DNA of 44,632 nucleotides, from UHGV virus genome UHGV-0179607; one strand, 5' to 3'. Under the pieces are notes generated by a model. It saw only the letters and a list, made by a program, of their open reading frames with translations, was not told the origin of the DNA and made no database searches. How positions within the stretch are numbered: position 1 is the stretch's first letter; each line of letters starts with the position of its first letter. The stretch comes from a virus. Shown here piece after piece: positions 1-44,632 of the stretch. The translations under genes were made by a program, and so were the position numbers.

Positions 1-70
1 CGGGACAGGCGGGACAAAGCCCAGTCTTTCAGACTAGACGGGGGTCAATGGCCCCCCTCGTCTGAGACTG
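1..70. repeat. iterons plus conserved-stem hairpin upstream of the tape measure gene; copy 2 of the duplicated element
   Basis: Positions 1-18 carry two GCGGGACA units; 21-70 is an imperfect inverted repeat with the same arms as 28591-28640 but a different loop (TCAATGG vs TCTGGCA). Confidence 0.65.
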
Positions 71-138
71 AATAAGGTTTGTTTTAAATTCGCTGATACA
101 ATGACCGACGGCAACTGCATAAAAAGGGGGACTGCATA

Positions 139-2781
139 ATGGCAGATCAGGCAGCGGGCATCACGCTCAAGGCGGACGTCGCGCAAATTAAAACGGCTAA
201 TACTGTGCTGGACACATTTGCGCAGAAATCCGAGAACACAGAACAGAAAGTCAAAAAATTAAACGACACCCTCGGCAAGTCGAAAAAGGTCACGGGTGAC
301 GCCGCTGGCGGAATGGAAAAGTTAGCGACTGAATCTCAGCGTGCCGCCGACGGCATGACGAAACAGGAGCGACTCGCCAGCCGATTAGGCATGTCGACCA
401 AAAACCTGGGATTCGCATCGCGGAACGCCGCGTTCCAGTTACAGGATATCGCGGTTACGCTTGAGATGGGTATGCCGGTGCACCGCGTCATGCTTCAGCA
501 GCTACCACAGCTAACCGGCGCATTTGGCGGACTGGGTAACACGCTGCGTTATGTTGCAGGCTTCCTCGGCCCAGTAGGGATCGGACTTGCTGCCGTAACG
601 GCGACGTTAGGCGTGGGCGTGGCAATTACGTCACGGGCAGAGAACCAGGTAGCCGCGCTTAATAAGACGCTGGCGCTGTCCGGTAATATCTCCGGCCTCA
701 CAGCTAACCAGATCCTGGTGCTGTCCGAGAACGCCGAGCGCATGGGCGGGTCTTTTCGCAAGACGCGTGACACAATCCAGGCGCTGGCGGCGGCGGGTGT
801 GAAAGCGGGTGGTGACTTCGGCGCACTGGCGAAGGTAGTGAATGACTTCGCGAAGGTGTCCAGCCAGCCGATCGAGGATGTGGTAGCGGCGGTGGCGAAG
901 CTGTCAACCGACCCCGTTGGCGGACTGCGTGCGCTGGCGGATAAATATCACGTCGTAAACGAAGCGCAGATCCAGCAGGTACAGTCGCTCGTTGATGCGG
1001 GTCGTGAGACAGACGCAGTTGCGTTGGCTAACAAAACAGCCGCTGCGTCGTTCACCAGCATGACCAATGAGATCAAGGCGAACATGGGTACGCTTGAGCG
1101 ATCTATGAACGTCGTCACATCGGCAGCCAAATCAATGTGGGATGCCATCCTGGATGTGGGCCGCGCGCAGTCCTCCAATGAATCCGAGATGAAAGCGCGC
1201 GAATCACTGCAGCGGCTGACCACGGCTTACTATGCCGAGATGAAAGCGGTAAACGCTGCCGGTGGGGTAATGACTGAAGCGCAGAAAGCACGTATTAACA
1301 TGCTTTACAGCGAACTGGTCGCCCAGGAAAAAGTGGTGGCGTCGCTCACCCTGCGTAACCGTGCTGAGCGAGACAACGCCCGCGCCGCAGACGAATCCGC
1401 AAAGGCGAACGAGGAGGCCAACCGCACTGCCCGTGACCGCGCCGCGTTCGAGAAGGAATACGCCACCAACGCTAAGAAGCGCGCCGACGAGATCGCCCGC
1501 CTCAATTTGCTGAATAAGCGCGGCGTTATTGATGAGAAAGAACTTGCCGAGGCGGTGAAGCAGGTAAACGAGCGGTACAAAGACCCCGCCCCGAAGAAGG
1601 CTGCGGCTGTTCGCGTGGATGCCGGTATGAAAATGCTGGAAGTCGCACGGAGCGAACTGGCCCAGCTTCGAGAATCCGGCAAGCAGATCGAAGCCAACGC
1701 ATCTACGCAGACCCGCACGCAACGCGCTCAAGCGGCCTTAAACAAGCTGATTGCCGACAACGAACAGTTAATCGCGGCGAGCAAAGAAAGGGCGCTGACG
1801 GCGGCAGAGAAGCAGCAATTAGTCGAGTTCGGGCGCGTGAAGGAAGTGCGCGAGCAGATCGTCGAAGAAGCCAAATTGCTGGATGCGAAAGAGCAGCAGG
1901 TTAAGGCGCACGCGCAGATCGATGCCTTCGTTAAGAACCAGAACGCCGAACTAAAAGCCACCGCCGCGGGGTATGCGCTTTCCACTCGCGAAGCGGCAAA
2001 CCTGCGCGAAGAATTGCAGCTAATTGACCGCCTGAAGCGGGTTGGCGCTAACGATACCGATATTGACAAGGCGGTGTCTAAGCTGCGAGAAGTGCAGGAA
2101 GCACAGACCGGCGCTAACGCCTCGCTATGGGATGGATTCAGTCGCGGGCTTAAGGATAGCGTGGATGAAATGGGTAACGGATATACGCAGATGGCGACGC
2201 TAACGAAATTCACGTTCAGCGCTATGCAAGACACGATGAACGAGTTTTTCGAGACTGGCAAGCTGAACGCAAAGGATATGGTTAAGTCCATCCTTAGCGA
2301 ATTAATCAAGCTGGCTACCTCGCAGGCTTTCAAGTCGATCGTTAGCGCTTTCGGTGGCGACGGCGGCAAAAACGGATTGTTCGGCGCTATCTTCTCTGGC
2401 CTAACTAAGAATGCGGACGGCGGAGCGTACGCAGGAGGCAATCTCGCGGCCTATTCGGGGAAAGTGGTAAGCCAGCCTACCTTTTTCAGTTATGGCGTCC
2501 AGGCGTTCGCTAAGGGTGCAGGATTGATGGGCGAGGCTGGCCCCGAGGCCATCATGCCGCTGAAGCGCGGGCCGGACGGGAAACTGGGCGTTGCCGCGTC
2601 TGGCGCAGGCGGTGGTATGGTCGTGACGACTAACGTTTACACGGGGACCGGTAAGACGGATACCAGTGTTGGCGGGCCGGACCCACGTACCGCGCAGGCG
2701 TTCGGCAAGCAAATCACCGAGGCGGTGAAGGCCGAGATCGTGAAGGCGACGAAACCGGGTGGTGTACTTTACAAACGATGA
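139..2781 (+). CDS. tail tape measure protein
   Basis: 880 aa, largest ORF upstream of the L/K/I/J-like tail genes; long Ala/Gln/Lys-rich helical segments and Gly-rich C-terminal region; RBS GGGGG upstream of ATG at 139. Confidence 0.85.
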   Translation: MADQAAGITLKADVAQIKTANTVLDTFAQKSENTEQKVKKLNDTLGKSKKVTGDAAGGMEKLATESQRAADGMTKQERLASRLGMSTKNLGFASRNAAFQLQDIAVTLEMGMPVHRVMLQQLPQLTGAFGGLGNTLRYVAGFLGPVGIGLAAVTATLGVGVAITSRAENQVAALNKTLALSGNISGLTANQILVLSENAERMGGSFRKTRDTIQALAAAGVKAGGDFGALAKVVNDFAKVSSQPIEDVVAAVAKLSTDPVGGLRALADKYHVVNEAQIQQVQSLVDAGRETDAVALANKTAAASFTSMTNEIKANMGTLERSMNVVTSAAKSMWDAILDVGRAQSSNESEMKARESLQRLTTAYYAEMKAVNAAGGVMTEAQKARINMLYSELVAQEKVVASLTLRNRAERDNARAADESAKANEEANRTARDRAAFEKEYATNAKKRADEIARLNLLNKRGVIDEKELAEAVKQVNERYKDPAPKKAAAVRVDAGMKMLEVARSELAQLRESGKQIEANASTQTRTQRAQAALNKLIADNEQLIAASKERALTAAEKQQLVEFGRVKEVREQIVEEAKLLDAKEQQVKAHAQIDAFVKNQNAELKATAAGYALSTREAANLREELQLIDRLKRVGANDTDIDKAVSKLREVQEAQTGANASLWDGFSRGLKDSVDEMGNGYTQMATLTKFTFSAMQDTMNEFFETGKLNAKDMVKSILSELIKLATSQAFKSIVSAFGGDGGKNGLFGAIFSGLTKNADGGAYAGGNLAAYSGKVVSQPTFFSYGVQAFAKGAGLMGEAGPEAIMPLKRGPDGKLGVAASGAGGGMVVTTNVYTGTGKTDTSVGGPDPRTAQAFGKQITEAVKAEIVKATKPGGVLYKR

Positions 2782-2815
2782 TAAAATGGCCCTCACTACA
2801 ACGTGGGGGCTTTTT

Positions 2816-3415
2816 ATGTCACAAGGTACAATCACACTAACGAAAGGAAGTAAGACCGTTACAGGCGTGGGGACGGCGTTCCTTAGCGAGATCGGGAAGG
2901 TACTCGTATTCGCCCGCATCGACGGCAACGACTACACCGGCAAAATTGCGGCATTCAACTCGAACACGGTCATTACTCTGAAAGATAACTGGGCTGGGCC
3001 AACGAAATCCGGTGCGGCATATGAGCTAATCGAAGCACACGACCCGCGATCAAACGAATGGCCCTATTACTGGCACATGCAATTGCAGGGCGGTGGCGAC
3101 GTGCAGTTAGCTTTCCGGTCCGAGGAATTGCAATTCGGTAATGGCTACGGGCAGAACATCGCGGACGGCCCGAACGCCGAAACTAAACAGTTCCCCGTGC
3201 AATTCATAGGGCTGACTACTGACAAGTGGTGCAACCCTAAACTGGTTTACAACTTCCTTCGCGGGCACTTCGTCAAGCCGTTTGTCGTCACCGCGCCGGA
3301 TGGCGAAACAGGTTTATTCGTGGTCGATCGTTCGAGCTTGTCGTACACGGACAACGGACACCTCACGGCAACCGTATCCGCCACCCTTAAGACTGCTATT
3401 GGATTCGTAAGATGA
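2816..3415 (+). CDS. minor tail protein in the gpM position (hypothetical)
   Basis: ORF directly after the tape measure gene; start moved to ATG 2816 with GGGGGC Shine-Dalgarno. N-terminus (GTITLTKGSKTVTGVGTAF...WAGPT) resembles the N-terminus of the tail fibre at 10291. Confidence 0.5.
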   Translation: MSQGTITLTKGSKTVTGVGTAFLSEIGKVLVFARIDGNDYTGKIAAFNSNTVITLKDNWAGPTKSGAAYELIEAHDPRSNEWPYYWHMQLQGGGDVQLAFRSEELQFGNGYGQNIADGPNAETKQFPVQFIGLTTDKWCNPKLVYNFLRGHFVKPFVVTAPDGETGLFVVDRSSLSYTDNGHLTATVSATLKTAIGFVR

Positions 3416-4200
3416 ATAAACTTTATCGCGAGGCGACGCGCTTTGACCCATCGGGTCGCGTTCGCCTGATTCACATTGACGCGCAGGACGTGGAACCAGG
3501 CGACGGTGCGATCGGCGCGGGCCATCACTATTTCCACTACTGCTTTATTCCGCACACTGCCGAGGATATTGCTGCCGCCGGTGGTGACGAGGATAAGCTA
3601 AAGCCTAAATCAATCTTCTTCGGCGGGCAGGAGTTCGAATTTTGGCCCTTCGATTTATCCGGCCTTAACTTCTCCACATCGACGGCGGCAGAACCGCAAC
3701 TAACAATCGTCGATATTGGCGGCATAATCACCCGGCTGTCGCTGAATCACGACCAGCTACTTGGCGCGAAGGTTGAGATCATTGATACGTTCGCGAAGTT
3801 CCTGGACAACGGGACAGATCCAGACCCGACGCAGAAACGAGTTCAGGAGTATTACATCGACTCGCAGGTCGGGCGCAATCCGGGCAAGCAAATCACCTTC
3901 GCACTATCCTCACCTGCGGATATGGAAGGGCAGGTCGTACCCCGTCGCCAAATCATGAATATGTGCGAATGGGCGCTCAACGGGAAGTACGCCAGCGGGG
4001 ACGGGTGCACCTGGAACCTTGCGAAGCCTGGTATCAAGTATTACGACGAGCGAGGTAATGAAGTCATCGCGATGAACATGGACCGATGCGGCGGCTGTTT
4101 GTCCGACTGTTATCTTCGATTCGGGCAAGGGCTTGCGGACCCTAAAGCGGCGGTGCTGGACTTCGGCGGCTTTCCGGGGTCCAGATTAATTAAGGGGTAG
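3412..4200 (+). CDS. minor tail protein, lambda gpL-like
   Basis: Position between gpM-slot and gpK-like genes; C-terminal Cys cluster (CEW...CTW...CGGCLSDC) as in Fe-S containing gpL-type proteins; start overlaps upstream stop. Confidence 0.65.
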   Translation: MNKLYREATRFDPSGRVRLIHIDAQDVEPGDGAIGAGHHYFHYCFIPHTAEDIAAAGGDEDKLKPKSIFFGGQEFEFWPFDLSGLNFSTSTAAEPQLTIVDIGGIITRLSLNHDQLLGAKVEIIDTFAKFLDNGTDPDPTQKRVQEYYIDSQVGRNPGKQITFALSSPADMEGQVVPRRQIMNMCEWALNGKYASGDGCTWNLAKPGIKYYDERGNEVIAMNMDRCGGCLSDCYLRFGQGLADPKAAVLDFGGFPGSRLIKG

Positions 4201-4202
4201 TT

Positions 4203-4943
4203 ATGTTAACGAAGAAGGTTAAAAGCGATATCGCCGCACACGTCGCGGCCTGTCTGCCGGAAGAAGCCTGTGGCCTGGTTGTCATGGTGGGTCGTAAGCA
4301 AGTGTTCGTCCCATGTCTGAACGTATTCGAAGACCCGACCGGCGTGCGCTCACGCAAAGACGCTTTTACGATTAGTGATATGGCCTGGATGGATGCCGAG
4401 GATATGGGCGACGTCGTGCGCGTAGTCCACTCGCATCCGGGCCAGCGAGAGCTTACCCCCTCACTGGGCGACGTTAACGGATGCAACGGCAGCGGCGTAG
4501 TCTGGACCATCACTAACGAATATGGCGATTTTATCGAGATCGACCCTGAAGACCCTCCGCTGGTGGGGCGTCGATTTGTTCTCGGAATTACGGATTGTTA
4601 CGGCCTCGTCATGGACTGGCACAAAAAGCAGGGCGTAAACCTGCCAGACTTCCGCGTGCCGTATAACTGGTGGGAGACAGGCGAAAATCTGTATATGGAT
4701 AATTGGTACGGTGCTGGCTTCAGGGAATGCGAGGAGAATACGCCGGGGGCAATGGTCATCATGCAGATTAGCGCGCCAGTGCCTAACCACGCCGGGATAT
4801 TCCTTCCAGGCAACCAACTCCTGCACCATATCTACGGCAGCTTGTCGAGCGTCGTACCCTTCCGGGCAGGATTTTTCCGTGACAATGTGGTTAAATGGGT
4901 CCGTCATAAAGACCTACCGGGGAATATCACAGAATGGCAATGA
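4203..4943 (+). CDS. tail assembly protein, lambda gpK-like (MPN/JAB plus NlpC/P60-like)
   Basis: HSHPG motif typical of JAB/MPN metalloprotease domains in the N-terminal half; C-terminal half with a conserved Cys/His; synteny L-K-I-J. Confidence 0.7.
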   Translation: MLTKKVKSDIAAHVAACLPEEACGLVVMVGRKQVFVPCLNVFEDPTGVRSRKDAFTISDMAWMDAEDMGDVVRVVHSHPGQRELTPSLGDVNGCNGSGVVWTITNEYGDFIEIDPEDPPLVGRRFVLGITDCYGLVMDWHKKQGVNLPDFRVPYNWWETGENLYMDNWYGAGFRECEENTPGAMVIMQISAPVPNHAGIFLPGNQLLHHIYGSLSSVVPFRAGFFRDNVVKWVRHKDLPGNITEWQ

Positions 4944-5551
4944 CAACGTTTAAATTGTACGGCGTCTTAGGGCGTCGATTCGGTAAAGTGCATAGGCTGG
5001 ACTGTTTCACACCGGGCGAAGGAATCACCGGCTTGTGTGTGAAGTTGCCGGGGTTACAAGACTTTTTAATGTCCGCCCACCTGGATAACATGATGTTCAA
5101 GGTGCGCAAAGGCGACCACACGATGACCGGCTATGATGAGCTGGGCGAGTTCCACGGCAACCGCGTAGTTACCATCGCGCCGGTTATGACGGGCGCAAAA
5201 AGAGGGTTGGGACAATTGCTGGCGGGTGTCGCGATCGTTGTGGCGTCGTTCTATACGGGCGGACTTGCTACTGCCGCTTTCGGGGCTTCGGCTGCAACCG
5301 CTGCCGCTATCGGAACGGCGACGTTTTCGTTCGGGATGTCGATGGCGCTGGGTGGCGTTATGCAATTGCTGTCGCCACAACCGAAAGGATTGCAGACAAG
5401 GCAGGACGTGGATAACAAAGCGTCGTACGCGTTCGGCGGGCCAGTGAACACGACCGCGCAAGGTACGGCGCTTGGTGTATTATGGGGCGAGCGTGAGATC
5501 GGCGGCGCTATTATTTCAGCCGGAATCGTAACCGAGGATTTGAACGAATGA
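4934..5551 (+). CDS. tail assembly protein, lambda gpI-like
   Basis: 205 aa between the K-like and J-like genes; hydrophobic Gly/Ala-rich C-terminal segment; overlapping start/stop with both neighbours. Confidence 0.6.
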   Translation: MAMTTFKLYGVLGRRFGKVHRLDCFTPGEGITGLCVKLPGLQDFLMSAHLDNMMFKVRKGDHTMTGYDELGEFHGNRVVTIAPVMTGAKRGLGQLLAGVAIVVASFYTGGLATAAFGASAATAAAIGTATFSFGMSMALGGVMQLLSPQPKGLQTRQDVDNKASYAFGGPVNTTAQGTALGVLWGEREIGGAIISAGIVTEDLNE

Positions 5552-8500
5552 CGATTATTTACGACGTCACGGGCCATAAAGGCGGCGGTGGCAAACAGCA
5601 CACCCCACAGGAGACACCCGATAGCCTGCATTCTCTGGCTAAAATCCGCATCTTGCTTGCGCTGGGAGAAGGTGAGTTCGAAGGTATTCCAGACTCTAAC
5701 GAATTACGGCGGCGCGTATATCTGGACGGAACACCGATCCAGAATGCAGACCTGTCTGAAAACTTCCCTGGGGCGCGTGTGGAGTTCCGCCCAGGAACAC
5801 AGCACCAGGATGTGATCCACGGATTTTCAGCGGTGGAAAGTGAGCAATCTGTCGGCGTAAAACTGGAAAACGGCACGCCGTGGGTGCGCCAGATTAACGA
5901 TACCAGTCTGGACGCCGTTCGCATTCGCATCGGCATTCCGGCCCTGTACACTAACGAAGATAACGGCGACCTGGTGGGCGGGCGCATCGACTATAAGATC
6001 GTTGTGTATACGGATAACGCCGATCCGCGTGAGTTCAGATTCGCCGCCGTTGGTAAAACAATGTCGCTATATGAGCGCGACCACCGCATCGAATTACCAC
6101 CGAACGTGAATACCGGCTGGCGAGTGGAGGTGCACCGCATAACGGCAGACTCCACATCGGCGAAAGTGGTTAATGATATCCGGGTGCAATCCATCACTGA
6201 GATTATCGACGCCCGCCTGCGTTACCCGCTAACCGCGCTGTTGTTTGTGGAGTTCGACGCTAAAGCGTTCCAGAACATCCCGCGCGTGTCCATTAAGTGC
6301 AAAGGTCGCAAAGTTCTAATACCGAACAACTACGACCCGATCAATCATACCTATTCCGGGGACTGGGACGGCACGTTTAAACGCGCATGGACGGATAACC
6401 CTGCGTGGCACTGGTACGATATTTGTATTACTGAGCGCTTCGGCCTCGGTCGGCGTATCAAACCGCAAATGCTAAACCGATACGCGCTCTACCAGATTGC
6501 GCAGCGCTGCGATCAGTTGGTCAGCGACGGCAACGGTGGTCGAGAAATCCGCTTTAAGAATGATATGTACATTCAGTCACAGACGGATGCCTGGACCGTG
6601 CTTAAGGATTTAGCCGCCATCTTCGCCGGAATGACCTGGTGGGGTAACCAGATGTTGAATATCGTCAGTGACCAACCGGTCGCAGCAGTGTCGCACACTA
6701 TCACCAACGCCTCGGTAATTGATGGTCGATTCGACTACGCATCTGGCAGCCAGAAAACTCGCTATTCCACATTTGCGGTCGCATACGGCAACCCGAAGAA
6801 CCACTATGAAGATGCCATCGCAACGGGGCAGCGCGTCGAACTGGTACGCCGCCATAAGATTAACCGTCTTGATATTACGGCGATCGGCTGTACGCGTGAA
6901 TCTGAAGCGCAACGCCGCGGGCACTGGGCACTAATTTCCAACCAGCTTGACCAGCAAGTTAGTTTTAAGGTTGGCATGGAGGGGCTATTCTTTATTCCGG
7001 GTAGCGTAGTCGCGATCGCAGATACAAACATTTCTGGCGGCTTCGAGACACGCGGCGGTCGCCTGTTGTCGGACCCTGGCACGCGTACAGTGCTTAACAC
7101 GGACAGCGAAATCACGTTCCGCCCAGGTGATAAATTCCTGGTACGCACCGATAGCGGTAATGTAGAGACTCGCGAGATCGCCAGCGTCAACGGCAACAAG
7201 GTTACGCTAAAAACCGCACTGGACGCCGACCCGATTCCTGATCAGCCGTTTTGCGTCGATGGCAACGATATCCAGTTGCAGAAGTTCCGCATCACCGACC
7301 TGGAATATGACGACTCTACCAGCACTTTTTCAGTGCGCGGGATCGAGTACAACGATAGCAAATATGATGCCGTTGATAATGGCGCTCGCCTTGATCCGGG
7401 CATCTTTACTCAAGTGCCCGACGGTGTAATGAAGGGGCCAGAGTCCGTAACCATCACCCCGTCGCAGATTTCATCGCAAGGCCAGCTAATCACCAACGTG
7501 GATATTGTATTCCCTCCGGTGAAGGACGCCGTGGTGTATGAAATCCAGTGGCGACGTACCAGCTTGCAGAATATGAAAATCCAGTGGGGTAACGACTGGG
7601 TGAACATCCCCCGCACGGCCTCGAACGGCGCGCACATCCCTAACGTGTTCTCCGGTAACTACCAGGCACGCGTCCGCGCAATCGGTATGGGCGAGATTTC
7701 ATCCCCGTGGGTGTCGTCTGCCATCACGCCGATAGAAGGTCGTCTCGGCGGGCTTAACGCGCCTATCATCACCAACGCGATTTCGGGCCTCCACCAAATT
7801 TTGTGGAAGTGGAACCACAACAACGCCGCGACGGATATTTCGTACACCGAGCTTGAAGTGCGCAAGACCGGTGAAACGGAGTGGAAATTTCTTACCAACG
7901 TCCCATATCCGGGGGCGGAGTATGCGCAAACGTCACTGGAGTTCGGGATCTATCAGCAGTTGCGCGCCCGTGTAGCGGATAAAATCGGCAACCTGTCGGA
8001 CTGGTCGGCCCCGTTTGAAGGGCAGGTGAGTGACAAAGTTGACGAATACATGAAGGGGCTTGATGACGAGTTCTTGACTTCCGAGGACGGTAAACGCTTC
8101 CAGGAAGCGATCGACACCATGCCGCAAGGTATCTATGAGTCTATGCTTACGGACGCCCAGCAGCTATTCAATGCCCGCGCCGAGTATAAAGGGATTTATG
8201 CGGAAATCACGGTGGCGTATAACGTGGCGGCGGACGCGCATAAAGCCGTAGCGCAACTGGAAACGTTGATCGGCACGCGCCTTGATGACGCTGAAGCATC
8301 AATCCACACGTTGCAGACTGCGCAAAGCACACATGAACAAGCGTTCGCCCAGTACCAGCAAACTGTTGCCGCTAAGTTTTCGGAACAGGAAGCAGCCATC
8401 CAGCAGGTACAAACGGCAACGGCGGACGTGGCTGGCGCGCTGGCAGAGTATAAGACCCAGGTCGCGGCGCAGTTCGGACAGCAGTCCGCAGCTATCGAGC

Positions 8501-8994
8501 AGAAGATGACGTCTTCGTTTAACCATGCTGGTGGCAGCGCCACGTACAGTCTTAAGGCTGGCGTGACGTATAACGGGACTTACTATGACGCCGGTATGCA
8601 GCTTTCAGTTGTGACGTCTGGCAACGCAGTTAAATCGCGTATTGCGTTCAAAGCCGACCAGTTCTATATCATGCACCCATCTAATGGGTCGCTTTCGTCC
8701 GCGTTTATCGTTGACGGCGGGCAGGTGTACATCGACACGGCACGCATCAAGGATGCGTCAATCAACTTTGCACAGATCACGGACACGCTGCAATCAAATA
8801 ACTTCGCTTCAGGGTCACGCGGCTGGCGTATCCAGAAAGGCGGCGCTGCGGAGTTTAACGAAGTAACGGTCCGCGGCAACCTGTACGCCACATCCGGTAA
8901 CTTCGGATTCTCTGGTGGGACCGTGACGATTGACAAGACAGGAGTAAACGTGCCGTTACCTGGCGGGGGAAGGGTGAAAGTCGGGACGTGGTAA
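5548..8994 (+). CDS. central tail fibre / host specificity protein, lambda gpJ-like
   Basis: 1148 aa, last gene of the L-K-I-J block; followed by a rho-independent terminator. Confidence 0.8.
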   Translation: MTIIYDVTGHKGGGGKQHTPQETPDSLHSLAKIRILLALGEGEFEGIPDSNELRRRVYLDGTPIQNADLSENFPGARVEFRPGTQHQDVIHGFSAVESEQSVGVKLENGTPWVRQINDTSLDAVRIRIGIPALYTNEDNGDLVGGRIDYKIVVYTDNADPREFRFAAVGKTMSLYERDHRIELPPNVNTGWRVEVHRITADSTSAKVVNDIRVQSITEIIDARLRYPLTALLFVEFDAKAFQNIPRVSIKCKGRKVLIPNNYDPINHTYSGDWDGTFKRAWTDNPAWHWYDICITERFGLGRRIKPQMLNRYALYQIAQRCDQLVSDGNGGREIRFKNDMYIQSQTDAWTVLKDLAAIFAGMTWWGNQMLNIVSDQPVAAVSHTITNASVIDGRFDYASGSQKTRYSTFAVAYGNPKNHYEDAIATGQRVELVRRHKINRLDITAIGCTRESEAQRRGHWALISNQLDQQVSFKVGMEGLFFIPGSVVAIADTNISGGFETRGGRLLSDPGTRTVLNTDSEITFRPGDKFLVRTDSGNVETREIASVNGNKVTLKTALDADPIPDQPFCVDGNDIQLQKFRITDLEYDDSTSTFSVRGIEYNDSKYDAVDNGARLDPGIFTQVPDGVMKGPESVTITPSQISSQGQLITNVDIVFPPVKDAVVYEIQWRRTSLQNMKIQWGNDWVNIPRTASNGAHIPNVFSGNYQARVRAIGMGEISSPWVSSAITPIEGRLGGLNAPIITNAISGLHQILWKWNHNNAATDISYTELEVRKTGETEWKFLTNVPYPGAEYAQTSLEFGIYQQLRARVADKIGNLSDWSAPFEGQVSDKVDEYMKGLDDEFLTSEDGKRFQEAIDTMPQGIYESMLTDAQQLFNARAEYKGIYAEITVAYNVAADAHKAVAQLETLIGTRLDDAEASIHTLQTAQSTHEQAFAQYQQTVAAKFSEQEAAIQQVQTATADVAGALAEYKTQVAAQFGQQSAAIEQKMTSSFNHAGGSATYSLKAGVTYNGTYYDAGMQLSVVTSGNAVKSRIAFKADQFYIMHPSNGSLSSAFIVDGGQVYIDTARIKDASINFAQITDTLQSNNFASGSRGWRIQKGGAAEFNEVTVRGNLYATSGNFGFSGGTVTIDKTGVNVPLPGGGRVKVGTW

Positions 8995-9000
8995 ATGCGA

Positions 9001-9024
9001 TGGGGCCAGATGGCCCCATTTTCA
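9001..9024 (+). terminator. rho-independent terminator after the J-like gene
   Basis: Perfect 8-bp stem TGGGGCCA / TGGCCCCA followed by TTTTC; also lies at the 3' end of the convergent minus-strand gene. Confidence 0.6.
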
Positions 9025-9987
9025 ATACATATTCGGGATGACGAGTAGCGGGGTTGGTACTGCAATATTTTTACTTGGCATCTGGAATTGCTGCCGTGAG
9101 TAGTTGCCGATGACGCGGTTTTTAGCGACGCGCACATTATTACCCGCCATGCGTATGCCGTTCATGCGGACGTGGTTATAGCCACCGTTGTTCTGAATCA
9201 GTGCGCCGGTGTATGAAAGCTGGATCAGGCTGTTTCCAATATTCTGGTCGCCCGTTCCGATGTTAATAGTGCGGTCATATACGAACGGCTTGTTCACCGT
9301 CGAGAACGTAACCTGATTCTGGTTATTCGTCATGGTGATTCCGGCCCCCGGCGTGGGTGGTGTGTTGTTGAATATCACCAAATCCATGTCCACCGAAGCC
9401 GCCACATCGTCGATGCCTCCATAGGACGCGTTGCGGACGATAATACTGCCGCCATCGAAGCCTACTGATACGTTGCCATCATCCCATCGGGCGAACGGAA
9501 CACCGCCAACCGGCAAGGCCATACTACCGTTGACGCGCACGCGCTGTGCGTATCGGCAGGTCATTAGCTTAGACACGTTGGATATGGCGGTGAAGTCCGT
9601 CGAGTTAGCCACCAGTAAACCTGCGTTGCGCGAACCAACCGGCAGCACTTCCATTATGACGCCCGCCCATTGTGGTAAACCAGAGTACGCGCCATACGCA
9701 TCCTCCCCGCGCAGGGTGATACCACTATTACCGTTGCGAGTAACCGACGTAACGTAAAACGGGTCGGGAATTACCAGGGTCTGGTCAAACACCTCAATCA
9801 CTTCTACCGGGCGAGTTAGCGCGACGATGACCTGCGACCCATCCGTAAGCGGGGTGTTAATGGTTAGCGTCTTGTTGGACTGTGCCCGCTGGTTAAAGCT
9901 GGTGCAGTATGACGGCGCGCGGAGTCCCGCGGTTATCTCCATGCGCGGCCTTCCGTCGTTATAGTCGATAAGTATTCCAGCGCCCAT
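9022..9987 (-). CDS. putative receptor-binding protein (beta-helix-like, hypothetical)
   Basis: 321 aa from ATG 9987 with GGGAG SD; Asn/Gly/Thr/Ser-rich repetitive beta-strand composition; translationally coupled to the upstream lipoprotein gene; position between the J-like gene and the lateral tail fibre gene as in T5 (pb5/llp) and T1-like RBP loci. Confidence 0.35.
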   Translation of the reverse strand: MGAGILIDYNDGRPRMEITAGLRAPSYCTSFNQRAQSNKTLTINTPLTDGSQVIVALTRPVEVIEVFDQTLVIPDPFYVTSVTRNGNSGITLRGEDAYGAYSGLPQWAGVIMEVLPVGSRNAGLLVANSTDFTAISNVSKLMTCRYAQRVRVNGSMALPVGGVPFARWDDGNVSVGFDGGSIIVRNASYGGIDDVAASVDMDLVIFNNTPPTPGAGITMTNNQNQVTFSTVNKPFVYDRTINIGTGDQNIGNSLIQLSYTGALIQNNGGYNHVRMNGIRMAGNNVRVAKNRVIGNYSRQQFQMPSKNIAVPTPLLVIPNMY

Positions 9988-9989
9988 TA

Positions 9990-10211
9990 TTACCACTCCC
10001 GTGATTTAACTGATACTGTGCCTGAGAAATTGCCGTCGCTATCTGAAGACAGCCCAGTGAATCGCATGTCTACATCTCCTGCCGGTACTTTTTGCCCGTC
10101 AACGTAGCGCAACATGCAGCTACCGTAAGCAACCGTAACGCAATCGCCGTTGTTGCGTTCTACGGCGCAACCGGACAAAAGGACCGCACAAATCATAATT
10201 AAAGTTTTCAT
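9990..10211 (-). CDS. outer-membrane lipoprotein, Cor/Llp-like superinfection exclusion candidate
   Basis: 73 aa from ATG 10211; N-terminus MKTLIMICAVLLSGC has a signal peptide with lipobox LSGC; own promoter-like sequence upstream; adjacent to the receptor-binding locus. Confidence 0.5.
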   Translation of the reverse strand: MKTLIMICAVLLSGCAVERNNGDCVTVAYGSCMLRYVDGQKVPAGDVDMRFTGLSSDSDGNFSGTVSVKSREW

Positions 10212-10242
10212 GGTATCATCCCCTATATTTGGTTGAGTTTTA

Positions 10243-10270
10243 GTATTACACCGCTCAACCAGGATTGCAA
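10243..10270 (-). promoter_or_regulatory. sigma70-like promoter for the lipoprotein/RBP pair
   Basis: On the minus strand TTGCAA - 16 bp - TAATAC, about 35 nt upstream of the lipoprotein start; overlaps a copy of the TTGGTTGCA motif. Confidence 0.35.
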
Positions 10271-10290
10271 CCAATTACGAGGATTTAGCT

Positions 10291-12702
10291 ATGGCAGCGG
10301 GTACGCTATCCGTAACGAACAATAGCAAGGCGGTAGTAGGGGTCGGCACCACGTTTACCGCGTTTAAAGCTGGCGACTTCTTAACGTTGGTGGTAGGGCA
10401 AGTCCCATACACCGTGGCAATCGCGTCCATTGAAAGCGCAACCGCGCTTACGCTGGTGCTGCCGTTCGACGGCCCAACGGCAACCGGCCTTGCGTGGGAC
10501 GGCGTTAAGCGCGATACCATGTCACTGGCAACGATGGGCGTTACCGTACAGGCACAGAAAGCGTTGCGATTGATGATCGCAGATGAAAACAACTGGCGCG
10601 CTATCTTCGGCGAAGAAGAAGAAATCTCGGTCACGCTACCGAACGGTCAAGTGGTGCAGGGTATGTCGTGGGGCTACCTGTCAAAACTGCTTAAAGACGT
10701 AGATCCTGTTGAATTGCAGGCTATCGCGGACCAGACCATCACGGCTAAAAACCAGGCGCAAGGATTCCGTAACGAGGCGGAAGGCTTCAAGAACACCGCG
10801 AATACCGCGAAAGATGCCGCAGTAGCTGCGAAGACAGCGGCGGAGACAGCTAAGTCGCAGGCCGTAACCGCTAAAACGGCAGCCGAGTCCGCAAAGACTG
10901 CCGCGGAGACAGCTAAGTCGCAGGCCGTAACCGCTAAAGACCAGGCCAAAGGATTTCGCGACGAGGCTGAAGGCTTCGCCAACAGCGCGGACGCGTCAAA
11001 GAAAGTGCCGTATGCTGGCGTAACACTACCGGCACCGACTGGAGTAAGGGATATGCTCAAGCGGTTGCGCGATTCGGTTAAGGGCGGCTTCTGGCGCGTC
11101 GATGATATTGCGCAGTTTCCATCTGGCGAGATGACCCCTTTCAGATACGGACCTGGCGTATGTGGCGGCGCGGGGGATACATTCTTTGCAATCAACGTTG
11201 ACTGGCAAACCTCGCGCGTTAAAGTTTTCTCGGGAAACAACAACGCGATCAACGGTGCGTCGGGAAGTGTTAGCGCTATCGAACTGGCTAAGCTGGGGGC
11301 TAACGGGGACGTGGAGATCGGGGACGGCGGGACCGGTGCATCGAACGACCAGGGCGCGAGAAAAAACCTTCAGGCAATGCACGAGCGACAGGCATCGTTG
11401 AATACTGAAGATCTTAACGTCCTTCAGGGTGATAAGGCTGGGTTTTATTATCAGTCCATGTCGGCTAACGCCACCCCAGAGCGTAACTATCCTACTAACA
11501 TGGCGGGTTGTTTACTGGTGCAAAGATCCGGTGCTAACGACCCGAAGAGTTGCATACAGACGTACGCTACCTACGGCGACGGTCGGCGATGGATTCGATG
11601 GTTAGGCAACGCGGCTACGGGTACCTGGTCGCAGTGGTACGAGATGTTTAATGCTGGGTCATCTCCAGAATTTAACGCATACGTAAGAGCTAAAAGCGGC
11701 GATCGAATCGTCGAAATGTTTGTAGGCGGCATTGATGTTGGCGTTCGCAACCGCACGTCGCAGAAAGTGCTACAGCTTCGTGACAACGGCGAACTGGCGT
11801 ATGACAACAAGCTGATCGCATATAACGGACTTGAAGCCAGCGGCACATTTGCTATGCGAATTCCTAGTATGAAGGTAATAACAGCAAATGGTGGCTTCCG
11901 GATCGACGGAACAGTGTCAACAAACAACCAACCACTGCACGTAACAGGGTACAACTCAGCAGGCACGCGTCTTTGGTTTTTAGGGAAGGACACCGGGACG
12001 AGCGCGCTATTCCTGAACGATATAACGTCTTCTAAAGTTGAACTGATCACGGACGGCGTTGTGCTTGGTACGAAGGATTTCGCGGGAAAAGCATACGTTC
12101 AGGCCGCAAGTTTAGAGATCGACCGCCCGAGTGGCAAGTATTTCAAAATGCTGAACGACGGCAACTCGTCACACCCCGCAACCTTCAAATTATGGGGTAA
12201 CGGGTCTGATAGGGCGTCGGTTATTGAGTGGGGTTTTGATAACGGCCCTGGGTGGGTGTTTTACGCGCAATATAATAGCAACGGCACGCGCCAGATGAAC
12301 GTTAACGGAACGGTAAACTGTACGACGGTAAACCAGTCGTCTGACCGCGAGTTGAAGGATAACATCAAGCCGATCGAGAACGCCCGCGCGGGCCTTGCTA
12401 AGATGGGTGGCTATACCTACACCCTGAAGAAAGACGGTATGCCGTACGCCGGGGTGATTGCACAGGAAGTAATGGACGTTGTGCCAGAAGCGGTGAGCAC
12501 GTTTGAGGACTACGAATACCTTGCGGGTCCAACGCAAGACGGCGAGGAACTGGTAGGGCGTCAGCGCTTCTTCCAGGTGGACTACGGCGCTATTGCTGCA
12601 TACGCGGTGCAAGTGTGTAAAGAGCAGGAAGAGGAACTGGTGTCTTTGCGTAGCGAACTGGAGGAATTGAAAGCTGCCGTAGCGGCACTGACTAAAGCAT
12701 AA
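10291..12702 (+). CDS. tail fibre protein with C-terminal intramolecular chaperone (peptidase S74-like) domain
   Basis: 803 aa; C-terminal region SDRELKDNIKPIENARAGLAKMGGYTYTLKKDG...AGVIAQEVMDVVPEAV matches the self-cleaving chaperone domain of endosialidase and T5 L-shaped tail fibre type proteins; internal tandem repeats; strong RBS. Confidence 0.8.
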   Translation: MAAGTLSVTNNSKAVVGVGTTFTAFKAGDFLTLVVGQVPYTVAIASIESATALTLVLPFDGPTATGLAWDGVKRDTMSLATMGVTVQAQKALRLMIADENNWRAIFGEEEEISVTLPNGQVVQGMSWGYLSKLLKDVDPVELQAIADQTITAKNQAQGFRNEAEGFKNTANTAKDAAVAAKTAAETAKSQAVTAKTAAESAKTAAETAKSQAVTAKDQAKGFRDEAEGFANSADASKKVPYAGVTLPAPTGVRDMLKRLRDSVKGGFWRVDDIAQFPSGEMTPFRYGPGVCGGAGDTFFAINVDWQTSRVKVFSGNNNAINGASGSVSAIELAKLGANGDVEIGDGGTGASNDQGARKNLQAMHERQASLNTEDLNVLQGDKAGFYYQSMSANATPERNYPTNMAGCLLVQRSGANDPKSCIQTYATYGDGRRWIRWLGNAATGTWSQWYEMFNAGSSPEFNAYVRAKSGDRIVEMFVGGIDVGVRNRTSQKVLQLRDNGELAYDNKLIAYNGLEASGTFAMRIPSMKVITANGGFRIDGTVSTNNQPLHVTGYNSAGTRLWFLGKDTGTSALFLNDITSSKVELITDGVVLGTKDFAGKAYVQAASLEIDRPSGKYFKMLNDGNSSHPATFKLWGNGSDRASVIEWGFDNGPGWVFYAQYNSNGTRQMNVNGTVNCTTVNQSSDRELKDNIKPIENARAGLAKMGGYTYTLKKDGMPYAGVIAQEVMDVVPEAVSTFEDYEYLAGPTQDGEELVGRQRFFQVDYGAIAAYAVQVCKEQEEELVSLRSELEELKAAVAALTKA
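10840..10938 (+). repeat. 36-bp perfect tandem-type repeat inside the tail fibre gene
   Basis: GCGGAGACAGCTAAGTCGCAGGCCGTAACCGCTAAA occurs at 10840-10875 and 10903-10938, encoding repeated AETAKSQAVTAK units. Confidence 0.7.
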
Positions 12703-12706
12703 CGGA

Positions 12707-12730
12707 AAGGGGCCATACGGCCCCTTTTTC
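12707..12730 (+). terminator. bidirectional rho-independent terminator between convergent operons
   Basis: Stem AGGGGCC / GGCCCCT with loop ATAC followed by TTTTT; sits between the tail fibre stop and the stop of the last minus-strand early gene. Confidence 0.6.
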
Positions 12731-13304
12731 AGTTTGAGTTTTCCCAGTCCATTTTGCGCCTAACCAGCGGGCTTTCGTAATATTCCTTGCCTTCCACTTC
12801 CACTAAGGGCCAATCATTAACAATCACGTATGGCTCTGCGATATCCTCAATCACGCCGTGCGCGCTTTGCGGCCCTAACGATACACCCACCAGGATAACA
12901 CCGGCAACGCGACGTAACAGATACTCGCGAGCGCAACGCGCCTCAACCAGTCCGCGACGGATGCCGCTGGTAGCTTTGACCTCGTATGTCCAGACGGCGT
13001 CAATCACATGTTCGCGGAAGTCGGGGCCGGATTTTACCTTGCGCTTGCCGACCATGATAATATCGCCGCGGTCAATGGTGTTGGCGCTAAATAGGCCAGT
13101 ACGCATTAGCAAACCTTGCGGGATACAGCTACGCCCGCCAGCCTGCCCTTCGAGGTACATGCCCGCAAACATTTCACCCAGCACACCGACGAGTCTGCTT
13201 TGCTTGCAAGCGTCGGACTTGTATCGCCACTGGTCAAACTCGATGCTTGCTATCATTGCTGCAAGGTGGAATTGTTTACCTGATATTTCATATTCGCCGT
13301 ACAT
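12729..13304 (-). CDS. hypothetical protein (possible PD-(D/E)XK-like motif)
   Basis: 191 aa, ATG 13304 with GAGGG SD; segment GDIIMVGKRK...DAVWTYEVKAT loosely resembles a D...E-x-K nuclease core; assignment weak. Confidence 0.4.
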   Translation of the reverse strand: MYGEYEISGKQFHLAAMIASIEFDQWRYKSDACKQSRLVGVLGEMFAGMYLEGQAGGRSCIPQGLLMRTGLFSANTIDRGDIIMVGKRKVKSGPDFREHVIDAVWTYEVKATSGIRRGLVEARCAREYLLRRVAGVILVGVSLGPQSAHGVIEDIAEPYVIVNDWPLVEVEGKEYYESPLVRRKMDWENSN

Positions 13305-13346
13305 TGTGAATCCCTCATTGATGCGGGCAGAAGCCCGCTATTAGCA

Positions 13347-13868
13347 TTATTTAAGTGCGCTTTGTACCAGTGTTTTTTCCATGTTGCGGAAGTCTTCCGG
13401 CGTCATGAGGATTTTGGATCCGTCTTCTCCGGTGAGCACGACCATAGGCTGGACGTCATGATCTGCGATGCCAAAATTAGCGGCTTTAACCATCTTGCCC
13501 TCAGATGAAGAGGGATGCCACGTACCGGCGGAGGCGATGGGCCAGCCTTTGAGGCTTTCAAATTGCTCTGCCGTTGTATCGATCTGAATCTCGTCATGCA
13601 CGGTCATGTAAGACTCGCCCAGCAAGGCGGCATACGCAACCAGGTCCACGATGTTATCTTCCTGGTGCTTACGGCACTGTCGCACCAGCTTCAGGCAGAT
13701 CAGGAAGGTCCAGGCTTCTTGCTCGGACAGGTCGCGCCCGGTAAGCGCGTTAAACACGGCGGCGGTCTGTTTAGCGCTGCGTTCTTCTTTCGCGTTGTCA
13801 TAGCCGTTTTCTTTCCCGCGCTGTTCCATAGTGGTGGCGGCGTTTTTGCAGTATTCGTATGCTTTCAT
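13347..13868 (-). CDS. hypothetical protein
   Basis: 173 aa, ATG 13868 with AGGA SD; no recognisable motif. Confidence 0.45.
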   Translation of the reverse strand: MKAYEYCKNAATTMEQRGKENGYDNAKEERSAKQTAAVFNALTGRDLSEQEAWTFLICLKLVRQCRKHQEDNIVDLVAYAALLGESYMTVHDEIQIDTTAEQFESLKGWPIASAGTWHPSSSEGKMVKAANFGIADHDVQPMVVLTGEDGSKILMTPEDFRNMEKTLVQSALK

Positions 13869-13920
13869 TATGTTTTCCTTTTAGTGGGGGCGGTATTGCC
13901 CCCGACGTGATTAAGATACT

Positions 13921-13942
13921 GCAACCAACCTATTGGTTGCAA
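13921..13942. promoter_or_regulatory. perfect palindromic operator-like site TGCAACCAA-CCTA-TTGGTTGCA
   Basis: Both half-sites are the 9-bp motif found in most promoter regions of this genome; located upstream of the gene starting at 13868. Confidence 0.4.
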
Positions 13943-14400
13943 GTGAATTTTGCAACGTTTATCGCATAAATTTTCGGGACCAGATCGCCGCACGCCCGAC
14001 GAATTGCCGCGATGTTCTTCGGACAGTCTTCAATGATGACCAGTTCCGACACGTCCGCATAGCAGACCATTTGGAACACAGCGCACGCCTTAAACTCTGG
14101 TGGCGGGGTGTCGTCCAGCATGTGGCGCATAAACAACCGGCCTGTCGGGAAGATCTCCAATTGCTCGGCGGTAGTGTCCCAACATTCTCGCTGCCGGTTG
14201 GTCAGATACGCGATCTCGAAGCCACGCTCTTTGTACATGCGCAACAGCGGCAGCATATCCATGTTCAGGTCTTCGCGTACATGCGCTTTGTGCCACTTCG
14301 CCCAAAAGGTGGATTTAGTTTTTATGCCCGGCACCAGGTCGGCGCGCGCATCGCTTGAACCGTTAATAACTCCATCCAAATCGCAAATAAGTAATTTCAT
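13930..14400 (-). CDS. HAD-superfamily phosphatase (polynucleotide/nucleotide phosphatase-like)
   Basis: N-terminal MKLLICDLDGVING contains the HAD motif I DxDG(V/T); 156 aa; ATGA overlap with the upstream gene. Confidence 0.55.
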   Translation of the reverse strand: MKLLICDLDGVINGSSDARADLVPGIKTKSTFWAKWHKAHVREDLNMDMLPLLRMYKERGFEIAYLTNRQRECWDTTAEQLEIFPTGRLFMRHMLDDTPPPEFKACAVFQMVCYADVSELVIIEDCPKNIAAIRRACGDLVPKIYAINVAKFTCNQ

Positions 14401-14621
14401 TTTAGGCTCTCAATAAGGGTGGCTCGGGCGCTACGCGCGGTGTAAGAGTTGCACACGAAATGACAACGTCGGGTCATGACAAGCCAACCGGTGAGGTCAA
14501 GGCCCAGGATGTATTCGGGGCGAGACGCGCGCACCACACGATCGCGGCGTGGGTCGATGTTATAGTCTTTTTGCATTTGGTCTACGACCGCGTGGTTGCG
14601 GTCAACGATTAAGATATTCAC
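14397..14621 (-). CDS. hypothetical protein
   Basis: 74 aa; GTG start at 14621 preceded by AAGGAG at optimal spacing. Confidence 0.4.
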   Translation of the reverse strand: MNILIVDRNHAVVDQMQKDYNIDPRRDRVVRASRPEYILGLDLTGWLVMTRRCHFVCNSYTARSARATLIESLK

Positions 14622-15087
14622 GTAGTTCTCCTTCGCTCATTATTTCAATTTGTGCGCTGCCGACTGGCGGCGCTTCGTCAAATATTATTAATTGCTGACA
14701 CTTGTTATTGCTCGGCCCGACTTCACCGGTGACGGCGTGAATAAATCGGATACGCCAATCCAGAAGAATTATCAGGTTTGCAGTCTTCCTGGCCAGCTTC
14801 GCCCACTTCGTCGACGTGTCCTGATTCAGCAGCATGACAGTCCGGCGTCCGTGCGCTGCGCACTCGACCCACGGCAGCGGATCGGAATATGGCGGGTTGC
14901 ACCATTTCCACCCTTTCAACTCGGACCAGTCAGCATCAAGCGCGCTGTGCTCCGCAGTGAAGTAACGCGGTAGCAGGTGGTTGGTGTCGCTTGCCGCCAT
15001 ATCGTAACGGAATCGGTATTTCCGACGAAGCGGTTTAAATAAAGCTGGCGGCGTGCGCCAGCTATCTTTTTGTTCACTCTCCGTCAT
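14602..15087 (-). CDS. DNA N6-adenine methyltransferase (phage Dam-like)
   Basis: N-terminal WRTPPALF motif and catalytic CNPPYS (D/N-PPY) motif characteristic of phage Dam-type N6-adenine methyltransferases; start taken at ATG 15087 (ORF track begins at an upstream TTG). Confidence 0.7.
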   Translation of the reverse strand: MTESEQKDSWRTPPALFKPLRRKYRFRYDMAASDTNHLLPRYFTAEHSALDADWSELKGWKWCNPPYSDPLPWVECAAHGRRTVMLLNQDTSTKWAKLARKTANLIILLDWRIRFIHAVTGEVGPSNNKCQQLIIFDEAPPVGSAQIEIMSEGELREYLNR

Positions 15088-15538
15088 TCTGCGGGTCCAG
15101 TGCATACAGGGCAATTTTATCGCCGGTCTTGAGAATGCGTTGCACGCGCTTTGATTCCTCGAATCCCAGCGGTCTGTTGTCGGGGTAGTAGCTGCCGTTT
15201 GTGCCGTTACGCCACGCTATAAGCACCAAGTCTTTACGGTCGATCTTAGACTGGCGACCTTTCGGTCGTACGTACTCCTCCGCACGTTTGCAATGCTCGC
15301 GCAGACCTTCGGCAGTGATCCGGTTTAACGCCACGCTGGTGGTGTATCCGGTGCGCTGCATAATCCCCATCAACTCGAAAAGCAGTTCGAAGCGCTCCTC
15401 TAGCTCCTGGCGCACTTTCTTCTCGCCTTCATATAGCGCCTGGTTGGTGTCCGCCACCGCGTTCGCCCGTTCGGCCTGTTCACGGGCTTCGAGGCATTGC
15501 GCGGCCCAGTATGCTTTTTCTTCTTGTAAAATTTTCAT
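15074..15538 (-). CDS. hypothetical protein
   Basis: 154 aa, ATG 15538 with GGAG SD; charged, helical N-terminal half; no motif recognised. Confidence 0.45.
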   Translation of the reverse strand: MKILQEEKAYWAAQCLEAREQAERANAVADTNQALYEGEKKVRQELEERFELLFELMGIMQRTGYTTSVALNRITAEGLREHCKRAEEYVRPKGRQSKIDRKDLVLIAWRNGTNGSYYPDNRPLGFEESKRVQRILKTGDKIALYALDPQNDGE

Positions 15539-15781
15539 TTATTTAGTCTCCGTAGTGCGGATTTCATCGCGTGGAATAAATTTGCCGTCCATCTCAACCC
15601 AGCAGACACCATAGCGCCATTGGGTGTTACGACCTGTTTGCTCTGCGTACACAGTCCGGCATTCGTAGCGTTCCGAGTAGTAGACACCCGCGGCAGGTAC
15701 GAAAACACAAACTGCGATCATGAGGGTGAGGAGCACCCAAAATCGAAGGTCGCCGTCGTAGTCGAAAAATAATGATTTCAT
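15539..15781 (-). CDS. small membrane protein (hypothetical)
   Basis: 80 aa; one strongly hydrophobic segment WVLLTLMIAVCVFVPAAGVYY; GGAG SD upstream. Confidence 0.4.
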   Translation of the reverse strand: MKSLFFDYDGDLRFWVLLTLMIAVCVFVPAAGVYYSERYECRTVYAEQTGRNTQWRYGVCWVEMDGKFIPRDEIRTTETK

Positions 15782-15800
15782 CGTGTTGTCTCCAGGTATT

Positions 15801-15826
15801 AAAAAGGGCGTCCAAACCGGACACCC
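15801..15826 (-). terminator. possible minus-strand attenuator/terminator hairpin
   Basis: On the minus strand GGGUGUCC-GGUUUG-GACGCCC followed by UUUUU; lies between two copies of TGCAACCAA (15836-15861) and the gene start at 15781. Confidence 0.35.
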
Positions 15827-15862
15827 TCAATATAATGCAACCAATATGGTTATGCAACCAAT

Positions 15863-16186
15863 TTACGAATAAAAATTTGGGTCGCGCGCTACGTCTACCA
15901 GATACAGATTGCTGATTCGGTTGCCGTAGTGGCCTGGTGTGCGCTGGCGGCACACAACGGCGTAGCCTGGAGGAATTGTATTGCCAGTCTCAATAATCCA
16001 CGCCACGCGCGCGCCAGATAGCGTCTTGCCGTTGCACTCGATGCGCGTGCCACCATCGGCAGTGTTAAGGTTGCCGATCTTGCAGCCTGTGGACTTCAGG
16101 CGAATGACGCCGGTCTTGCTGTCGTAGGAAAAAAGCTGATTGGTCATTGCCACTGAAAAGTCGATGGCGTCGAATGCAGTATTCAT
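15863..16186 (-). CDS. hypothetical protein, possibly degenerate HNH-like
   Basis: 107 aa; pattern ...NGKTLSGARVAWIIETGNTIPPGYAVV...GNRISNLYLV resembles phage HNH_3-type endonuclease cores but lacks the canonical His; weak. Confidence 0.3.
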   Translation of the reverse strand: MNTAFDAIDFSVAMTNQLFSYDSKTGVIRLKSTGCKIGNLNTADGGTRIECNGKTLSGARVAWIIETGNTIPPGYAVVCRQRTPGHYGNRISNLYLVDVARDPNFYS

Positions 16187-16878
16187 TTTAAATTTTCCTC
16201 GTTAACCGCTATCGCGAAGCCGCGCGGGGTGAGCGACCTGATTAATTTTGTGCGGGCTGATTTGCCTCCGAGGCGACTATACTGCTTCGAGTACCCTTTT
16301 TCAACGAAAACAGGTTTCTTCTCTGGCATACGGAAGCCGTTGCCGGTCCATAAGCAGGTCAGCTTCGGATATGAATCGCGGGCGTTGATGTATTCCGGGA
16401 ATAACGGGTGCACGTCATCCTCCGGCAGATATCCGCCATACTCCCACGGATCAAACGAGTGGTCCGGCTTACGCCATTGAGTTGATAGCACGCTGCGCGG
16501 ATTCTCAATCATATATGGCACTTCGAAGAAGTCACCCAGGTAAGCGGCGATCTTCGCGGTGCGCACCGCCTTAAGCTGAAAGGCTGGGTCTTTTGCACGC
16601 TTGCGCGGGAAAGCTGGCGCACCGCTCACCGCCAGATCCGTACACGGCGGGAATGCGTAGATGATATCCGGCGCGCCGAAATCGCCATTCATCGCGCGGT
16701 CTACAAAGTCCAGATCGATAAACTCATTACGATAGCGGATCCCGCGACCATAAATCCGGTAGTCCAGGTAAGACCCATGATCGGCTTCGGAGTAGTTGAA
16801 GCAATAACACTTATGCCCCATCTCGGCAGCACGCTCAATCATCAAGCCGCTGCCGTCAAATAATGACCAGATAATCAT
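16183..16878 (-). CDS. putative DNA cytosine-5 methyltransferase-like protein
   Basis: LFDGSG (motif I-like), FPPCTDLAVSG (PC motif IV-like) and IENPRSV (ENV motif VI-like); only 231 aa, so a short or atypical member; ATGA overlap with helicase gene. Confidence 0.45.
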   Translation of the reverse strand: MIIWSLFDGSGLMIERAAEMGHKCYCFNYSEADHGSYLDYRIYGRGIRYRNEFIDLDFVDRAMNGDFGAPDIIYAFPPCTDLAVSGAPAFPRKRAKDPAFQLKAVRTAKIAAYLGDFFEVPYMIENPRSVLSTQWRKPDHSFDPWEYGGYLPEDDVHPLFPEYINARDSYPKLTCLWTGNGFRMPEKKPVFVEKGYSKQYSRLGGKSARTKLIRSLTPRGFAIAVNEENLK

Positions 16879-18299
16879 TTGCGCGCCTTTTTAGCTTTCA
16901 TGTATTCCATCAAATCGTCCTGAATATCCCGCTTACTGTCGCGACGCTCGGCGACCAGTTCGTCAAGTGTGCCGCGCGCCTGGATAATGTAGACGAATAC
17001 CGGACGAGGGTGTCCGGCTTGCATCTGGCGAACCGGCCCGATACGCTCCACGATCTGCGAAAAGTGCTCAAAGTTCCAGGTGTCTGAGAAGATAGCAAGG
17101 TGGTGTCCGCCATCCTGCAAGTTAAGGCCGTGACCCGCCGATGCCGGGTGTGCGAACATGATGGGGATCTCGCCCCTGTTCCACGCTTCCATATCCTTAT
17201 TGCCTTGCTTTCCCTTACCCATAGCGACGCCGTGTGGGAATTTCTTCTTAAGACGTGCCAAGTCATGCTTGTACTGGTATGCGACGAGCAACGGTGCGCC
17301 GTTCAACTCCTCCACGATACTTTCCAGCGCGTCCAGCTTAGCGTCGTGAATTTTCACCCATTCGTCGGTCCGTTCGCCGTCTTCGTCGACCTTATACACG
17401 GCCCCGGAAGCAAGCTGAAGGCACTTAATAGTCTTCGACGCAGCGTTCGCCGCCTCCACCGTTCCGCTTTCCAGTTCGGCAAATAGCTCCGCTTCGAACT
17501 GGTCATAAATCTTGCGGGCTTTCTTAGGCAGGTCCACAACAACAGGCGTATAGATTGGCTTGTCACATCCGAAGTATTCAGCCGCGTCAACGGTAAGGGA
17601 TACGTCGGACAGACGTTGTTGTATTTCTTTCTCGGAGTTTTTTAGCGGGGCGTGCTGCATAGTGAAGCTGCCAGGCTTAACAGGCTTGCTAATAAACCAG
17701 CGGTCTGTGAATGCCTTATAACTACTGCCGAGGCGTTCGCCACCGTCGACAAACCACGTCTGACCCCACAGGTCTTTCAGTCCGTTTGGCGCGGGTGTGC
17801 CGGTTAGGTTAATCCAGCGCTTGACGCGCTTATGTGCGATCGCTGCCAGCGCACGGGCGCGCTTACTCCCCTGCTTGCTTCGATAGCCTTTCAGCTTAGT
17901 CGATTCATCGGCAACCACGACCGTAAAGGGCCATTCGTCGCCGCAATACTCAACAAGCCACTCAACTACATCATAGTTGATACAAACCACGTTAGCGTCG
18001 CTCTCAAGCGCGGCGATGCGGTCCTTCTCCGACCCAGTGCCATCTACTACCAGCAAGGCGGGGAAGCGCCATTTTTCCTGTTCCGGGGGCCATGTGCCGG
18101 ATGCAACGCGCAGCGGGGCCAGCACCAATACTCGGTCCTCCTGGTTGGACAGGATACCAGTCTGGAACATTTTATTCAGCGCCCACATAGTCGCGCCGGT
18201 TTTACCCGACCCCATTGTCGCCCAAATATTGCAGCGCTTATGCTTGAGGATGAACGCGGTTATCAACTTCTGATATTCGCGACGTCGGAAACGTGCCAT
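16875..18299 (-). CDS. superfamily-2 DNA helicase
   Basis: Walker A GSGKTG and Walker B/DExx VVADESTKLK; start taken at ATG 18299 (MARFRRREYQ...), the track start being further upstream. Confidence 0.7.
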   Translation of the reverse strand: MARFRRREYQKLITAFILKHKRCNIWATMGSGKTGATMWALNKMFQTGILSNQEDRVLVLAPLRVASGTWPPEQEKWRFPALLVVDGTGSEKDRIAALESDANVVCINYDVVEWLVEYCGDEWPFTVVVADESTKLKGYRSKQGSKRARALAAIAHKRVKRWINLTGTPAPNGLKDLWGQTWFVDGGERLGSSYKAFTDRWFISKPVKPGSFTMQHAPLKNSEKEIQQRLSDVSLTVDAAEYFGCDKPIYTPVVVDLPKKARKIYDQFEAELFAELESGTVEAANAASKTIKCLQLASGAVYKVDEDGERTDEWVKIHDAKLDALESIVEELNGAPLLVAYQYKHDLARLKKKFPHGVAMGKGKQGNKDMEAWNRGEIPIMFAHPASAGHGLNLQDGGHHLAIFSDTWNFEHFSQIVERIGPVRQMQAGHPRPVFVYIIQARGTLDELVAERRDSKRDIQDDLMEYMKAKKARK

Positions 18300-18303
18300 A
18301 TCT

Positions 18304-18522
18304 TTATTCCGCCTTTTTCCAGACTTCGGTTTCACTGTTCCAATTCCTTTTTGTGGCGTCGTAGTTGGTGCGGTGCCCGATGTGCACACCCGTCGCCCGG
18401 AAGCTCTTAAATTTTTGCCAGCATACCGTCAACGGCAGCGGGTCATTCATGCCCGCGATAAACCATACGCGATCGCCCGGTTTACATTCGCCCAGCTTGG
18501 TGAGTCGGTAATGATCTTTCAT
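18304..18522 (-). CDS. hypothetical protein
   Basis: About 72 aa; GGGAG SD 9 nt upstream of ATG 18522. Confidence 0.35.
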   Translation of the reverse strand: MKDHYRLTKLGECKPGDRVWFIAGMNDPLPLTVCWQKFKSFRATGVHIGHRTNYDATKRNWNSETEVWKKAE

Positions 18523-18565
18523 CGTCATGTCTCCCAAAAATGGCGGGACAAGCCCGCCGTATTAA

Positions 18566-18739
18566 TTATTTTTGCTCTGCGCGGTAGCGGCGCTGCCGTT
18601 CGCGCTCTTTTTTATTGCGGCACGATTTGCACTCGGCACGATACCCGTCCGGGCTGCGTGCAGTCTTACCGGTGTATTTGTGGAACTGGGATAGCGGTTT
18701 AACGCAGCCGCAATTACTGCAACGTTTTTCTTCAATCAT
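18566..18739 (-). CDS. small zinc-ribbon protein
   Basis: 57 aa from ATG 18739 with GAGGA SD; CSNCG...CKSC four-Cys arrangement; preceded by promoter-like TTGCTG-17-TATAGT. Confidence 0.4.
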   Translation of the reverse strand: MIEEKRCSNCGCVKPLSQFHKYTGKTARSPDGYRAECKSCRNKKERERQRRYRAEQK

Positions 18740-18779
18740 CTCTAAAATCCTCGATATGGCTAACCGGCACACTATACCG

Positions 18780-19058
18780 CTATGCGACCAATTCAGCAAC
18801 CAATAAATCACAGTCGGCGATGTTGTCTATAACGCGAACGTCAGCACCGCGGCGGGCCATCCGCTCATGTTCACGTACCTGGTGCGGCTTCGGTTTTCCT
18901 CCGGGGCGCTTCACTTCGACGAACACTATTTTGCCGTTGATTATAATAATCAGGTCGGGCGCACCTGCGCGCCCCTCCCATGCCAGTTTGCGGCAGAATC
19001 CGCCGACCTCTTTCACCCGTCGCATCAGGTGACTTTGAATCTTGCCTTCTGGTGTCAT
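18780..19058 (-). CDS. VRR-NUC domain nuclease
   Basis: 92 aa; FVEVKRPGGKPKPHQVREHERMARRGADVRV matches the VRR-NUC signature (E-V-K core followed by Q); GGAG SD. Confidence 0.65.
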   Translation of the reverse strand: MTPEGKIQSHLMRRVKEVGGFCRKLAWEGRAGAPDLIIIINGKIVFVEVKRPGGKPKPHQVREHERMARRGADVRVIDNIADCDLLVAELVA

Positions 19059-19246
19059 TTGGTCTGCAACTCCACGTTACGCAGACGGAGGTCTACCGGT
19101 ATATCCGATCGCCCGGTTAGCGCCAGCGCCAGGTTTTCAGGCGTGACAAGTGCCGTTATGGTCTTGCCGCGTTCCAGTCTAATGACAATTCGAATCTCGT
19201 CATTGTCCGTCGCGCCAGCGCGCATTATGCTCATTTCTGCTTTCAT
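19055..19246 (-). CDS. hypothetical protein
   Basis: 63 aa from ATG 19246 with AGGAA SD placed 4 nt after the polymerase stop. Confidence 0.35.
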   Translation of the reverse strand: MKAEMSIMRAGATDNDEIRIVIRLERGKTITALVTPENLALALTGRSDIPVDLRLRNVELQTK

Positions 19247-19250
19247 AATC

Positions 19251-21542
19251 TTATTTCCTGTATCTGTACATAATGTCGCCTTCCGCGGCAAGCGGGAAGC
19301 CTTTCGCCCAAACAGGCAGGTCGCACATCAGCGCGCATAGCTCCTCGGTCGTGTAGTCGTCAGTATCCGGAACTTCGGTGATCAATTCATCGTGCACTGA
19401 CAGGACGATCTCATAGCCAGCAGCCTCAACGCCGGGCATGGACCACGCGAGGATATCGCGACACAGCGCCTGTACGATGTTTTCCGTCAGTTTGCCGCCG
19501 TAGGTATACTGGAAGCCCCACTGGCGCGTCGTCTGATTCTCGCCCTGGTATTTGATGCGGGTGCTGGTGCGCTTCTTGCCGGTGTCTTCGTCGATCTCGG
19601 TCGTGACAGACAGCGCGATGCCGGGGTAGCTCATGATGCGCCCTGACGGCAACTCAATTTTAAGCCACCACCCCGCCGCGTTCGGGTCGTCGCGCTCCTC
19701 GTCGAAGGTCGGGTCATGCTTCGCCTTCGTTCGAACAATTTTGAGCGCTTTCTTACCATCCGGGCGAACGTTCGCGCCAGCCCAGTATGCTTTGCCCGGA
19801 TTGCGGATTGCGCACAACACCGCGTCCTCAAGCTCTGCCCAAAAGGCTACCGTCTTCGGGTGGGCCTCACGCCACATACGTTTGATCGCGTCACACGTCA
19901 ACCACACGTTTTTCGGCAGTATGTAAGTTGGGCGCTCGTCTTTCTTGCCAGGCTTCGGCGGGCGCTTAGCTTCGTTAATGCGGGCGTATTCATAGCCCCG
20001 TTTCGCCGCTGCCCAAATATGATCGGGGAATGTGCCTTTCATGACGTCCGCCATCGCATACAGGTCGAGGCCCAGGTTTTTCGCGAACTGCAAGAATGCC
20101 GCCACGCCACCACCATAGCCCAGGCCCAATTCGCACGCCTTACCAATCTGGCGTAAGTCTTTGCGGTTGGCTTTGATGTATTCCGGGTCGAGGCCAAACA
20201 TCTTACCGGCAGTTTCACAATAGATATCGCGACCCGCCCTAAACACCATTAGCGCGGTTTTCTCACCAGCGATCCAGGCAAGCCCGCGACCTTCCACGTT
20301 GGAATAGTCCGCTACGACAAACTTCTTGCCCTTAGCCGGAATAATGCACCCGCGAACGGTCGAGGCCGTTAACTTCGATATGTCATACGCCCAGTGTGCG
20401 GTCCCGCGTAACAGGGAGTTGATGCCGTTGGTAAGCATGTGCGACCGCACCCAAAACGCGACGTCGCTCTCGCCTTCACGGCGCTTAATCTTCCCTTCGT
20501 GGTCGTCGCTATACTCGCCGCGTGCCAGGTTTTGCGGCTGGAAGCCTTTGCCAGCCCAGCGTAGCGTGCGTTTCGCCCCGCCATACTGGAGACACCCACG
20601 ACGGCGACCATCTGCGGATAAGCCATTAACGAGCGGATTGTACTTAGTCGATGCCGTTGATGACGCACCGAGGCGCATCTCTATAAGCACTTTGCCCTCG
20701 TCGGGGAAGTCCGGGTCTTCCAGCAGGTCGTTAAGTGTGGATTTCTGCGCGTTGTGGATTGTGAACGCAGGCGCGAGGTCGCGCAGCGCTGGCAGGAAGT
20801 CATTGCCTGTCAGCTTACCGCCGAAGCGCTCCCATGCTTCTTCCTTCAATTCTTCCTTATGCGCCTGCACCGCTTTGATCGCGGCGTTCGCCAGGTCAAC
20901 GTCCACATAGAAGCCGCGGTCGTTAATAATCTGGTCAATAAGCAGGATTTCATCTTCCTTCGGCGTGTTACCCCAGTCCGGTATGCGCCAGTAGACTTCA
21001 CGCATGGCAACAATATCCAGCGCGGCGTAGCGCAGGAATTTATCCCACTCCTCGGGGTGCGTCTCGCGCGTATAGCGGCGGATTTTGTAGGTCTTAGGGG
21101 TTGGCTTACAGAATCGTTTGATCAGCGCCTTGCCAGCCTTATCCTTCGCGTGCTCTGCATCAACACCCAACACCTGGCACTGCATATCGAGGCTACCCGG
21201 CAGCGCGTGGCGAAAGGCCATAATCATGGTATCTTCGATCTGGCCTACCGGCAGGTCAATGCCCCACTTCTCGCGAATAACCAGGCGGTCAAACAGGAGG
21301 CCGTTAGCCATAACGATTTTTGCTTTCTTGCGGGATACCCGGCGGAGCGCCTTGCGCAGTTCACGCGGCATTGTGGGGGATTCGGTGCAATCCCATGTCT
21401 GCACGCGGCCCTCGTCGATGGCGTATGTGCAAATCATAATCTCGGTAGTTGGGTGTTCCGCGTAGGCGTATGCGCCCACTTTCTTCAGATCCACCCCGCT
21501 AAATGTCTCGGTATCGAGAAAAAGTCGTTCGAAGTCTTTCAT
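19251..21542 (-). CDS. DNA polymerase, family A, with N-terminal 3'-5' exonuclease domain
   Basis: Exo I-like FLDTETFS; Pol A motif A DYSNVEGR; motif B RQIGKACELGLGYGGG; motif C LSVHDELITEV; 763 aa. Confidence 0.9.
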   Translation of the reverse strand: MKDFERLFLDTETFSGVDLKKVGAYAYAEHPTTEIMICTYAIDEGRVQTWDCTESPTMPRELRKALRRVSRKKAKIVMANGLLFDRLVIREKWGIDLPVGQIEDTMIMAFRHALPGSLDMQCQVLGVDAEHAKDKAGKALIKRFCKPTPKTYKIRRYTRETHPEEWDKFLRYAALDIVAMREVYWRIPDWGNTPKEDEILLIDQIINDRGFYVDVDLANAAIKAVQAHKEELKEEAWERFGGKLTGNDFLPALRDLAPAFTIHNAQKSTLNDLLEDPDFPDEGKVLIEMRLGASSTASTKYNPLVNGLSADGRRRGCLQYGGAKRTLRWAGKGFQPQNLARGEYSDDHEGKIKRREGESDVAFWVRSHMLTNGINSLLRGTAHWAYDISKLTASTVRGCIIPAKGKKFVVADYSNVEGRGLAWIAGEKTALMVFRAGRDIYCETAGKMFGLDPEYIKANRKDLRQIGKACELGLGYGGGVAAFLQFAKNLGLDLYAMADVMKGTFPDHIWAAAKRGYEYARINEAKRPPKPGKKDERPTYILPKNVWLTCDAIKRMWREAHPKTVAFWAELEDAVLCAIRNPGKAYWAGANVRPDGKKALKIVRTKAKHDPTFDEERDDPNAAGWWLKIELPSGRIMSYPGIALSVTTEIDEDTGKKRTSTRIKYQGENQTTRQWGFQYTYGGKLTENIVQALCRDILAWSMPGVEAAGYEIVLSVHDELITEVPDTDDYTTEELCALMCDLPVWAKGFPLAAEGDIMYRYRK

Positions 21543-21709
21543 TGCTTAATCCTCACTACGGCGTCAGCGCTGCCGATCATAGAGAAGATACCGTCGGAAA
21601 GGGTTATCTCCTCGCCGTTGTTGCGAATCTCGGCAACGGTGAAATATTCCCCCAGCAATTTGGACCATACCTGCATTCCGACTTTTACTTCGCTGGCTTT
21701 AATGCGCAT
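21539..21709 (-). CDS. small hypothetical protein (not in ORF track)
   Basis: 56-aa ORF MRIKASEVKVGMQVW...; AGGA SD; stop overlaps the polymerase ATG (ATGA). Confidence 0.3.
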   Translation of the reverse strand: MRIKASEVKVGMQVWSKLLGEYFTVAEIRNNGEEITLSDGIFSMIGSADAVVRIKQ

Positions 21710-21723
21710 TTTTCATTGTCCTA

Positions 21724-21749
21724 TTAAAAAGCCCGCATTAAGCGGGCTT
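21724..21749 (-). terminator. minus-strand rho-independent terminator/attenuator after the SSB-like gene
   Basis: Stem AAGCCCGC / GCGGGCTT (loop TTAA) followed on the minus strand by TTTTTAAT. Confidence 0.45.
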
Positions 21750-21767
21750 GAATAGTGGGCCTTGCCC

Positions 21768-22547
21768 TTAACGGCGGCGACGTTTGCGTGGCGCTTCGTC
21801 TTCGTCGTCGTCCTCATCTTCGTCATCGCGTGGCTTACGACGTTTGCGAGGTTTTTCATCTTCCTCATCGTCGTCGTCATCGCGGCGCTTGGACTTTTTG
21901 GACTTACGCGGCTTATCATCTTCATCGTCATCACGACGTTTTGACTTCTTAGCCTTGCGCGGTGCTTCGTCTTCGTCGTCGTTGTCCAGGTCTTCATCGG
22001 AGCAAGAAGACCCGCCACCGCCGAAGGCTTCACCGTCATCCCGGAAGCGTAAACCCAGCAAGCCAGCGCCGAGTCCCTTGCCGTTGGTGTTGTTCCACGC
22101 CCAAATATCCAGGGACACGTTGCAATAGCAACCGGAATAGATTTCCTGGCCTTCGATCTCGTCGCCTTCTACGGTAAGACCTTGTTCAGTCTGCTTCTCG
22201 CCGAGTGACGTTTGGATGTTTGGCTGTTTGAACGATTTGGCGTTGATGTACAACATGCCTTCGAACTCTTCGGTTACTTCATCGCGCTCGTCGCCGTCGC
22301 GAACTGCGCATTCCTTAGAATCCTGGGCGTAGTGGCGGTCCATCCACTTATCGGCATTCTTCTCGGATTTCAGCTTGTCGGTGAGCACTGCTCGCGCTGC
22401 CGCTTCCACTTTGTCCACCTGCGGATCTTCTTTATCAAGAAGAATCACGGCGCGGTATGCCGGTTTTTGTCCATCCTGTTTAGGGGTATCACGTTCCCAA
22501 ATTTTCAGGAAACATACGCGCACATTTTTCAGGTTGACTTTAGCCAT
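21768..22547 (-). CDS. single-stranded DNA-binding protein-like (T7 gp2.5-type) with long charged repeat tail
   Basis: N-terminus MAKVNLKNVRVCFLKIWE and FGGGG followed by an acidic stretch resemble gp2.5-like phage SSBs; C-terminal ~90 aa are tandem acidic/basic repeats (DDEDE.PRK.KKSKRRDDD); GAGGA SD at ATG 22547. Confidence 0.45.
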   Translation of the reverse strand: MAKVNLKNVRVCFLKIWERDTPKQDGQKPAYRAVILLDKEDPQVDKVEAAARAVLTDKLKSEKNADKWMDRHYAQDSKECAVRDGDERDEVTEEFEGMLYINAKSFKQPNIQTSLGEKQTEQGLTVEGDEIEGQEIYSGCYCNVSLDIWAWNNTNGKGLGAGLLGLRFRDDGEAFGGGGSSCSDEDLDNDDEDEAPRKAKKSKRRDDDEDDKPRKSKKSKRRDDDDDEEDEKPRKRRKPRDDEDEDDDEDEAPRKRRRR

Positions 22548-22637
22548 TTTCCAATTCCTCATTTTCACATGTATCGGGGTTATTGGAAGCCACCCCGTTC
22601 GGCTTGGTTGCTAATCTACTTGGTTGCGCCTAAGCGG

Positions 22638-22880
22638 TCAAGCATTTTCATTAAAAAGATTTCGGGTAACGTAGTTGGTGGCGTTCTCGATCCAGCTTAA
22701 CGGCGGTCGGTCGATGTTCTTCTCCACCCAGCCGACGGCAGCGTCGCTATAGCCGTCGTCAAGCCAGCGGGTCGGATGGCGAATCATCCACGCCACCATT
22801 AGCACGCCTTGCACGCAATGCAGGATAAAGCCCAGCGCGCCGAGCAAAAACATCAATAAGATTGCAAATACTTTATTCAT
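22638..22880 (-). CDS. small membrane protein (hypothetical)
   Basis: 80 aa from ATG 22880 with GAGGA SD; two hydrophobic segments (AILLMFLLGALGFIL, GVLMVAWMI). Confidence 0.4.
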   Translation of the reverse strand: MNKVFAILLMFLLGALGFILHCVQGVLMVAWMIRHPTRWLDDGYSDAAVGWVEKNIDRPPLSWIENATNYVTRNLFNENA

Positions 22881-24306
22881 CACTTAAGTCCTCGTCGGTA
22901 GCTTCGGACCACGCGGGGCGCGGGTCGTCGATTGGGGCTAATACCGGTTTAGCCGGTGCGCGCGTGATTTTATCACACAGCTTCGCCCACACTTTTGGTT
23001 TTTCGTCCTTCAATACCTTCTCGGCATCCGTAGGGCTGAGCAATGTTTCTTTGTACATCACATCGCGCTTGATCCGGGCCTTCGTGAAGATTTCAATAAC
23101 TTCGCTCTCGTCCGCCCACTTACGGATCCCTTCCTTACCGGCAACCATCTTGAGGCCCAGCGATTCACCATCACCCGCCATTACAGCCTTAAATACCGCG
23201 GACTCGATCGCTTTGATGTGCTGGCGCATTGCGTCCAGACCCTCATAAGCCTTGCGCAGTTCCGCAGCGCTCATAGCGCCAGGGGCCGCTTCTTTCTTAC
23301 CGCGCTTCGCACGTCGTGCCGCCTTCCTGGCTTCGCGGGCCATATTGCGGTCATGGTTGGCGCATTCTTCCTCTGTCGCAATACTCACGTCGTCGCCCAG
23401 GTCTTCGTCGGTTGCCGTTGGGGGTGTCATCGTGTCGATTGCGGCCTTAGCGCGGGCACTACACTGATCCGCAAATCGGCACCACTGGCACGCATCAACG
23501 CTGGGGCGGAAGTCTGCGCGGGTAAGCCCCTTCTTGCCTCGGGAATACGCCTCCAGTGCGGCAATAGCGCGCTTGGATGCAAACTTCGCGAATATCTCCA
23601 GAGCTTCTACCGAAATATCCCACTCCGACGCCCCACCGCAATACGGCTGGAAGATAACCAGGCGAACGGTCGTAATGTCGTACATAGTTTGCAGTTTGCG
23701 CAGCAGGCCGAGCGCGTACAACATAAGCTGTTTGTTCTCTTTCGCCTCGACCTTATGCCGCCCGGTCTTCAGGTCGCCAACAATCAGCATGTACGTTCCA
23801 TCGGTCTTTTTCATGACCATGACCATATCGGCAGTACCGAACGTTTTAATCCTGTTGCCGTCGATCTCGTAGCCTGAGTGAAGGACGCGGGTCAGATCGG
23901 CGCGCATCTCAAGCTGGATAAACTCCGCCACTTCGATGAGCGGTCGCCAGTGGTCGATGTACGCGTCGCACTGTTTCACCATGTCGTCGTTGACCAGTAC
24001 GCCGCCTTTCGGTGCTTTCGGGTGTGCCTTTACTGGCCCCTTGCCTTCGTTCTCGACGTAGCACCCTTTATACGTCTTCGCGGTTATCAGCTTCTCACCG
24101 GCGATAATGCGGTTTAGCACCACCTCCGATACGGTGTGCATACTCGTACCGTTAATCGCGGCTTGCCCGGATTCGTTCGGGATATCTTTTTCTACCACCA
24201 GGGCGGCGGGGCAACCCATCCATTTTTTAGCACCGGATGGCCCGAGTAATGAGTGTTCCGTATTGCTGCCGGATTGCGTCTTACGTTTTGGTTTAATCGC
24301 CATCAT
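22873..24306 (-). CDS. PD-(D/E)XK family exonuclease, Cas4/RecB-like with C-terminal Cys cluster
   Basis: Nuclease core GDLKTG...EAKENKQLMLYALGL and C-terminal CQWCRFADQC cysteine cluster typical of Cas4/RecB-type Fe-S nucleases; 477 aa. Confidence 0.6.
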   Translation of the reverse strand: MMAIKPKRKTQSGSNTEHSLLGPSGAKKWMGCPAALVVEKDIPNESGQAAINGTSMHTVSEVVLNRIIAGEKLITAKTYKGCYVENEGKGPVKAHPKAPKGGVLVNDDMVKQCDAYIDHWRPLIEVAEFIQLEMRADLTRVLHSGYEIDGNRIKTFGTADMVMVMKKTDGTYMLIVGDLKTGRHKVEAKENKQLMLYALGLLRKLQTMYDITTVRLVIFQPYCGGASEWDISVEALEIFAKFASKRAIAALEAYSRGKKGLTRADFRPSVDACQWCRFADQCSARAKAAIDTMTPPTATDEDLGDDVSIATEEECANHDRNMAREARKAARRAKRGKKEAAPGAMSAAELRKAYEGLDAMRQHIKAIESAVFKAVMAGDGESLGLKMVAGKEGIRKWADESEVIEIFTKARIKRDVMYKETLLSPTDAEKVLKDEKPKVWAKLCDKITRAPAKPVLAPIDDPRPAWSEATDEDLSDE

Positions 24307-24491
24307 TCCACCCGTGTAAATTGAGCAATGTAATAGTCATGTTCAACATTGGCCCGCTTAGCGGCATTGTTCATGGTAGCCGCCAGTCCTCGGGCTTGCA
24401 TCCAGCAGCAATTCCAGTTTTGATTCATAACAATTTCCGGTTGCTCGTCGCCGGTAATACGGCAACGAAATAAAACAAAGAATATAGCCAT
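24303..24491 (-). CDS. hypothetical protein
   Basis: 62 aa; ATG at 24491; overlaps the exonuclease start region. Confidence 0.3.
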   Translation of the reverse strand: MAIFFVLFRCRITGDEQPEIVMNQNWNCCWMQARGLAATMNNAAKRANVEHDYYIAQFTRVE

Positions 24492-24743
24492 TTATTTTGT
24501 CTCCCAGCGGTCAATTGTTTTTGCTTCGGATGCAACCGCGAAGCGAACATATTCCAGATTGGAATCCGCCCAAATATAAAAGTCGGGGTTAGTAAAGGTG
24601 GTGCGCTTAATTTGCGCGGGTGTGTTACGGCGTTTATCTATTACGGCAACGCGGGATTGAAAGCTGCCGATGCGTTCGAATAGCCAATAGTACGGGCGCT
24701 GGTCGCGGGAATCCACCGCCTCGATTAGCGTGAAGCGTGCCAT
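24492..24743 (-). CDS. hypothetical protein
   Basis: 83 aa; GAGGA SD upstream of ATG 24743. Confidence 0.4.
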   Translation of the reverse strand: MARFTLIEAVDSRDQRPYYWLFERIGSFQSRVAVIDKRRNTPAQIKRTTFTNPDFYIWADSNLEYVRFAVASEAKTIDRWETK

Positions 24744-24754
24744 TGTCTCGTCCT

Positions 24755-24783
24755 CTAAAAATAGGCCCGCAGATTAGCGGGCC
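24755..24783 (-). terminator. minus-strand attenuator/terminator after the first early gene
   Basis: Perfect 7-bp stem GGCCCGC / GCGGGCC, loop AGATTA, followed on the minus strand by TATTTTT. Confidence 0.45.
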
Positions 24784-24791
24784 GGATAATA

Positions 24792-25310
24792 TTAATCTTC
24801 CAGTTCGAAATAAGTTTCGACGATTTCTTTAAGATCTTTGTGGAAGTCTTCGACGTCGTCATCTTCCAGCTTGGCGATTGATTTGATCTCGAACGATTCC
24901 AGCAGGTCGTCGAATTCGTCGTTGGCATCGTCGTCGTCACCACCAGCGATAATAGCGGCATACTGTTTGATCTCGTCGCGCATCTCTGCCAGCGGATCGG
25001 CATCTTTCTTGCCTTTGCCTTTCGCCGGTGCTTTTTTACCCTTCGCCGGTTTTTCGTCTTCGGCTTCTTCATCGTCGTCATCTTCTACGACTTCTTTTTT
25101 GGCCTTACCTTTAGCCGGTGCTTTTTTGGTTTTCGCCGGTTTTTCGTCTTCGGTTTCATCGTCGTCATCTTCTACGACTTCTTTTTTGGCCTTAGACGGC
25201 TTCTTGTCTCCCGGCTTACCAACGGCAGCGCCAACGGTTTCATAATGCTTAGCGATGGTTTCCAGTGCTACTACGCCGCGAGTAATCAGGTTTACGATTT
25301 GTTCAAACAT
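24792..25310 (-). CDS. acidic repeat protein, first gene of the leftward early operon
   Basis: 172 aa; two tandem ~20-aa repeats KKEVVEDDDDE..EDEKPAK.KKAPAKGK and a strongly acidic C-terminus; encoded by ~60-bp DNA tandem repeats at about 25030-25200; GGAG SD. Confidence 0.5.
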   Translation of the reverse strand: MFEQIVNLITRGVVALETIAKHYETVGAAVGKPGDKKPSKAKKEVVEDDDDETEDEKPAKTKKAPAKGKAKKEVVEDDDDEEAEDEKPAKGKKAPAKGKGKKDADPLAEMRDEIKQYAAIIAGGDDDDANDEFDDLLESFEIKSIAKLEDDDVEDFHKDLKEIVETYFELED

Positions 25311-25509
25311 GTTTTATATCTCCGATTGGTTAAGTTTAGGTGTCGACAATTAACTTCGTCGGTGGCCTTAACATATTGCCTGGTTACGCGTTCTCCCGTT
25401 CGGGTAGTGGACCAGGTTATATAATCACGGTTGGGAATCCTGACACTTCGATCCGGCCCCTGCGTTGCCCCTCTCCAGTTTGCGTCCTGCATCCTGTCGA
25501 CGGAGGGAA

Positions 25510-25538
25510 TATTAGATTGGTTGCAGAAGGGAGTCAAC
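25510..25538 (-). promoter_or_regulatory. leftward early promoter (sigma70-like)
   Basis: Minus strand TTGACT - 17 bp - TAATAT; the spacer carries GCAACCAA; about 190 nt upstream of the first early gene. Confidence 0.45.
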
Positions 25539-25548
25539 AACTAATTTC

Positions 25549-25587
25549 AAAAAAAAAAAAAGCGCCGAGGCAAAATGCAACGGCGCT
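25549..25587 (-). terminator. minus-strand rho-independent terminator with 13-nt U-tract
   Basis: Stem GCGCCG / CGGCGC with 13-nt loop, followed on the minus strand by 13 T; upstream of the leftward promoter, so possibly the 3' end of a short leftward transcript. Confidence 0.4.
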
Positions 25588-25617
25588 AACCAATAAGAGA
25601 CAATGAGACGGGAATTA

Positions 25618-25645
25618 TTATTACACGCGTGCGCGCCCGTTTCAA
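25618..25645 (-). promoter_or_regulatory. candidate minus-strand promoter for a short transcript ending at the 25549-25587 terminator
   Basis: Minus strand TTGAAA - 16 bp - TAATAA; would give a ~60-nt RNA. Confidence 0.25.
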
Positions 25646-25656
25646 TATCCAAAGGA

Positions 25657-25685
25657 TTTGACACCGTGCAGTTTTGGGTGTAGTT
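25657..25685 (+). promoter_or_regulatory. rightward early promoter (sigma70-like)
   Basis: Consensus -35 TTGACA, 17-bp spacer, -10 TAGTTT, about 35 nt upstream of the HTH gene. Confidence 0.5.
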
Positions 25686-25717
25686 TCGTTGGTCATTAAC
25701 CAACTGAGGGCAGAGCA

Positions 25718-26047
25718 ATGAATGTAAACGACGCAATCGAAATGTTAACGAAGACTGTTAGCAGTGAAACAAGCCGGTCATGGGCTTATACCGATGCCGT
25801 TGGGGCGGTGCTGTTTGAGGTCGAGCGCCTGCGCAGTGTAGAAAAAGAATTACGCGCCAGGCTGGAATTGCTCAACGGTACGGCGGCGAGCAAGCTGCAA
25901 AAACACAATGAGGAAATGGAAGAATACAAAAAGCAGGTTATCCGTTTGCGCGCCGAGGGAAAGTCATGGGCGATGATCGCGGAGTTGACAGGGATTAACC
26001 AGAGCACCGTGCGCTCCTGGGTACGCAATAACAAAACTTCGAAGTAA
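25718..26047 (+). CDS. helix-turn-helix DNA-binding protein
   Basis: 109 aa; C-terminal KSWAMIAELTGINQSTVRSWV is a typical HTH; first gene of the rightward operon. Confidence 0.5.
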   Translation: MNVNDAIEMLTKTVSSETSRSWAYTDAVGAVLFEVERLRSVEKELRARLELLNGTAASKLQKHNEEMEEYKKQVIRLRAEGKSWAMIAELTGINQSTVRSWVRNNKTSK

Positions 26048-26057
26048 GGCCACGGCA

Positions 26058-28322
26058 ATGAGCTTAATTAAATTCGCTGTTACAAGACCCGCTAAAAAAG
26101 GCGAAAAAGCCAGGGCGGAAAACTTCCAGATGACCACCGATGAATTTTTCGAATTTATCAAAGATGCGAAAGAAATCTCCTCGGTGCATATCAACAAGAC
26201 GGAAGATAAAGCCGAGTATGCGCGCCGCAAGCGTAAGGCCGACGGCATCGTGGCGTATACCAGTGACGGATTGCGTCGTAAGACCAGTGCGGTGGACCGC
26301 TCGATCCTGTTCTTCGATATTGACCGTACCGACACCCGCACCCTACGCCGCTGCCGTAAGGCGTTCATTGACGCGGGGCTGGAACACGTATTTCACACCA
26401 CAACCGGCGACCGTCACCCACTGAAAGGCGGCACGCGTTGCGCTCGATTCCTGGTGCTCACTGACAAGCCTGTACCGGCTGAAGACCTGGGCCGCGTCCA
26501 GTATGCACTATTACACCAACTGGGTCTGTCAGATGTGGACTTCGACGATTGCACGAAAGACACAAACCGCCTGATGTACCTGCCACACCAGCAGTCTGTT
26601 ATTAAGTGCCACTACGGCAAGCGCGCCCGCGTCCGTCGTCTGCTTCGCCTGGCGGATAAGTTGGGCGCGGAAAAAGAGGAAGTACGCCGCGAGCTTACCC
26701 AGGGCGACGACGCAGTGGCAGACGGCATTCTGGACTGGTGCTTCCAGGCAGGATTCGAGGAGTTATCTTCCGGGCGGGGCTATGAAGTGCCGTGCCCTAA
26801 CGAACATCTACACAGCGGCGAAGGGTCCACCGCTATTATGGTTAAGGACGGCGAGATCCGTTTCAAGTGCATGCACACAGGCAACGAGTGTTGCTCGGAA
26901 CTGAATAGACACCAGCACCTGGCGCTGCGTCTTATCGGGATCCCGGACCACCTGAACGTCGAGCCACACAATATGTCCCGTAAGCAAATCGCCGCCATCC
27001 TTCCGGGGCTGGACGACGAGGAAGTCGAATCCTTATATGAACATATTGTTGATGCGGTTGGCGACGGCGAAGAATACGGCGTGTGCACCGATGCGGATCT
27101 GGATAACGAGCCGGTTGCGCTGTTCAGTAAGCACGACCCGATTATCGAGGGGTTGATTAACTTTAAATCGACCTGGTACATGGCGGGTGAGTCGAATATA
27201 GGTAAGTCTTTCTACGTGCTGGGCCAGATGGGCGCGGTTGCTGCCGGTATTCCGTTTGGCGGTGCGAAGGTCGTCCAGTCTCATTGCTTCTATTTCGACG
27301 CGGAAGGTGGCGAAGCCTCTAACCAGCGTAAAGAAGCATTGCAGATTAAATATGAGCACGACCTGGACAAGCTGCACATTATCGATCTGCAGTCACGCGG
27401 CTGGGATATCACCAGCAAATCGGGCTTGCGCGAAGTTATCAGCTTTATCAACCGCACCGCTAACGGCGAACCGGTTGGCCTGGTGGCGTTCGACTCACTC
27501 AACCAGACTGTTGCGTTGCGGTCCGCTGATGCTAAACCGTTCGACGAGAACAACGCCAGCGATATGGGTGAAGTGGTCAAAGCGCTGAAGGCCATCGCGG
27601 AAAATACAGGTGGTAGTGCGGGCGTCATCCACCACCCGGCTAAAGGTGCAAACGGCAGCAGAACGCCACGCGGGTCCGGCGCGCTGCATGGTGCTGTCGA
27701 TTCTGCGTTCTTCCTGGAACAGCCGGACGACAACCAGCCCGGACAATTGAACCTGTATCACGAAAAGTCACGTAACGGCATCAAGCAAGCGCCGCGCGGC
27801 TTCGTCCTGCTCAAGTGCAAGGTGAAGGTGGATCTCCGCAAGTCAGAAGCGTTCGAGGCGCACCAGTCCACCAGCACCGGGCCAGACTTCGGCGACGTGG
27901 TTGCCGGATGGGACGTCAAGCCGATTGCCTCCACGCCACGCGACGAGACTCTCTACCTCGTACCGGTTGCCCTGGCACCTTTCGCTATTGAACAGGCGAA
28001 GGCGGCGGGCAAGGCCGCGGTTAAGGAAGAGAACACCGCCGGACCGCGCAACGAAAAAGAGAAAGTGCTTTATGCGGCACTGGAAAAACTGATGGAAGAT
28101 AACCCGGACCATACTGGATTCAGTAAATCGGCAATCGTCCGCCAGGCGGGACTCGCAAAAGGGGGCACTTCGACGAAGGCAATCGACGATATGGTGGAGC
28201 GCGGGGTAATAGGTTTTTATACAGATCCGCACACCGGGGCCATCTATGGGTCTTCTAATTTGGTCATCAAATCGGATATCCCTATCACGCTTTCCGCGAC
28301 CGATGACGATTTAAAAGATTAA
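26058..28322 (+). CDS. primase-polymerase (AEP-like) / P-loop replicative helicase fusion protein
   Basis: N-terminal ILFFDIDRTD resembles the AEP/prim-pol DxD motif; central Cys/His cluster (CPNEHLHSG...CMHTGNECC); P-loop MAGESNIGKSF of RecA/DnaB-like (AAA_25-type) helicases; 754 aa. Confidence 0.55.
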   Translation: MSLIKFAVTRPAKKGEKARAENFQMTTDEFFEFIKDAKEISSVHINKTEDKAEYARRKRKADGIVAYTSDGLRRKTSAVDRSILFFDIDRTDTRTLRRCRKAFIDAGLEHVFHTTTGDRHPLKGGTRCARFLVLTDKPVPAEDLGRVQYALLHQLGLSDVDFDDCTKDTNRLMYLPHQQSVIKCHYGKRARVRRLLRLADKLGAEKEEVRRELTQGDDAVADGILDWCFQAGFEELSSGRGYEVPCPNEHLHSGEGSTAIMVKDGEIRFKCMHTGNECCSELNRHQHLALRLIGIPDHLNVEPHNMSRKQIAAILPGLDDEEVESLYEHIVDAVGDGEEYGVCTDADLDNEPVALFSKHDPIIEGLINFKSTWYMAGESNIGKSFYVLGQMGAVAAGIPFGGAKVVQSHCFYFDAEGGEASNQRKEALQIKYEHDLDKLHIIDLQSRGWDITSKSGLREVISFINRTANGEPVGLVAFDSLNQTVALRSADAKPFDENNASDMGEVVKALKAIAENTGGSAGVIHHPAKGANGSRTPRGSGALHGAVDSAFFLEQPDDNQPGQLNLYHEKSRNGIKQAPRGFVLLKCKVKVDLRKSEAFEAHQSTSTGPDFGDVVAGWDVKPIASTPRDETLYLVPVALAPFAIEQAKAAGKAAVKEENTAGPRNEKEKVLYAALEKLMEDNPDHTGFSKSAIVRQAGLAKGGTSTKAIDDMVERGVIGFYTDPHTGAIYGSSNLVIKSDIPITLSATDDDLKD

Positions 28323-28397
28323 ATTCTGCGCGCATTGGTTGCCGATATGGGAATTCCCATATCGGTAGATGATTAAATTCTGCGCGCATTGGTTGCC
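28317..28397. repeat. 27-bp perfect direct repeat flanking a 24-bp perfect palindrome
   Basis: GATTAAATTCTGCGCGCATTGGTTGCC at 28317-28343 and 28371-28397; between them CCGATATGGGAATTCCCATATCGG (28342-28365); copy 1 contains the primase stop codon. Confidence 0.7.
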
Positions 28398-28482
28398 ATT
28401 TTGCGTGCTTTTAGTCGGTCGTATTGGTTGCCGTGTAGTGTAAATATAGTGAATAGTTATGCAATAAAACTGCATAAAGTAA

Positions 28483-28639
28483 GCGGGACAAAAAGCGGGA
28501 CAGACCAGGGGCGGGACAAAGCGGGACAGCACCCCTGTCCCGCCCCGGATGACGCGGCCTGGCGAGGAGCGGGACAGCGGGACAGCACCCCAGTCTTTCA
28601 GACTAGACGGGGGGTCTGGCACCCCCCTCGTCTGAGACT
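28483..28639. repeat. iteron array (GCGGGACA x6-7, one inverted) plus ~48-bp conserved-stem hairpin; copy 1 of a duplicated element
   Basis: GCGGGACA at 28483, 28495, 28511, 28521, 28569, 28578 and inverted at 28536; large imperfect inverted repeat 28591-28640; same architecture at the window ends. Confidence 0.7.
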
Positions 28640-28799
28640 GCATAAAATCCAGGATTGCATAATACACGGCAACAAGATGCGAATTGCGGTCGTCGATGAA
28701 CTAGGCAACCAATGCGAGTTGCAGAATGGTGGGTGAAAAATGCAGTTTGCAGTTGCAGCAGATAGCGATCAACTTTTTCATACGCGTGATTAATATTGG

Positions 28800-28828
28800 T
28801 TGCACCCACTCCAGCACCCTGCTATATT
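28800..28828 (+). promoter_or_regulatory. sigma70-like promoter with conserved leader
   Basis: TTGCAC - 17 bp - TATATT followed by GGTTGCACACCAACA; the 22-mer 28822-28843 recurs inverted at 38936-38957. Confidence 0.4.
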
Positions 28829-28858
28829 GGTTGCACACCAACATGAGGACTGAACAAA

Positions 28859-29335
28859 ATGAAATTTCCAGTAATCATCAAAGACGGTAAATCAACTATC
28901 ACTTTCACCGGCAACGACCACGGCACTTACGAGAGCGGCGCGGCTTGCATGTCCACCCTGGAAGATATGATGATTCGTGTTAATTCCGGTAAAGCCTCAA
29001 TTATTACCCCCCTCGCGGAGAGTACCAAAATGAAAGCATTAATCTGGAATTACACAATGGCGGTGGCGAAGCTGTATGAAGCGAAGCACACAGACGGCAA
29101 CGCAGACGACGCGCGCCAGGTTGTCATCCTGGCCCAGCAGGGAATCAGGCACGCGTTCGACGATATGTTTGCCAGCCTGGACGAACTGGAACCGCTGCGC
29201 GTGGCAATCTGCGAATATGCGATGGCTTTTGCCCGCGAGCGCCTGGCGTATCGCTTCGGGATCGGCGAGACGGCAGTGACAAACGTCGCCCGGATTAAAG
29301 CCCAGCGCGAGCTATTCGACCAGCTTGCGAAATAA
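28859..29335 (+). CDS. hypothetical protein
   Basis: 158 aa; GAGGA SD; no motif recognised. Confidence 0.45.
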   Translation: MKFPVIIKDGKSTITFTGNDHGTYESGAACMSTLEDMMIRVNSGKASIITPLAESTKMKALIWNYTMAVAKLYEAKHTDGNADDARQVVILAQQGIRHAFDDMFASLDELEPLRVAICEYAMAFARERLAYRFGIGETAVTNVARIKAQRELFDQLAK

Positions 29336-29344
29336 GGGGCCAAA

Positions 29345-29614
29345 ATGGACCGCAGACGCGCGAAACAGCTTTCGTGGCATATCCCATTGCATTGCATACG
29401 AATATGGGCTAAGAATGCGAATGAGGGCGATTCTGTGTTCTGGTGCTACCGCGACGATGTGAGGCCATTAACGCAGACTCGGTACTTGCACCAGTTCGCA
29501 GCAAAGCACGGATTCTATGTGCGGACTTCCTTGCAACCAATGGGTGTTCGTATTACATTACGCCGGAAGCCTGCCATTGAGCGGGCAGGAAAACACTGGA
29601 GACTGAGCAAATGA
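29345..29614 (+). CDS. hypothetical protein
   Basis: 89 aa, basic; ATG 9 nt after the upstream stop. Confidence 0.4.
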   Translation: MDRRRAKQLSWHIPLHCIRIWAKNANEGDSVFWCYRDDVRPLTQTRYLHQFAAKHGFYVRTSLQPMGVRITLRRKPAIERAGKHWRLSK

Positions 29615-29775
29615 ACAAGCAACCTGAACGCTGGCGGAGTAAGGCCACGCGACTGACTTACTTCGTGACAGAAGAAGCAAACGGCAACGTGACTATTTCA
29701 CACCCTAAGTGTGGTACTCGCCGCACTATCTCGCGCCTCACATTAGTTCGTAACTACAGGAGATTGACAGAATGA
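29611..29775 (+). CDS. small hypothetical protein (not in ORF track)
   Basis: 54-aa ORF MNKQPERWRSKATRL... with ATGA overlaps at both ends. Confidence 0.3.
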   Translation: MNKQPERWRSKATRLTYFVTEEANGNVTISHPKCGTRRTISRLTLVRNYRRLTE

Positions 29776-30311
29776 AAATGATATTCCGCAATAAGCATAA
29801 TGGGAGATTCCTTACCCCGATTGAAGTGCTGCCGAACTATGTTCGCATGTACCATGAAGCCAGCGACCGCGTATTCTGGTACAAGAAAGCCACCCTGCAT
29901 GAGCATTTGCAGGTAGTGCACCATGACGTCCGCGTAGGTGATGTGCTGCGTGATGTGCGTGACGGGTCGCTGTTAGAGGTGCTCCGCGTGAGCACGGACG
30001 GCGTTATGCTGCGCAGTGGTAAAACACAACGCGGCGTTCTGCTCACGGGCCTGGTGAATTACGCCCGCATAGGCCGTAACTATAAACTTAAGCGCCCTGG
30101 TGTAGTGGCGAAAGAGATCACCCGTACGGAACACCCATATACCAAATACGACGAGCGCAAGGTGCGCGAGCATATCGACAACGCCAGGGCGCAAGCTGCC
30201 GCCATGATTCAGGCTGGCAACGATGCCAAACGATTTGGGATTGGTGTTATTCTGGTCTACCCCGACGGCAGCATGAAGTCTACCGATCCGCGCGGGGTCA
30301 TTCAGAAATGA
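29772..30311 (+). CDS. hypothetical protein
   Basis: 179 aa; translationally coupled to neighbours. Confidence 0.45.
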   Translation: MKMIFRNKHNGRFLTPIEVLPNYVRMYHEASDRVFWYKKATLHEHLQVVHHDVRVGDVLRDVRDGSLLEVLRVSTDGVMLRSGKTQRGVLLTGLVNYARIGRNYKLKRPGVVAKEITRTEHPYTKYDERKVREHIDNARAQAAAMIQAGNDAKRFGIGVILVYPDGSMKSTDPRGVIQK

Positions 30312-30432
30312 GTGCGACGATCCGGGATATGCTTCAGCATAACCGCTTTGAGATAGGCGGTCGGGTATTTCGCAATTACTTCGTGGCGCGTGCATGGGCG
30401 CGCCATATTGGAAAACCGGAAGGGGCAATTCG

Positions 30433-30720
30433 ATGCTACACGATTTGATATATTGGTTTGGGTTGGGGTGCGCGACACTCTTTGCTATGGTGCTGGCGCT
30501 GTTGGTGTGGGTCTTCCTGATTTGGCCCGCTGTGGAAGCTGCCAGCATTACCCGCATGACGTTCCAGATATACAAGCGCCGTGGAATCACGGAGCACCCG
30601 ACCAGGTTGCGCATGTGGTGGCTGTGGTATCGCGATATGATAGGGGGCCGGATGTTCGAGGCCGTCCGATCGGACGGGTGGGAGTGGAAAGGCGTCGGCA
30701 AGTGGTCCATTTTCGATTAA
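30433..30720 (+). CDS. small membrane protein (hypothetical)
   Basis: 95 aa from ATG 30433; hydrophobic stretch LIYWFGLGCATLFAMVLALLVWVFLIWPAV; a 46-aa ORF (30308-30448) overlaps its start. Confidence 0.35.
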   Translation: MLHDLIYWFGLGCATLFAMVLALLVWVFLIWPAVEAASITRMTFQIYKRRGITEHPTRLRMWWLWYRDMIGGRMFEAVRSDGWEWKGVGKWSIFD

Positions 30721-30738
30721 TTATGCAAGCGTGATATA

Positions 30739-30772
30739 GTCCCAGTGAGATAAAACTTACTGGGACTTTTTT
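30739..30772 (+). terminator. rho-independent terminator/attenuator abutting the holin start codon
   Basis: Stem GTCCCAGT / ACTGGGAC (loop 12 nt) followed by TTTTTT ending immediately before ATG 30773. Confidence 0.5.
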
Positions 30773-31063
30773 ATGGATAAGCTAAACGAGTGGTTATTCG
30801 CCCTTGCGTGTCTTGCTGGTGGCTTCGTAGGCGCACGCATTCATGGCGAGGCAACGAAAGGGCCGTTGAACTTCGTTTTATATATCGTGGTTGGCTTCCT
30901 GTGTGCCATATTTGGTGCGCCAGCTATTGCGGAGTGGTCTGGTTTGTCGGGTGAGCGTACTGTCGCCGGATTGGGCTTCGTAACTGCCATCTTCTGGATG
31001 CCAATAGCTGACCGGATCCGGGAGACAATTGCGACGCTACACCTTCCGGGGGGCGCAAAATGA
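30773..31063 (+). CDS. holin-like membrane protein
   Basis: 96 aa with three hydrophobic segments; immediately upstream of the endolysin gene. Confidence 0.5.
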   Translation: MDKLNEWLFALACLAGGFVGARIHGEATKGPLNFVLYIVVGFLCAIFGAPAIAEWSGLSGERTVAGLGFVTAIFWMPIADRIRETIATLHLPGGAK

Positions 31064-31305
31064 TTATCACCGTCCTGTTGTTTGTTATCATAGGGGCTTC
31101 GTCCCTGTTTAACGTGTATGCGCCGTCCGTCCAGGACGGCATCTTAGGCCGGGTGTTGTATCTGTTAACGGCAATGGTCTGTATTATCGGATTGTTGCAA
31201 ACAGGAGACGTATCAGATACCACCTGGACCGCGTTAATCTGGCTGTTTGCATTGCGCACCCTGCGTAATGCTGTTTTGAATGGGGTAAAACATGCGATTC
31301 AGTGA
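31060..31305 (+). CDS. second holin/antiholin-like membrane protein
   Basis: 81 aa, hydrophobic segments; ATGA overlap with the preceding gene; directly upstream of the endolysin. Confidence 0.4.
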   Translation: MIITVLLFVIIGASSLFNVYAPSVQDGILGRVLYLLTAMVCIIGLLQTGDVSDTTWTALIWLFALRTLRNAVLNGVKHAIQ

Positions 31306-31783
31306 CAACGGTCTACGATTTACGGCAGCCTGGGAGGCATTCAGCCCAGTGCCGTATTTCGCGACCAAGAAAGAGCAGGCCCGCGGCCTGTACACCTGGG
31401 GCTATGGTCACACCGGCACTAATCCGCCACGAAGCATTACCCGTGCGGAAGCGCTGGAACTGCTCAAGCGAGATGTGGCGTATGCCGAGGACTGGGTGAA
31501 CAAATACGCACATCCGAGCATTAACCAGGCGCAATTCGACGCGCTGGTGGATCTGGTAATCAACGCCGGTCCTGGTCCGATCGTGCCGGATGACGTCGCG
31601 AACGATTTCGATGATGCGGTGCGACTGGGCGACTGGGCGAAGGTCCGTGCTATTCTGCCGCAGTTCCGCAAGCAAGGCGGATCGGTGCTCTTAGGTCTGG
31701 TCCGTCGCGCAATCGGCAGGCAAGCACTATTCGATGGTAAGCAGTGGGACGTTGCCGAGAAAATCGGGCGTAACGCAGCATAA
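31292..31783 (+). CDS. endolysin, GH24 lysozyme (T4 lysozyme-like)
   Basis: WEAF...GLYTWGYGHT and ITRAEALELLKRDV...QFDALVDLVINAG align with the catalytic Glu/Asp/Thr region of T4-type lysozymes; no N-terminal signal-anchor. Confidence 0.8.
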   Translation: MRFSDNGLRFTAAWEAFSPVPYFATKKEQARGLYTWGYGHTGTNPPRSITRAEALELLKRDVAYAEDWVNKYAHPSINQAQFDALVDLVINAGPGPIVPDDVANDFDDAVRLGDWAKVRAILPQFRKQGGSVLLGLVRRAIGRQALFDGKQWDVAEKIGRNAA

Positions 31784-31798
31784 TACGAGGAACACAGT

Positions 31799-32212
31799 AT
31801 GTTAAAAAGCATTCTTGATCATAACGCCGACGCACTTGCTGCACTGGCTAAAACCGAAGACCCTGGCGCACGCGCTATCATCGCGGACACTATCAGCCAT
31901 GCAGGCGTCTTTGACGCGAAGCTGCCGAGTGTGCCGGAAAGAAAGCCCGTGGCAAGTGCGACCGTAACCATCACCCCAGTGTCAGCCGCAGTTGGTGCGA
32001 AGGCCACCGCTTCTGTTGCCGTCCTGCCATCTGACGCAACTAACAAGGCCGGGAAGTGGGTGTCCGCAAACCCTGACTGCGCGGCAGTCAACCAGACTAC
32101 CGGCGAAATCACAGCAAAATCGGAGGGTGGCGTCCACATCTTTTGGGTGGCATCCGATGGAGGCGGGGCGATGGCGTCCGCCATCTTCACCGTAACGGGA
32201 GCAGGAAAATAA
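31799..32212 (+). CDS. Ig-like (Big_2-type) domain protein
   Basis: 137 aa; C-terminal ATVTITP...LPSDATNK...VNQTTGEITA...VTG resembles bacterial Ig-like group 2 domains; followed by a terminator. Confidence 0.45.
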   Translation: MLKSILDHNADALAALAKTEDPGARAIIADTISHAGVFDAKLPSVPERKPVASATVTITPVSAAVGAKATASVAVLPSDATNKAGKWVSANPDCAAVNQTTGEITAKSEGGVHIFWVASDGGGAMASAIFTVTGAGK

Positions 32213-32219
32213 AACCACA

Positions 32220-32244
32220 AGCCCGGTTAATTCCGGGCTTTTTA
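32220..32244 (+). terminator. rho-independent terminator
   Basis: Stem AGCCCGG / CCGGGCT, loop TTAATT, followed by TTTTT. Confidence 0.6.
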
Positions 32245-32307
32245 TTGCTTGACTTGCAACCAACTATCAGACCATACTGCTACCAATCGACGAGAGGAGT
32301 ATTACAC

Positions 32308-32394
32308 TATGGCACGTAATGATATTTTGGTGTTGGCAATATGGTCCACTGCGGCATTCATTGGTATGGTTATTTGTGAGGTGATAAATGGCTG
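32308..32394 (+). CDS. 28-aa hydrophobic peptide (not in ORF track)
   Basis: MARNDILVLAIWSTAAFIGMVICEVING; strong GAGGAG SD; preceded by promoter-like TTGACT-18-CATACT carrying TGCAACCAA; a 24-aa ORF follows at 32386-32460. Confidence 0.3.
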
Positions 32395-32463
32395 AGTTAA
32401 TCCGCCTTATGGCGCGAGATGAACACGTAAAAGTCACATTCTACGATGGTGGGAAGTGTTGAG

Positions 32464-32676
32464 ATGATTAGACAAGTATTCATGAGCACGCAGGCCACAC
32501 GCCTGAAAGAGCTACGCAAACAACTCGAAGGCTTGCGCCGATTCGAACGAACGGCAACGGCAATAGGCATGTCTATCAGCGAACGGATTGAGATACTATC
32601 GCAAATACGCTACACAGAAGGCGCGATAAGAGAAGTACAAAGCATGTTAGCCCGATACTACGGGCGCGACGTTTAA
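32464..32676 (+). CDS. hypothetical protein
   Basis: 70 aa from ATG 32464 (MIRQVFMSTQ...); helical, charged. Confidence 0.35.
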   Translation: MIRQVFMSTQATRLKELRKQLEGLRRFERTATAIGMSISERIEILSQIRYTEGAIREVQSMLARYYGRDV

Positions 32677-32771
32677 CCGCACAGCCTGCCGATTTGGTGG
32701 GCTTTTTTGTGCCTGTTATAATCCCCCTTAGATGGCAGGGCCGTCTCCTATGTTGCCGATGGTCGGCGCAT

Positions 32772-33344
32772 ATGAACAAAAGGGCTTATATCATGGCAGA
32801 AATCAAAGTTAAGGGCCGACGCGCCAAACTGGACGGTAGAGTGGCAGTTACCCCGCGCCGTAAACCAGGCGAGCAAACAGAACATACCAATCTCGGACCT
32901 GAAATCGAGTACGGAAAGCGCCGCAAAGGCGGTAAATGTGGACGCCCTACGGACTACCGATCCGTTTACTGCGACCAGCTTCGCCGCTATTTTGCCGACG
33001 CAGACGCCTGGCAGGTCAACTACTCCGATAAAGGCGCTGCGCAAGTAATCCCTCGCAACAAAATGCCAACCTTCGGTCGATTTGCCGCGGAAATCGGTGT
33101 GGGCGTAGCTTGCCTGTATCGCTGGGCGCGCGCACATGAGGAGTTTGCCGAGGCGATGGCGGACGCAATGGAGTTGCAGAAAACTTTCCTGATGGAAGCT
33201 GGTGGCGTGACCATCGCGGCGGGCTTCGCGACCTTCCTGCTTAAAGCAAACCACGGCGTCCGCGACGATGTGCCGCTGGATGACGACGAAGATGATAACG
33301 GCGACGTCGTTGTCGAACCTACCGGCAAAGGCCAGGGCGAATAA
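32772..33344 (+). CDS. terminase small subunit
   Basis: Directly upstream of and overlapping the large terminase gene (TAATG); basic N-terminus, putative HTH PTFGRFAAEIGVGVACLYRWARAHEEF, acidic C-terminus; start could also be ATG 32793. Confidence 0.6.
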   Translation: MNKRAYIMAEIKVKGRRAKLDGRVAVTPRRKPGEQTEHTNLGPEIEYGKRRKGGKCGRPTDYRSVYCDQLRRYFADADAWQVNYSDKGAAQVIPRNKMPTFGRFAAEIGVGVACLYRWARAHEEFAEAMADAMELQKTFLMEAGGVTIAAGFATFLLKANHGVRDDVPLDDDEDDNGDVVVEPTGKGQGE

Positions 33345-34729
33345 TGCGTAACTATGCGGCGGAACACCGCGCACTTGAACGCGCGATCGCAAAGCGCAAC
33401 CGACCACCACGCCCGACACGTGTTGCACAGGCGGTGCGTCTTTACCAGCCTGATTGCTTGCCGCACCAGGTTGAACTATTGCGCGACACAAAGACTAAAA
33501 TCCTCGGCCTGTGTTCCGGCTTCGGTGGTGGAAAGTCGTGGGTAGCGGCGCGTAAGGTCATCCAGCTTCTGACACTGAACCCAGGTCATGACGGCATCGT
33601 GACCGAGCCGACTATCCCACTCCTGGTTAAAATCATGTACCCGGAATTGGAGAAGGCTTTCGACGAGGCTGGCTTCCGGTGGAAGTTCAACAAGCAGGAC
33701 AAGATCTATAGCGTTCTGGTGAAAGGCAAATTGACCCGCGTTATCTGCGAGTCAATGGAGAACTACACCCGCCTAATCGGGGTTAACGCCGCGTGGATTG
33801 TTGCCGACGAGTTCGACACCACGAAGCAAGACGTCGCAATGGCGGCTTATCACAAATTGCTCGGTCGTCTGCGTGCAGGACTTGTCCGCCAGTTCGTCAT
33901 CGTGTCCACGCCGGAAGGCTTCCGGGCGATGTATCAAATTTTCGAAGTGGAGAAGGATAGCCAAAAACGGTTGATCCGGGCGAAGACCACCGACAACCAC
34001 CATCTACCGGCAGACTTTATCGACACGCTTCGCAGCCAGTACCCGGCTAACCTGATTGATGCGTACCTGAACGGCATGTTTGTCAACCTCACATCTGGCG
34101 CGGTATACAAGATGTTCAACCGTGAGGAGAACGCCAGCACCGAGGAAGTGCAACCGGAAGACACGCTGATTATCGGTATGGACTTTAACGTCACTAAAAT
34201 GGCGGCGGTCGTGTATGTCAGACGGCAGCGCATCACAGAGAACAAGGAGTTCCGCGACGAGATTCACGCCGTGGATGAATTCGTGGACCTGTTTGATACC
34301 CCGGCTATGATTGAAGCGATCGAGGAGCGCTACCCCGATCATTGCGCTGCCGGTCGTGTTGTCGTTTACCCGGATAGCAGTGGTAAGTCTCGTAAGACTG
34401 TAAACGCTTCGTCGTCCGATATCGCGCAACTGGAAGACGCGGGCTTCGAGGTGGAATACGACAGCGTTAACCCACCTGTGAAAGACCGATTGATCGCGAT
34501 GAATACGATGATGTGCAACTCGAAGGGCGTGCGCCAGTATTTTGTCAACCTGGATAAATGCCCTACACTAGCGAAATGCCTGGAACAGCAGGTGTACGAC
34601 CTGAAGAAAGGCGAACCGGATAAAACTGCCGGTGTGGACCACATGAATGACGCAGCGGGATACCCTATTGCGCACTTGTTCCCTGTGATTCGTCCGATCG
34701 CCGTTGTTCCAACTGTAGACTTCTACTAA
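33344..34729 (+). CDS. terminase large subunit
   Basis: Walker A LCSGFGGGKSW and Walker B-like IVADEFD in the N-terminal ATPase part; 461 aa; followed by the portal gene. Confidence 0.85.
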   Translation: MRNYAAEHRALERAIAKRNRPPRPTRVAQAVRLYQPDCLPHQVELLRDTKTKILGLCSGFGGGKSWVAARKVIQLLTLNPGHDGIVTEPTIPLLVKIMYPELEKAFDEAGFRWKFNKQDKIYSVLVKGKLTRVICESMENYTRLIGVNAAWIVADEFDTTKQDVAMAAYHKLLGRLRAGLVRQFVIVSTPEGFRAMYQIFEVEKDSQKRLIRAKTTDNHHLPADFIDTLRSQYPANLIDAYLNGMFVNLTSGAVYKMFNREENASTEEVQPEDTLIIGMDFNVTKMAAVVYVRRQRITENKEFRDEIHAVDEFVDLFDTPAMIEAIEERYPDHCAAGRVVVYPDSSGKSRKTVNASSSDIAQLEDAGFEVEYDSVNPPVKDRLIAMNTMMCNSKGVRQYFVNLDKCPTLAKCLEQQVYDLKKGEPDKTAGVDHMNDAAGYPIAHLFPVIRPIAVVPTVDFY

Positions 34730-34740
34730 GGAAACCGACC

Positions 34741-36261
34741 ATGACCGTTAACGTTGACAACCAGCACCCGCTCTATGCGCGCATCGCGCCAGAGTGGAAA
34801 ATGATCCGGGATTGTGTAGCAGGTGAGCGCGCCGTGAAGGCGTGCGGCCCTTTGTATCTGCCACATCCAGCCAGCGGGGACAACACCGACCCTAAATCGC
34901 GGGCGCGGTATAAAGCATATAAGCAACGCGCTGTATTCCTGAACGCTACCGCCCGCACACTAAACGCGCTGTTAGGTGTTGCCTTTGCGAAACCGGTAAG
35001 TCTGGACCTTTCCGGGGCAATGGCTGACCTGATTGACGACGTAGACGGCAGCGGCATGCCATTACCTCAACTCCTGCGCGGTGCTATGTCGGAAGTGCTG
35101 CAATCGGGCCGCGCGGGCTTTATGGTGGACTATGACCGACAGGCGCATTTTGACGAACTGGGAAACGTAGTGCCGCAGACAGCCGCTGAGATGGCGATGC
35201 ATCGCCCGCTTATCCGCCTGTATACGGCAGAACAGATCATCAACTGGCGGCAGACCCACGGTGTCGACACGCTAATTGTGCTGAAGGAAACGGACGAAAT
35301 CAGCACCGAAGACCCGGACGACTTCGCAAACCACGAAGTAACGATTTGGACCGAGCTTCGCATGATTGACGGCAAGGCACACGCCCGCCGCTGGTTTTAC
35401 AACGCTGACACGTCCGAGGTGCAGATGGACTTGCCGCGGGGCTTCACCCGCACCGACCTTGTACCATTGGTGGATGCTGCCGGTAACGCGCTTACGCAAC
35501 TGCCCTTTTGCTGGTGTGGCGCGGTGGACAACAACGCGACACCGGACGCCGCACCGCTGGCGGATATTGCGTCCATCAACATTAAGCACTACAACGCCGA
35601 AGCGGACGTCGCCGAGATTGCGCACATCGTGGGACAGCCTACGCTCATTACAACCGGCCTGACTCAATCATGGGCGGACAAGAACCTGAAAGGAGGCATC
35701 GCGCTCGGGGCAACTAAGGGCGTTATCCTGGGCCAGAACATGGACGCTAAACTTCTTCAGGCGGAGGAGCGCAACCTGTCTGTTGCACTGTGTGAGCGCC
35801 GCGAATTGCAAATGGCTAAACTGGGCGCGGCCCTGGTCGAGAAAGGGACCGCACCTAAGACGGCAACTGAGGCGGCTTATGATGCGCAGACTGATAACAG
35901 TATCCTGTCGCTGATTGCCGGTAATGTTGAGAAGGCTTTCAACCGTGCGCTGCAAATCGTCCAGCTATTCACGGGGGACACCGCAACCCAGCGCGTAACG
36001 CTGAATAAGTTTTACACCGAGATCACGGTTGACGCGCAACTTATGACCGCGATGATGGCAGGTGTGCAGACCGGTACTGTCCGACTGGCTGACTTTATCA
36101 AGTGGATGATGGCCCAGGGCGTCATTGATGACTCGCAGACCGTCGAGCAGGTGGAAGACGAGTTGCGAAATCAGAATCCATTGCCTCAAATGTCCCCGGA
36201 TACGGTAGAATCCCCCGAAGAAGACCCGGACAAGGTAGCGGACGATGGCGAGAACAATTAA
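34741..36261 (+). CDS. portal protein
   Basis: 506 aa immediately downstream of the large terminase; acidic C-terminus. Confidence 0.65.
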   Translation: MTVNVDNQHPLYARIAPEWKMIRDCVAGERAVKACGPLYLPHPASGDNTDPKSRARYKAYKQRAVFLNATARTLNALLGVAFAKPVSLDLSGAMADLIDDVDGSGMPLPQLLRGAMSEVLQSGRAGFMVDYDRQAHFDELGNVVPQTAAEMAMHRPLIRLYTAEQIINWRQTHGVDTLIVLKETDEISTEDPDDFANHEVTIWTELRMIDGKAHARRWFYNADTSEVQMDLPRGFTRTDLVPLVDAAGNALTQLPFCWCGAVDNNATPDAAPLADIASINIKHYNAEADVAEIAHIVGQPTLITTGLTQSWADKNLKGGIALGATKGVILGQNMDAKLLQAEERNLSVALCERRELQMAKLGAALVEKGTAPKTATEAAYDAQTDNSILSLIAGNVEKAFNRALQIVQLFTGDTATQRVTLNKFYTEITVDAQLMTAMMAGVQTGTVRLADFIKWMMAQGVIDDSQTVEQVEDELRNQNPLPQMSPDTVESPEEDPDKVADDGENN

Positions 36262-37348
36262 TCAATATATGGCGGATCGCATGATTCGCCGTCACATCTT
36301 CACCCAGCGCCTGAGCAATGACCAGGCGCGGAGGGTGTTGGCTATGTGGGAGAAGTTCCGGCCAACGTTACTGGGTAAGCTGACCGAGTTACTTGATGGC
36401 AAAAAGTCCATGAACAACAAGGCACTTACCACTCTGTTAACGCAACTCGACAAGACCGTTAAAACAGAACTGCGCACCGAGTTTAAGGTACTGGCGGAAA
36501 GCCTTCAGGAGTTCGCCGACACCGAGGCTGATTATCTCGCCGACACATTAACGGCAGCGATCCAGCCTGTGGTTGCCGTACCGGCGGTCGAGGTGGTTGG
36601 CGTAGTGACCGGTGCGCAGATCGCAGCGACGGCAATGAAAAACCCGTTCCAGGGTAATACGATGATGCAATGGCCTGACTCACTTTCTGAGTGGACCAGG
36701 ACGCAGATCGGTAATCAGGTGCGGGCGGGATTCATCCAGGGCAAGCCAACGATGGAAATTATCGCGGACGTGAGGCGCGCGCTAGGCGGTCGTAGTGCGC
36801 AAGCTATCTCGAGCGTTGTTAAATCCGCAGTAAACCACTATGCGGCGACTGCCCGCGAACTAATGGTGAAAGCAAATGACGATATTCTCGAAGGTCGCCA
36901 ATGGTTATCTACATTGGACACGCATACTTCTCCCATGTGCCAGCTACGCGATCGCCTGTTTTATCCGGTTGATGTTACTCCCGACACCAAAGGAAAGCGC
37001 GGCGGGAAAGTGGTGGCTGGATCACAATATGGCGCTGGTCCGGGCAAGCTACATTATTGCTGCCGCTCGACGGAGACGTGGAAAGTCAAAGGTATGGAAG
37101 ATTGGCCCAGTGGTAAGCGTCCGGCACTGAAGGCCGACGCAGGCAGGTTGCTGAGTGAGCAGGTAGACGCGCAGACAGATTTCTTCTCATGGGTGCAGCG
37201 CCAGCCGCGCCACATCCTGGAGGAATTATATGGGGTGCAACGCGCCGACCAGATTATGCGCGGCGTGAAAGTGCCGAAGATGTTCACCGATTCAGGTGAA
37301 CTGATGACTATCGCACAGCTTAAAAACCGGGGGTTATGGCGTGATTAA
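36245..37348 (+). CDS. head morphogenesis protein (Mu F / SPP1 gp7-like)
   Basis: 367 aa directly after the portal gene with overlapping start. Confidence 0.5.
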   Translation: MARTINQYMADRMIRRHIFTQRLSNDQARRVLAMWEKFRPTLLGKLTELLDGKKSMNNKALTTLLTQLDKTVKTELRTEFKVLAESLQEFADTEADYLADTLTAAIQPVVAVPAVEVVGVVTGAQIAATAMKNPFQGNTMMQWPDSLSEWTRTQIGNQVRAGFIQGKPTMEIIADVRRALGGRSAQAISSVVKSAVNHYAATARELMVKANDDILEGRQWLSTLDTHTSPMCQLRDRLFYPVDVTPDTKGKRGGKVVAGSQYGAGPGKLHYCCRSTETWKVKGMEDWPSGKRPALKADAGRLLSEQVDAQTDFFSWVQRQPRHILEELYGVQRADQIMRGVKVPKMFTDSGELMTIAQLKNRGLWRD

Positions 37349-37670
37349 GTATGCAGCGATTGGACTGGTTATTGGTCTGGCGGTAGGATTCTGGCTAGGT
37401 GACTCCTATCGCGCTGGCGTAGTGGCGGAGGCGGCGCAAGAAGCGCAAGCACAAGCCCAACGGCAGCAAACTAAAGTTGTGGAGCGCTCCGTGCAGGCCG
37501 AACAGGCCCGCGACGTAGAATACCGGACTATCACGAAAGAGGTTGTTAAATATGTTACGCGCCCTAACCGCCCTGATTGTAGTTTTGATGCTGAGCGCGT
37601 GCGGATCAAGCAACGCGCCGTTGATGCCGCTAACGGAGTCGGCACTGCGACCGCCGTGCAAGTTCGATAG
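37341..37670 (+). CDS. i-spanin (Rz-like inner-membrane spanin component)
   Basis: GTG start with GGGGG SD; N-terminal transmembrane segment AAIGLVIGLAVGFWL followed by an Ala/Gln-rich helical periplasmic region; overlapped out of frame by a lipoprotein gene. Confidence 0.5.
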   Translation: MIKYAAIGLVIGLAVGFWLGDSYRAGVVAEAAQEAQAQAQRQQTKVVERSVQAEQARDVEYRTITKEVVKYVTRPNRPDCSFDAERVRIKQRAVDAANGVGTATAVQVR

Positions 37671-37782
37671 CCCGTCCGCAGACCCCGACGAGGATTTGAT
37701 GATTGACGTGAAAAATATGGAATGCGGGGCGAAGCTAAGGGCGCAGGTGCTGGAGTTGCAGCAAATAATTAAGGGGCCGTAA
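37552..37782 (+). CDS. o-spanin (Rz1-like outer-membrane lipoprotein)
   Basis: ATG 37552 with AAGAGG SD; signal peptide MLRALTALIVVLMLSAC with lipobox LSAC; Pro-rich mature part; overlaps the 3' part of the i-spanin gene in another frame. Confidence 0.55.
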   Translation: MLRALTALIVVLMLSACGSSNAPLMPLTESALRPPCKFDSPSADPDEDLMIDVKNMECGAKLRAQVLELQQIIKGP

Positions 37783-37794
37783 TAGCCCCTTTTT
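37772..37794 (+). terminator. rho-independent terminator between convergent genes
   Basis: Stem AGGGGC / GCCCCT, loop CGTAATA, followed by TTTT; includes the o-spanin stop codon. Confidence 0.55.
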
Positions 37795-37796
37795 CA

Positions 37797-38561
37797 TTAG
37801 CGCGGAATGCCGCAAATCTCGTTGAGTGTTTTCACGTCCAGCGCCACCGCCGTGGATTTTGGCTTGTCCGGGTATGGGATGAATTGCTCAACTTCAGGCC
37901 ATGCCTTAATCAGCTTCTTGTCAGTATTGTGCAGGTCCAGCACACCGGTAACGGTGAGTTTGAACGCGTCATACTTAGCACGCAACTCACGGCGGGCCTT
38001 ATCGTTACGGTCCAGGCGCTTGCAGAAGTCATGGTCCGCAGGGTAGACTATGCGACCGCGTGGCTTATATATCGGCAGCGCTTTCCCGTCCTCGTCCACT
38101 TCGCACACTGAAGCTAACATAATTTCCTCATACCCCGGTACGATATCGCCGAGATCGGGAGATAGCGTATTCATGTATTTATATTCCCAGTATCCTCGAT
38201 GTACTCGGTATTGGTATCCGTCGCCGCTCAATGACAAGGTGCGAACATTTCCGCCCGCGTTGATTTCGAAAGTGGCGTCGTAAACGCTGCCGATACCTTT
38301 CGGGCGGTCGGTGTTATAACTATACGTCGCCTTGTTGGTGTATACACAGACGCCGTACATCTGCGACGGGTCATCGCCGATTGCTTCAATTCGCGCGAGT
38401 AGCTCGGCGAACGTGCGAATGCCTTCCGGCATACAGTCAAGCGTAATGGCATAAGCCAGGTCGCGCGAGTCCATCATGATTTGTTTGGCTTCGGTTGCGA
38501 TTTCGTGGTCGCGCAGGATGTTAGCCAGAATCTGATTTTTAATGTCTTTAGTCAGTCTCAT
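37797..38561 (-). CDS. hypothetical protein (reverse-oriented cassette gene 2)
   Basis: 254 aa; GAGGA SD preceded by a GGGGC-GAAA-GCCCC hairpin; opposite orientation to the flanking morphogenesis genes; no motif recognised. Confidence 0.5.
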   Translation of the reverse strand: MRLTKDIKNQILANILRDHEIATEAKQIMMDSRDLAYAITLDCMPEGIRTFAELLARIEAIGDDPSQMYGVCVYTNKATYSYNTDRPKGIGSVYDATFEINAGGNVRTLSLSGDGYQYRVHRGYWEYKYMNTLSPDLGDIVPGYEEIMLASVCEVDEDGKALPIYKPRGRIVYPADHDFCKRLDRNDKARRELRAKYDAFKLTVTGVLDLHNTDKKLIKAWPEVEQFIPYPDKPKSTAVALDVKTLNEICGIPR

Positions 38562-38600
38562 TTTTGTGTCCTCGTTGTTGGGGCTTTCGCCCCGTTTGGC

Positions 38601-38915
38601 TTAGTTAAATTTGATGTTGCCATCGGTGGAAGTTAAGCGAGCGCATACAGCCTCAACGGCATCGACGCACATGAAATCGTTAAAGGCTTCTACCAGGGCG
38701 TTGATGAAAGATGCCGGAACCAGGCCGCAAGCCGGATTATCGAATGCCGCAGAGTTGATCGCCGCTTTTGCCGCTTCGGAAGCATTCATGCTCTGGCACA
38801 GATTCAGCGCTTCCGCGTTACGCATTGCGTGAAATGTAAAGGTATTCGCTACGGTAGCTTTATTGAAACGGGCCATTGCGGCGTCTACTGGAGTTGCTAC
38901 GGTCATGTTAGTCAT
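38601..38915 (-). CDS. hypothetical protein (reverse-oriented cassette gene 1)
   Basis: About 104 aa from ATG 38915 (MTNMTVATP...) with AAGGA SD; Ala-rich; track start at 38975 lies upstream of the predicted -10. Confidence 0.45.
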   Translation of the reverse strand: MTNMTVATPVDAAMARFNKATVANTFTFHAMRNAEALNLCQSMNASEAAKAAINSAAFDNPACGLVPASFINALVEAFNDFMCVDAVEAVCARLTSTDGNIKFN

Positions 38916-38950
38916 TTTGTTTTCCTTCATATCTCTGTTGGTGTGCAACC

Positions 38951-38980
38951 AATATAGTGCAACCAACATACGCAATGCAA
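38951..38980 (-). promoter_or_regulatory. sigma70-like promoter for the reverse cassette
   Basis: Minus strand TTGCAT - 18 bp - TATATT followed by GGTTGCACACCAACA, identical over 22 bp to the promoter at 28822-28843. Confidence 0.4.
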
Positions 38981-39069
38981 GCGAATTTTGCGATTATTTT
39001 TATCGCTGATAATATTAAGGCGTGAAGTCAAGCGGGTGGCCCGCTTTGCCACAATCCCAGGGGGATAGC

Positions 39070-39774
39070 ATGAAACTTACTAAAGCAGAATATGACGCGT
39101 TGCCGGAAGGTATGAAGGCGCTTTTTGTCGCCGATGGTGATGGGTATAAATCAACGTTCATGACCGCCGAAGAAGTACAGGCGGAAATCAAGGGTCTGAA
39201 AGACAACAACGCGAAGCTGGTGAGCGAGAAGAAAGCAGAAGCCGAACGTCGCGCCGAAGCTGAGCGCCTTGCGAAAGAGAAAGAGGAAGCCGCTGCGCGC
39301 AAAAATGGCGACCTCGAAGCGATCGACAAGTCCTGGAAAGATAAGTTTGCGAAACACGAAGCAGACACATCGGGAAAAATCGAAGCCTACCGCAAGCAGA
39401 TCCACGATCTAACCATCGGCAGCGCTGCCAAAGACCTGGCATCGAAGCTATTCGGTAAGAATGCAGGCATTATGCAACGCCACGTTATGGACCGCCTCAC
39501 GCTGGAAGACGGCGAAGACGGCAGCTTGAAAGTGCGTGTTTTGCAGGATGGCAAACCGTCCGCCCTTACTATGGAAGAACTGGAAAAAGAGTTCCGTAAT
39601 AACGCCGATTTCGCATCCGTCCTGGCGGGTACGCCTGCCGGTGGTGCTCCGAGTAAACCGACGCAGGTTGTCGAAGATGCGAAGCCCAAAATTACGATGG
39701 GCCATAGCTTCGGCATCACTGACCTTACGAAACAGGCCGGGGATATTATCGCTAAGATGGGCGACGACGAGTAA
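39070..39774 (+). CDS. head scaffolding protein
   Basis: 234 aa from ATG 39070 with AGGGGGA SD; highly charged Ala/Glu/Lys-rich coiled-coil-like sequence; immediately upstream of the major capsid gene. Confidence 0.55.
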   Translation: MKLTKAEYDALPEGMKALFVADGDGYKSTFMTAEEVQAEIKGLKDNNAKLVSEKKAEAERRAEAERLAKEKEEAAARKNGDLEAIDKSWKDKFAKHEADTSGKIEAYRKQIHDLTIGSAAKDLASKLFGKNAGIMQRHVMDRLTLEDGEDGSLKVRVLQDGKPSALTMEELEKEFRNNADFASVLAGTPAGGAPSKPTQVVEDAKPKITMGHSFGITDLTKQAGDIIAKMGDDE

Positions 39775-39780
39775 GCAGAC

Positions 39781-39804
39781 CGCCCGCGAAAGCGGGCGAT
39801 TTTG
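39781..39804 (+). terminator. attenuator-like hairpin between scaffold and capsid genes
   Basis: Stem CGCCCGC / GCGGGCG with GAAA loop followed by ATTTTG. Confidence 0.35.
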
Positions 39805-39871
39805 CGAGCACGTAAATCTAAGGTAACATTAACGTCACTGGGCGTATGCTCACAACTCAAAGGATTTAGAT

Positions 39872-40972
39872 ATGTCTTTAACAGTGTTCCAGCGTAAACT
39901 CGTTACCGCGGTTACGCAAATGATCCCCGATAACCTGAACGTGTTCAACGCCGCCGCTAACGGCGCTGTTGTTCTCGGTACGGGTGAAGTGCTGAAGGAC
40001 GTTGTAGAAAAAATGTCCGTAGGCTTGATCGCCAACCTCGTTACCGACCGTAACGCCTATGCCCCTGTCGGTACTCCGGCGACCGCAAAAGTGCTGGCGC
40101 GTATGCTGACCAACTCCGTTAACCTGTCTGCGAAAGTGGGTCCGGTGGCGATCACTAAGGCTATGATGGCTAAAATCGAAACCAACGTTAACAGCGTTGC
40201 GGCTGAGATTGCGGCACAGGCTACTCAAGCGATTATGCTGCATTACCTGAAGGCTGGCATCGGCGCAAGTAAAGCGGCGATCGAAAGCAACGCAGCGGCA
40301 AAATACACCCAACCGGCGCGCGTTGACGGCGTTGGCGGTCGTACCTTCCCGACCCTGGCAGACTTCCCGCTGGCGGCTTCTAAGTTCGGCGATCAGGCGT
40401 CTTTGATTAAGTCCTGGTTTATGGACGGCGTTACCTGGGCAAACTTCATTGCGTACCAGGCACTCCCTTCCGCTGAACAGGTATTCGCAATTGGCGATCT
40501 CCAGGTAATGGGTGATGGCCTGGGCCGTCGCTTCATTATCTCCGATGCCGCTGCCGATGCTATGGGCACGGGTAACATGCTGGGTCTGGTCCCTGGCGCG
40601 GTTGCAGTTACCACCAACGGTCTTGATATGCTGGCGCAGGAGAAAGGCGGTAACGAGAACATCGAACGTTGGTGGCAGGGCGAGTTCGACTTCAACGTGG
40701 CGGTTAAAGGCTATCGTCTGAAGGCGTCCGCACGTACTCCGGTCGAAGGTGTTCGCTCGTTCAAACTGTCCGACATCACCACTTCCGCTAACTGGGAACT
40801 GGACCAGGGCCAGGTAGACAACGCCCCTGCAACCGTGCAGGACGTTGGCGCTGTTGGTGATGGCGATACTAAAGGCCGTCGTAAGACCCAGGCCGCGCAG
40901 GAAGTGCCGACCCGTCACATCAAGGAAACGGCAGGCGTACTGGTTACGCTTACCCCGACCAAAGCGTCCTGA
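39872..40972 (+). CDS. major capsid protein
   Basis: 366 aa after the scaffold gene; strong RBS (AAAGGA); followed by a strong terminator; the equal-length antisense ORF is treated as a shadow. Confidence 0.7.
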   Translation: MSLTVFQRKLVTAVTQMIPDNLNVFNAAANGAVVLGTGEVLKDVVEKMSVGLIANLVTDRNAYAPVGTPATAKVLARMLTNSVNLSAKVGPVAITKAMMAKIETNVNSVAAEIAAQATQAIMLHYLKAGIGASKAAIESNAAAKYTQPARVDGVGGRTFPTLADFPLAASKFGDQASLIKSWFMDGVTWANFIAYQALPSAEQVFAIGDLQVMGDGLGRRFIISDAAADAMGTGNMLGLVPGAVAVTTNGLDMLAQEKGGNENIERWWQGEFDFNVAVKGYRLKASARTPVEGVRSFKLSDITTSANWELDQGQVDNAPATVQDVGAVGDGDTKGRRKTQAAQEVPTRHIKETAGVLVTLTPTKAS

Positions 40973-40991
40973 TCTACGCACATCCCAAATG

Positions 40992-41016
40992 GGCGGGCAT
41001 AAGCCCGCCTTTTTTA
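40992..41016 (+). terminator. rho-independent terminator after the major capsid gene
   Basis: Stem GGCGGGC / GCCCGCC, loop ATAA, followed by TTTTTT. Confidence 0.65.
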
Positions 41017-41030
41017 TAGGAGTGAATCTA

Positions 41031-41531
41031 ATGTATGGCGACCCGCAAACATTTGTTGTTTATGCCGCGGCGCGAGGCGTTGAAATTACGCAGAGCGACG
41101 CAACGCGACACCTTACCATTGTTAATGACTTCCTTAACGGCATCGACTGGATCGGCGAACAAGCGGACCCGACCGGAATTGACGCATGGCCCCGCGTCAA
41201 CTACCCGTCAGACGGTAAGCCGGTGCAAAACACGCTTACTGAAGATTTGACAGTAGTTCCGGCGGGGCAGATTGTAGACTTCGCATCAATCCCTGTTGCC
41301 GTTGAGCAAGCAGTTTACCGGCTGGCAATGTTGGTGGCGGACGATGTTGATATTTCTCCGGTCAGCGATGGAAAGGAGACTATCCGTGAAACGGTAGGCC
41401 CGATCACGATGGAGTATGACGCCGCGACGATTGGTAGCGGTGTGTCTTTCCCGTGGTGGGATGGCTTGCTGGGCTACTGGGTGAATGTAGACGGCAACGC
41501 AGCGGGTAATTTTGACGTATTCCGGGGGTGA
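41031..41531 (+). CDS. head-tail connector/adaptor protein (putative)
   Basis: 166 aa from ATG 41031 with AGGAG SD; first gene after the capsid terminator; call from synteny only. Confidence 0.4.
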   Translation: MYGDPQTFVVYAAARGVEITQSDATRHLTIVNDFLNGIDWIGEQADPTGIDAWPRVNYPSDGKPVQNTLTEDLTVVPAGQIVDFASIPVAVEQAVYRLAMLVADDVDISPVSDGKETIRETVGPITMEYDAATIGSGVSFPWWDGLLGYWVNVDGNAAGNFDVFRG

Positions 41532-41532
41532 T

Positions 41533-41649
41533 ATGAATCCTGCATTACTGGCGGCTATTATCGCCGCAAATACTAAACGCCAACCGGAACAGGAACCAGC
41601 GCCAGAACCGGAACCACCGGTACAGGAGGATGAAAATGGCGGGCTTTAA
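41533..41649 (+). CDS. small Pro/Glu-rich protein (not in ORF track)
   Basis: 38-aa ORF MNPALLAAIIAANTKRQPEQEPAPEPEPPVQEDENGGL; tightly packed between neighbours. Confidence 0.3.
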   Translation: MNPALLAAIIAANTKRQPEQEPAPEPEPPVQEDENGGL

Positions 41650-41989
41650 TTACACGGGATTAAAGCGGAAAGTCAATCCGCTGATTAAAAAGTTCGGCAT
41701 GACCGTTACGGTTACGCGTCCTGGGTCGGTTGACCGCGTAGACGGCGACGAAGTGGTCATCCCTGCGACCTCGTTTGACGTCATCGGGCTTCGCGAGGAG
41801 TACAAGCCGAGCGAGATCGACGGTACGCGTATCGTTGCCGGGGATGTGAAGTTTTTATGCCAGGCCGTCAAGGAAGTAAAGGTCGGAGATTTGGTTAGCC
41901 TGAACAATACAGACTACCGGGTTATCAACCCCAACCCCCTGCAACCGGCGGGCATTACCATGCTGTTTCAATTACAGCTAAGGGGCTAA
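41636..41989 (+). CDS. head-tail joining protein (putative)
   Basis: 117 aa from ATG 41636 with GGAGG SD; synteny. Confidence 0.4.
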   Translation: MAGFNYTGLKRKVNPLIKKFGMTVTVTRPGSVDRVDGDEVVIPATSFDVIGLREEYKPSEIDGTRIVAGDVKFLCQAVKEVKVGDLVSLNNTDYRVINPNPLQPAGITMLFQLQLRG

Positions 41990-41990
41990 C

Positions 41991-42584
41991 GTGGCTGAGG
42001 TCTACTCATTCGCGGCCACCATTGCAACATGGGTGGATAAGACGAAGGAGAACAACGATAAGGCGGTGCGGGCGTACGGTATGCAAATACTCGGACGCCT
42101 TATTGAGATCTCCCCGGTGGGCGACCCTCGCCGGTGGAAGATTAACAAGGCTTATGCGATGGCCCGCCAGCACGCGAACAAGGTGAACGCCGCACAGCGC
42201 CGCAAGAATGGCGGCAAACTGAAGCGCGGGCAGAAGAAGCACGCCAGTGTGCTCATCTCATTTAAAACTAAAAACGGCAACGTCACGTTCCGCCAACGTG
42301 GCTGGGCTGCGAAGAATTACACCGGCGGACGCTTCCGGGGGAACTGGCAGGTTACGTTCGACCGCCCGGCTGTCGGCGCTATTGACCGCGTGGACAAGGC
42401 CGGAACGGCGACATTAGCCGCGGGGCGTGAAGTGCTGGCGCATTACGATTCCGGTGAATACGGGTCTATCTGGTTTACTAACAATGTGCCGTATGCGCAG
42501 CGACTTGAGTATGGCTGGAGTAAACAAGCGCCCGCGGGGATTGTTCGCGTCGTAGCGGCTGAAATTAATTCTAAGGTGAAATAA
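41991..42584 (+). CDS. head-tail joining / tail completion protein (putative)
   Basis: 197 aa, GTG start with AGGGG SD; synteny. Confidence 0.4.
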   Translation: MAEVYSFAATIATWVDKTKENNDKAVRAYGMQILGRLIEISPVGDPRRWKINKAYAMARQHANKVNAAQRRKNGGKLKRGQKKHASVLISFKTKNGNVTFRQRGWAAKNYTGGRFRGNWQVTFDRPAVGAIDRVDKAGTATLAAGREVLAHYDSGEYGSIWFTNNVPYAQRLEYGWSKQAPAGIVRVVAAEINSKVK

Positions 42585-43006
42585 TGAGCAATACTCTAAT
42601 CCGCAAGGCGCTTAACCGCGTGGTTGAAGAATTAGCGGTTAGCCTGAGCACTAGCCAGCGTCCGATCCAGGTTAACTGGGAGAACGTGAGCGGCGACCAC
42701 GCTAACGGCAATGGTGTATACCTGGAGCCGTACTTGCTACCGGCCCCGACCCAGTTTGTTGGCTTTCAGCAGAAAGGCCGGATCTATGCAGGCGTTTATC
42801 AGGTTGCAGTAGTGTTTCCCGCGGGCACGGGGACACAGTACGCGAGCGAACTGGCGGACTCCATCGCCACGTCGGATAAGTGGCAGGCAGTCAAGATCGC
42901 TGGCGCAGCGTTCCAGCTTCAGGACGCGCCATACACCAGTTCCGTGATTGAGGATGTAGACCGCGCACGCATCGTGGTTACAGTCCCCTACACATGTTGC
43001 GCCTGA
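42584..43006 (+). CDS. tail terminator protein (putative)
   Basis: 140 aa immediately upstream of the major tail gene; synteny. Confidence 0.4.
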   Translation: MSNTLIRKALNRVVEELAVSLSTSQRPIQVNWENVSGDHANGNGVYLEPYLLPAPTQFVGFQQKGRIYAGVYQVAVVFPAGTGTQYASELADSIATSDKWQAVKIAGAAFQLQDAPYTSSVIEDVDRARIVVTVPYTCCA

Positions 43007-43067
43007 TTTGGCGCTATTCTGCGCGTGCTGTATCATTGAACCGTATATCTAAACAGGAGCGTTCATT

Positions 43068-43793
43068 ATGGGTTATCAACTTCCTAACGGGTCTAGCGTC
43101 CAGATTGGGTCCGTACTGGGCAACGGTATCGCTGTTACGGCAGCTACCAACGCCGCCGCGTCGATCTCTGATCTTACGAAAGGGTGCGTTATCACCTGCG
43201 CGGCTTCTCATGGCTTGAAAGTTGGCGACGTGGTTATGTTCACTAAAACCCCGTGGGTCCGTGCGCTGAACCGCGCGTTCATCGTGGGTAAAGTGGCGAC
43301 TAACGACGTTACACTGGCGCGCTTCGATACTCAAGACGTCACCAAATATCCTGCCGGTGCTTTTGGGGCGGGAACCCCAGGCGAAGTGGTGAAAGTGTCG
43401 AATTTTATCGACTTCCCGTATATCACTAACGTTGCCGTGTCGGGTGGCGACCAGCAGACCACCACCTTCCAGCCGTTGCAGGTGAATACCGCGATCAGTC
43501 TGAACACCACGAAAAACCCGTTGGTCCAGACCTACACTTTCACCCACGACGAAGAAGACCCGATCCGCCCGATTCTGGAAGACCTGGACGACACACAGAA
43601 AACCACTGTGATTAAGTTCACCAACCCGGCAGCGGCAAGCGGCAAAGGTGAGATCCGCATTTACCCGGCTAAGGTGTCTTTCCAGAAGATTCCATCGGCT
43701 GAAGTAAACAACGTGGAGACGGTGGAGTCCACTCTGACCATGCAATCCGATATGGTTATTTACCGTAAGGACCTGGTTGAAGCGCTGTCGTAA
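43068..43793 (+). CDS. major tail protein
   Basis: 241 aa; AGGAG SD; positioned before the G/GT chaperone and tape measure genes; followed by an attenuating terminator. Confidence 0.65.
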   Translation: MGYQLPNGSSVQIGSVLGNGIAVTAATNAAASISDLTKGCVITCAASHGLKVGDVVMFTKTPWVRALNRAFIVGKVATNDVTLARFDTQDVTKYPAGAFGAGTPGEVVKVSNFIDFPYITNVAVSGGDQQTTTFQPLQVNTAISLNTTKNPLVQTYTFTHDEEDPIRPILEDLDDTQKTTVIKFTNPAAASGKGEIRIYPAKVSFQKIPSAEVNNVETVESTLTMQSDMVIYRKDLVEALS

Positions 43794-43823
43794 TTTGGTC
43801 GCTTAAATAGCGGGTGTTAATAT

Positions 43824-43846
43824 GGGGCCAGTACGGCCCCTTTTTT
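43824..43846 (+). terminator. rho-independent terminator/attenuator after the major tail gene
   Basis: Stem GGGGCC / GGCCCC, loop AGTAC, followed by TTTTTT. Confidence 0.6.
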
Positions 43847-43862
43847 ATTGGAGAATACTACA

Positions 43863-44225
43863 ATGGCAAAAGCACCACTCTTCACACTTGACCCTAAGCC
43901 GACCTTTAAGCTGCCGATTGAGATCCCGCGCCCCGGTGAAAACGAACCGGGGAAAATGACGTTTACCGTGCGCCACCGCCCGATCGACGAATTTTCGCAG
44001 ACCATGCAGGATACTGAGCGCAAGTTGTCGGAGTATGACGACAATGACCCTGACGGCTTTAACGTTATGGTCGAGGCCATAATGCACGTCGCTGAAGGCT
44101 GGAATCTGCCGGACGAATTTAACGCGGAGAACGTCCGCCGCCTGGTGGTCAACTACCCGCGCGCGTTCGGCGTGTTCCACACGTCGTACTATCTCGAACT
44201 GATGGGGCTGCGTGAAAAAAACTAA
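43863..44225 (+). CDS. tail assembly chaperone (lambda gpG-like)
   Basis: 120 aa from ATG 43863 with GGAG SD; acidic; ends just after a slippery A7 run. Confidence 0.6.
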   Translation: MAKAPLFTLDPKPTFKLPIEIPRPGENEPGKMTFTVRHRPIDEFSQTMQDTERKLSEYDDNDPDGFNVMVEAIMHVAEGWNLPDEFNAENVRRLVVNYPRAFGVFHTSYYLELMGLREKN

Positions 44226-44539
44226 TTGAGGCGGCGCGACGCTTTTATGGCCCGCCGCCACCCTCCGAAGATTTAGCCGCAAGTTTATGGGGTGCGGCCC
44301 CCGAAGATGTTTGCCCGCCGGTTGCACTATGGCCCGACAATGCGAAGGTAGTCGCAGTCTTCACGGATTGCGCCACGCAATGGCGTACCGGATTCGGTGG
44401 CGCATACGGCATCGACTACGGCGTACTGGAATGGTTATTTAATATGCACGGCATCGAAAACGCGCAACGTGCGTTTAAAGATATCAAGCTAATGGAACGC
44501 GTTGCGCTGGATGAAATGGCGCGGCAGAACCCCGCATAA
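44216..44539 (+). CDS. tail assembly chaperone GT, -1 frameshift extension (gpT-like part)
   Basis: The -1 frame is open for 107 codons from the slippery site G_AAA_AAA_C (44214-44222) to TAA 44537-44539 and has no ATG near its 5' end. Confidence 0.55.
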   Translation, partial: KKLIEAARRFYGPPPPSEDLAASLWGAAPEDVCPPVALWPDNAKVVAVFTDCATQWRTGFGGAYGIDYGVLEWLFNMHGIENAQRAFKDIKLMERVALDEMARQNPA

Positions 44540-44542
44540 TGG

Positions 44543-44632
44543 AGCGGGACAGGCGGGGCGTCCCGTTTTGTCCCGCACCTCTAAAACTGCATATTTACTC
44601 ACCACAATTGCATAAATTAAAAGCGGGACAGG
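44543..44632. repeat. iteron-containing region at the window end, continuing at 1-70 with the conserved hairpin
   Basis: GCGGGACAG at 44543-44551 and 44623-44631, inverted copy at 44569-44576; the window then starts with CGGGACAG GCGGGACA followed by a copy of the 28591-28640 hairpin. Confidence 0.65.

What the first reader, a model, noticed from the sequence alone, without database searches (positions are those of the whole stretch)
28317..28397. 27-bp perfect direct repeats flanking a 24-bp perfect palindrome at the 3' end of the primase-helicase gene
GATTAAATTCTGCGCGCATTGGTTGCC occurs twice, 54 bp apart; copy 1 contains the primase stop codon. Between the copies lies CCGATATGGGAATTCCCATATCGG, a perfect palindrome with 10-bp arms. 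Each repeat ends in a variant of the recurrent ATTGGTTGC motif. The structure could be a regulator binding site or terminator, or the footprint of a small insertion with duplicated flanks, about 90 bp upstream of the iteron array.
Basis: seen in the sequence. Interest (0 to 1): 0.5.

Follow-up and report, generated by a model that had tools for sequence, protein, structure and literature searches.

The report
Variable repeat carrying a borrowed defence-gene palindrome
The repeats and palindrome are real: they form one unit of a repeat whose copy number varies between related E. coli phages, and the palindrome matches a DNA site conserved inside prophage anti-phage defence genes, so the phage may carry it as a decoy against that defence.

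Summary
The window is a Dhillonvirus, an HK578/JL1-like E. coli siphophage. The 27-mer at 28317-28343 and 28371-28397 plus the 27-bp spacer form a 54-bp module between the primase-helicase stop codon and the iteron origin.

The module varies among relatives. They carry 0, 1, 2, 3, 5 or 6 copies of the 27-mer. 85 of 157 records have the palindrome module, and the states are interspersed on a tree built from the flanks.

The 27-mer carries a CGCATTGGTTGCC box. Such boxes flank the iterons even in a relative whose primase end is only 66% identical.

The palindrome is not specific to these phages. Its 22-bp core, CGATATGGGRATYCCCATATCG, lies inside KilA-N domain genes from many phyla. There it is kept by compensatory changes (covariation 0.43 against 0.15 shuffled) and is read in two frames. 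It also occurs alone in at least 14 unrelated phage contexts.

In enterobacteria these genes also have the C-terminal domain of BstA. BstA is a prophage abortive-infection protein that is neutralised by a DNA element in its own locus.

Best hypothesis, inferred and not shown: the palindrome is a captured DNA decoy against BstA-like defence. It is duplicated and lost by recombination between the 27-mers. It is not a terminator, and it is dispensable for viability.

The parts
26058..28322 (+). Primase-helicase gene (754 aa). Its last codons and TAA stop (28320-28322) lie inside repeat copy 1.
   Evidence: ORF list. Pfam AAA_25 at E 2e-19 and PHROG 3228 'replicative helicase-primase'. Annotated this way in relatives.
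28317..28343 (+). 27-mer copy 1, GATTAAATTCTGCGCGCATTGGTTGCC. It contains the stop codon and box 1, CGCATTGGTTGCC (28331-28343).
28344..28370 (+). Unique 27-bp spacer of the 54-bp module, GATATGGGAATTCCCATATCGGTAGAT. It is absent from single-copy relatives.
   Evidence: Alignments with JL1, SSL-2009a and UHP65.
28342..28365 (.). Perfect 24-bp palindrome. The 22-bp core at 28343-28364 is identical to the palindrome embedded in KilA-N / BstA-like prophage genes.
   Evidence: unique in the window. Fold energies (DNA hairpin -10.5 kcal/mol, z -5.7). Exact matches in more than 120 viral contigs and 80 bacterial contigs. Covariation.
28371..28397 (+). 27-mer copy 2, with box 2, CGCATTGGTTGCC (28385-28397).
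   Evidence: This copy is the one conserved in all relatives that have at least one copy.
28420..28432 (+). Box 3, CGTATTGGTTGCC. Present in every Dhillonvirus examined, including EP23, which has no 27-mer.
28481..28584 (+). Iteron array: five direct copies of AAGCGGGACA-type units, plus inverted copies of GCGGGACA. This is the putative replication origin.
   Evidence: GCGGGACA occurs 12 times against 2.1 expected, and 7 of the 12 lie here.
28590..28641 (.). G+C-rich inverted repeat following the iterons (cagtctttcagactagacggggggtctggcacccccctcgtctgagactg).
   Evidence: Conserved in distant relatives L018 and L021. Duplicated at the window ends.
28704..28716 (-). Box 4, CGCATTGGTTGCC in inverted orientation, on the far side of the iterons.
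28795..28834 (+). Two ATATTGGTTGCAC boxes in front of the next gene, which starts at 28859. TATATT lies 17 nt after the first TTGCAC.
25718..26047 (+). 109-aa helix-turn-helix protein encoded directly upstream of the primase-helicase gene. It is a candidate reader of the ATTGGTTGC boxes. This is inference only.
   Evidence: Pfam HTH_23 at 2e-7, HTH_28 and Sigma70_r4_2. One ATTGGTTGCA box lies upstream of it at 25516.

Best explanation
SHOWN.
- The finding is one and a half units of a 54-bp tandem module. The module sits between the primase-helicase stop codon and the iteron origin of a Dhillonvirus.
- Its repeated half (27 bp) holds the end of the gene and one CGCATTGGTTGCC box. This box belongs to the set that brackets the iterons in all relatives.
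- Its unique half holds a 22-24-bp palindrome that did not arise in this phage lineage. The same sequence lies inside KilA-N domain genes.
- In enterobacterial prophages those genes also carry the C-terminal domain of the abortive-infection protein BstA, and some sit directly downstream of the prophage repressor.
- In that gene family the palindrome is maintained at the DNA level by compensatory changes. It also survives alone where the surrounding gene has been deleted.

INFERRED.
- The palindrome is the DNA ligand of these KilA-N/BstA-like proteins. It would act like the 'aba' self-immunity element of BstA, which works as DNA, lies inside the gene's own locus and is cognate to its protein.
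- Dhillonviruses, which have no such gene, captured the site as a decoy against that defence. It sits on DNA that is amplified early in infection, beside the origin.
- Homologous recombination or replication slippage between the 27-bp repeats then expands the module to several palindromes or deletes it. This would give the 0-6 copy polymorphism.
- The 27-mer box itself is most likely a binding site for a phage-encoded origin or early-promoter protein.
For: Copy-number polymorphism.
- Matches to the 331-base query (window 28150-28480) span 277, 331 or 385 bp in relatives, in steps of 54 bp.
- Alignments show 0 copies (EP23/L009), 1 (JL1, SSL-2009a, UHP65), 2 without a palindrome (LM40P1), 2 with one palindrome (window, B2), and 3 (PNS1). 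SM_S24 has 5 and Teewinot has 6.
- 85 of 157 records carry the palindrome module.
- The states are interspersed on a neighbour-joining tree of the flanks. UHP65, the window's nearest neighbour, has one copy.
- Repeat copies within one genome share private variants, as in L012 and PNS1. This is concerted evolution.

Foreign origin of the palindrome.
- The exact 20-22-mer occurs in more than 120 IMG/VR contigs and in 80 genome contigs from many phyla, with G+C from 27% to 70%.
- No KilA-N gene is found in the window.

DNA-level constraint in KilA-N genes.
- In a sample chosen without reference to the palindrome, 65 of 73 distinct versions keep at least 8 of the inner 9 pairs, with many different arm sequences.
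- The covariation score is 0.431 against 0.149 +/- 0.012 in shuffles (0 of 500 reach it). Slid controls are at most 0.107.
- The synonymous Pro change CCC>CCG is matched by Met>Ile.
- Saprospiraceae genes read the same 22-mer in another frame, RYGNSHI instead of DMGIPIS.
- There is no excess of G.T over A.C mismatches (5 against 8), which points to DNA rather than sense RNA.

Link to BstA.
- The PADLOC BstA model matches the C-terminal domains at E 2e-55 to 6e-16.
- The C-domain is 38% identical to BTP1 BstA, E 1e-25.
- In E. coli ML35 the gene lies directly after a LexA-family repressor.
- 139 of 5426 complete E. coli genomes hold a close homologue.
- BstA blocks phage DNA replication and is neutralised by a cognate DNA element inside its own locus. 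That element acts in trans when supplied on a high-copy plasmid, but a single chromosomal copy does not work (PMC8585504).

The palindrome as a stand-alone unit.
- 90 of 121 viral sites lie outside KilA-N genes, in at least 14 unrelated flank contexts.
- Lambdoid prophages collinear with an hok-KilA-N prophage have lost the gene on both sides of the palindrome but keep about 36 bp containing it.
Against: - No experiment links this palindrome to any KilA-N or BstA-like protein.
- The mapped aba of BTP1 is a different, non-palindromic 63-bp sequence at the 5' end of bstA. BTP1 bstA has no palindrome at the equivalent position.
- The palindrome also occurs in KilA-N genes without a BstA C-domain, for example in cyanobacteria and Saprospiraceae. 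Any link is therefore to the KilA-N domain rather than to BstA as such.
- In Dhillonviruses the left arm varies without compensation: GATATGGG 9, GTTATGGG 4, AATATGGG 2, GGTATGGG 1, ATTTTGGG 3 and a truncated GCATTGGG 1. The right arm is invariant. Symmetry is therefore less protected here than in the genes, as a decaying relic would show.
- 72 of 157 related records and the outgroups lack the module, so it is dispensable.
- The high copy numbers in Teewinot and SM_S24 come from single assemblies and could contain assembly errors.
- The flank tree can be blurred by recombination.
Confidence: 0.4

Rival explanations
1. Neutral relic. A short fragment of a prophage KilA-N gene was joined into the intergenic region by illegitimate recombination. 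It now hitch-hikes in an unstable minisatellite whose copy number drifts by slippage or unequal crossing-over, with no function in the phage.
For: - The module is dispensable: there are 0-copy and 1-copy isolates.
- The left arm decays without compensation in Dhillonviruses.
- Direct repeats flanking a hairpin are a classical deletion and duplication hotspot (established knowledge).
- Short similarity between the KilA-N sequence after the palindrome (ATTAATTC) and the start of the 27-mer (ATTAAATTC) could have mediated the joint. This is seen directly in the sequences.
Against: - The right arm and core are invariant in 18 copies, although the flanks differ by 4-8%.
- Only the 22-24-bp palindrome is shared with KilA-N genes, with no further gene remnant.
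- The same minimal element has been retained or acquired independently in at least 14 other contexts.
- In collinear prophages it is kept while both halves of the gene are lost.
- The module has been amplified to several copies in at least three isolates.
Confidence: 0.25
2. The palindrome is a target or sensor site rather than an antidote. KilA-N/BstA-like defence proteins bind it on invading DNA near the origin and block replication. The site is then a liability that is repeatedly lost.
For: - BstA co-localises with replicating phage DNA and blocks replication, and its sensitivity determinants are unknown (PMC8585504).
- The palindrome lies 115 bp from the iterons.
- About half of the relatives have lost it.
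Against: - The defence gene carries the site within itself, so an induced prophage would target itself.
- Prophages that lost the gene keep the site.
- Tandem amplification in Dhillonviruses is hard to reconcile with a liability.
Confidence: 0.1
3. An element that serves the phage's own gene expression or replication. It could be a 3'-end hairpin stabilising or terminating the primase-helicase transcript, or an operator or accessory origin site for a phage protein.
For: - The hairpin starts 20 nt after the stop codon and is stable: the 121-nt region folds to -44.9 kcal/mol with z -4.6.
- In some unrelated contigs a sister palindrome is followed by a T run, as in L457, or sits beside a terminator.
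- The 27-mers carry an origin-flanking box.
Against: - There is no T run after the hairpin, and the terminator scan finds none.
- The palindrome is absent from 72 of 157 relatives and from the outgroups.
- It is unique in the genome, so it belongs to no operator set.
- Conservation of the exact sequence across phyla and inside coding regions is not expected for a generic stabiliser hairpin.
- Mismatches show no bias towards G.U pairs.
Confidence: 0.12
4. A miniature mobile palindromic element that inserts by its own mechanism and creates a target duplication. This is the 'footprint of a small insertion' reading.
For: - The element is flanked by perfect 27-bp direct repeats here.
- The same palindrome is found in many unrelated contexts, with the flanks changing at its edges.
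- Some genes carry two or three different palindromes of the family in tandem, as in L467 and L188.
Against: - Other contexts show no flanking duplication.
- A 27-bp duplication is far longer than known target-site duplications (established knowledge).
- There is usually one copy per genome.
- In KilA-N genes the segment is not an insertion. Homologues without a palindrome have the same length and the same xxGIPxx peptide.
- No transposase is associated with it.
Confidence: 0.08

Closest known systems
aba (anti-BstA) element of the BstA abortive-infection system (Owen et al. 2021, PMC8585504)
   Same: - A short DNA element lies inside the locus of a prophage KilA-N-type defence protein.
- It acts as DNA and is cognate to its protein variant.
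- It gives immunity when transferred to another phage or supplied on a high-copy plasmid.
- The donor genes of this palindrome share the BstA C-terminal domain, and in some prophages also the position downstream of the repressor.
   Different: - The BTP1 aba is a 63-bp non-palindromic sequence that spans the start codon and has CCCGCC terminal direct repeats. It has no sequence similarity to the palindrome.
- The palindrome lies about 170 nt into the gene, in the KilA-N-coding part.
- The N-domain of BTP1 BstA is only remotely KilA-N-like and has no palindrome at that position.
- A function for the palindrome is untested.
Copy-number-variable tandem repeats (minisatellites / VNTRs) and deletion between direct repeats that flank a hairpin
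   Same: Head-to-tail units of 53-54 bp. Copy number is 0-6 among close relatives. Repeats are homogenised within a genome.
   Different: The unit is not anonymous sequence. It joins a conserved origin-flanking box to a foreign, widely conserved palindrome.
RNA anti-CRISPRs, in which phages carry solitary copies of CRISPR repeats (recalled from memory: Camara-Wilpert et al. 2023)
   Same: The concept is the same: a phage carries a copy of the defence system's own nucleic-acid ligand and uses it to subvert the defence.
   Different: Those act as transcribed RNA against Cas proteins. Here the evidence points to DNA, and the defence is an Abi-type KilA-N protein. The resemblance is functional only.
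Accessory boxes flanking iteron origins (for example DnaA or IHF sites in plasmid oriV; the ori/crr arrangement of phage P4, from established knowledge)
   Same: CGYATTGGTTGCC boxes bracket the iteron array on both sides and are conserved in number-variable form in distant relatives.
   Different: The box matches no known host-factor consensus. The same 9-mer also sits at early-promoter-like sites across the genome. Its binding protein is unknown.
Small regulatory cassettes or palindromic elements at mosaic junctions (T4-type PeSL cassettes; REP/RPE elements; recalled from memory)
   Same: A short conserved hairpin-forming sequence is found at module boundaries in many phages. Homology between genomes ends at its edges.
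   Different: There is no associated promoter. The element is single-copy per genome. It has a coding-embedded 'home' copy that shows compensatory evolution.

Membership tests
Tandem repeat / VNTR | Head-to-tail repetition of a unit | tested here: met
   The period is 54 bp, with 1.5 units in the window. Tandem Repeats Finder reports nothing in the window but reports 5.1 copies of a 53-bp unit in Teewinot.
Tandem repeat / VNTR | Copy number differs among close relatives | tested here: met
   Relatives carry 0, 1, 2, 3, 5 or 6 copies. Match lengths in relatives differ in 54-bp steps.
Intrinsic (Rho-independent) terminator | G+C-rich stem-loop immediately followed by a T/U run | tested here: not met
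   The stem is present but is followed by TAGATGATTAAATTCTG. The scan of 28000-29000 finds no terminator on the + strand.
aba (anti-BstA) element | Lies within the locus of a BstA-family gene | tested here: met
   The native copies of the palindrome lie inside genes that have a KilA-N N-domain and a BstA C-domain. The Dhillonvirus copy is outside any such gene.
aba (anti-BstA) element | Sequence related to the mapped 63-bp aba of BTP1, with its terminal CCCGCC direct repeats | tested here: not met
   The aba sequence quoted in PMC8585504 shares at most a 7-nt string (CCATATC) with the palindrome, which could easily arise by chance. BTP1 bstA has no palindrome with a stem of 7 bp or more at the equivalent site.
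aba (anti-BstA) element | Acts as DNA, not as RNA or peptide | tested here: inconclusive
   Three observations are consistent with DNA: the palindrome is read in two frames, G.T mismatches do not exceed A.C mismatches, and it is kept in non-coding contexts. None of these shows activity.
aba (anti-BstA) element | Suppresses the cognate defence protein when carried on a phage or a high-copy plasmid | not testable with these tools
   This needs plaque or efficiency-of-plating assays.
BstA family (for the genes that natively hold the palindrome) | [quoted passage not shown] | tested here: met
   Pfam KilA-N at E 8e-24. PADLOC BstA model positions about 142-288 of 292, at E 2e-55, 3e-20, 2e-17 and 6e-16 for four proteins. 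38% identity to BTP1 BstA, E 1e-25. Two of the six proteins tested, from Saprospiraceae and cyanobacteria, lack the BstA domain.
BstA family (for the genes that natively hold the palindrome) | Encoded directly downstream of the prophage repressor | tested here: met
   In E. coli ML35 the order is LexA-family repressor then KilA-N gene, with a 32-bp gap. A CI-like repressor lies beside the palindrome-bearing gene in 18 IMG/VR loci. This is not universal: in AR_0067 the gene is in the nin region next to hok.
BstA family (for the genes that natively hold the palindrome) | Abortive-infection phenotype | not testable with these tools
Transposable element footprint | Short target-site duplication plus terminal inverted repeats, an associated transposase, and the same duplication rule at other sites | tested here: not met
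   The duplication is 27 bp. The other 14 contexts show no flanking duplication. No transposase is shared among neighbourhoods. The 109-aa protein annotated 'transposase' is only a helix-turn-helix protein.
Origin-accessory binding box (for the 27-mer) | Repeated box flanking the iterons and conserved across relatives | tested here: met
   Three direct copies and one inverted copy of CGYATTGGTTGCC lie around the iterons. Box 3 is universal. L021, whose primase end is 66% identical, has one direct and two inverted AATTGGTTGCC boxes at the same place.
Origin-accessory binding box (for the 27-mer) | Bound by an initiator or regulator | not testable with these tools
   The candidates are the 109-aa helix-turn-helix protein (25718-26047) and the C-terminal part of the primase-helicase. 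Both are inference only.

The most novel reading that the evidence does not exclude
KilA-N domain genes carry, in the same nucleotides that encode a conserved xxGIPxx segment, the palindromic DNA site recognised by their own product. A compensatory change in the arms would then alter the site and the peptide together, which would generate cognate protein-site pairs.

Phages of many kinds steal this 22-bp site as a portable antidote against KilA-N-based abortive-infection systems such as the BstA-like proteins. They include virulent Dhillonviruses, which place it beside the origin and amplify it in tandem. Prophages that lost the gene but kept the site would be 'antidote-only' cheaters.
Probability: 0.25. 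Interest if true: 0.9.

Novelty: new variant of a known kind. Interest (0 to 1): 0.75.

Why it matters
BstA is so far the only described defence whose self-immunity determinant is a piece of DNA, and that element has been mapped in one prophage only.

If the palindrome is the corresponding element of the much larger canonical KilA-N family, three things follow.
1. It gives a sequence-defined and easily synthesised ligand for a domain whose phage targets are unknown.
2. It shows that virulent phages can evade an Abi system simply by acquiring 22 bp of DNA.
3. It explains a hypervariable locus next to the origin of a phage genus that is used in phage-therapy and collection work.

It also offers a very clean case of selection on DNA overriding protein coding: compensatory changes that alter amino acids, and the same site read in two frames. 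Apart from the functional reading, the copy-number polymorphism is a practical strain marker for Dhillonviruses and a warning for assemblies of this region.

Tried and rejected
- Rfam scans found nothing at the palindrome. I scanned the window region (27800-29200, E-value mode) and eight loci that carry it. In two lambdoid loci a sok/hok model lies about 50 nt away, and a C4/isrK RNA lies elsewhere in another. It is therefore not a described RNA family.
- The c4-antisense/ant idea was dropped for the same reason.
- Full-text search for four versions of the sequence, and for KilA-N together with palindrome, returned no paper. A broader search was uninformative.
- The terminator and promoter scan of 28000-29000 gave no + strand terminator and no sigma-70 match.
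- tblastn of KilA-N proteins against the window matched only the 12-14 residues encoded by the palindrome. The same holds for other non-KilA contexts. The extragenic copies are therefore not longer gene remnants.
- A search for one neighbouring gene common to all palindrome contexts found none.
- A strand test using G.T against A.C mismatches showed no sense-strand bias, so the mRNA hairpin reading was set aside.
- I looked for the BTP1 aba or a palindrome in BTP1 bstA. There is no palindrome at the equivalent site, so I do not file the element as aba.
- I considered that the palindrome encodes the recognition helix of the KilA-N helix-turn-helix. The profile matches yeast Mbp1 structures. From the Mbp1 sequence and helix positions as I remember them, its helix-turn-helix lies upstream of this segment, so this stays speculative.
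- BLAST of two further contexts (L104, L124) against the phage collection gave no match. L125 gave only lambdoid portal-gene matches.
- Tandem Repeats Finder does not report the 1.5-unit array in the window itself.
Full report
**What is there.** The window is a Dhillonvirus, an HK578/JL1-like siphophage of E. coli. A 3.4-kb query around the site matches 159 phage records, nearly all Escherichia or Shigella Dhillonviruses, at 89-97% identity.
- The primase-helicase ORF runs from 26058 to 28322.
- GATTAAATTCTGCGCGCATTGGTTGCC occurs exactly at 28317-28343 and 28371-28397. The first copy contains the TAA stop.
- The perfect 24-bp palindrome CCGATATGGGAATTCCCATATCGG lies at 28342-28365.
- Both features exceed chance. 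The longest perfect palindrome in 30 Markov simulations averaged 15.4 bp (maximum 20), and the longest local direct repeat averaged 12 bp (maximum 17).
- The palindrome is unique in the window even with 3 mismatches allowed.
- Downstream lie a third CGTATTGGTTGCC box (28420), five AAGCGGGACA iterons (28481-28584), a G+C-rich inverted repeat and an inverted fourth box (28704-28716). Two ATATTGGTTGCAC boxes then precede the next gene.

A 331-base query across the junction matches relatives over 277, 331 or 385 bp, in steps of exactly 54 bp. Alignments resolve the states.

| State | Examples |
|---|---|
| No 27-mer | EP23 (L009) |
| One 27-mer, no palindrome | JL1, SSL-2009a, UHP65 and others |
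| Two 27-mers, short spacer, no palindrome | LM40P1 |
| Two 27-mers, one palindrome | the window, B2 and many others |
| Three 27-mers, two palindromes | PNS1 |
| Five 27-mers, three palindromes, higher-order duplication | SM_S24 |
| Six 27-mers, period 53, 5.1 units by Tandem Repeats Finder | Teewinot |

- A 60-base query specific for the palindrome module finds it in 85 of the 157 records that match the junction. RefSeq/GenBank duplicates are counted on both sides.
- On a neighbour-joining tree of the flanks the states are interspersed. The window's closest relative, UHP65, has the one-copy form with identical flanks. The outgroups lack the palindrome.
- Copies within one genome share private substitutions. 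L012 has both copies as ATTGGTCGCC. In PNS1 the first two units are identical and differ from the third.
- The locus is therefore a recombinationally active 54-bp minisatellite, and the module is not needed for viability.

**The repeated half.**
- The 27-mer ends in the exact 9-mer ATTGGTTGC, which occurs 14 times in the window against 0.6 expected.
- The four origin copies share the longer form CGYATTGGTTGCC: three direct on the left of the iterons and one inverted on the right.
- In L021, a relative whose primase end is only 66% identical, one direct and two inverted AATTGGTTGCC boxes occupy the same place.
- Elsewhere the box reads ATTGGTTGCA. It occurs singly or in pairs in intergenic, promoter-like positions. 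In 3 of 25 cases TATAnT follows TTGCNN by exactly 17 nt, against a background of 0.8%.
- I infer a binding site for a phage protein. The 109-aa helix-turn-helix protein encoded just upstream of the primase-helicase gene is a candidate. This is not shown.

**The unique half is borrowed.** The 22-mer was also found in 80 bacterial contigs. These come from Nostocales, Saprospiraceae, Bacillota, Alpha-, Beta- and Gammaproteobacteria, spirochaetes, Dehalococcoidia and others.
- Many sites lie in KilA-N domain genes, where the palindrome encodes DMGIPIS (Pfam KilA-N at E 8e-24).
- In Saprospiraceae and Aureispira genes the same 22-mer lies at the homologous place but is read as RYGNSHI. The constraint is therefore on the nucleic acid, not the peptide.

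These hits were selected by the pattern itself, so I also sampled KilA-N genes through peptide patterns that lie outside the palindrome: QGTW.., GYINAT.. and a C-terminal motif.
- Of 73 distinct versions of the segment, 48 keep all 9 inner pairs and 17 keep 8.
- The arm sequences differ widely: CGATATGGG, CGAAACGGG, CGATGCGGG, CGATATCGG, CGTTACGGG, GTCTGCGGG, GTCCATGGG and more.
- The encoded peptide changes with the arms: DMGIPIS, ETGIPVS, DAGIPAS, DIGIPIS, VTGIPVT, SAGIPAD.
- The covariation score is 0.431 against 0.149 +/- 0.012 in shuffles (0 of 500 reach it). Cells with a change on both sides number 144 against 56. Slid controls are at most 0.107.
- Mismatches show no preference for G.T (5) over A.C (8). 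This argues against a sense-strand RNA hairpin and for a DNA-level feature.
- Rfam has no family at this position, and no paper in the library holds the sequence.

**The palindrome also lives alone.**
- Of 121 sites in the viral scan, 31 are in KilA-N genes and 90 are not. The 90 fall into at least 14 unrelated flank contexts. Two are large lambdoid classes, one next to hok/sok and one at the 3' end of DUF551 genes.
- Homology to KilA-N proteins never extends beyond the palindrome in these contexts.
- The hok-adjacent class is collinear with an E. coli prophage (AR_0067) that has hok followed by a KilA-N gene. The hok region and the region downstream of the gene match. Both halves of the gene are missing, and about 36 bp containing the palindrome remain.
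- A second arm type (CGAAACGGG...) shows the same split between KilA-N genes and other contexts.

**The link to a known defence.** The enterobacterial and many other palindrome-bearing KilA-N proteins have a C-terminal domain that matches the PADLOC BstA model (E 2e-55 to 6e-16). It is 38% identical to BstA of Salmonella phage BTP1 (E 1e-25).
- In E. coli ML35 the gene lies 32 bp downstream of the LexA-family prophage repressor, which is the arrangement described for bstA.
- A CI-like repressor lies beside the gene in 18 IMG/VR loci.
- 139 of 5426 complete E. coli genomes hold a close homologue.
- According to Owen et al. [quoted passage not shown]
- The encoding prophage escapes through 'aba', a short DNA element inside the bstA locus. 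It acts as DNA and works in trans from a high-copy plasmid but not as a single chromosomal copy. It is specific to its BstA variant and protects P22 when transferred to it.
- The elements of the E. coli and Klebsiella variants were not mapped.

**Interpretation.** The most economical reading of these facts is that the palindrome is the cognate DNA ligand of the canonical KilA-N proteins and acts like aba. On this reading the Dhillonvirus copy is a captured decoy. The phage has no KilA-N gene. The site sits 115 bp from the iterons, on DNA that is amplified from the first rounds of replication. Recombination between the 27-mers would then generate extra copies or delete the module.

This reading is an inference, and several facts count against it.
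- The mapped BTP1 aba is a different, non-palindromic 63-mer at the start of the gene.
- BTP1 bstA has no palindrome at the equivalent place.
- Some palindrome-bearing KilA-N genes lack the BstA domain.
- In Dhillonviruses the left arm drifts without compensation, while the right arm CCCATATCG is invariant in 18 copies.

I therefore do not file the element as aba. I put the decoy hypothesis at about 0.4. The rivals are a neutral relic in an unstable repeat (0.25), a phage-own RNA or origin function (0.12), a target site rather than an antidote (0.1), and a self-mobile mini-element (0.08).

**Verdict.** The 'insertion with duplicated flanks' reading is descriptively right, the terminator reading is not supported, and the binding-site reading is plausible for both halves but for different proteins. 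The unexpected result is that the palindrome belongs to a very widespread, strongly covarying DNA element. That element is native to KilA-N/BstA-like defence genes, and I could not find it described. Whether it is a decoy can be tested directly with plaque assays.

Noticed in passing
window 44544-44632 and 1-75: A second origin-like module straddles the window ends. It has GCGGGACA iterons (44544, 44569 on the minus strand, 44623 and 9), the same G+C-rich inverted repeat, and CTGCATAA-type boxes. About 78 bp are roughly 88% identical to 28568-28645. If the window is a permuted complete genome, the two iteron modules lie about 16 kb apart, reminiscent of the ori/crr pair of phage P4.
   Followed up: partly
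window 25024-25200, inside ORF 24792-25310 (-): Exact local direct repeats of 40 bp (25068 and 25155, 87-bp period), 22 bp (25042 and 25132) and 14 bp lie within a gene of unknown function (PHROG 3127). This looks like an in-frame tandem duplication.
   Followed up: no
window 10840-10938, inside ORF 10291-12702 (+): A 36-bp exact direct repeat with a 63-bp period (21 codons) lies inside the gene annotated as tail fibre in relatives.
   Followed up: no
window 10267, 13921/13932, 15837/15854, 18784/18796, 25516, 28795/28826, 29533, 32256/32279, 38945/38959: ATTGGTTGCA boxes occur outside the origin, often in pairs 12-31 bp apart and once as an inverted pair (13921/13932). They lie in intergenic positions pointing towards the downstream genes. 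Three have TATAnT exactly 17 nt after TTGCNN. This is probably the operator or activator set of an early-gene regulator.
   Followed up: partly
L467:1960-2025 (244-kb contig, G+C 27%) and L188:13850-13920: Single genes or loci carry two or three different members of the GGGAATTCCC palindrome family in tandem, for example ATGGGAATTCCCAT followed by CGAAACGGGAATTCCCGTTTCG. L466 has a 34-bp extended palindrome built from alternating GGGAATTCCC cores.
   Followed up: no
L209, L217, L219, L232, L234, L262, L282 (Saprospiraceae and Aureispira genomes): KilA-N-like genes with a different C-terminal region (PADLOC candidate PDC-S22, no BstA domain) carry the exact enterobacterial-type 22-mer, read in another frame (RYGNSHI).
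   Followed up: partly
L087:800-1090 (Teewinot): Most units of the six-copy array are hybrids in which the left arm of the palindrome is replaced by ATTTTGGG, the sequence that normally follows the last 27-mer. The first unit has a 12-nt deletion between two TTGG repeats. These could be recombination at TGGG microhomology or assembly artefacts.
   Followed up: partly
window 28389-28736 (+) and 28311-28667 (-): Open reading frames of 115-118 aa run across the repeats, the iterons and the G+C-rich hairpin, and are annotated as hypothetical proteins in several relatives. Given the repeat architecture and the indel polymorphism they are probably not genes.
   Followed up: no

Follow-up and report, generated by a model that had tools for sequence, protein, structure and literature searches.

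Replicative primase-helicase of an HK578-like coliphage that joins a predicted archaeo-eukaryotic primase domain to a RepA/DnaB-type ring helicase, and the repeat locus beside its gene

The window analyzed here, a stretch of viral DNA of 44,632 nucleotides (UHGV-0179607), contains on its plus strand a complete open reading frame of 754 codons that starts with ATG and extends from 26058 to 28322. An ORF scan bore out this frame, which a preliminary description made from the sequence alone had already proposed. The window is as long as the related phage genomes described below and a repeat module runs across both of its ends, and it is therefore taken as a whole genome. The ORF is the ortholog of HK578 gp46 and SO-1 gp48 and matches PHROG 3228, “replicative helicase-primase,” over its full length (E = 0, 1145 bits, aa 1–752 on profile positions 3–765 of 766). 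The gene occurs in 157 phage records, in 155 of them covering 80% or more of its length, with a nucleotide identity of about 94–98% and nearly always at least 90%. Almost all of these phages are Escherichia or Shigella Dhillonviruses, for example HK578, JL1, EP23, SO-1, and the SECphi phages; the protein of phage EC115 is 99.7% identical in amino acids. In these records the product is labeled “putative helicase-primase,” “replicative helicase-primase,” or “DNA primase/helicase.” Thus, the gene and its functional label are already known, as is the architecture class, since fusions of archaeo-eukaryotic primase (AEP) and helicase domains were described in 2018 (Kazlauskas et al., PMC5862659). 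The sole increment of this work is that the primase half is assigned, at the level of fold, to AEP, a relationship missed by standard annotation.

Ten nucleotides before the start codon ends a co-oriented gene (25718–26047, plus strand) for a 109-aa helix-turn-helix (HTH) protein. It is the ortholog of HK578 gp45, is annotated as “transposase,” and matches Pfam HTH_23, HTH_28, and Sigma70_r4_2 as well as phrog_9366. HK578 gp45 and gp46 (“helicase-primase”) have been described as one operon, and phages that escape OLD defense carry either a point mutation in gp46 or a deletion in the promoter of the gp45–gp46 operon. A SECphi6 escaper of Lamassu has the substitution A12D in a “predicted DNA primase-helicase,” and the gene sequence listed for it begins identically to the window ORF. 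Primase-helicase genes are also among those named for ShosTA escapers of T7, SECphi4, and SECphi18. The order of a divergent junction, a small HTH gene, the primase-helicase gene, and a gene-poor stretch is kept in Guernseyvirinae and in Bas74. In the window, the stretch that follows the stop codon is the non-coding region B (28323–28858, 536 nt). Small ORFs annotated inside it differ in strand and position between records, and we therefore regard them as spurious.

The preliminary description had read the protein as an AEP-type primase fused to a RecA/DnaB-like P-loop helicase, and this reading is supported by fold searches, by Pfam AAA_25, by the BT4734-like match of an ortholog, and by the fusion partners of remote homologs. 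The helicase domain, a RepA/DnaB-like (SF4-type) domain of the RecA fold, covers aa 357–602 (27126–27863, plus strand), and its first part (aa 357–531) matches AAA_25 (PF13481) with an E-value of 2.3e-19 and 70.3 bits against a cutoff of 27. The GxxxxGKS P-loop noted earlier was found as GESNIGKSF at aa 377–385 (from nt 27186), with the Walker A sequence GESNIGKS at 27186–27209. Walker A (G377–S384) is invariant in 45 orthologs, as are D479, residues H525, H526, and K529 of the HHPAK stretch, and R535 and R538. By analogy, functional roles may be ascribed to D479 as a Walker B-type aspartate, to the HHxxK stretch, and to a conserved arginine; the DENxxxDM...HHxxKG stretch aligns with RepA at the sequence level. 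In a fold search with the C-terminal half, the top places went not to recombinases but to hexameric helicases, namely RSF1010 RepA, DnaB, and gp4. The AlphaFold model of the full-length protein, based on 45 homologs, has a mean pLDDT of 77.

The predicted AEP catalytic domain lies at the N-terminus (aa 1–200; 26058–26657, plus strand). Here the preliminary description had seen a DxD motif in a hydrophobic context, and ILFFDIDRTD is indeed present at aa 83–92 (from nt 26304). Its first seven residues (ILFFDID, aa 83–89; 26304–26324) correspond to motif I of the AEP superfamily, hhhDhD/E, and lie within a β-strand of the model (residues 80–91); neither D87 nor D89 varies in any ortholog or remote homolog aligned. 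Motif III (hD/E) is present as F162–D163, with D163 invariant in all alignments, and is followed by R171–L172, which corresponds to the “Rh” motif IV of the PrimPol-PV1 supergroup and whose arginine is at least 90% conserved; the two motifs span 26541–26573 and were assigned from conservation using published motif definitions (PMC5862659). The candidate for motif II (sxH), HTTTGDRH at aa 113–120 (26394–26417), was chosen by spacing analogy of T115 and H120 to S-2L T112/K115/H118. Its TTGDRH is atypical, and published definitions show this motif to vary between AEP families. T115 is nearly invariant across remote homologs and H120 at least 90% conserved in the clade, and position 118 is Asp in the window clade and His in remote homologs. 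Overall, the motif spacing parallels that of S-2L E85/D87, T112, H118, D146, and R157.

Among the 45 orthologs, which go down to 43% identity, D87, D89, and D163 are invariant together with C246, H252, C271, H273, C279, and the whole of Walker A. This invariance shows that the N-terminal and P-loop motifs are not chance features. When remote homologs of 22–30% identity were added, six columns only stayed invariant, namely K58, R73, D87, D89, R130, and D163.

For structural comparison, aa 1–345 were modeled separately (pLDDT 90.5). In a Foldseek search of the PDB, the AEP domain of cyanophage S-2L PrimPol was the only match below 1e-3 (E = 2.5e-5), followed by Prim-PolC and LigD PolDom. The N-terminus matches the AEP/Prim-Pol catalytic fold, AEP structures lead the fold searches, and the nearest structural neighbors are S-2L PrimPol, RepB′, and HP0184. 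According to the S-2L paper, HP0184 is an AEP and groups with S-2L PrimPol and RepB′; all three belong to the PrimPol-PV1 supergroup.

Searches at the sequence level gave far fewer matches. For aa 1–350, neither the single protein nor profiles matched anything in Pfam, NCBIfam, or the PDB sequences. One match came from a word-indexed search with the N-terminal fragment. HMMER, run exhaustively over 1.84 billion representatives, gave just 26 clusters, which indicates a narrow family. In remote homologs the N-domain precedes PriCT_2 and VapE, PriCT_2 and AAA_25, D5_N with DUF5906 and Pox_D5, DUF5906, or DUF3987, and such swapping of helicases is known from the AEP primases that mobile elements carry (PMC5862659). 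The window protein does not match the AEP family BT4734-like_N (PF08800) even at E ≤ 1. When 22 N-domains were scanned individually, 6 matched this profile at E ≤ 1 (best E = 9.3e-7). One ortholog that is 48% identical (P0016) exceeds its gathering threshold with 26.9 against 22.4 bits over aa 61–122, motif I included, and another (P0024) falls just under it with 21.9 bits. The classification of Kazlauskas et al. sets BT4734-like_N apart from the PrimPol clade (PMC5862659).

Membership of the N-domain in the AEP superfamily is supported by the modeled fold and by motifs I and III, and primer synthesis is its predicted activity. Motif IV and the structural neighbors RepB′, S-2L PrimPol, and HP0184 support a link at the level of the PrimPol-PV1 supergroup. 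“Primase-polymerase” is likewise a label for a predicted activity, and the phage has its own family-A polymerase (PolA). A primase of the DnaG/TOPRIM type was rejected, with neither a TOPRIM match nor a TOPRIM fold found. We also rejected, as the main reading, an RRM-like domain that only binds the origin (Rep/E1-like), because primases score higher in the fold search and the acidic triad is invariant. Placement of the N-terminus in a family other than primases had been named beforehand as the result that would speak against an AEP, and no domain or fold search produced one.

Between the two catalytic halves lies a putative Zn-binding β-hairpin module with a helical bundle (aa 219–335; 26712–27062, plus strand), delimited by conservation and by the model. 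It includes the Cys/His cluster that had been noticed at the outset, located at aa 246–287 (CPNEHLH...KCMH...ECC) and comprising the invariant cysteines and histidines named above. In the model, residues 241–271 form a small β-hairpin unit (strands 241–244, 258–263, and 266–271), and helices follow at 277–339. In the remote homologs P0134 and P0135 this place is taken by PriCT_2, and Kazlauskas et al. (PMC5862659) place a “PriCT-1/2 or Zn-binding domain” at the corresponding site of AEP fusions. A flexible, acidic linker leads to the helicase domain. Behind the helicase, aa 662–737 (28041–28268, plus strand) are modeled as three helices and a β-hairpin (helices 666–681, 690–697, and 703–715, strands 718–720 and 735–737; pLDDT about 70–83). 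Residues 662–737 match no family; with moderate confidence, the helix-helix-helix-strand-strand order of residues 666–737 in the model looks like a winged helix (WH). The published architecture of AEP fusions ends in a “C-terminal WH domain,” for which origin recognition has been suggested (PMC5862659). The protein closes with a conserved acidic tail, SATDDDLKD (28293–28319, plus strand). All 45 orthologs share D751 of this tail, and L752 is conserved in at least 90% of them.

At the gene's 3′ end, a pair of direct repeat units of 54 nt and a third box, each with ATTGGTTGCC, occupy 28312–28432 (plus strand). The number of units varies among Dhillonviruses, with HK578 and SO-1 having one fewer and EP23 a larger deletion. 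An AT-rich patch (28439–28478, 78% AT), the second richest 40-mer in the genome (99.9th percentile), abuts an array of seven GCGGGACA boxes at 28483–28584, six of them direct and one inverted (28536–28543). From the end of the stop codon at 28322 it is 160 nt to the first box, which begins at 28483, in agreement with the repeat element that had been placed about 160 bp past the stop codon. Copies of GCGGGACA number 12 in the window against 2.06 expected, and 7 of the 12 lie in this array. The boxes are 8 nt long, and their start-to-start spacing is irregular (12, 16, 10, 48, and 8 nt); in nine Dhillonviruses they are 75% invariant, compared with 57% for the spacers. Next comes a long, imperfect, GC-rich hairpin (28591–28640, plus strand; DNA fold −15.1 kcal/mol, z = −4.08), of which 40 of 44 stem positions and 1 of 7 loop positions are invariant in the same nine phages. 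It has no T-run and a terminator scan gave no call, so that as a terminator it could at most be of a non-canonical kind.

Between the hairpin and the promoter-like element of region B lie ACTGCATAA boxes and then an inverted ATTGGTTGCC. The promoter-like element itself, TTGCAC-N17-TATATT, is made from two ATTGGTTGCAC boxes (28795–28834, plus strand) upstream of the gene at 28859, and in nine phages its hexamers are conserved and its spacer is variable. Genome-wide, ATTGGTTGC occurs 14 times against 0.6 expected, mostly in the orientation of the downstream genes, and 6 of the 14 copies have a −10-like hexamer at 16–18 nt (background 3.5%, P about 5e-6). We therefore rejected ATTGGTTGC repeats as origin iterons, the copies being dispersed, aligned mostly with downstream genes, and in many cases at promoter spacing to a −10 hexamer. 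Judged by sequence, they are promoter- or regulator-associated and not origin-specific.

A second GCGGGACA cluster with the hairpin of region B, at 44544–44632 and 1–70, belongs to region A, which continues across the window ends. Its first half (44540–44632) consists of GCGGGACA boxes and an AT-rich patch, and its second half (1–138), upstream of the tape-measure gene, of GCGGGACA boxes, the same hairpin, and ACTGCATAA boxes. A core of roughly 70 nt, which comprises GCGGGACA boxes, the hairpin, and CATAA, repeats the sequence of region B almost exactly. The portion of the SO-1 record available to us annotates both loci, as regions A and B, and speaks of a special repeat region and of something “possible ...”; a literature search on its region B annotation found no paper. 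In St162 and Otaku, genus-specific repeat clusters of their own directly follow the stop codon of the orthologous gene. Those of Otaku are operator-type palindromes that are also present in the structural module.

The label “iteron locus” given to this stretch in the preliminary description stands in part. A cluster of at least three direct repeats and an adjoining AT-rich unwinding element, as expected of an iteron origin, are both found, in the form of the seven-box array and the patch at 28439–28478. However, the locus is composite, in part promoter-associated, and its core is duplicated elsewhere. The boxes of region B show neither helically phased spacing nor a length of about 17–22 bp, and with the second cluster in region A the repeats are not confined to one locus.

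It is possible, if tentative, that region B is a replication origin at which the WH C-terminus or the HTH protein binds GCGGGACA iterons, the AT-rich patch unwinds, and the primase-helicase loads itself, as P4 α does at ori/crr. Seven boxes packed into 102 nt directly beside so AT-rich a 40-mer, and conserved better than their spacers, would fit an origin, as would a non-coding position immediately 3′ of the gene with ORF calls that are inconsistent between records. Repeat clusters after the stop codon of orthologous genes in distant genera, the marking of region B as a special repeat region in the SO-1 annotation, and the published idea of origin recognition by a WH-like C-terminus (PMC5862659) point in the same direction. 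On the other hand, the boxes are short and irregularly spaced, the ATTGGTTGC repeats of region B are dispersed and promoter-associated, and the core module of boxes, hairpin, and ACTGCATAA recurs ahead of the tape-measure gene, where the window begins and ends. The Otaku equivalents, being operator-type and also present in the structural module, argue against an origin as well, and GC skew tracks transcription direction and gene orientation and singles out no origin at region B.

Regions A and B could instead be modules of transcriptional punctuation or regulation unrelated to replication initiation, with regulator boxes and an RNA or DNA hairpin that serves as a terminator, processing, or antitermination signal. 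We consider this role about equally likely, and hold it no less tentatively. Each copy sits at an operon boundary with plus-strand genes of one direction on either side, the hairpin keeps its stem and is free to vary in its loop, the neighboring ATTGGTTGC boxes behave as promoter elements, and the small protein encoded upstream has an HTH like that of sigma-70 region 4. Nevertheless, the hairpin lacks the features of a terminator noted above, and a dense array beside an extreme AT-rich patch is untypical of terminators. Synteny and the repeat clusters after the stop codon in St162 and Otaku, set against the promoter role of ATTGGTTGC and the duplication in region A, keep the origin plausible, and with it the pairing of primase-helicase and region B as initiator and origin. 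On circumstantial grounds, the AT-rich patch, the GCGGGACA array, and the hairpin together form the best candidate for a cis-acting site of the primase-helicase or of the co-transcribed HTH protein.

Rather unlikely, in our view, is an extended version in which regions A and B correspond to the ori and crr of P4, are recognized by the WH C-terminus of the primase-helicase, and carry hairpins that act as ssi-type priming signals for the AEP, as ssiA and ssiB do for RepB′ on RSF1010. Were it true, replication would start independently of host DnaA, DnaB, DnaC, and DnaG, by means of one self-loading AEP-helicase initiator. The repeat and hairpin modules are in any case reasonable targets for mapping the origin of these phages.

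The remaining replication genes agree with what had been described at first. The family-A polymerase is encoded at 19251–21542 (minus strand, PF00476) and the SF2 helicase, which is of the SNF2 type, at 16875–18389 (minus strand); the phage also encodes a Gp2.5/Enc34-type SSB. No other primase is annotated in its relatives. That the N-domain is derived from an AEP yet catalytically dead and merely binds DNA or the origin, which would make the protein an initiator-helicase and leave priming to host DnaG, is very improbable.

The phage is an HK578-like (Dhillonvirus) coliphage, and the gene encodes its replicative primase-helicase, in which an AEP is joined to a ring helicase of the RepA/DnaB type. 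With a probability of roughly 0.85, we read the product as one polypeptide of five parts (AEP, Zn/helical module, acidic linker, RepA/DnaB-type helicase, and WH-like C-terminus with acidic tail) with which the phage primes and unwinds its own DNA in replication. This role is supported by homology of fold, by conserved motifs, by the order of the domains, by synteny, and by the presence of partner proteins; catalysis, oligomeric state, and any origin recognition are inferred. In the mechanism that we propose, the helicase domain would form a ring, probably a hexamer as in RepA, and move along the lagging-strand template by NTP hydrolysis. The tethered AEP domains would make short primers, with D87, D89, and D163 as the presumed metal-binding triad, while the Zn/helical module might hold the template and the initiating nucleotide. 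PolA would extend the primers and the Gp2.5-like SSB coat the displaced strand, so that the whole would resemble a T7-type replisome in which an AEP has replaced the DnaG/TOPRIM primase.

As a discovery the gene carries little weight, as more than 150 genomes already have a “helicase-primase” deposit and the gene has its own PHROG and has featured in defense-escape studies. What the analysis adds is that its primase half is an AEP, with RepB′, S-2L PrimPol, and HP0184 as nearest neighbors in structure, and not a DnaG/TOPRIM primase, a relationship that standard Pfam and NCBIfam annotation misses here. The A12D substitution of the Lamassu escaper falls in the AEP domain, and the assignment thus bears on how escape mutations are read. 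The replisomes of Dhillonvirus and Guernseyvirinae may be regarded as “T7-like with an AEP swap,” and the gene, coming from a phage of E. coli, provides an experimentally accessible model of an AEP primase-helicase of bacterial viruses.

Among known systems, the protein resembles the fusions of the PrimPol-PV1 supergroup, e.g., PrimQH and All3500-like proteins, in its order of AEP, PriCT/Zn-binding module, P-loop helicase (for which a RepA-type option is listed), and C-terminal WH, and it shares their motifs I, III, and IV (PMC5862659). It differs in its motif II, TTGDRH, and in that its only Pfam link, via orthologs, is to BT4734-like_N. S-2L PrimPol, the best Foldseek match of the AEP domain, is likewise a three-part phage protein with an AEP, a module at the PriCT-2 position, and a helicase. 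However, S-2L combines PriCT-2 with a VirE-type (SF3-like) helicase, the identity is about 13%, and PrimPol has been proposed as the only polymerase of S-2L, whereas the window phage has a separate PolA. With respect to RSF1010, the protein looks like a fusion of RepB′ and RepA, which are separate proteins there, with Zn and WH modules added. In that plasmid a third protein, RepC, binds the iterons. A priming role of the phage hairpins is hypothetical.

The α protein of phage P4, characterized by Ziegelin, Lanka, and colleagues in the 1990s, unites a primase, a helicase, and a C-terminal origin-binding domain by which it recognizes the short repeats of ori and crr. Its repeats at two separated loci are formally similar to regions A and B, and by analogy the phage protein may also combine origin binding, priming, and unwinding. 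In P4 α, in contrast, the primase is of the TOPRIM type and the helicase belongs to SF3. Most likely, the protein described here acts in the manner of T7 gp4, as a primase-helicase of the T7 type; gp4 has no C-terminal WH domain, and where T7 uses a DnaG/TOPRIM primase of unrelated fold, the phage described here has an AEP.

A second copy of the core of region B, the non-coding repeat region downstream of the primase-helicase gene, lies at the ends of the window (region A, 44540-44632 and 1-138). Region A consists of GCGGGACA boxes, an AT-rich patch, a long hairpin and ACTGCATAA boxes, with the tape-measure gene located downstream. Over a core of ~70 nt regions A and B have nearly the same sequence, and the long hairpin of region A is that of region B with a different loop. 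Since the region A repeat spans the window ends, the window represents the whole genome opened inside the repeat. Four independent Dhillonvirus GenBank records (PTXU06, Zar3M, 101114B2, and SP1) terminate at the equivalent of about window position 28752-28754, which falls within region B. They may share this end because the DNA has a physical terminus there or is packaged from it, or simply through a common choice of record start.

Comparison of window 28312-28365 with the relatives L007, L002, and L010 showed that the copy number of a 54-nt unit bearing ATTGGTTGCC varies among Dhillonviruses. HK578 and SO-1 carry one unit fewer, and EP23 has a larger deletion at these repeats. Two records named 'Campylobacter phage A144' (MG065648.1) and 'Acinetobacter phage NJ01' (OQ221563.1) contain Dhillonvirus sequence that is 90-96% identical, suggesting host misassignment or contamination.

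Counted over the window, ATTGGTTGC has 14 copies where 0.6 would be expected (10267, 13932, 15837, 15854, 18796, 25516, 28334, 28388, 28423, 28705, 28795, 28826, 29533, and 38945). Most copies are oriented like their downstream genes, and TTGCAx-N17-TAtAxT can be read at several of them. In tandem pairs, one box sits at -35 and the next covers the -10 position. ATTGGTTGC probably serves the phage as a promoter/operator element, and its reader may be the HTH protein with similarity to sigma-70 region 4 whose gene (25718-26047, +) lies 10 nt ahead of the primase-helicase gene. This 109-aa protein (HTH_23, HTH_28, and Sigma70_r4_2) is commonly labelled 'transposase' in databases, but a role in regulation or as an accessory factor in replication is more likely. 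The equivalent position in Guernseyvirinae and Bas74 is occupied by Cro/CI-like or excisionase-like HTH genes. The leftward replication/recombination module begins with the gene for a 171-aa protein (24792-25310, -) that matches PHROG 3127, a family annotated as unknown function, and contains an internal tandem repeat of ~27 aa with a very high content of Lys, Asp and Glu (KKEVVEDDDDE.EDEKPAK.KKAPAKGK.KK, twice).

In Serratia phage Otaku, four exact TGTGCGGAA half-sites form palindromes immediately 3' of the primase-helicase gene (26491-26550), and two further half-sites lie in the structural module (15472-15501). Otaku resembles the window in having repeats at two loci, comparable to regions A and B, whereas its repeats differ in their operator-like symmetry.

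In the phage CEC_Kaz_2018 (NC_073070.1), the primase-helicase is labelled 'DNA recombination nuclease inhibitor gamma'. At the C-terminus of the primase-helicase encoded in the window is a conserved acidic tail, ..DxDL.. (28293-28319, aa 746-754). In T7, gp4 and gp2.5 have acidic C-terminal tails that contact the polymerase; the primase-helicase tail is reminiscent of these and may therefore be where the phage family-A polymerase PolA or the Gp2.5-like single-strand-binding protein docks.

Follow-up and report, generated by a model that had tools for sequence, protein, structure and literature searches.

A duplicated iteron and hairpin element beside the primase-helicase gene of a Dhillonvirus: a candidate replication origin

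Results

Two intergenic regions with related repeat arrays

The genome under study, of which a window of 44,632 nucleotides (the whole stretch of DNA that was analysed, UHGV-0179607) was available, is that of a Dhillonvirus (SO-1/HK578-like), a phage of E. coli. Two of its intergenic regions carry related arrays of short repeats (Table 1). Region B lies just past the primase-helicase gene, and region A lies between the GT chaperone genes (the G chaperone spans 43848-44225 and the T chaperone ends at 44540) and the tape measure gene, whose ATG is at 139, confirming the gene context given in an earlier note on this DNA. The duplication, which that note presented as an observation of its own, is already known: the GenBank record of SO-1 (GQ502199) annotates both places as mutually similar "region A" and "region B" repeats. 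No discussion of these regions was found in the literature on SO-1, EP23, YD-2008.s, B2 and Ioannina. New in the present analysis are the break in region A with the loss of ~153 nt from the record, the conservation of the layout past the gene, the lineage-specific repeats and their sharing by regions A and B of each genome, the domain make-up of the primase-helicase and the finding that the neighbouring HTH protein is unlikely to be the reader of the repeats.

Table 1. Features of regions A and B and of the adjacent primase-helicase gene
Feature	Position	Strand	Remarks
Primase-helicase gene	26058-28322	+	754 aa; candidate trans-acting iteron reader
Three direct ATTGGTTGC(C) motifs	28334-28431 (starts 28334, 28388, 28423)	+	upstream of the iterons; same motif in all lineages
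AT-rich tract of region B	28436-28482		77% A+T (genome 45.6%); abuts first iteron; contains GAATAGTTATGCA and a TTATGCA/TGCATAA palindrome
Four direct GCGGGACA iterons	28483-28529 (28483, 28495, 28511, 28521)	+	exact match
Hairpin 1	28521-28543		head-to-head iteron pair (GCGGGACAG, loop CACCC, CTGTCCCGC); inverted iteron at 28536
GC-rich variable spacer	28544-28568		identity 0.70; sequence differs between A and B copies
Two tandem iterons	28569-28584 (28569, 28577)	+	8-nt spacing; just before hairpin 2
Hairpin 2 of region B	28591-28640 (50 nt)	+	outer stem CAGTCT/AGACTG, middle stem, G-run/C-run inner stem; 5' arm 28591-28614, loop TCTGGCA 28615-28621, 3' arm 28622-28640
Conserved flank past hairpin 2	28638-28673	+	CTGCATAA at 28638, TTGCATAA at 28655, ACACGGCAAC at 28664-28673
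Region A, left part	44541-44632	+	after gpT stop (44540); record ends inside array; ~153 nt missing compared to relatives
Contents of left part		+	iteron 44544, palindrome GGCGGGGCGTCCCG, inverted iteron 44569, iteron 44623
AT-rich tract of region A	44577-44622		72% A+T; contains CTGCATA and TTGCATAA
Region A, right part	1-16	+	cut CGGGACA (1-7) and GCGGGACA (9-16), the tandem pair before the hairpin
Hairpin 2 of region A	22-70	+	loop TCAATGG; five G, not six; DNA fold -13.4 kcal/mol, z = -4.4
Region A flank past hairpin	68-138	+	CTGAATAA, GCTGATACAAT (94-102), GACGGCAAC (107-115), two CTGCATAA (115, 132)

Exact matches to GCGGGACA numbered 12 in the window compared to 2.06 ± 1.56 expected (none of 100 shuffles reached 12) and almost all of them fell in the two intergenic regions, the lone copy at 18543 being compatible with chance. 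In region B, six direct copies and one inverted copy, exactly as counted previously, were found within 102 nt, at an irregular spacing of 8-16 bp and with the first of them 161 nt past the stop codon of the primase-helicase gene. Four more copies lie at the ends of the window (44544, 44569 in inverted orientation, 44623 and 9). An A+T-rich tract adjoins the iterons in both regions, and that of region B is a candidate DNA-unwinding element. The ATTGGTTGC motif was detected 14 times in the genome versus 0.6 expected, and its counterpart in distant relatives is conserved as TTGGTTGC or TTGGCTGC. TGCATAA, which had been described as repeated about seven times, was indeed present in seven copies on the plus strand, but with five more on the minus strand its enrichment over the whole genome was marginal (12 vs. 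5.7 expected on both strands); 7 of these 12 copies are located in the two elements.

Some annotators have placed ORFs across region B (28389-28736 on the plus strand and 28311-28667 on the minus strand); these were not accepted as coding, because conservation tracks the repeat and hairpin units and the copies differ by 1-nt indels. GC and AT skew followed the direction of transcription only and marked neither element; since the skew turns at 12.7 and 25.5 kb, where the orientation of the genes also switches, it was rejected as evidence on the origin.

Region A is truncated in the record

The ends of the record fall inside the iteron array of region A. Compared to every relative, ~153 nt are missing exactly between 44632 and position 1, and phiEco273, with flanks 99.6% identical, also carries these extra nucleotides. 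Region A is therefore truncated in the window, and the full region is put at ~385 nt with ~13 repeat copies. The second copy that had been described across the window ends is thus present there, but the description joined it over a record break that omits this stretch. The A/B repeat also forms the boundary of ERR11172925_9173, a contig from a relative that comes from a metagenome. The features of the downstream flank of region A were invariant in all 11 A copies compared, including the extended -10-like GCTGATACAAT.

The hairpin is conserved and its loop is not

Hairpin 2 of region B folded as single-stranded DNA with an energy of -15.1 kcal/mol (z = -4.7; none of 200 shuffles was as stable), and region B folded as RNA gave z = -4.6. 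The stem arms had been reported as identical between the two copies and the loops as different; the loops do differ, but so do the 5' arms, by one G (five vs. six). Among 24 Dhillonvirus A/B copies, the mean pairwise identity was 0.93 for the iterons, 0.98-0.995 for the hairpin arms and 0.95 for TGCATAA, whereas it was 0.65-0.83 for the spacers and 0.59 for the loop of hairpin 2, of which at least seven variants were found. Iterons and arms were thus conserved while spacers and loop drifted, and together with the 12 copies found against about two expected this bears out the earlier claim of selection rather than chance. The data support that the element is a selected, duplicated non-coding module and not a chance pattern.

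The earlier argument from stem conservation with loop divergence to a selected secondary structure therefore stands as regards selection, but within the genus the pattern is not covariation, because the stems were simply invariant in the 24 copies. Compensatory changes appeared in more distant lineages only, affecting 6 of the 17 pairs of hairpin 2. Equivalent hairpins with different stem sequences were present in nine other lineages (z from -2.3 to -4.4), and in all lineages the G-rich arm came first, on the coding strand.

The layout is shared by relatives and the repeat changes

All relatives that were compared, the most distant with 43% identity in the protein, showed the same layout past the stop codon of the primase-helicase gene. 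It consists of the GAATAGTTATGCA tract, five to eight short repeats including inverted ones, two tandem repeats and, further 3', a hairpin with a G/C inner stem followed by TTATGCA and ACACGGCAAC. The GAATAGTTATGCA sequence is kept at the same position down to 43% helicase identity, and TTATGCA followed by ACACGGCA(A/G)C was found past the hairpin in all lineages, whatever the type of iteron. The density of repeats was 20- to >800-fold that in the rest of each locus. Some details vary: the inverted iteron of hairpin 1 is degenerate in many relatives (identity 0.65) or is swapped for the palindrome CGGGACGTCCCG, and the tandem iterons occur in 8- and 9-nt spacing variants, both of which were found in A and in B copies of different phages.

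The repeat itself depends on the lineage. It is GCGGGACA in Dhillonvirus, L108 and L112, GTGTGGCA in L109 and L110, GTGTGCCA in L111, GGTGCCA in L113, TCCGACA in L026, AGGGATA in L028, GGGGATG in L031 and GGGGAGA in St162. Within one genome, regions A and B always carried the repeat of their own lineage, as illustrated by GTGTGGCA at both ends of contig ERR11172925_9173, by a CGCCCCG module in both regions of an eiAU-like phage and by CGGGAC in L108 and L237. This sharing argues for one co-evolving reader. A scan of viral contigs for GTGTGGCA pairs was too unspecific, because it returned 120 unrelated hits, none of them with the hairpin or TTGGTTGC.

The primase-helicase as candidate reader

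The primase-helicase carries an AEP PrimPol domain with a Zn-finger at its N-terminus, a RepA-like RecA-type helicase (AAA_25, residues 357-531) in its middle part and, at its C-terminus, a predicted winged helix (approximately residues 664-739, pLDDT 82-89), for which all structural neighbours were winged-helix proteins. By sequence, comparison with the PDB revealed only a marginal match to RepA (1g8y, E 0.53). Residues 651-750, which comprise the winged helix, were the least conserved of the protein (24-29% vs. 43-46% overall). Nine of the 14 positions specific to the GCGGGACA group lie at residues 560-748, two of them, S691 and T704, in the HTH motif. The identity of the winged helix with that of the window protein did not track the iteron class (0.56-0.60 in GCGGGACA lineages vs. 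0.52-0.60 in the others), and covariation between iteron and winged helix rests on few positions and is confounded by phylogeny.

The HTH protein encoded at 25718-26047 had been put forward as a possible binder of GCGGGACA. This is unlikely, and the protein was rejected as iteron reader because its recognition helix is invariant across lineages that carry four different iterons. The C-terminal winged helix of the primase-helicase, as modelled, would be the better candidate.

Discussion

A putative origin read by the primase-helicase

Among the three roles suggested for the element in the earlier note, a replication origin fits best, while neither a terminase recognition site nor, as regards an RNA signal, a canonical intrinsic terminator found support. 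What we infer, with about an even chance of being right, is an iteron-type origin bound by a self-loading primase-helicase, plus a second copy in the tail operon. Both elements would be cis-acting binding arrays for the replication initiator of the phage itself, and region B (28436-28675), directly after the primase-helicase gene, would be the replication origin. The C-terminal winged helices of a hexameric PrimPol-helicase would bind the CGGGACA iterons (six direct and one head-to-head), the adjoining 77% A+T tract would melt, the helicase would load itself and the G-run/C-run hairpin would extrude from the unwound strand, where it may stabilise the open complex and/or give the fused AEP primase a defined single-stranded start site. 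Region A would be a second array for the same protein and could act as a second origin or as an enhancer similar to P4 crr; alternatively, protein bound there might form a fork barrier that aids the switch from theta to concatemer replication, as proposed for oriR of SPP1.

Some features of the two loci weigh against an origin. The elements are sited at operon boundaries among promoter-like TTGGTTGC motifs, with copy A inside a late transcription unit, which would suit a role in transcription or in RNA equally. The Guernseyvirinae relatives manage without region A, the spacing of the iterons is irregular and skew marks neither element.

A possible transcription or RNA-level element

The main rival to the origin, which we consider unlikely, is an element that acts in transcription or at the RNA level. 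A regulator specific to the lineage would use the repeats as operators or activator sites, and the hairpin would be an mRNA attenuator, a 3'-end stabiliser or a processing site; together they would set expression ratios at two operon junctions, namely the end of the early replication genes and the step from the abundant tail-tube and chaperone genes to the low-copy tape measure and tip genes. Both copies are indeed intergenic and lie in the same orientation on the transcribed strand, with the constant order of the hairpin arms and the stable RNA fold of region B described above. Region B is surrounded by the promoter-associated ATTGGTTGC motif and is followed in distant relatives by strong sigma-70-like promoters (TTGACA-17-TATTGT and TTGACT-17-TATTAT), an invariant extended -10-like TGATACAAT comes after region A, and the annotations of HK578 and CS16 include 'terminator' features within these regions.

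However, no U-tract follows either hairpin, the stems being followed by CATAAAATCC and AATAAGGTTT, and because of this hairpin 2 is not a canonical intrinsic terminator. A consensus scan detected no plus-strand terminator and no canonical sigma-70 promoter in either element, which speaks against the termination signal suggested previously. The covariance models of Rfam 15 gave no match over the whole window at the gathering score, and at permissive thresholds only sub-threshold miRNA-like chance matches in the elements. Short direct repeats in arrays of 7-13 point to DNA-binding sites, for which they are typical, and not to RNA elements, the invariant HTH of the only nearby regulator-like protein cannot follow the changes in the iterons, and the element stays tied to the 3' end of the helicase gene across wide divergence.

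Improbable alternatives: neutral copy, packaging site and rolling circle

A second copy that lacks a function of its own, being a neutral duplication or a selfish repeat, is very improbable. Region A is missing from the Guernseyvirinae relatives, and where it exists its length varies, with genes inserted there in L237. Yet region A was present in all matching phage records (159/159), contrary to the absence from close relatives that would have pointed to neutrality, its iterons and hairpin arms are conserved as in region B while the spacers diverged, and it keeps the iteron of region B even in lineages where the iteron has changed. A host or plasmid source of the element was rejected, since neither 5,426 E. 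coli genomes nor PLSDB yielded a match.

More improbable still is a pac site, with the small terminase binding to the repeats and headful packaging starting from one of the elements or from both. Repeat arrays occur in some pac sites, such as those of P1 and SPP1, and the window ends inside region A, but this record break is better explained by an assembly failure at a repeat than by a packaging terminus, given the relative's contig that stops at the A/B repeat and the ~153 nt lost from the record. Headful packaging has been predicted for a relative, in which no pac site was mapped (PMC9022532). The terminase recognition site suggested earlier found no support: one element lies 4 kb upstream of terS (32694-33344) and the other 11 kb downstream of it, a genome with two such sites would be unusual, and the cos sequence claimed for EE09 bears no relation to the element. 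The element goes with the helicase gene also in lineages with another structural gene layout, in which G/T and tape measure genes are adjacent and region A is absent. The least probable alternative is a double-strand origin of rolling-circle type, in which the iterons would bind a Rep endonuclease that nicks the adjacent hairpin loop: iterons next to a stem-loop are indeed found in the origins of rolling-circle plasmids and CRESS viruses, but the loop is here the most variable segment and hence holds no conserved nick site, so that an HUH-type nick site was rejected, and the adjacent replication protein is a primase-helicase and not an HUH nuclease.

What the origin would imply

On a wider but doubtful reading, the unit would define, for the first time, an origin type for one-protein replicases (AEP PrimPol, RepA-like helicase and winged helix), a family widespread in enterobacterial siphoviruses (Dhillonvirus, Guernseyvirinae and eiAU-like phages). 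The iterons would recruit the protein, the conserved three-part hairpin would be a single-strand initiation signal for the fused primase, and the tail-operon copy would act as a programmed roadblock or as an enhancer, setting the timing of the concatemer switch or coupling replication to late expression.

Were this true, the rapid joint turnover of the iterons at both sites would provide replicon specificity between co-infecting relatives. A defined origin with its matching initiator domain would account for the tendency of the assemblies of such phages to break at two fixed places, and the pairs of iteron and winged helix that nature has produced in the various lineages could serve to study how initiator specificity evolves. 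The coliphages and Salmonella phages isolated most frequently include Dhillonviruses and Guernseyvirinae, which are also used in therapy collections; such an origin could be a handle for engineering, as in origin-dependent plasmids or replication-specific reporters. With the tail-operon copy, the proposal made for SPP1, in which forks stalled by a bound initiator trigger concatemer synthesis, could be tested in a Gram-negative system.

Comparison with known origins

Several elements of the putative origin have counterparts in known systems, of which the SaPI Rep origin, P4 ori/crr and SPP1 oriL/oriR come closest. The oriV of IncQ (RSF1010) combines iterons, a GC-rich followed by an AT-rich segment and hairpin ssi sites primed by the AEP-like RepB', and its RepA helicase is the archetype of AAA_25. 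IncQ differs in that it relies on three separate proteins, has iterons of 20 bp and carries two ssi hairpins, one on each strand, and RepB' was absent among the fold matches of the primase-helicase. ORF904 of pRN1 is also an AEP PrimPol-helicase with a winged helix, and a long stem-loop that is essential in cis lies just past the replication gene, and the pRN1 authors point to comparable arrangements in some phages; however, its helicase is of the SF3 type, there are no iterons and pRN1 is an archaeal plasmid.

The iterons of P4 are octamers, and they recur ~4.5 kb away in crr, a second site that is required in cis. As in the phage under study, one polypeptide, P4 alpha, holds a primase, a helicase and a C-terminal winged helix, which binds the origin repeats (PMC4234260). 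Its Toprim-type primase and SF3 helicase differ from the AEP PrimPol and AAA_25 found here, and the two proteins are analogous, not homologous.

The Rep helicases of SaPIs use a C-terminal winged helix to bind 6-12 iterons directly downstream of rep, and the SaPI origin has an AT-rich centre and oppositely oriented, element-specific iterons (PMC9371898). SaPI Rep and PriRep are self-loading initiator-helicases, as is proposed for the primase-helicase, and they share with it the C-terminal winged helix, predicted in the phage protein, and the iterons past the gene; in SaPI5 the helicase is also fused to a primase. In contrast, Rep is an MCM-like AAA+ protein whereas the phage protein is of the RecA type (AAA_25) with an AEP PrimPol, and no sequence or fold match to the primase-helicase was seen for SaPI Rep. 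The AT-rich segment is central in SaPIs but one-sided in the phage, whose unit has a conserved long hairpin and is duplicated as a whole.

The two sites together recall the layout of SPP1, a virulent siphovirus of ~44 kb with two similar origins, one in a replication gene and one interrupting the otherwise conserved series of late structural genes (PMC6316719). Both are repeat-plus-AT-rich sites for one initiator, and oriR has been proposed to act as a fork barrier in the theta-to-sigma switch (PMC6316719, PMC3485210). The replication module is of a different type: in SPP1 the origin is bound by a separate protein, G38P, which has its own loader and works with a DnaB-type helicase. The SPP1 oriL is located within gene 38, descriptions of SPP1 mention no conserved hairpin, and host and lineage are unrelated. 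The likeness to oriL and oriR is one of layout, with two sites of the same repeat, one at the replication genes and one breaking the order of the late structural genes; region A separates gpT from the tape measure gene in an SPP1-like interruption of genes that are adjacent in St162 and TS33.

Structure and genome context of the element

Judged from its sequence, the window is a complete or near-complete Dhillonvirus genome, that of a virulent E. coli siphovirus akin to SO-1 and HK578; its gene order is the same as in SO-1 and the area around the element matched 159 phage records at 76-98% identity. The rightward block runs from an HTH protein gene through the primase-helicase, small genes, lysis genes, terminase and head genes to the tail genes. 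Region B takes up all 535 nt that separate the primase-helicase stop codon from the following gene, and region A is flanked by the gene of the frameshifted tail chaperone gpT, whose stop is at 44540, and by the tape measure gene, whose ATG is at 139.

The duplicated iteron array plus hairpin described in the earlier note was borne out by repeat counts, shuffles, DNA folds and gene positions. The iteron GCGGGACA was found 12 times in the window compared to 2.06 expected, a count reached in 0 of 100 shuffles; four of these copies lie at the window ends, where one more is severed by the record start. The stem arms, given earlier as identical in both copies, differ by one G, whereas the loops do diverge as stated.

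Positions of the features discussed
Feature	Position	Strand or direction	Remarks
Region A	44541-44632 and 1-138		split over record ends
Hairpin, region A	22-70		loop TCAATGG; DNA fold -13.4 kcal/mol, z = -4.4
Region B	28436-28675		after primase-helicase gene
GCGGGACA array, region B	28483-28584		7 copies: 6 direct, 1 inverted
Hairpin, region B	28591-28640		loop TCTGGCA; DNA fold -15.1 kcal/mol, z = -4.7
Solitary GCGGGACA	18543
Tail genes	from 139	+
Early block	12.7-25.5 kb	leftward
HTH protein gene	25718-26047	rightward
Primase-helicase gene	26058-28322	rightward
terS	32694-33344	rightward	in terminase genes
ATTGGTTGC copies	10267, 13932, 15837, 15854, 18796, 25516, 28334, 28388, 28423, 28705, 28795, 28826, 29533, 38945
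CTATATTGGTTGCACACCAACA, copy 1	28822-28843		just upstream of + strand gene at 28859
CTATATTGGTTGCACACCAACA, copy 2	38936-38957		upstream of - strand gene 37797-38561
Intrinsic terminators	9002-9022, 12709-12729, 43825-43845, 37764-37794		GGGGCC-loop-GGCCCC hairpins with T-runs
Tandem 90-nt repeat	24998-25177	-	80% identical; in ORF 24792-25310
GA(C/T)GA-rich repeats	21784-21999		similar to 90-nt repeat
63-nt tandem repeats	10804-10950	+	79% identical; in large ORF 10291-12702

Other repeats were also present in the window. The ORF with the 90-nt repeat adjoins the divergent early control region, and the repeat encodes lysine/alanine/glycine-rich stretches alternating with acidic ones. The 63-nt repeats encode an alanine- and lysine-rich repeat in the positional counterpart of SO-1 gp25 (putative tail fiber).

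The record break inside region A

When the window ends were joined into a 700-nt query, every relative matched it in two pieces spanning 852-854 nt. In phiEco273 (99.6% identity, also two pieces), an extra 153 nt fall exactly between the last and first base of the window and comprise a further TGCATAA tract, five iterons (four direct, one inverted) and a spacer; on sequence grounds, these make up a complete B-like core. Region A of ten other Dhillonviruses has ~385 nt and ~13 iteron copies in three modules. Most likely the window end is the point where the assembler failed to cross the repeat, and the deposited sequence is probably short by one repeat module, although an iteron-mediated deletion in the isolate may instead account for the missing stretch. 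The second copy read earlier across the window ends is thus present, but in artefact-shortened form, without the ~153 nt found in all relatives. A metagenomic contig of a relative, ERR11172925_9173 (27.6 kb; L109 end, L236 start), reaches precisely from region A at one end to region B at the other, and an identical 27-nt iteron stretch stands at each end; since it is bounded by this repeat, short-read assemblies break at the A/B repeat.

Conservation within and beyond Dhillonvirus

In an alignment of 24 non-redundant A and B cores, mean pairwise identity was 0.98-0.995 for the hairpin arms, 0.95 for the TGCATAA motifs, 0.93 for the iteron cores, 0.83 for the inter-iteron spacers, 0.70 for the long spacer (unlike in sequence between A and B), 0.65 for the inverted iteron and 0.59 for the hairpin loop. 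Loop and pre-hairpin variants that some phages have in A were detected in B of other phages; therefore, A and B exchange sequence. The element is real and under selection. As the stems are invariant across the genus, this is conservation and not covariation, so that the selected structure proposed from stem conservation and loop divergence holds as to selection, without covariation in the genus.

Loci with relatives of the primase-helicase were gathered from IMG/VR, public assemblies and GenBank. In every lineage compared, the same layout follows 3' of this gene: an A+T-rich tract holding GAATAGTTATGCA once or twice, 5-8 short repeats (some inverted), a spacer, two tandem repeats, a hairpin that has a small stem-loop on its 5' side and an inner stem of G-run paired with C-run, and TTATGCA with ACACGGCA(A/G)C. 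The repeat unit differs by lineage, being GCGGGACA in Dhillonvirus and in L108 and L112 (helicase 68% identical to that of the window), GTGTGGCA in L109 and L110 (68-69%), GTGTGCCA in L111 (69%) and GGTGCCA in L113 (67%); at 43-46% helicase identity it is TCCGACA (L026), AGGGATA (L028), GGGGATG (L031), GGGGAGA (phage St162) or AGGGAGA and AAGGGAT (phage TS33). These repeats are 20- to >800-fold denser in the element than in the remainder of each locus.

The hairpin architecture is kept though stem sequences change, with a double change from G:C to T:A in L110 and all stems different in L111 (GCAG, AGAGAC, GGGAG, loop, CTCCC, GTCTCT, CTGC). Hairpins of all ten lineages were more stable than shuffles (z -2.3 to -4.7), and RNAalifold, with a rough alignment of 7 lineages, revealed compensatory changes in 6 of 17 pairs, so the stem covariation to be looked for in relatives appeared beyond the genus and not inside it.

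Both sites also change together. In ERR11172925_9173, GTGTGGCA iterons and a hairpin precede the tape measure gene and GTGTGGCA also follows the helicase gene; in an eiAU-like phage, whose helicase and tape measure proteins are 46% and 38% identical to those of the window, both sites have a CGCCCCG module in common and A has a hairpin, and the L108 lineage keeps CGGGAC at both. The Guernseyvirinae (St162, TS33) have a B-type element only, and in them the tape measure gene directly adjoins the chaperone gene. One repeat per genome at two sites points to a single trans-acting reader co-evolving with both and argues against a neutral duplication, which the conservation pattern contradicts as well. 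L237, related to the L108 lineage, has two genes on the minus strand (53-801), preceded by TTGGTTGC motifs, inserted between gpT and the region A array; moron-like insertions seem to be tolerated or attracted by region A, as they are by the SPP1 oriR segment.

Candidate reader proteins

The HTH protein, which matches HTH_23 and Sigma70_r4_2, had been suggested as a reader of the repeats. It was ruled out in this role because its segment EGKSWAMIAE-TGIN-STVRSWVRN is invariant in lineages with four different iterons, and it is therefore unlikely to set their specificity. More plausibly, it reads the lineage-invariant ATTGGTTGC motif, found in 14 copies in the window vs. 0.6 expected. Most of these copies lie between long ORFs and most point toward the next gene, and relatives whose helicase is as little as 43% identical still have the motif in the form TTGGTTGC or TTGGCTGC. 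The motif and this sigma-70 region-4-like protein may form a phage-specific promoter or operator system. The perfect 22-nt inverted repeat CTATATTGGTTGCACACCAACA, with TTGGTTGC inside, looks like a shared promoter or operator cassette.

At the N-terminus of the primase-helicase is an AEP PrimPol domain, marked by DxD/H and Cys/His motifs (model pLDDT 84; top structural match cyanophage S-2L PrimPol, E 2e-5); it is followed by an AAA_25, RepA-like helicase core and a C-terminal predicted three-helix-plus-wing domain (pLDDT 82-89), whose structural neighbours are all winged helices, including those of Cdc6/Orc1. No stretch of the protein is less conserved than its C-terminal part (24-29% vs. 43-46% overall), and of the 14 positions that distinguish GCGGGACA lineages from the rest, 9 map to residues 560-748, including two within the HTH motif. 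The predicted winged helix is thus a candidate iteron reader, only a plausible one because overall identity of the domain does not follow iteron class.

Proposed function and rival explanations

We give about an even chance to region B being an origin of the iteron type, used by a primase-helicase that loads itself. The serious alternative is that the element acts in transcription or on RNA, as suggested by its location at operon junctions in sense orientation, with promoter-associated motifs flanking it and promoter-like sequences following. However, the hairpins have no U-tract, a consensus scan of the elements found neither promoter nor terminator, a search of Rfam found no family for the element, no regulator was found that follows the iteron changes, and many short direct repeats are the signature of DNA binding. 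Both readings are not exclusive, since transcription through an origin can activate it. The GGGGCC-loop-GGCCCC hairpins with T-runs, a family of canonical intrinsic terminators, sit at gene-block ends and contrast with the U-less hairpins of regions A and B. A terminase recognition (pac) site, proposed earlier, is contradicted by the position of the element, and a rolling-circle nick site by the loop variability. The element had no match in 5,426 E. coli genomes or in PLSDB plasmids.

The repeats had been annotated in the 2009 GenBank record of Sodalis phage SO-1 (GQ502199), which marks a 'region A' at 11214-11597 and a 'region B' at 40178-40657, describes them as 'direct, inverted and palindromic repeat sequences' that resemble each other and mentions a 'possible' role. 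HK578 and CS16 carry 'terminator' features within these regions, and no discussion of them was found in the papers searched. As the likeliest function also belongs to a well-known class, the element is less novel than first appeared. What is new is that, in two phage groups, a conserved iteron-plus-hairpin module goes with a gene for a PrimPol-helicase-winged-helix protein, and that lineage-specific iterons are held identical at two distant sites.

If region B is an origin, docking of the primase-helicase on the repeats through its winged helices would be followed by melting of the neighbouring 77% A+T tract and by loading of the helicase. On the strand so unwound, the hairpin might fold and serve either to stabilise the open complex or to mark where the fused primase starts. 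The primase-helicase would also bind the array of region A, which could be a second origin, a crr-type enhancer or an SPP1-oriR-type fork barrier. Each piece of this model has a published precedent: the C-terminal winged helix of SaPI Reps binds iterons directly downstream of rep (PMC9371898), that of P4 alpha binds origin repeats (PMC4234260), the pRN1 PrimPol-helicase requires a stem-loop downstream of its own gene, and SPP1 has two like origins, one interrupting late genes, with oriR a proposed fork barrier (PMC6316719). The likeness of these systems to the window primase-helicase appears to be one of function, not of homology.

Follow-up and report, generated by a model that had tools for sequence, protein, structure and literature searches.

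A 22-bp inverted pair and a recurrent 8- to 9-bp box at predicted promoters of a Dhillonvirus-type phage

Gene context of the 22-bp pair

The window, i.e. the whole stretch of 44,632 nt analysed here, represents a Dhillonvirus-type phage (an HK578-like virulent siphophage of E. coli), and its gene context was read by comparison with annotated relatives. The 22-mer CTATATTGGTTGCACACCAACA lies on the plus strand at 28822-28843, 540 nt beyond the helicase-primase gene (26058-28322). Its exact reverse complement occupies 38936-38957, i.e. the 22-mer recurs there on the minus strand. No third copy was found in the window with up to three mismatches allowed, and none arose by chance in 100 dinucleotide shuffles; the exact inverted pair at two distant loci, to which a previous sequence-only reading had pointed, is thus borne out. 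The ATG codons at 28859 (plus strand) and 38915 (minus strand) are located 16 and 21 nt past copies 1 and 2, respectively, where that reading had correctly placed them, and they are preceded by the Shine-Dalgarno sequences GAGGA and GAAGGA, respectively. The identity between the two loci stops at the edges of the 22-mer itself, their flanks being unrelated to each other, and both loci match approximately 160 Dhillonvirus records at 85-96% identity.

The promoters predicted at the two loci are referred to as P1 (copy 1) and P2 (copy 2). The gene set that follows P1 (28859-30767, plus strand) consists of six small genes of unknown function (28859-30720) and a strong terminator (30738-30767) located just before the holin gene. 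The sequence-only reading had taken this set for an early/middle gene block, but it is instead a short, terminator-bounded set of variable small genes, the first of which encodes MKFPVI..., MRALIWNY..., or MKTEMV... among the relatives. The set that follows P2 (37771-38915, minus strand) is reversed inside the structural operon, between the spanin genes and the scaffold gene, and comprises a 104-aa ORF (38601-38915), a second gene (37797-38561) in whose product a domain screen identified an Nmad5 domain, and a two-way hairpin (37771-37791). Its first gene also varies (MTNMTV..., MIKVNY..., MPTLIK..., or Nmad5 directly), as does the number of genes, i.e. one in Bas84 and Oekolampad and two or three elsewhere. 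Having their own terminators and variable first genes, the P1 and P2 units look like autonomous accessory cassettes of a moron-like kind, placed between conserved genes and headed by predicted promoters. The Nmad5 protein of Dhillonvirus has been reported as the trigger of the Tmn defence system (PMC11846954).

Predicted promoters P1 and P2 and the genome-wide box

P1 is predicted to run rightward (28796-28843) and P2 leftward (38980-38936). At P1, box A (TTGGTTGCAC, 28796-28805, plus strand), in which the box itself spans -39 to -32, ends in the six bases of a -35-like hexamer, TTGCAC (28800-28805), and this hexamer is located 17 nt before the -10-like TATATT (28823-28828). At P2, the -35-like TTGCAT (38975-38980, minus strand) precedes TATATT (38956 to 38951) by 18 nt, and box A (TTGGTTGCA, 38958-38966, minus strand) lies in the spacer, abutting the -10 hexamer (-22 to -14). 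At both loci, the 22-mer is composed of the same three overlapping pieces, namely the TATATT hexamer, the 9-bp box TTGGTTGCA (box B, -8 to +1), and an inverted half-site, ACCAA, five bases on. Box B and this half-site together form a putative composite operator, TTGGTTGCACACCAA, of the form TTGGT-N5-ACCAA, which occupies 28827-28841 (plus strand) at P1 and runs from 38952 to 38938 at P2, where the -10 hexamer and operator jointly cover 38938-38956 (minus strand). This anatomy supports the earlier proposal that, in two transcription units, the 22-mer covers both a -10-like hexamer and the region of the predicted start.

Under a lax promoter rule (-35 hexamer starting with TTG and matching at 3/6 positions or more, spacer of 16-18 nt, -10 hexamer with A2 and T6 and at least 4/6 matches, and a total of at least 8/12), TTGCAC-17-TATATT at P1 and TTGCAT-18-TATATT at P2 each score 8/12, with TTG, A2, and T6 in place. 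A strict sigma-70 scan (at least 4/6 per hexamer and 9/12 overall) called neither P1 nor P2 nor the promoter of the helix-turn-helix (HTH) gene described below; P1 and P2 escaped it because TTGCAC and TTGCAT match TTGACA at only 3/6 positions, so their promoter status rests on the laxer rule together with conservation. In 15 distinct P1 sequences ascertained via protein homology, box A is invariant, and both boxes and ACCAAC are invariant or nearly so, whereas the spacer between the -35 and -10 hexamers varies. The same footprint was observed in six P2 sequences collected in the same manner, with divergence starting directly after ACCAACA. We infer that the 22-mer is the core of two sigma-70-type promoters.

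In most relatives, the -10 hexamer reads TAGATT at P1 and TATATT at P2, and only some genomes, this one among them, have identity over exactly 22 nt; what the two loci generally have in common is therefore the 17-mer ATTGGTTGCACACCAAC, not the 22-mer. The -10 allele (TATATT or TAGATT) differs between P1 and P2 in four of the five complete genomes, which argues against a recent duplication and against gene conversion between the two promoters, the latter being rejected on this ground. Duplication by recombination, which the sequence-only reading had suggested as an alternative, is not supported as a recent event: the identity ends at the 22-mer, the copies are ancient and present in all relatives, and the -10 variant shows no co-variation between the loci.

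The 8-bp core of the box, TTGGTTGC, is present in 20 copies in the window (1.4 expected) and is the second most over-represented 8-mer; the 9-mer TTGGTTGCA is present in 12 copies. Sixteen of the 20 copies touch non-coding DNA, which makes up only 5.6% of the window (binomial probability, ~4e-17), and two further copies are located in the last codons of genes adjoining an intergenic gap. A logo built from 103 box copies in five genomes reads A-TTGGTTGC-A, with A at position -1 in 74 copies (T in none) and A at position +9 in 57. Four complete relatives (Bas84, Oekolampad, CHD5UKE2, and jat) contain 20-21 boxes at syntenic places with differing flanks, and in the more divergent relatives L061, L063, L065, L080, and L081, the box is the top or near-top 8-mer and is similarly placed. 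When IMG/VR was scanned for tandem boxes, real enrichment was seen only in Dhillonvirus-like contigs, the other matches being coding repeats in unrelated viruses, and no boxes were found in nine related phages whose helicase-primases are 37-45% identical. The box is most likely the docking site of a sequence-specific regulatory protein that acts genome-wide. As a control element, it is of an ordinary type, but one that the literature searched does not describe in these phages: that search yielded only primers and unrelated work, with no account of the Dhillonvirus transcriptional programme, no transcript or binding data for any Dhillonvirus, and no description of the motif (TTGGTTGCA, ATTGGTTGC).

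Exact boxes are carried by 11 promoter-like sites found with the lax rule, at discrete offsets and in both orientations; no more than three of them (32249, 25537, and 22641) are also called by the strict scan. At five sites, a forward box occupies -39 to -32, exactly over the -35 position, and supplies TTGCA as the -35, giving a hexamer of only 3-4/6. A box in either orientation occupies -22 to -14 (starting at -22/-21) and abuts the -10 hexamer at five sites, and a box in either orientation extends from -8/-5 to +2 at four. These positions within the core promoter are conserved against variable flanks. Most box promoters carry two boxes each, i.e. at -39 and -8 in P1 (28800), -22 and -8 in P2 (38980), -39 and -22 at 15857, and, in inverted orientation, -21 and -5 at 22641 and -29 and -6 at 32249. 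Every box promoter retains usable -35 and -10 hexamers, spaced 16-18 nt apart.

Elsewhere in the window, boxes accompany the leftward TTGCAA-17-AATACT (box at -39, 10267-10274, minus strand, with a degenerate inverted box at 10229-10236), the leftward TTGCAA-18-TATCTT (inverted box pair TGCAACCAA-ccta-TTGGTTGCA, 13921-13940), TTGCAT-17-TATATT (two direct boxes at -39 and -22, 15837-15861, minus strand), and TTGCTG-17-TATAGT (box at -39, 18796-18803, minus strand, with a degenerate second box, TTGGTCGC, at -27). The two boxes at 22604-22627 (plus strand) are inverted with respect to the leftward TTGACC-17-TAGATT, and a single inverted box (25517-25524, plus strand) lies at -22 in the spacer of the leftward TTGACT-17-TAATAT (25537 to 25509). 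Upstream of the terminase genes, the rightward TTGACT-18-CATACT (32249) carries an inverted box and an inverted degenerate box, TTGGTAGC (32256-32286, minus strand).

There are exactly three TTGGT-N5-ACCAA palindromes in the window, against 0.02 expected, and TTGGT and ACCAA were not found at any other spacing from 0 to 12, N3 included. Besides P1 and P2, the palindrome is located in the promoter-like site of the HTH gene (25658-25703, plus strand), which consists of TTGACA (25658-25663), a 17-nt spacer, TAGTTT (25681-25686), and, two bases further on, the third palindrome, TTGGTCATTAACCAA (25689-25703). This third copy covers -4 to +11, and those of P1 and P2 cover -8 to +7. Two-fold symmetry of a kind that would suit a dimeric protein is seen at these three sites; the other ~17 boxes are asymmetric and form direct or inverted pairs at varied spacings. 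The same three sites and no more are present in Bas84, Oekolampad, and jat (set L003, L004, L060), and in CHD5UKE2, where a divergent 149-aa version takes the place of the HTH gene, there are only the two palindromes of P1 and P2. Relatives for the assessment of conservation were drawn via protein homology and hence without bias from the motif. All 14 HTH promoters in this sample retain the palindrome, one of them with a single-base change. Of the 14 sequences covering P1, 12 retain its palindrome, and in two of these 12, the five-base centre carries a substitution (TTGGTCGCACACCAA and TTGGTTGCATACCAA). The remaining two comprise a single-base change in the right arm (TTGGTTGCACCCCAA) and a member of a divergent group without the palindrome; divergent relatives lack the right arm, and a few close relatives have mutations in it.

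The architecture common to P1 and P2 is kept across the genus, so the co-regulation of the two loci proposed by the sequence-only reading is a reasonable inference. It is not, however, a private link between them: the TTGGTTGC core belongs to a 20-copy genome-wide box, and the palindromic subset has a third member at the HTH gene promoter.

Boxes also occur in a non-coding, origin-like region directly after the helicase-primase gene (28331-28716). Four extended boxes, CGCATTGGTTGCC, of which three are direct (28331, 28385, and 28420) and one is inverted (28704-28716), bracket a set of GCGGGACA iterons (28481-28590). With four CGCATTGGTTGCC and five to seven GCGGGACA repeats, the interval 28322-28790 constitutes an iteron-type array beside a putative initiator gene, and the same layout was found in L003, L004, L059, L060, L061, L063, and L222. 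The region is likely a replication origin, and its boxes are as compatible with a function in replication as with one in transcription.

Several known types of site were compared with the box by eye. A sigma-54 promoter was rejected since the GG-N10-GC spacing is absent, and neither the DnaA box, the NtrC site, the marbox, nor the TTGC-N6-TTGC repeat of lambda CII fits. The CytR octamer GTTGCATT matches most boxes at 6/8 positions and leaves the invariant TTGG unexplained.

Candidate binding proteins and competing readings

Among approximately 30 small ORFs screened against Pfam and PHROGs, the only DNA-binding-domain match was that of a 109-aa protein encoded directly upstream of the helicase-primase gene (25718-26047, plus strand), which matched HTH_23, HTH_28, Sigma70_r4_2, and phrog_9366 (annotated 'transposase'). 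In its AF2 model (pLDDT 86), one short helix and one of 58 residues are followed by an HTH at the C-terminus; weak matches to the vimentin coiled coil in a PDB sequence search, which was otherwise uninformative, fit a dimerising helix. In a Foldseek search, the model matched only locally, through its HTH, with LuxR/GerE-type proteins and the HTHs of transposases (E values above 0.5). The family is tiny and confined to these phages, with three full-length clusters among 1.84 billion representatives. Its N-terminus is variable, and its last ~60 residues, the HTH segment included, are almost invariant, matching the invariance of the DNA site. The protein is 57-62% identical in four of the divergent relatives (L061, L063, L065, and L080) and still more distant in L081, and the family is absent, as is the box, from the nine related phages mentioned above.

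Two observations loosen the tie between this protein and the box. In the contig IMGVR_UViG_2700989012_000001 (L222/L129), TTGGTTGC is the top 8-mer and 8 of its 11 copies are clustered just after the helicase-primase gene; no 109-aa homologue was found in the 23 kb available of this contig, and the syntenic position holds an unrelated gene for a 69-aa protein with an XRE-type HTH. In the most distant homologue (P0025 of L081), the recognition helix is changed and the box is unchanged, so that co-variation does not tie the protein to its site and the co-variation test is non-discriminating. In view of the L222 lineage and P0025, the 109-aa protein is rated as the leading candidate only, with a chance somewhat short of even that it is the protein that binds the box.

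The reading that we favour, and hold to be a slightly better than even bet, is that operator-bearing sigma-70 promoters head the two terminator-bounded variable accessory cassettes and are repressed together with the HTH gene. One DNA-binding protein would read the ~20 boxes (around -39, -22, and -8 to -5), usually two per promoter. At P1 and P2, the box A-TTGGTTGC-A would begin inside the -10 hexamer and cover the predicted start site (-8 to +1), with the inverted TTGGT half-site (ACCAA) five bases on, and at -22 or over -8 to +7, the bound protein would stand in the way of RNA polymerase. Such occlusion would make repression the most likely sign of regulation, either as early shut-off or as negative feedback; the boxes at the promoter of the likely late genes (32249) are a poorer fit to simple early shut-off. 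The 109-aa HTH protein may be the repressor of the box promoters. Given the palindrome at its own promoter, the HTH gene would then be autoregulated and P1 and P2 co-regulated with it, and the three promoters with an inverted half-site over the start site would form the subset under the tightest control. Judging from the four extended boxes that flank the GCGGGACA iterons, this protein or a partner may have a further role at a replication origin.

The origin-like region lends itself to another reading, which we consider unlikely, in which the boxes are iteron-like sites of a replication initiator (the C-terminal domain of the helicase-primase or a partner), serve mainly at the origin beside the helicase-primase gene, and, through their promoter copies, couple transcription to initiator occupancy. 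Not only do the extended boxes bracket the iterons directly after the helicase-primase gene, but the clustering in the L222 lineage occurs in the same place and without a visible member of the 109-aa family in the available 23 kb. The C-terminal ~110 residues of the helicase-primase, with a helix-helix-strand-strand order, also differ between box-bearing and box-less phages. The L222 version of this domain is, however, only 20% identical to that of the window, and the box is the same in both; most boxes, moreover, are located at core promoter positions, not in the origin-like region. The domain has no Pfam or PDB match, a homologue search with it returned one fragment only, and its single-sequence AF2 model (pLDDT 39.5) is too poor for use.

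A host protein is an equally improbable reader of the boxes. In this case, the phage would exploit the sites of an enterobacterial DNA-binding protein, which would account for an 8-mer that stays invariant among phages with different candidate DNA-binding proteins or with none. In addition, the E. coli PdhR box, AATTGGTnnnACCAATT (PMC7660256), has identical half-sites, ATTGGT and ACCAA[T/C]. However, the centre of the phage palindrome is five bases long, and with three N5 sites and zero TTGGT-N3-ACCAA sites, the window does not show the N3 spacing of a PdhR/FadR-type GntR operator. Most sites are single asymmetric 8- to 9-mers whose conserved TGC lies outside the PdhR half-site. The restriction of real tandem-box enrichment to Dhillonvirus-like contigs in IMG/VR and the lack of boxes in nine related phages also argue against a host factor.

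More doubtful still is the reading in which the box protein is an activator or a polymerase-redirecting factor, in the manner of T4 MotA or phi29 p4, and the 22-mer marks positively controlled middle/late promoters. The five promoters with a box exactly over a poor -35 hexamer would suit such a factor, as would the match of the 109-aa protein's HTH to Sigma70_r4_2, and the P2 boxes are located 58-79 bp upstream of a divergent promoter-like TTGCGA-16-TAATAT of the scaffold gene (read by eye). Against this, the boxes point either way and vary in offset, with some in the spacer and others at -8 to +2, unlike the fixed contact of an activator or sigma-like factor, and all box promoters have usable -35 and -10 hexamers at 16-18 nt; a T4 MotA-type middle promoter was rejected on the same grounds. 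Workable hexamers at normal spacing, combined with boxes inside the polymerase footprint in either orientation, are the signature of occlusion, not of an activator or sigma-like contact.

It is very unlikely that the shared sequence works at the RNA level, controlling translation or stability from a common 5' leader (ACACCAACA...), or that it is a recombination scar or boundary without a regulatory role; the leader part of the promoter-leader named in the sequence-only reading is likewise not supported. Even though L081, in which box B is absent at P1, retains ACCAA(C/A)ATGAGGAC in its P1 leader, and P2 divergence among relatives starts exactly after ACCAACA, as it would at a cassette-exchange boundary, the whole window has no Rfam match, the three predicted leaders and the 22-mer fold no better than shuffles (leader z-scores of -0.96, +0.47, and +1.63), most of the conserved 17-mer is located upstream of the predicted start site, the conserved part being a DNA palindrome that straddles this site, the same box is present at many sites in both orientations, and the ancient identity is limited to 22 nt with no cassette gene seen swapped between P1 and P2.

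Significance and related systems

The favoured reading, i.e. joint repression of the cassette promoters and the HTH gene, describes a conceptually standard operator system, and its value is therefore practical rather than a matter of surprise. Dhillonviruses are common in phage-defence work, e.g. in the BASEL collection, with SECphi18, and in the Tmn and Avs2 studies. The box, present at almost every promoter region, and its three-site palindromic form would provide a concrete and cheaply testable regulon map that indicates which promoters drive the variable accessory cassettes, and conserved promoter-operator modules flanking exchangeable cassettes would also offer a handle for engineering. 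A farther-reaching version, to which we give little credence, is that one factor of the HTH/helicase-primase module runs both replication and transcription, marking the origin and nearly every promoter. If so, the firing of the origin would be coupled to global promoter control in a manner resembling DnaA or T-antigen, and the 22-mer would be the tightest operator, gating two hypervariable cassettes (Nmad5 included) and the module's own expression.

Lambda Cro at OR and OL is the textbook autoregulated small repressor with operators in early promoters, these operators being 17 bp long and two-fold symmetric. As in Cro-type systems, short sites overlap the -35, spacer, -10, and start of (here predicted) competent sigma-70 promoters, the same type of site is present at the candidate regulator's own promoter, and several promoters would be under the control of one factor. 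The phage boxes, which are known from sequence only, differ from Cro operators in being asymmetric 8- to 9-mers in either orientation, in numbering ~20 across the genome of a virulent phage, and in having as their candidate reader a long-helix-plus-HTH protein unrelated to Cro/CI.

DnaA boxes, the iterons of phage P4 alpha, and SV40 T-antigen sites are initiator sites that also regulate promoters. The phage box resembles these in being an asymmetric 9-mer that occurs in both orientations, clustered by a putative initiator gene as well as inside promoters, but it has no sequence similarity to them, and the Pfam and PDB searches with the C-terminal domain of the helicase-primase, encoded beside the putative origin, showed no DNA-binding domain of the DnaA or P4-alpha type. 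T4 MotA boxes occupy one position of middle promoters (about -30) in one orientation and replace the -35. Both are phage-specific 9-bp boxes present at many promoters, and the box described here overlaps the -35 region in several; it differs in its variable position and orientation and in the retention of -35-like hexamers. Besides its identical half-sites, ATTGGT and ACCAA, the PdhR box shares with the phage palindrome a repressor-like placement just downstream of the -10 hexamer, whereas its centre is three bases long instead of five, the phage consensus extends to TTGGTTGC-A, and most phage copies are without an inverted partner.

The cassettes themselves are comparable to morons, which Hendrix and colleagues reportedly described as autonomous promoter-gene-terminator units in tailed phages. 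The promoters predicted at P1 and P2 carry the phage's own regulatory box, unlike those of morons, and would not be independent of phage control; because the phage is virulent, the cassette genes are not lysogenic-conversion genes either. In organization, P2 with its one or two variable genes and hairpin, reversed inside the late structural operon, is a moron-like unit, and P1 with its variable small genes and strong terminator is a second one.

Origin-like region and a candidate small RNA

Directly 3' of the helicase-primase gene lies an origin-like non-coding region of 470 nt (28322-28790). This region contains CGCATTGGTTGCC in three direct copies and one inverted copy, and 5-7 GCGGGACA iterons that are flanked on both sides by the CGCATTGGTTGCC copies. 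Repeated TGCATAA motifs are also present, as are perfect hairpins, both at 28342-28365 and in the vicinity of 28596-28640; the same layout is kept in relatives.

A candidate small RNA of ~65 nt was identified on the minus strand between two divergent early promoter regions (25543-25645). Its promoter-like site, TTGAAA-17-AATAAT with a TG upstream, has the joint top score (10/12) among the promoter-like sites of 9900-28900, and is followed by a hairpin and T13 terminator (-16.4 kcal/mol, z -2.75). The pairing of the terminator hairpin is retained in two relatives, L077 and L081, despite their differing sequences, and a 15-mer upstream of the hairpin, CGTCTCATTGTCTCT, is conserved.

Signals at the lysis and head genes

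Within 30738-30773, a strong terminator consisting of a 12-bp stem and a T-run ends 6 nt upstream of the start codon of the holin gene, so that the lysis genes must rely on read-through, antitermination, or a promoter within the upstream gene. In the structural operon, inspection of 38988-39069 by eye revealed a plus-strand promoter-like site, TTGCGA-16-TAATAT, which would serve the scaffold and head genes. As judged in the same way, this site points away from P2, the leftward promoter-like site bearing one of the two identical 22-mers, such that the two form a divergent pair; it is overlapped by a conserved palindrome, TTATCAGCGATAA, and followed downstream by a hairpin, GCGGGTGGCCCGC. By the same inspection, it has no box (the conserved 8-9 base motif) of its own, the P2 boxes being located 58-79 bp upstream.

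Gene content, repeats, and over-represented 8-mers

A 1.1-kb gene annotated as phosphoesterase or 'DNA repair exonuclease' is present in the endolysin-terminase interval of Bas84, Oekolampad, and jat, and is absent from 31799-32700 of the window, where an ORF with a Big_2 domain (31799-32212) is found in its place, 3' of the endolysin gene. Gene 24792-25310 contains two copies, 87 nt apart (25074-25091 and 25161-25178), of an 18-nt hairpin with a T-rich tail (GTCGTCATCTTCTACGAC TTCTTTTTTG), which indicates an internal tandem duplication. In the jat record, a repeat region is annotated in gp19 at the matching position, beside the HTH gene.

Two other 8-mers, ACGGCAAC/GTTGCCGT and ACGGCAGC/GCTGCCGT (28 and 24 copies in the whole window, respectively), are over-represented as strongly as the box. 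Their copies are mostly intragenic and lean to the sense strand, and their excess may reflect codon or peptide bias. ACGGCAGC ranks first or second among 8-mers in most distant box-less relatives (among L214-L223).

Box copies inside genes and in a more distant phage

Two minus-strand boxes are intragenic, i.e. one at 29533 (within 29531-29560) inside gene 29345-29614 and one at 4810-4817 inside tail gene 4203-4943, and both are kept in all complete relatives. The former lies at -33 of a plus-strand promoter-like sequence, TTGCAA-17-TACATT, which may serve as an internal promoter. The same box, TTGGTTGC, is also found in a more distant phage, IMGVR_UViG_2700989012_000001 (L222 and L129), the helicase-primase of which is 46% identical. 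In this phage, eight copies are packed 3' of the helicase-primase gene, and a gene for a 69-aa XRE-type HTH protein occupies the slot of the Dhillonvirus 109-aa HTH gene.

Follow-up and report, generated by a model that had tools for sequence, protein, structure and literature searches.

Where the spanin of this phage is encoded, and whether the position of its genes carries functional meaning, is the question raised by two overlapping orfs at 37341–37782 of UHGV virus genome UHGV-0179607. The window, i.e. the whole 44,632-nt stretch analysed, is the complete genome of an E. coli phage of the Dhillonvirus group (HK578-like siphovirus). A sequence-only reading had described the two orfs as an Rz/Rz1-type spanin pair lying well apart from the holin and endolysin genes, and had regarded such a split lysis module as unusual. 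The pair is very likely the two-component spanin of Dhillonvirus, a member of the ‘Jersey’ family of overlapped spanins; for this group of phages, both the pair and its distance from the other lysis genes can be found in existing annotations and publications.

The overlapping gene pair at 37341–37782

The i-spanin gene (37341–37670, + strand; 109 aa, GTG start), identified from the ORF list and hydropathy, directly follows the head morphogenesis gene (SPP1 gp7/Mu F-like; 36245–37348, + strand; phrog_241 ‘head morphogenesis’, E 2.4e-116) and overlaps its stop by 8 nt (GTGATTAA), confirming the proposed adjacency. Its product has a single hydrophobic segment (residues ~1–20, nt 37341–37400; Kyte-Doolittle 17-residue mean 1.95) and is otherwise polar, giving the topology expected of an i-spanin, with one predicted N-terminal membrane helix and the rest in the periplasm. 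The periplasmic part comprises a long helix, a linker containing the only Cys of the protein (Cys80, nt 37578–37580), a second short helix and a variable tail. In an AlphaFold2 single-sequence model, which is of low confidence (pLDDT 58.5) and was used for secondary structure alone, helices span residues 3–72 and 84–97, with a loop at 73–83 (DSSP). A largely alpha-helical periplasmic domain of two helices and a linker, as in spanins, is thus predicted by the model, in agreement with the published prediction for this i-spanin subfamily (PMC6139136), and the membrane-anchored helical protein of the sequence-only reading is borne out to this extent. The i-spanin matches phrog_2536 (‘Rz-like spanin’, E 1.9e-36), and C80, V68, K70, Y71 and P75 are invariant among Dhillonvirus, Jersey, K1G and metagenomic relatives. 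Searching the PDB by sequence gave chance matches only (E > 0.1), with no solved relative of the i-spanin.

The o-spanin gene (37552–37782, + strand; 76 aa, ATG start) is in the +1 reading frame with respect to the i-spanin gene. Residues 1–16 form a signal peptide (MLRALTALIVVLMLSA/CGS) ending in the lipobox LSA/C17 (Cys codon 37600–37602), with Gly at +2, i.e. a predicted signal peptidase II lipobox, and a +2 residue other than Asp as the signal for outer-membrane sorting, both expected of an o-spanin. The LSAC motif and the two further Cys reported previously were found as described, the latter being Cys36 (37657–37659) and Cys58 (37723–37725). The mature protein would have 60 aa and a C-terminus that looks helical (C-terminal segment, GAKLRAQVLELQQIIKGP). 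Matches to two ‘Rz-like spanin’ families were obtained (phrog_5672, E 4e-26; phrog_1267, E 7e-12). C17, C36, C58, P26, P35 and R63 are invariant in eight diverse homologues, among the Dhillonvirus loci examined the lipobox reads L[ST]AC, and all relatives retain the lipidated Cys. C80 of the i-spanin and C36 and C58 of the o-spanin would provide the periplasmic Cys for the homotypic intermolecular disulfides predicted for spanins. A Shine-Dalgarno-like AAAGAGG, read from the sequence, is found within the i-spanin coding sequence (37536–37542, + strand), 9 nt upstream of the o-spanin ATG. A TTG at 37543 was rejected as an alternative start, as it directly abuts the Shine-Dalgarno and is missing in 7/17 related loci, while the ATG is present in all.

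The two genes share 119 nt (37552–37670, + strand), in which the conserved C-terminal part of the i-spanin is encoded together with the signal peptide and N-terminal linker of the o-spanin, confirming the out-of-frame overlap; overlapping genes with the o-spanin in the +1 frame are an architecture expected of spanins. Six-frame lists commonly contain short orfs that overlap, and several GenBank records annotate only one gene of the pair, as might be the case if the lipoprotein orf were a chance open frame in and after a single real gene. However, codon-position nucleotide diversity among 18 distinct Dhillonvirus sequences argues against this. Diversity peaks at i-frame codon position 3 in the part encoding only the i-spanin (0.208 vs 0.073 and 0.035) and at o-frame position 3 in the part encoding only the o-spanin (0.205 vs 0.089 and 0.026), while the overlap is less diverse overall (0.075 vs about 0.106), with a fall to about 0.099 at the third positions of both frames. 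This is the signature of dual coding, with purifying selection on both frames. The orf, its lipobox and all three Cys are also intact in every relative, down to 22–47% identity, and the PHROG match (4e-26) and a good Shine-Dalgarno at the right spacing point the same way. A chance orf, already refuted by the codon-position diversity and by conservation in diverse homologues, is therefore extremely improbable.

Holin-endolysin unit and search for other spanins

The other lysis genes lie where the sequence-only reading had put them (30773–31783), as confirmed by PHROG and Pfam. They consist of a first holin gene (30773–31063, + strand; 96 aa; phrog_2359 holin, E 1.5e-30), a second holin or antiholin gene (31060–31305, + strand; 81 aa; phrog_2508 holin, E 1e-26) and a gene encoding a soluble GH24 endolysin (31292–31783, + strand; 163 aa; PF00959 Phage_lysozyme, E 2e-19; phrog_7 endolysin), in the translation of which no hydrophobic N-terminal SAR segment was seen. 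The end of the endolysin gene is separated from the i-spanin start by 5558 nt, and the gene that follows it encodes an Ig-like Big_2 protein rather than a spanin.

A lipobox and signal-peptide filter applied to all six frames of the 44.6-kb window was passed by two orfs, the o-spanin orf and an orf at 9990–10211 (− strand) with a weak Cor-like match, located beside the receptor-binding locus. The latter was rejected as a unimolecular spanin as it has no C-terminal hydrophobic segment, and the six-frame scan of the whole window revealed no unimolecular spanin of the T1 gp11 type (N-terminal lipobox plus C-terminal TMD). A second two-component spanin near the endolysin was likewise rejected, the lipobox scan having given only these two orfs. 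The proposal that the pair is the only one in the window, with none beside the endolysin, therefore holds.

The location of the pair inside the head gene block and outside the lysis unit, the lack of spanin matches in Pfam and NCBIfam, and the fact that the spanin function of this family is a prediction from sequence and gene context would also fit a membrane protein and lipoprotein with another role (such as Cor- or Llp-like superinfection exclusion or receptor masking, or an accessory function in virion assembly), the outer membrane being disrupted by other means. Against this, the same PHROG families occupy the canonical last slot of contiguous holin-endolysin cassettes in two IMG/VR contigs (L021 and L022) and in a further relative (L024), the architecture is the textbook layout of overlapped spanins, and the conserved periplasmic Cys fit the published spanin rule (PMC6139136). 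The window also carries the separate Cor-like lipoprotein orf beside the receptor-binding locus, and has no alternative spanin. Such a different role thus appears very improbable, and the earlier assessment of the pair as a convincing spanin is upheld by the PHROG matches, by conservation of the lipobox and Cys across genera and by selection on both frames.

Targeting signals, homology and gene context predict a spanin function, and for topology, complex formation, disulfides and membrane fusion we infer a course modelled on lambda Rz/Rz1 and T4 PseT.3/PseT.2. The N-terminal helix of the 109-aa i-spanin would insert in the inner membrane, with its mostly helical domain reaching into the periplasm. 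The 76-aa o-spanin would be lipidated at Cys17, cut by signal peptidase II and, because the +2 residue is Gly and not Asp, sorted to the outer membrane by Lol. Across the periplasm, the two proteins would bind one another through their C-terminal regions, with homotypic intermolecular disulfides formed by the single conserved periplasmic Cys of the i-spanin and the two of the o-spanin. The meshwork of the peptidoglycan would hold the complex in place until release of the GH24 endolysin (31292–31783) by the holins (30773–31305); with the wall degraded, spanin complexes could fuse the inner and outer membranes, completing lysis.

Gene order and transcriptional context

In the window the two holin genes and the endolysin gene are followed by the terminase, portal and head morphogenesis genes, the spanin genes and the scaffold gene, in this order; the spanin pair closes the terS-terL-portal-head morphogenesis block. 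The 8-nt stop/GTG overlap suggests co-transcription and translational coupling with the head morphogenesis gene. A terminator-like G+C hairpin (37771–37791; found on both strands in the scan) lies between the convergent o-spanin gene and a minus-strand Nmad5 gene, its stem taking in the last o-spanin codons (fold −14.2 kcal/mol, z −1.83). A clean T-run is present on the + strand only (TTTCATTAGC after the two T of the stem; − strand, AATTATTTGC), and terminators are annotated at the same place in the HK578 GenBank record. Between about 32700 and this hairpin no strong hairpin-plus-T-run site was found, only short weak matches. Two further hairpins (30738–30767 and 32219–32240) bracket the holin-endolysin unit, suggesting separate transcription units. 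Promoter-like sites are not enriched (11 vs 9.0 ± 3.3 in shuffles). It is plausible that the spanins are expressed along with the packaging and head genes, because of the 8-nt start/stop overlap and because no strong terminator-like site precedes 37771–37791; the evidence for co-transcription with the head genes consists of this gene overlap and consensus hairpin scans.

The view that a split lysis module is unusual is not borne out by other genomes. The same layout was found in the matching Dhillonvirus GenBank records (158 records) and in the Salmonella phage Jersey (Guernseyvirinae), where the spanin genes gp09/gp10 lie between the head morphogenesis and scaffold genes, and the spanins of E. 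coli phage K1G (gp06/gp07) occupy the same slot. For the Guernseyvirinae phage Schulenberg, separation of the spanins from the other lysis genes is stated explicitly (PMC6763661), and the T4 spanin genes are likewise separate (PMC6139136). In contrast, both PHROG families are found directly downstream of holin-holin-endolysin in L021 and L022, and spanin homologues follow the endolysins in L024 and in another relative, L023. Because in more distant relatives these spanin families are part of an unbroken lysis cassette, we read the placement as a lineage-typical permutation of gene order, standard for Dhillonvirus and Guernseyvirinae.

Conservation of the 8-nt overlap and GTG start in 17/17 Dhillonvirus loci examined, retention of the slot between head morphogenesis and scaffold genes in Jersey and K1G, and the hairpins around the holin-endolysin unit could indicate an adaptive value of the location behind the head morphogenesis gene, with coupling setting spanin dosage or delaying synthesis relative to holin and endolysin. 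This seems unlikely, as homologous spanins occupy the ordinary cassette position in relatives, the Jersey and K1G pairs are uncoupled from the head morphogenesis gene by a Hoc-like decoration gene and a gap, and descent alone predicts conservation of gene order within a lineage. In addition, in the lysis model of the Young laboratory timing is determined by holin triggering and spanins accumulate beforehand, and in lambda the lysis and structural genes are carried on one late transcript. Less probable again is a functionally selected relocation of the spanins from the end of the cassette (as in L021 and L022) to the packaging/head operon, whether to tie dosage or timing to capsid assembly or through use of the neighbouring minus-strand cargo slot, which is variable, as a hotspot for recombination. 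Because the holin sets lysis timing, the position of the pair is best explained by neutral permutation of the late genes rather than by a new regulatory design.

Relation to known spanins

As a functional class, the ‘Rz/Rz1-type’ label given by the sequence-only reading is appropriate. Like lambda Rz/Rz1, the pair consists of an inner-membrane protein, anchored by an N-terminal TMD and helical in its periplasmic domain, and a small outer-membrane lipoprotein encoded in the +1 frame, and both have periplasmic Cys. As a sequence family the label does not apply: a Pfam scan of both proteins gave no family at E ≤ 0.1, so that neither belongs to the lambda Rz or Rz1 models, and an NCBIfam scan gave no significant match for either. 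Because neither library provides a sequence link, the pair is, as far as these profile searches can tell, a functional analogue or very distant relative of lambda Rz/Rz1, not a member of the same family. The overlap is partial here, whereas in lambda the Rz1 gene lies entirely within Rz. The lambda pair directly follows S and R; Rz has 153 aa, and mature Rz1 is a proline-rich protein of 40 aa.

T4 PseT.3/PseT.2 is also a two-component spanin, with genes that lie apart from those for the holin (t) and the endolysin (e) (PMC6139136, Fig. 8 legend). The T4 i-spanin is similarly short (117 aa), and a C-terminal helix is predicted for the T4 o-spanin, which also depends on two Cys for its function. 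In T4, however, the two spanin genes do not overlap but lie apart, and no homology to the window pair was detected in any search run.

Matches to Jersey, K1G, SETP7 and wksl3 were obtained by tblastn. The Guernseyvirinae pairs (Jersey, K1G and Schulenberg) are homologous to that of the window (i-spanin 36–41%, o-spanin 46–47% identity) and likewise overlap in +1. They differ in having longer i-spanins (128 aa) with a polyQ-rich helix, and the overlap in Jersey is 155 nt (PMC6139136), vs 119 nt here.

Among Dhillonvirus records in GenBank, ‘i-spanin/o-spanin’ labels are found at the identical position in PaulFeyerabend, and spanins are also annotated in Bas84, YD-2008.s, BMA1 and JLBYU60, while in many others one or both genes are ‘hypothetical protein’. 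Identification of the pair is thus a useful annotation fix, of small importance beyond correct annotation, and a reminder that where a spanin seems to be missing beside the endolysin the whole genome should be searched before a phage is called spanin-less. No new biological question is opened, because the family, the overlapped architecture and the separation from holin and endolysin are already documented.

The closest counterparts are those placed in the overlapped ‘Jersey’ family by Kongari et al. 2018 (PMC6139136), which includes HK578, JL1 and SSL-2009a (94–97% DNA identity) as well as EP23, EK99P-1, SO-1, Jersey, K1G and others; a subfamily with a shorter, two-helix i-spanin, and two constant Cys in the o-spanin, are described there. 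The i-spanin of phage BMA1 is 99.1% identical to that of the window, while in some Dhillonviruses the i-spanin has 102 aa, vs 109 aa here, with a shorter C-terminal tail. HK578, JL1, SSL-2009a and the window share the overlapped +1 architecture, the short two-helix i-spanin and the two constant periplasmic Cys of the o-spanin, the genes of family members occupy the same site behind the head morphogenesis gene, and the window pair matches these known members in all matters of substance.

Anatomy and coding evidence of the spanin pair

The i-spanin candidate (37341–37670, +; 109 aa) has a GTG start, sharing 8 nt with the stop-codon end of the head morphogenesis gene (36245–37348), a hydrophobic stretch confined to residues 1–20 and a single Cys, at position 80. 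The o-spanin candidate (37552–37782, +; ATG start, 76 aa) overlaps it by 119 nt in the +1 frame, with AAAGAGG 9 nt 5′ of the ATG. Its N-terminus, MLRALTALIVVLMLSA followed directly by CGSS, comprises a basic n-region, a hydrophobic core and a lipobox (L-S-A-C17) with Gly at +2, and further Cys are found at 36 and 58. The ORF lister's pick for the o-spanin start, TTG at 37543, was rejected: it abuts the SD and is missing in 7/17 relatives, and the start is therefore placed at the ATG (37552). The overlapping ORFs, lipobox and two extra Cys described in the sequence-only reading are all present at the coordinates it gave.

Searches of PHROGs matched the 109-aa protein to phrog_2536 (1.9e-36) and the 76-aa protein to phrog_5672 (4e-26) and phrog_1267 (7e-12), all three annotated ‘Rz-like spanin’. 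Neither protein had a significant match in Pfam or NCBIfam, which leaves the pair unconnected by sequence to lambda Rz/Rz1 proper; a PDB sequence search found no solved relative. A single-sequence AlphaFold2 model of the i-spanin, of low confidence (pLDDT 58.5), has a helix at 3–72 that takes in the TMD and a long periplasmic helix, a loop (73–83) containing Cys80, a second helix (84–97) and a disordered tail. This matches the two-helix organisation published for the short subfamily of i-spanins in the overlapped ‘Jersey’ family, treated by Kongari et al. together with two constant o-spanin Cys (PMC6139136); HK578, JL1 and SSL-2009a are among the phages they place in that family.

Three lines of evidence indicate that the pair is more than a chance occurrence. 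When all six frames of the window were scanned for lipoprotein signals (ORFs ≥40 aa with a charged n-region and a hydrophobic core, free of acidic residues, plus a lipobox), only two loci passed, one of them the o-spanin ORF. Across 18 distinct Dhillonvirus sequences (the window, two GenBank loci and 15 IMG/VR loci), nucleotide diversity at codon positions 1/2/3 was 0.073/0.035/0.208 in the i-only part (i-frame; mean 0.105), 0.089/0.026/0.205 in the o-only part (o-frame; mean 0.108) and 0.099/0.028/0.099 in the overlap (i-frame; mean 0.075). Position 1 of the i-frame is position 3 of the o-frame, so both third positions in the overlap are held to ~0.099, with the minimum (0.028) at the i2/o1 site, which is the expected signature of purifying selection on both overlapping frames. 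Every relative examined retains the two ORFs, the lipobox with its lipidated Cys, the two additional o-spanin Cys and the single i-spanin Cys, even where identity falls to 30–40% for the i-spanin and 22–47% for the o-spanin.

In a subset of Dhillonvirus contigs (L013, L016, L017 and L018; 2501–2809) the i-spanin is 102 aa rather than 109 aa, with a shorter and different C-terminal tail and no change in the overlapping o-spanin. Such a variant agrees with the published view of the i-spanin's extreme C-terminus as dispensable.

Other lysis genes and candidates for a second spanin

Two holins and a GH24 endolysin (phrog_2359, phrog_2508; PF00959, 2e-19) are located at 30773–31783 (+), as the sequence-only reading had it, upstream of the pair and with 5,558 nt between the endolysin end and the i-spanin. 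A canonical spanin adjoining the endolysin was looked for and none was found. Directly after the endolysin lies a gene for a Big_2 Ig-like domain protein (31799–32212, +; PF02368, 8.7e-11) with no targeting signal. It resembles a decoration protein of the capsid or tail, and its gene is inside the holin-endolysin unit bracketed by hairpins at 30738–30767 and 32219–32240 (the second −15.6 kcal/mol, z −3.6), an odd site for such a protein. The only other lipobox locus in the window encodes a 73-aa lipoprotein (MKTLIMICAVLLSG-C; 9990–10211, −), rejected as a spanin: it has no C-terminal hydrophobic segment or TMD, and it gives a weak match to Cor (superinfection exclusion; phrog_1119, 5e-4). Its probable role is to block the receptor or exclude superinfection. 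This gene adjoins one for a 324-aa ‘membrane protein’ (phrog_1265) beside the receptor-binding locus, the two (9022–10211, −) lying just downstream of a 1148-aa ORF (5548–8994), a putative tail-tip gene. Directly upstream of the strong hairpin preceding the holins, a 108-aa protein (phrog_2531, no assigned function; 30394–30720, +) contains a hydrophobic segment and may be a further membrane protein tied to lysis control.

Linked cassettes in distant homologues, function and expression

Distant homologues were found by tblastn and a scan of IMG/VR. In contigs L021 and L022 (1221–2957 in each), two holins (phrog_198, phrog_217) and a GH19-type endolysin (phrog_181) are followed directly by phrog_2536 and phrog_5672 spanins, which puts these at the end of a contiguous lysis cassette, the canonical place for spanins; a putative small terminase subunit ORF lies further downstream. 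This shows an ancestral or alternative linked arrangement. In L023 and L024 the homologues come after other endolysin types. Because homologues follow endolysins in L021–L024, their lysis-cassette association supports a predicted spanin function and indicates that the Dhillonvirus position reflects rearranged gene order, and is not evidence of a different function. PHROG families, targeting signals, two-frame selection and these homologues together bear out the original spanin interpretation.

Beyond the directly observed ORFs, signals, homology, two-frame selection and synteny, the mode of action would follow lambda and T4. The i-spanin would insert N-in/C-out, the o-spanin would be lipidated at Cys17 with Lol-dependent sorting to the outer membrane, their C-termini would touch across the periplasm, homotypic disulfides could form via C80, C36 and C58, and inner and outer membranes would be fused once the endolysin removes peptidoglycan.

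In 17/17 Dhillonvirus loci the GTG of the i-spanin and the stop of the head morphogenesis gene overlap (GTGATTAA). Between ~32700 and the spanins, a consensus scan gave short weak matches only and no strong terminator-like hairpin. At the end of the pair, a G+C hairpin (37771–37791; −14.2 kcal/mol) with a T-run after it on the + strand, where the HK578 record annotates terminators, would close off the block from the minus-strand gene that converges on it. Promoter-like sites were not enriched in a consensus scan. Because of the start/stop overlap and this hairpin layout, co-transcription of the spanins with the packaging and head genes is suggested; the earlier proposal of a late structural transcript is thus a reasonable hypothesis, the scans reporting consensus matches only. 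In the Young laboratory model of phage lysis, timing is up to the holin, and spanins merely build up in the envelope ahead of lysis. A single late transcript carries both lysis and structural genes in lambda, so a position among late structural genes calls for no special explanation.

Two minus-strand genes (37797–38975) separate the o-spanin from the scaffold gene, encoding an Nmad5 ‘nucleotide modification associated domain 5’ protein (37797–38561; PF18757, 1.5e-57) and a 124-aa protein with no assigned function (38601–38975; phrog_24635). The content of this slot varies among Dhillonviruses (a single 423-nt gene in HK578, a single 765-nt gene in PaulFeyerabend), and it looks like a site for moron or anti-defence cargo.

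Gene order in Dhillonvirus and Guernseyvirinae

By megablast, 36200–38700 matched 158 GenBank phage records, nearly all from Escherichia/Shigella phages in Dhillonvirus, a genus of HK578-like siphoviruses (80–99% identity), with JLBYU60 and Zumzum the top matches (94.6%); the window (44,632 bases) has the length of a full Dhillonvirus genome. MG065648.1 (‘Campylobacter phage A144’) and one ‘Acinetobacter’ record carry ~99% identical Dhillonvirus spanin DNA despite their non-enterobacterial host attribution, and are probably contaminated or mislabelled entries. From ~28.9 kb the + strand order is holin, holin, endolysin, Ig-domain protein, small ORF, terS, terL, portal, head morphogenesis and the spanin pair, then the two minus-strand genes, scaffold and major head genes.

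The split lysis module had been called unusual, a claim that finds no support, since this is the ordinary, documented order in Dhillonvirus and Guernseyvirinae relatives; the layout is neither unusual nor new. In the PaulFeyerabend record (BASEL collection), ‘i-spanin’ (4548–4856) and ‘o-spanin’ (4759–4989) directly follow the minor capsid/head morphogenesis gene, and spanin labels are at the same place in Bas84, YD-2008.s, BMA1, Gluttony, Envy, JLBYU60 and others in GenBank. In the Dhillonvirus vB_EcoS_P78 the holins are genes 31–32, the endolysin gene 33 and the Rz-like spanin gene 40 (PMC12677095). Jersey has holin, holin and endolysin at 41182–42221 and spanins at 7501–7996, between head morphogenesis/Hoc-like genes and the scaffold gene, the same slot occupied by the pair in K1G. 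For phage Schulenberg the separation is stated in print (PMC6763661). T4, too, encodes its spanins at a distance from t and e (PMC6139136).

Follow-up and report, generated by a model that had tools for sequence, protein, structure and literature searches.

A reverse-strand unit with a constant Nmad5 gene and a variable cargo position in the head module of an Escherichia coli Dhillonvirus

Within the window, the 44,632-nucleotide stretch of viral DNA analyzed here (UHGV virus genome UHGV-0179607), two adjacent minus-strand genes lie among plus-strand head and spanin genes, raising the question of how such genes are transcribed and what their products contribute during infection. A preliminary description, made from the sequence alone, had regarded the pair as a moron-like cassette with its own promoter and terminator, of the kind that serves host takeover, anti-defense or exclusion. 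The locus was found to be an autonomous reverse-strand unit that combines one constant gene of the Nmad5 family with one variable cargo position, a layout that is real but mostly ordinary. Part of this picture was already known, as the larger gene has been published as nmad5 and linked to the Tmn defense. The smaller, accessory gene has the usual traits of a moron. The anatomy of the cargo slot, the putative replication-operon ancestry of Nmad5, the promoter family and the lack of support for an enzyme label are modest but useful additions, and current understanding is not overturned by them.

Genes and signals of the reverse-strand unit

The window was assigned to a Dhillonvirus of E. coli, a genus of coliphages in frequent use for therapy and as models. 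A region of 2.1 kb that includes the locus shares 93 to 95% identity with many Escherichia Dhillonvirus phages, the best hit being JLBYU60 (95.2% nucleotide identity), and at least 80% of the region was covered in 134 of the 155 matching phage records. Annotated relatives have the order terminase, portal, head morphogenesis, two spanins, two reverse "hypothetical proteins," scaffold and major capsid. The plus-strand neighbors identified in the window are portal, head morphogenesis (phrog_241), i-spanin and o-spanin (phrog_2536 and phrog_5672), scaffold (phrog_206, with its real start at 39070) and major capsid.

The open reading frame (ORF) list agreed with the preliminary description in placing two minus-strand genes, of 104 and 254 amino acids (aa), between the plus-strand spanin and scaffold genes. 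The 254-aa gene (37797-38561, minus strand) was assigned to the Nmad5 family from its matches to PF18757 and phrog_1965. The 104-aa accessory gene (38601-38915, minus strand) belongs to phrog_24635; its ORF extends from 38601 to 38975 and would encode 124 aa from a TTG, the plausible start being the ATG at 38915, which has AAGGA ahead of it and gives 104 aa. Comparison with relatives yielded dN/dS values of 0.10 to 0.13 for the 254-aa gene and 0.06 to 0.29 for the 104-aa gene, indicating purifying selection on both. An Rfam search of the region matched no family.

A sigma-70-like promoter was recognized by sequence reading and conservation on the minus strand at exactly the coordinates proposed earlier (38951-38980). 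It comprises a -35 hexamer TTGCAT (38980-38975), an 18-nt spacer and a -10 hexamer TATATT (38956-38951), with transcription predicted to start at about 38944. A generic promoter scan left it below threshold and unlisted because the -35 hexamer matches at just three of six positions. The promoter was kept in every relative inspected (SM_S22, BMA1, WF5505 and LM40P1), with or without the 104-aa gene, and takes the form TTGCAA with a 17-nt spacer in the phages whose slot for that gene is empty.

Two repeated elements connect this promoter with other parts of the genome. The -10 hexamer and the initial transcribed region make up a 21-nt block, TATATTGGTTGCACACCAACA (38936-38956, minus strand), which is repeated exactly at 28823-28843 on the plus strand; two exact copies in the window compare with none expected from 100 shuffles. 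The twin is located about 15 nt upstream of the start codon of a plus-strand gene (28859-29335, phrog_9839) that adjoins an origin-like repeat region. In addition, 9-mer counting identified two direct copies of TTGGTTGCA on either side of the -10 hexamer (38958-38966 and 38944-38952, minus strand). When up to one mismatch was allowed, this 9-mer had 27 matches in the window, where 11.5 were expected and shuffles reached at most 21. It also sits at sigma-70-like promoters of the minus-strand replication operon, where it forms their -35 part, namely, at 15861 (TTGCAT-17-TATATT), 18803 (TTGCTG-17-TATAGT) and 13928 (TTGCAA-17-TATCTT). The paired copies are a possible operator or promoter-family signature, and by these shared motifs the cassette promoter appears to belong to the same family as the promoters within the phage replication operon. 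From this resemblance we infer that host RNA polymerase would transcribe the unit alongside the early and replication genes, probably early or in mid-infection and separately from late transcription.

Folding recovered the GNRA-loop hairpin that had been described between the genes. It has the sequence GGGGC-GAAA-GCCCC, with a GAAA loop, and is located at 38580-38593 on the minus strand, at the 3' end of an insertion considered below (-11.5 kcal/mol, z = -3.1). As it has no downstream U-tract, read-through into Nmad5 is expected. The convergent terminator, previously drawn at 37772-37794, corresponds to a two-way hairpin at 37771-37791, identified by terminator scan and folding, that overlaps the o-spanin stop codon and has a terminator-like score on either strand. 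Transcription from portal to spanin on the plus strand would stop here, as would that of the minus-strand unit, which would be driven by a host sigma-70-type promoter and end at a terminator shared with the spanin genes.

A variable cargo position ahead of Nmad5

The bounds of a 360-bp insertion (38576-38935, minus strand) became apparent when the window was compared with SM_S22, WF5505 and LM40P1, phages whose slot is empty. The insertion consists of a ribosome-binding site, the 104-aa gene and the 3' hairpin, with a CCAACA direct repeat at its bounds; it has the promoter on one side and the ribosome-binding site of Nmad5 on the other. In the three empty-slot phages TATATTGGTTGCACACCAACA runs straight to the ACGAGGA..ATG of Nmad5, while BMA1, like the window, has 360 extra bases. 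The 104-aa gene was found in 61 Dhillonvirus records compared with about 147 that carry Nmad5 (about 40%). A separate count of empty slots by junction query (90 records) was dropped, as pieces up to 575 nt apart were joined and insertion-bearing records could also reach full coverage.

In other Dhillonviruses the slot is empty or holds different cargo, of which at least three unrelated genes were seen. These are a 135-aa ORFan in L021, L027 and HK578 (seven records), a 53-aa ORFan in L019/EK99P-1 (four records) and a beta-clamp-like gene of 170 to 184 aa in EP23 (16 records at 80% identity or more); in WF5505 a beta-clamp-like gene is found downstream of Nmad5 instead. The presence of a beta-clamp-like gene within the Nmad5 unit of some Dhillonviruses was counted toward the replication context of the unit. 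The 135-aa gene of L027 has an MKENKM leader in common with the 104-aa gene.

Homologs of the 104-aa protein, sharing 55 to 73% identity, were identified in a Pantoea Dibbivirus, in Ackermannviridae and in two metagenomic phages. In these unrelated phages they are always surrounded by small early genes, and an Nmad5 gene never adjoins them. This, together with the finding that the genes upstream of distant Nmad5 loci are unrelated to the 104-aa protein, led to the rejection of an obligate two-gene system. The homolog in L005 adjoins an Imm-like superinfection gene, and that in L004 has a perfect TTGACA-17-TATAAT promoter and a GGGGCC-GAAA-GGCCCC hairpin. A candidate relationship between WF5505 gp19 and the 184-aa gene that follows the L004 homolog was also examined, and the two were found to be unrelated.

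The insert has a GC content of 0.503 compared with 0.544 for the genome, a modest deviation, and a GC3 of 0.54 compared with about 0.62, or with 0.59 to 0.69 in neighboring and replication genes. The encoded protein is acidic (pI 4.8) and predicted to be helical, with H29, C63, C83 and C91 invariant; its structure model was too poor (pLDDT 66.6) for a fold to be inferred.

Morons of lambdoid phages, in the concept of Juhala and Hendrix, are extra genes, often with their own promoter and terminator, that are present in only some close relatives. The 104-aa gene resembles them in being a discrete insertion that relatives either have or lack, in its 3' hairpin, in its reduced GC and GC3, and in having homologs scattered in unrelated phages. 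It differs in that the resident promoter is borrowed and the hairpin lacks a U-tract, and the window phage, unlike the lambdoid phages, is virulent and so offers no prophage expression. As a presence/absence insertion in a slot with differing cargo, the gene is well supported as moron-like and would qualify as a textbook moron. The moron-like architecture claimed for both genes in the preliminary description therefore holds for the 104-aa gene, which varied among related phages, and not for the 254-aa gene, which was constant across 11 of 11 contigs and about 147 records.

The Nmad5 protein and its genomic surroundings

It had been stated earlier that neither protein contained a recognizable motif. 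The 254-aa protein is, however, a strong match to Pfam family PF18757, or Nmad5 (E = 1.5e-57, 195.4 bits against a cutoff of 27). The match spans protein residues 1 to 253 and profile positions 1 to 206 of 206, and the protein also matched phrog_1965 (E = 2.8e-62). With E ≤ 1e-3 as the limit, 870 representative clusters fall within the Nmad5 family.

When 33 diverse members were aligned, L217, W221, L246, N247 and P253 proved invariant, with M1-T4, G103, G104, P222, K233 and C250 conserved in at least 90%. The window protein has the family-wide conserved stretches, which are an N-terminal MRLT, a GG pair, W221-P222 and a C-terminal TLNxxCGxP tail. Near-invariant residues are mostly G, P and A, and neither catalytic-looking invariant residues nor conserved polar catalytic residues were found among the 33 aligned members; a catalytic site using, for example, the near-invariant C250 or K233 is still conceivable. 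AlphaFold2 produced an alpha+beta model of moderate confidence (pLDDT 78.5, pTM 0.76). The C-terminal tail (residues 233 to 254, AVALxxxTLNxxCGxP) is at once the best conserved and the worst modeled part of the protein (pLDDT below 50), and a segment that is conserved yet poorly modeled is typical of one that folds on a partner. A structure search of BFVD with Nmad5 returned only relatives of Nmad5, and no known fold, including any known enzyme fold, was found for it. The present analysis found no support for labeling Nmad5 a DNA modification enzyme.

A full-length copy of Nmad5 is present in about 147 phage GenBank records, and its surroundings were surveyed in 27 related loci to which the proteins of the window were mapped. 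In each of the 11 Dhillonvirus-like IMG/VR contigs the genes run MCP, scaffold, (cargo), Nmad5, spanin, MuF and portal, and Nmad5 is antiparallel to the rest. Overall, Nmad5 occupies this head-module position in essentially all Dhillonviruses. A different arrangement was seen in a sister group of C130_2-like contigs (L002, L015 and L030 to L035), whose replication proteins are 48 to 66% identical to those of the window. Here Nmad5 lies close to the beginning of the early replication operon in eight of eight contigs, the order being a divergent helicase-primase, then Nmad5, p83, a DUF2800 exonuclease, an Enc34-type SSB, PolA and SNF2. Nmad5 is absent from the replication-operon site in the window. 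The genes that flank Nmad5 in L015 are homologs of the window genes at 24792-25310 (33% identity) and 24492-24743 (29% identity), which adjoin each other. This arrangement suggests that the Dhillonvirus Nmad5 left the replication-operon slot or was re-acquired and now resides in the head module, on the strand of the replication operon. As the sister-phage Nmad5 proteins share 23 to 28% identity with the window protein, the apparent relocation could be an independent acquisition.

Further contexts were found outside these groups. Nmad5 adjoins DUF2800 and PolA in L013, directly follows N in the pL operon of the lambdoid phage HK244 and, in YuA, adjoins PolA inside a thymidine hypermodification cluster. 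The variety of these contexts indicates that association with modification genes is lineage specific, whereas a setting among early or replication genes is the general pattern. YuA gp15 (186 aa), which is encoded within the hypermodification cluster, belongs to the same PF18757 family as the window protein, and their C-terminal 80 residues are approximately 41% identical; the W-P pair and the TLNxxCGxP tail are common to YuA/M6-type Pseudomonas phages and the window Nmad5. In contrast to gp15, the window protein has a central insertion of approximately 45 residues and is encoded in the head module, where its neighbors are spanin and scaffold genes; no base-modification enzyme, such as aGPT-Pplase, a dU/dC hydroxymethylase, a kinase or a radical-SAM or PLP enzyme, was found beside it.

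Nmad5, the Tmn defense and competing explanations

The nmad5 genes of Dhillonvirus SM_A8 and SM_S22, described as "near the capsid gene," were studied by Yamashita et al. (2025, Commun Biol 8:290; PMC11846954). Escape mutants on Tmn-expressing cells carried Nmad5 K216E in SM_A8, numbered K296E in SM_S22, and reversion of the mutation brought Tmn sensitivity back. Deletion of nmad5 left the phage viable and still Tmn sensitive, the gene could not be cloned owing to apparent toxicity, and the true anti-Tmn gene was ORF35, elsewhere in the genome (PMC11846954). The label "DNA modification enzyme" used in that study is taken solely from the Pfam name. SM_S22 and the window carry the same gene at the same position, with 92% protein identity, although SM_S22 lacks the 104-aa insertion that the window phage has upstream of Nmad5. 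The published 334-aa SM_S22 protein is an over-extended ORF that reaches 80 codons into the opposite-strand scaffold gene, and K296 of SM_S22 is therefore K216 of the window. Residue 216 of the window protein is K, and the published genetics carry over directly to the window gene; the corresponding column of the 33-sequence alignment contains K in 23, Q in 7, A in 2 and R in 1.

According to a 2026 preprint (PMC13001434), Tmn is activated when it directly recognizes T2 RIIB, which is an early protein and replisome component; in RIIB, one residue separates binding from activation of Tmn. RIIB and Nmad5 are alike in being early (presumably so for Nmad5), dispensable and linked to the replication stage, and single-residue changes in either abolish Tmn-mediated defense. 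They share no sequence or fold relation, and loss-of-function mutants of RIIB escape Tmn, whereas nmad5 deletion does not.

The explanation that we consider probable is that of an opposite-strand unit with a replication-type promoter, carrying a dispensable, non-catalytic Nmad5 and a moron slot. Nmad5 would be an accessory protein of the replication or recombination stage, one that probably binds a partner through its conserved C-terminal tail rather than acting as an enzyme. Such a replication-linked, non-catalytic role is suggested through guilt by association and absence of evidence. The Tmn NTPase would "see" Nmad5, or be affected by it, during infection. As K216E escapes Tmn and deletion does not, K216E most likely creates a neomorphic form of Nmad5 that is non-activating or blocking. 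The 104-aa protein may be a horizontally mobile accessory factor with a host or defense target.

A different view, possible but doubtful, is that both genes form an anti-defense or host-takeover cassette whose products inhibit defense or exclusion systems. The unit has its own promoter and a variable cargo slot, the 104-aa gene is mobile, occurs among small early genes and has an Imm-like neighbor in L005, and Nmad5 can be deleted, is toxic on cloning and has a genetic connection to Tmn, all of which would fit. However, neither protein is known to inhibit a defense system, and the annotation libraries searched gave neither protein an anti-defense name, only "unknown" families. Phages with wild-type Nmad5 are sensitive to Tmn, and their actual anti-Tmn gene is elsewhere in the genome. 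Furthermore, Nmad5 is fixed in the genus and typically found within replication operons, whereas most anti-defense genes come and go. The connection to defense drawn in the preliminary description was thus borne out in that Nmad5 is a determinant of Tmn sensitivity and escape, but not in the sense of a demonstrated anti-defense gene.

It is improbable that Nmad5 is a DNA-modification enzyme and that Tmn senses the modification of phage DNA, even though Nmad5 is treated as such in PMC11846954. Membership of PF18757, the "nucleotide modification associated domain 5," favors an enzyme, as does the setting of the YuA/M6-type gp15 amid a PLP enzyme, a radical-SAM enzyme, a kinase, gp14 and a dU hydroxymethylase. 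On the other hand, no partner modification gene is present beside the window Nmad5, and the genome otherwise has ordinary Dam and C5 methyltransferases, which were the only modification genes in the annotation of JLBYU60 and YD-2008.s. Homologs are carried in lambdoid pL and replication operons without modification genes, and conserved polar catalytic residues and a known enzyme fold were both lacking from the family members compared. The unchanged Tmn sensitivity of the nmad5 deletion is also hard to reconcile with a sensed modification. With the enzyme label unsupported and the sister-phage gene positioned in the replication operon, the Tmn escape data read differently.

Very improbable is a unit that is mainly regulatory, in which antisense transcription and the terminator split the late region or damp read-through and the proteins are incidental; the two-way terminator at the spanin stop codon and a divergent promoter-like region ahead of the scaffold gene point in this direction, but both ORFs are under purifying selection and Nmad5 is a widespread family. 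Head-assembly, decoration or other structural proteins, the outcome that the preliminary description had set against its own reading, are hardly tenable, since the genus-wide conservation of the Nmad5 position in the head module is accompanied by nothing structural: the genes are on the opposite strand behind a promoter of the replication-operon type, the nmad5 deletion still plaques, Nmad5 homologs of other phages, including those in the sister-phage replication operon, are in early operons, and the 104-aa gene is missing from most relatives.

Returning to the favored reading of a non-catalytic Nmad5 accompanied by a moron slot, it can be extended to a joint proposal, which we regard as rather unlikely in its entirety, that Nmad5 is a non-enzyme early replication adaptor and the slot a plug-and-play site for counter-defense. 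The conserved C-terminal tail may be the part of the adaptor that acts, and the Tmn NTPase may recognize Nmad5 directly, by analogy with T2 RIIB. K216E as a binding-competent but non-activating decoy would explain why the point mutant escapes and the deletion does not. Into the slot, which has a shared MKENKM... leader, Dhillonviruses may swap small counter-defense genes, the 104-aa H/C3 protein being among them. The nmad5 gene is already an engineering target for Tmn evasion. The cargo slot is a defined site that tolerates insertions in nature and follows a conserved promoter, which makes it suited to arming phages; it also offers five small candidate accessory genes.

Start and upstream signals of the scaffold gene

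The stretch at 38981-39069, ahead of the scaffold gene, contains a divergent promoter-like sequence (TTGCGA-16-TAATAT), an inverted repeat (GCGAT-N7-ATCGC), and a hairpin in the 5'-UTR of the scaffold gene (AGCGGG-TGG-CCCGCT), and it was kept throughout its length in every relative inspected. This would mean that transcription of the scaffold and capsid genes is separate from that of the portal-to-spanin genes. A mechanical call of the scaffold ORF began at a GTG at 39022, whereas the start that is conserved, and that is used in the annotation of relatives, is an ATG at 39070; this ATG has a Shine-Dalgarno sequence and yields a product beginning MKLTKAEYDAL.

Annotation and neighbors of Nmad5

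In the Dhillonvirus SM_S22 (GenBank accession number PP627283.1), the deposited CDS for Nmad5 (1561-2565) encodes 334 aa, as its start was called 80 codons too early, and the over-extended frame overlaps the scaffold gene on the opposite strand. The conserved start lies at position 1801 of this locus, giving a protein of 254 aa. Because of the early start call, the published K296E is equivalent to K216E, the change that confers escape from Tmn defense (PMC11846954).

A gene for a half-size beta-clamp-like protein is predicted to be cotranscribed with Nmad5 in some Dhillonviruses, lying upstream in EP23 (9407-9919) and downstream in WF5505 (2581-3135). Its product matched PF02767 below threshold, as well as phrog_3007 and phrog_947, with homologs in 272 phage records, many of them from phages of Salmonella, Escherichia, and Klebsiella.

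Repeats, promoters, and an origin-like region

Downstream of the helicase-primase gene is a noncoding stretch of approximately 540 bp (28300-28860) harboring at least six GCGGGACA repeats and three or four copies of GCGCATTGGTTGCC, two of which fall inside a 32-nt repeat. It also contains an inverted repeat. The repeats are directly followed by the twin of the cassette promoter (28823-28843, plus strand). The region resembles an iteron-type origin of replication or control region.

The 9-mer TTGGTTGCA was matched 27 times across the window with no more than one mismatch, compared with 11.5 matches expected. Copies lie, for example, at 10266, 13920/13933, 15836/15853, 18783/18795, 22604/22620, 28796/28827, 32255/32278, and 38944/38958; they are frequently paired and often supply the -35 region of sigma-70-like promoters. 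TTGGTTGCA may be the site for a phage DNA-binding protein, which could be, for example, the 109-aa HTH/sigma-70 region 4-like protein encoded at 25718-26047.

Other phages carrying homologs of the cassette genes

A homolog of the 104-aa gene is carried by the phage on a 47-kb Logan contig (SRR23967305), in which (at 1344-3287) an adenylosuccinate-synthetase-like protein is encoded beside an HD phosphohydrolase and a PolA, a gene set reminiscent of PurZ-type 2-aminoadenine (Z-base) genomes. In a more distant phage (Logan contig ERR14173769, 2120-7797), Nmad5 is 35% identical and lies within a long series of small early genes that is convergent with the spanin (DUF2514), Mu-F, and portal genes. 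The Nmad5-containing run and the head genes are therefore tail-to-tail, much like the arrangement in the window.
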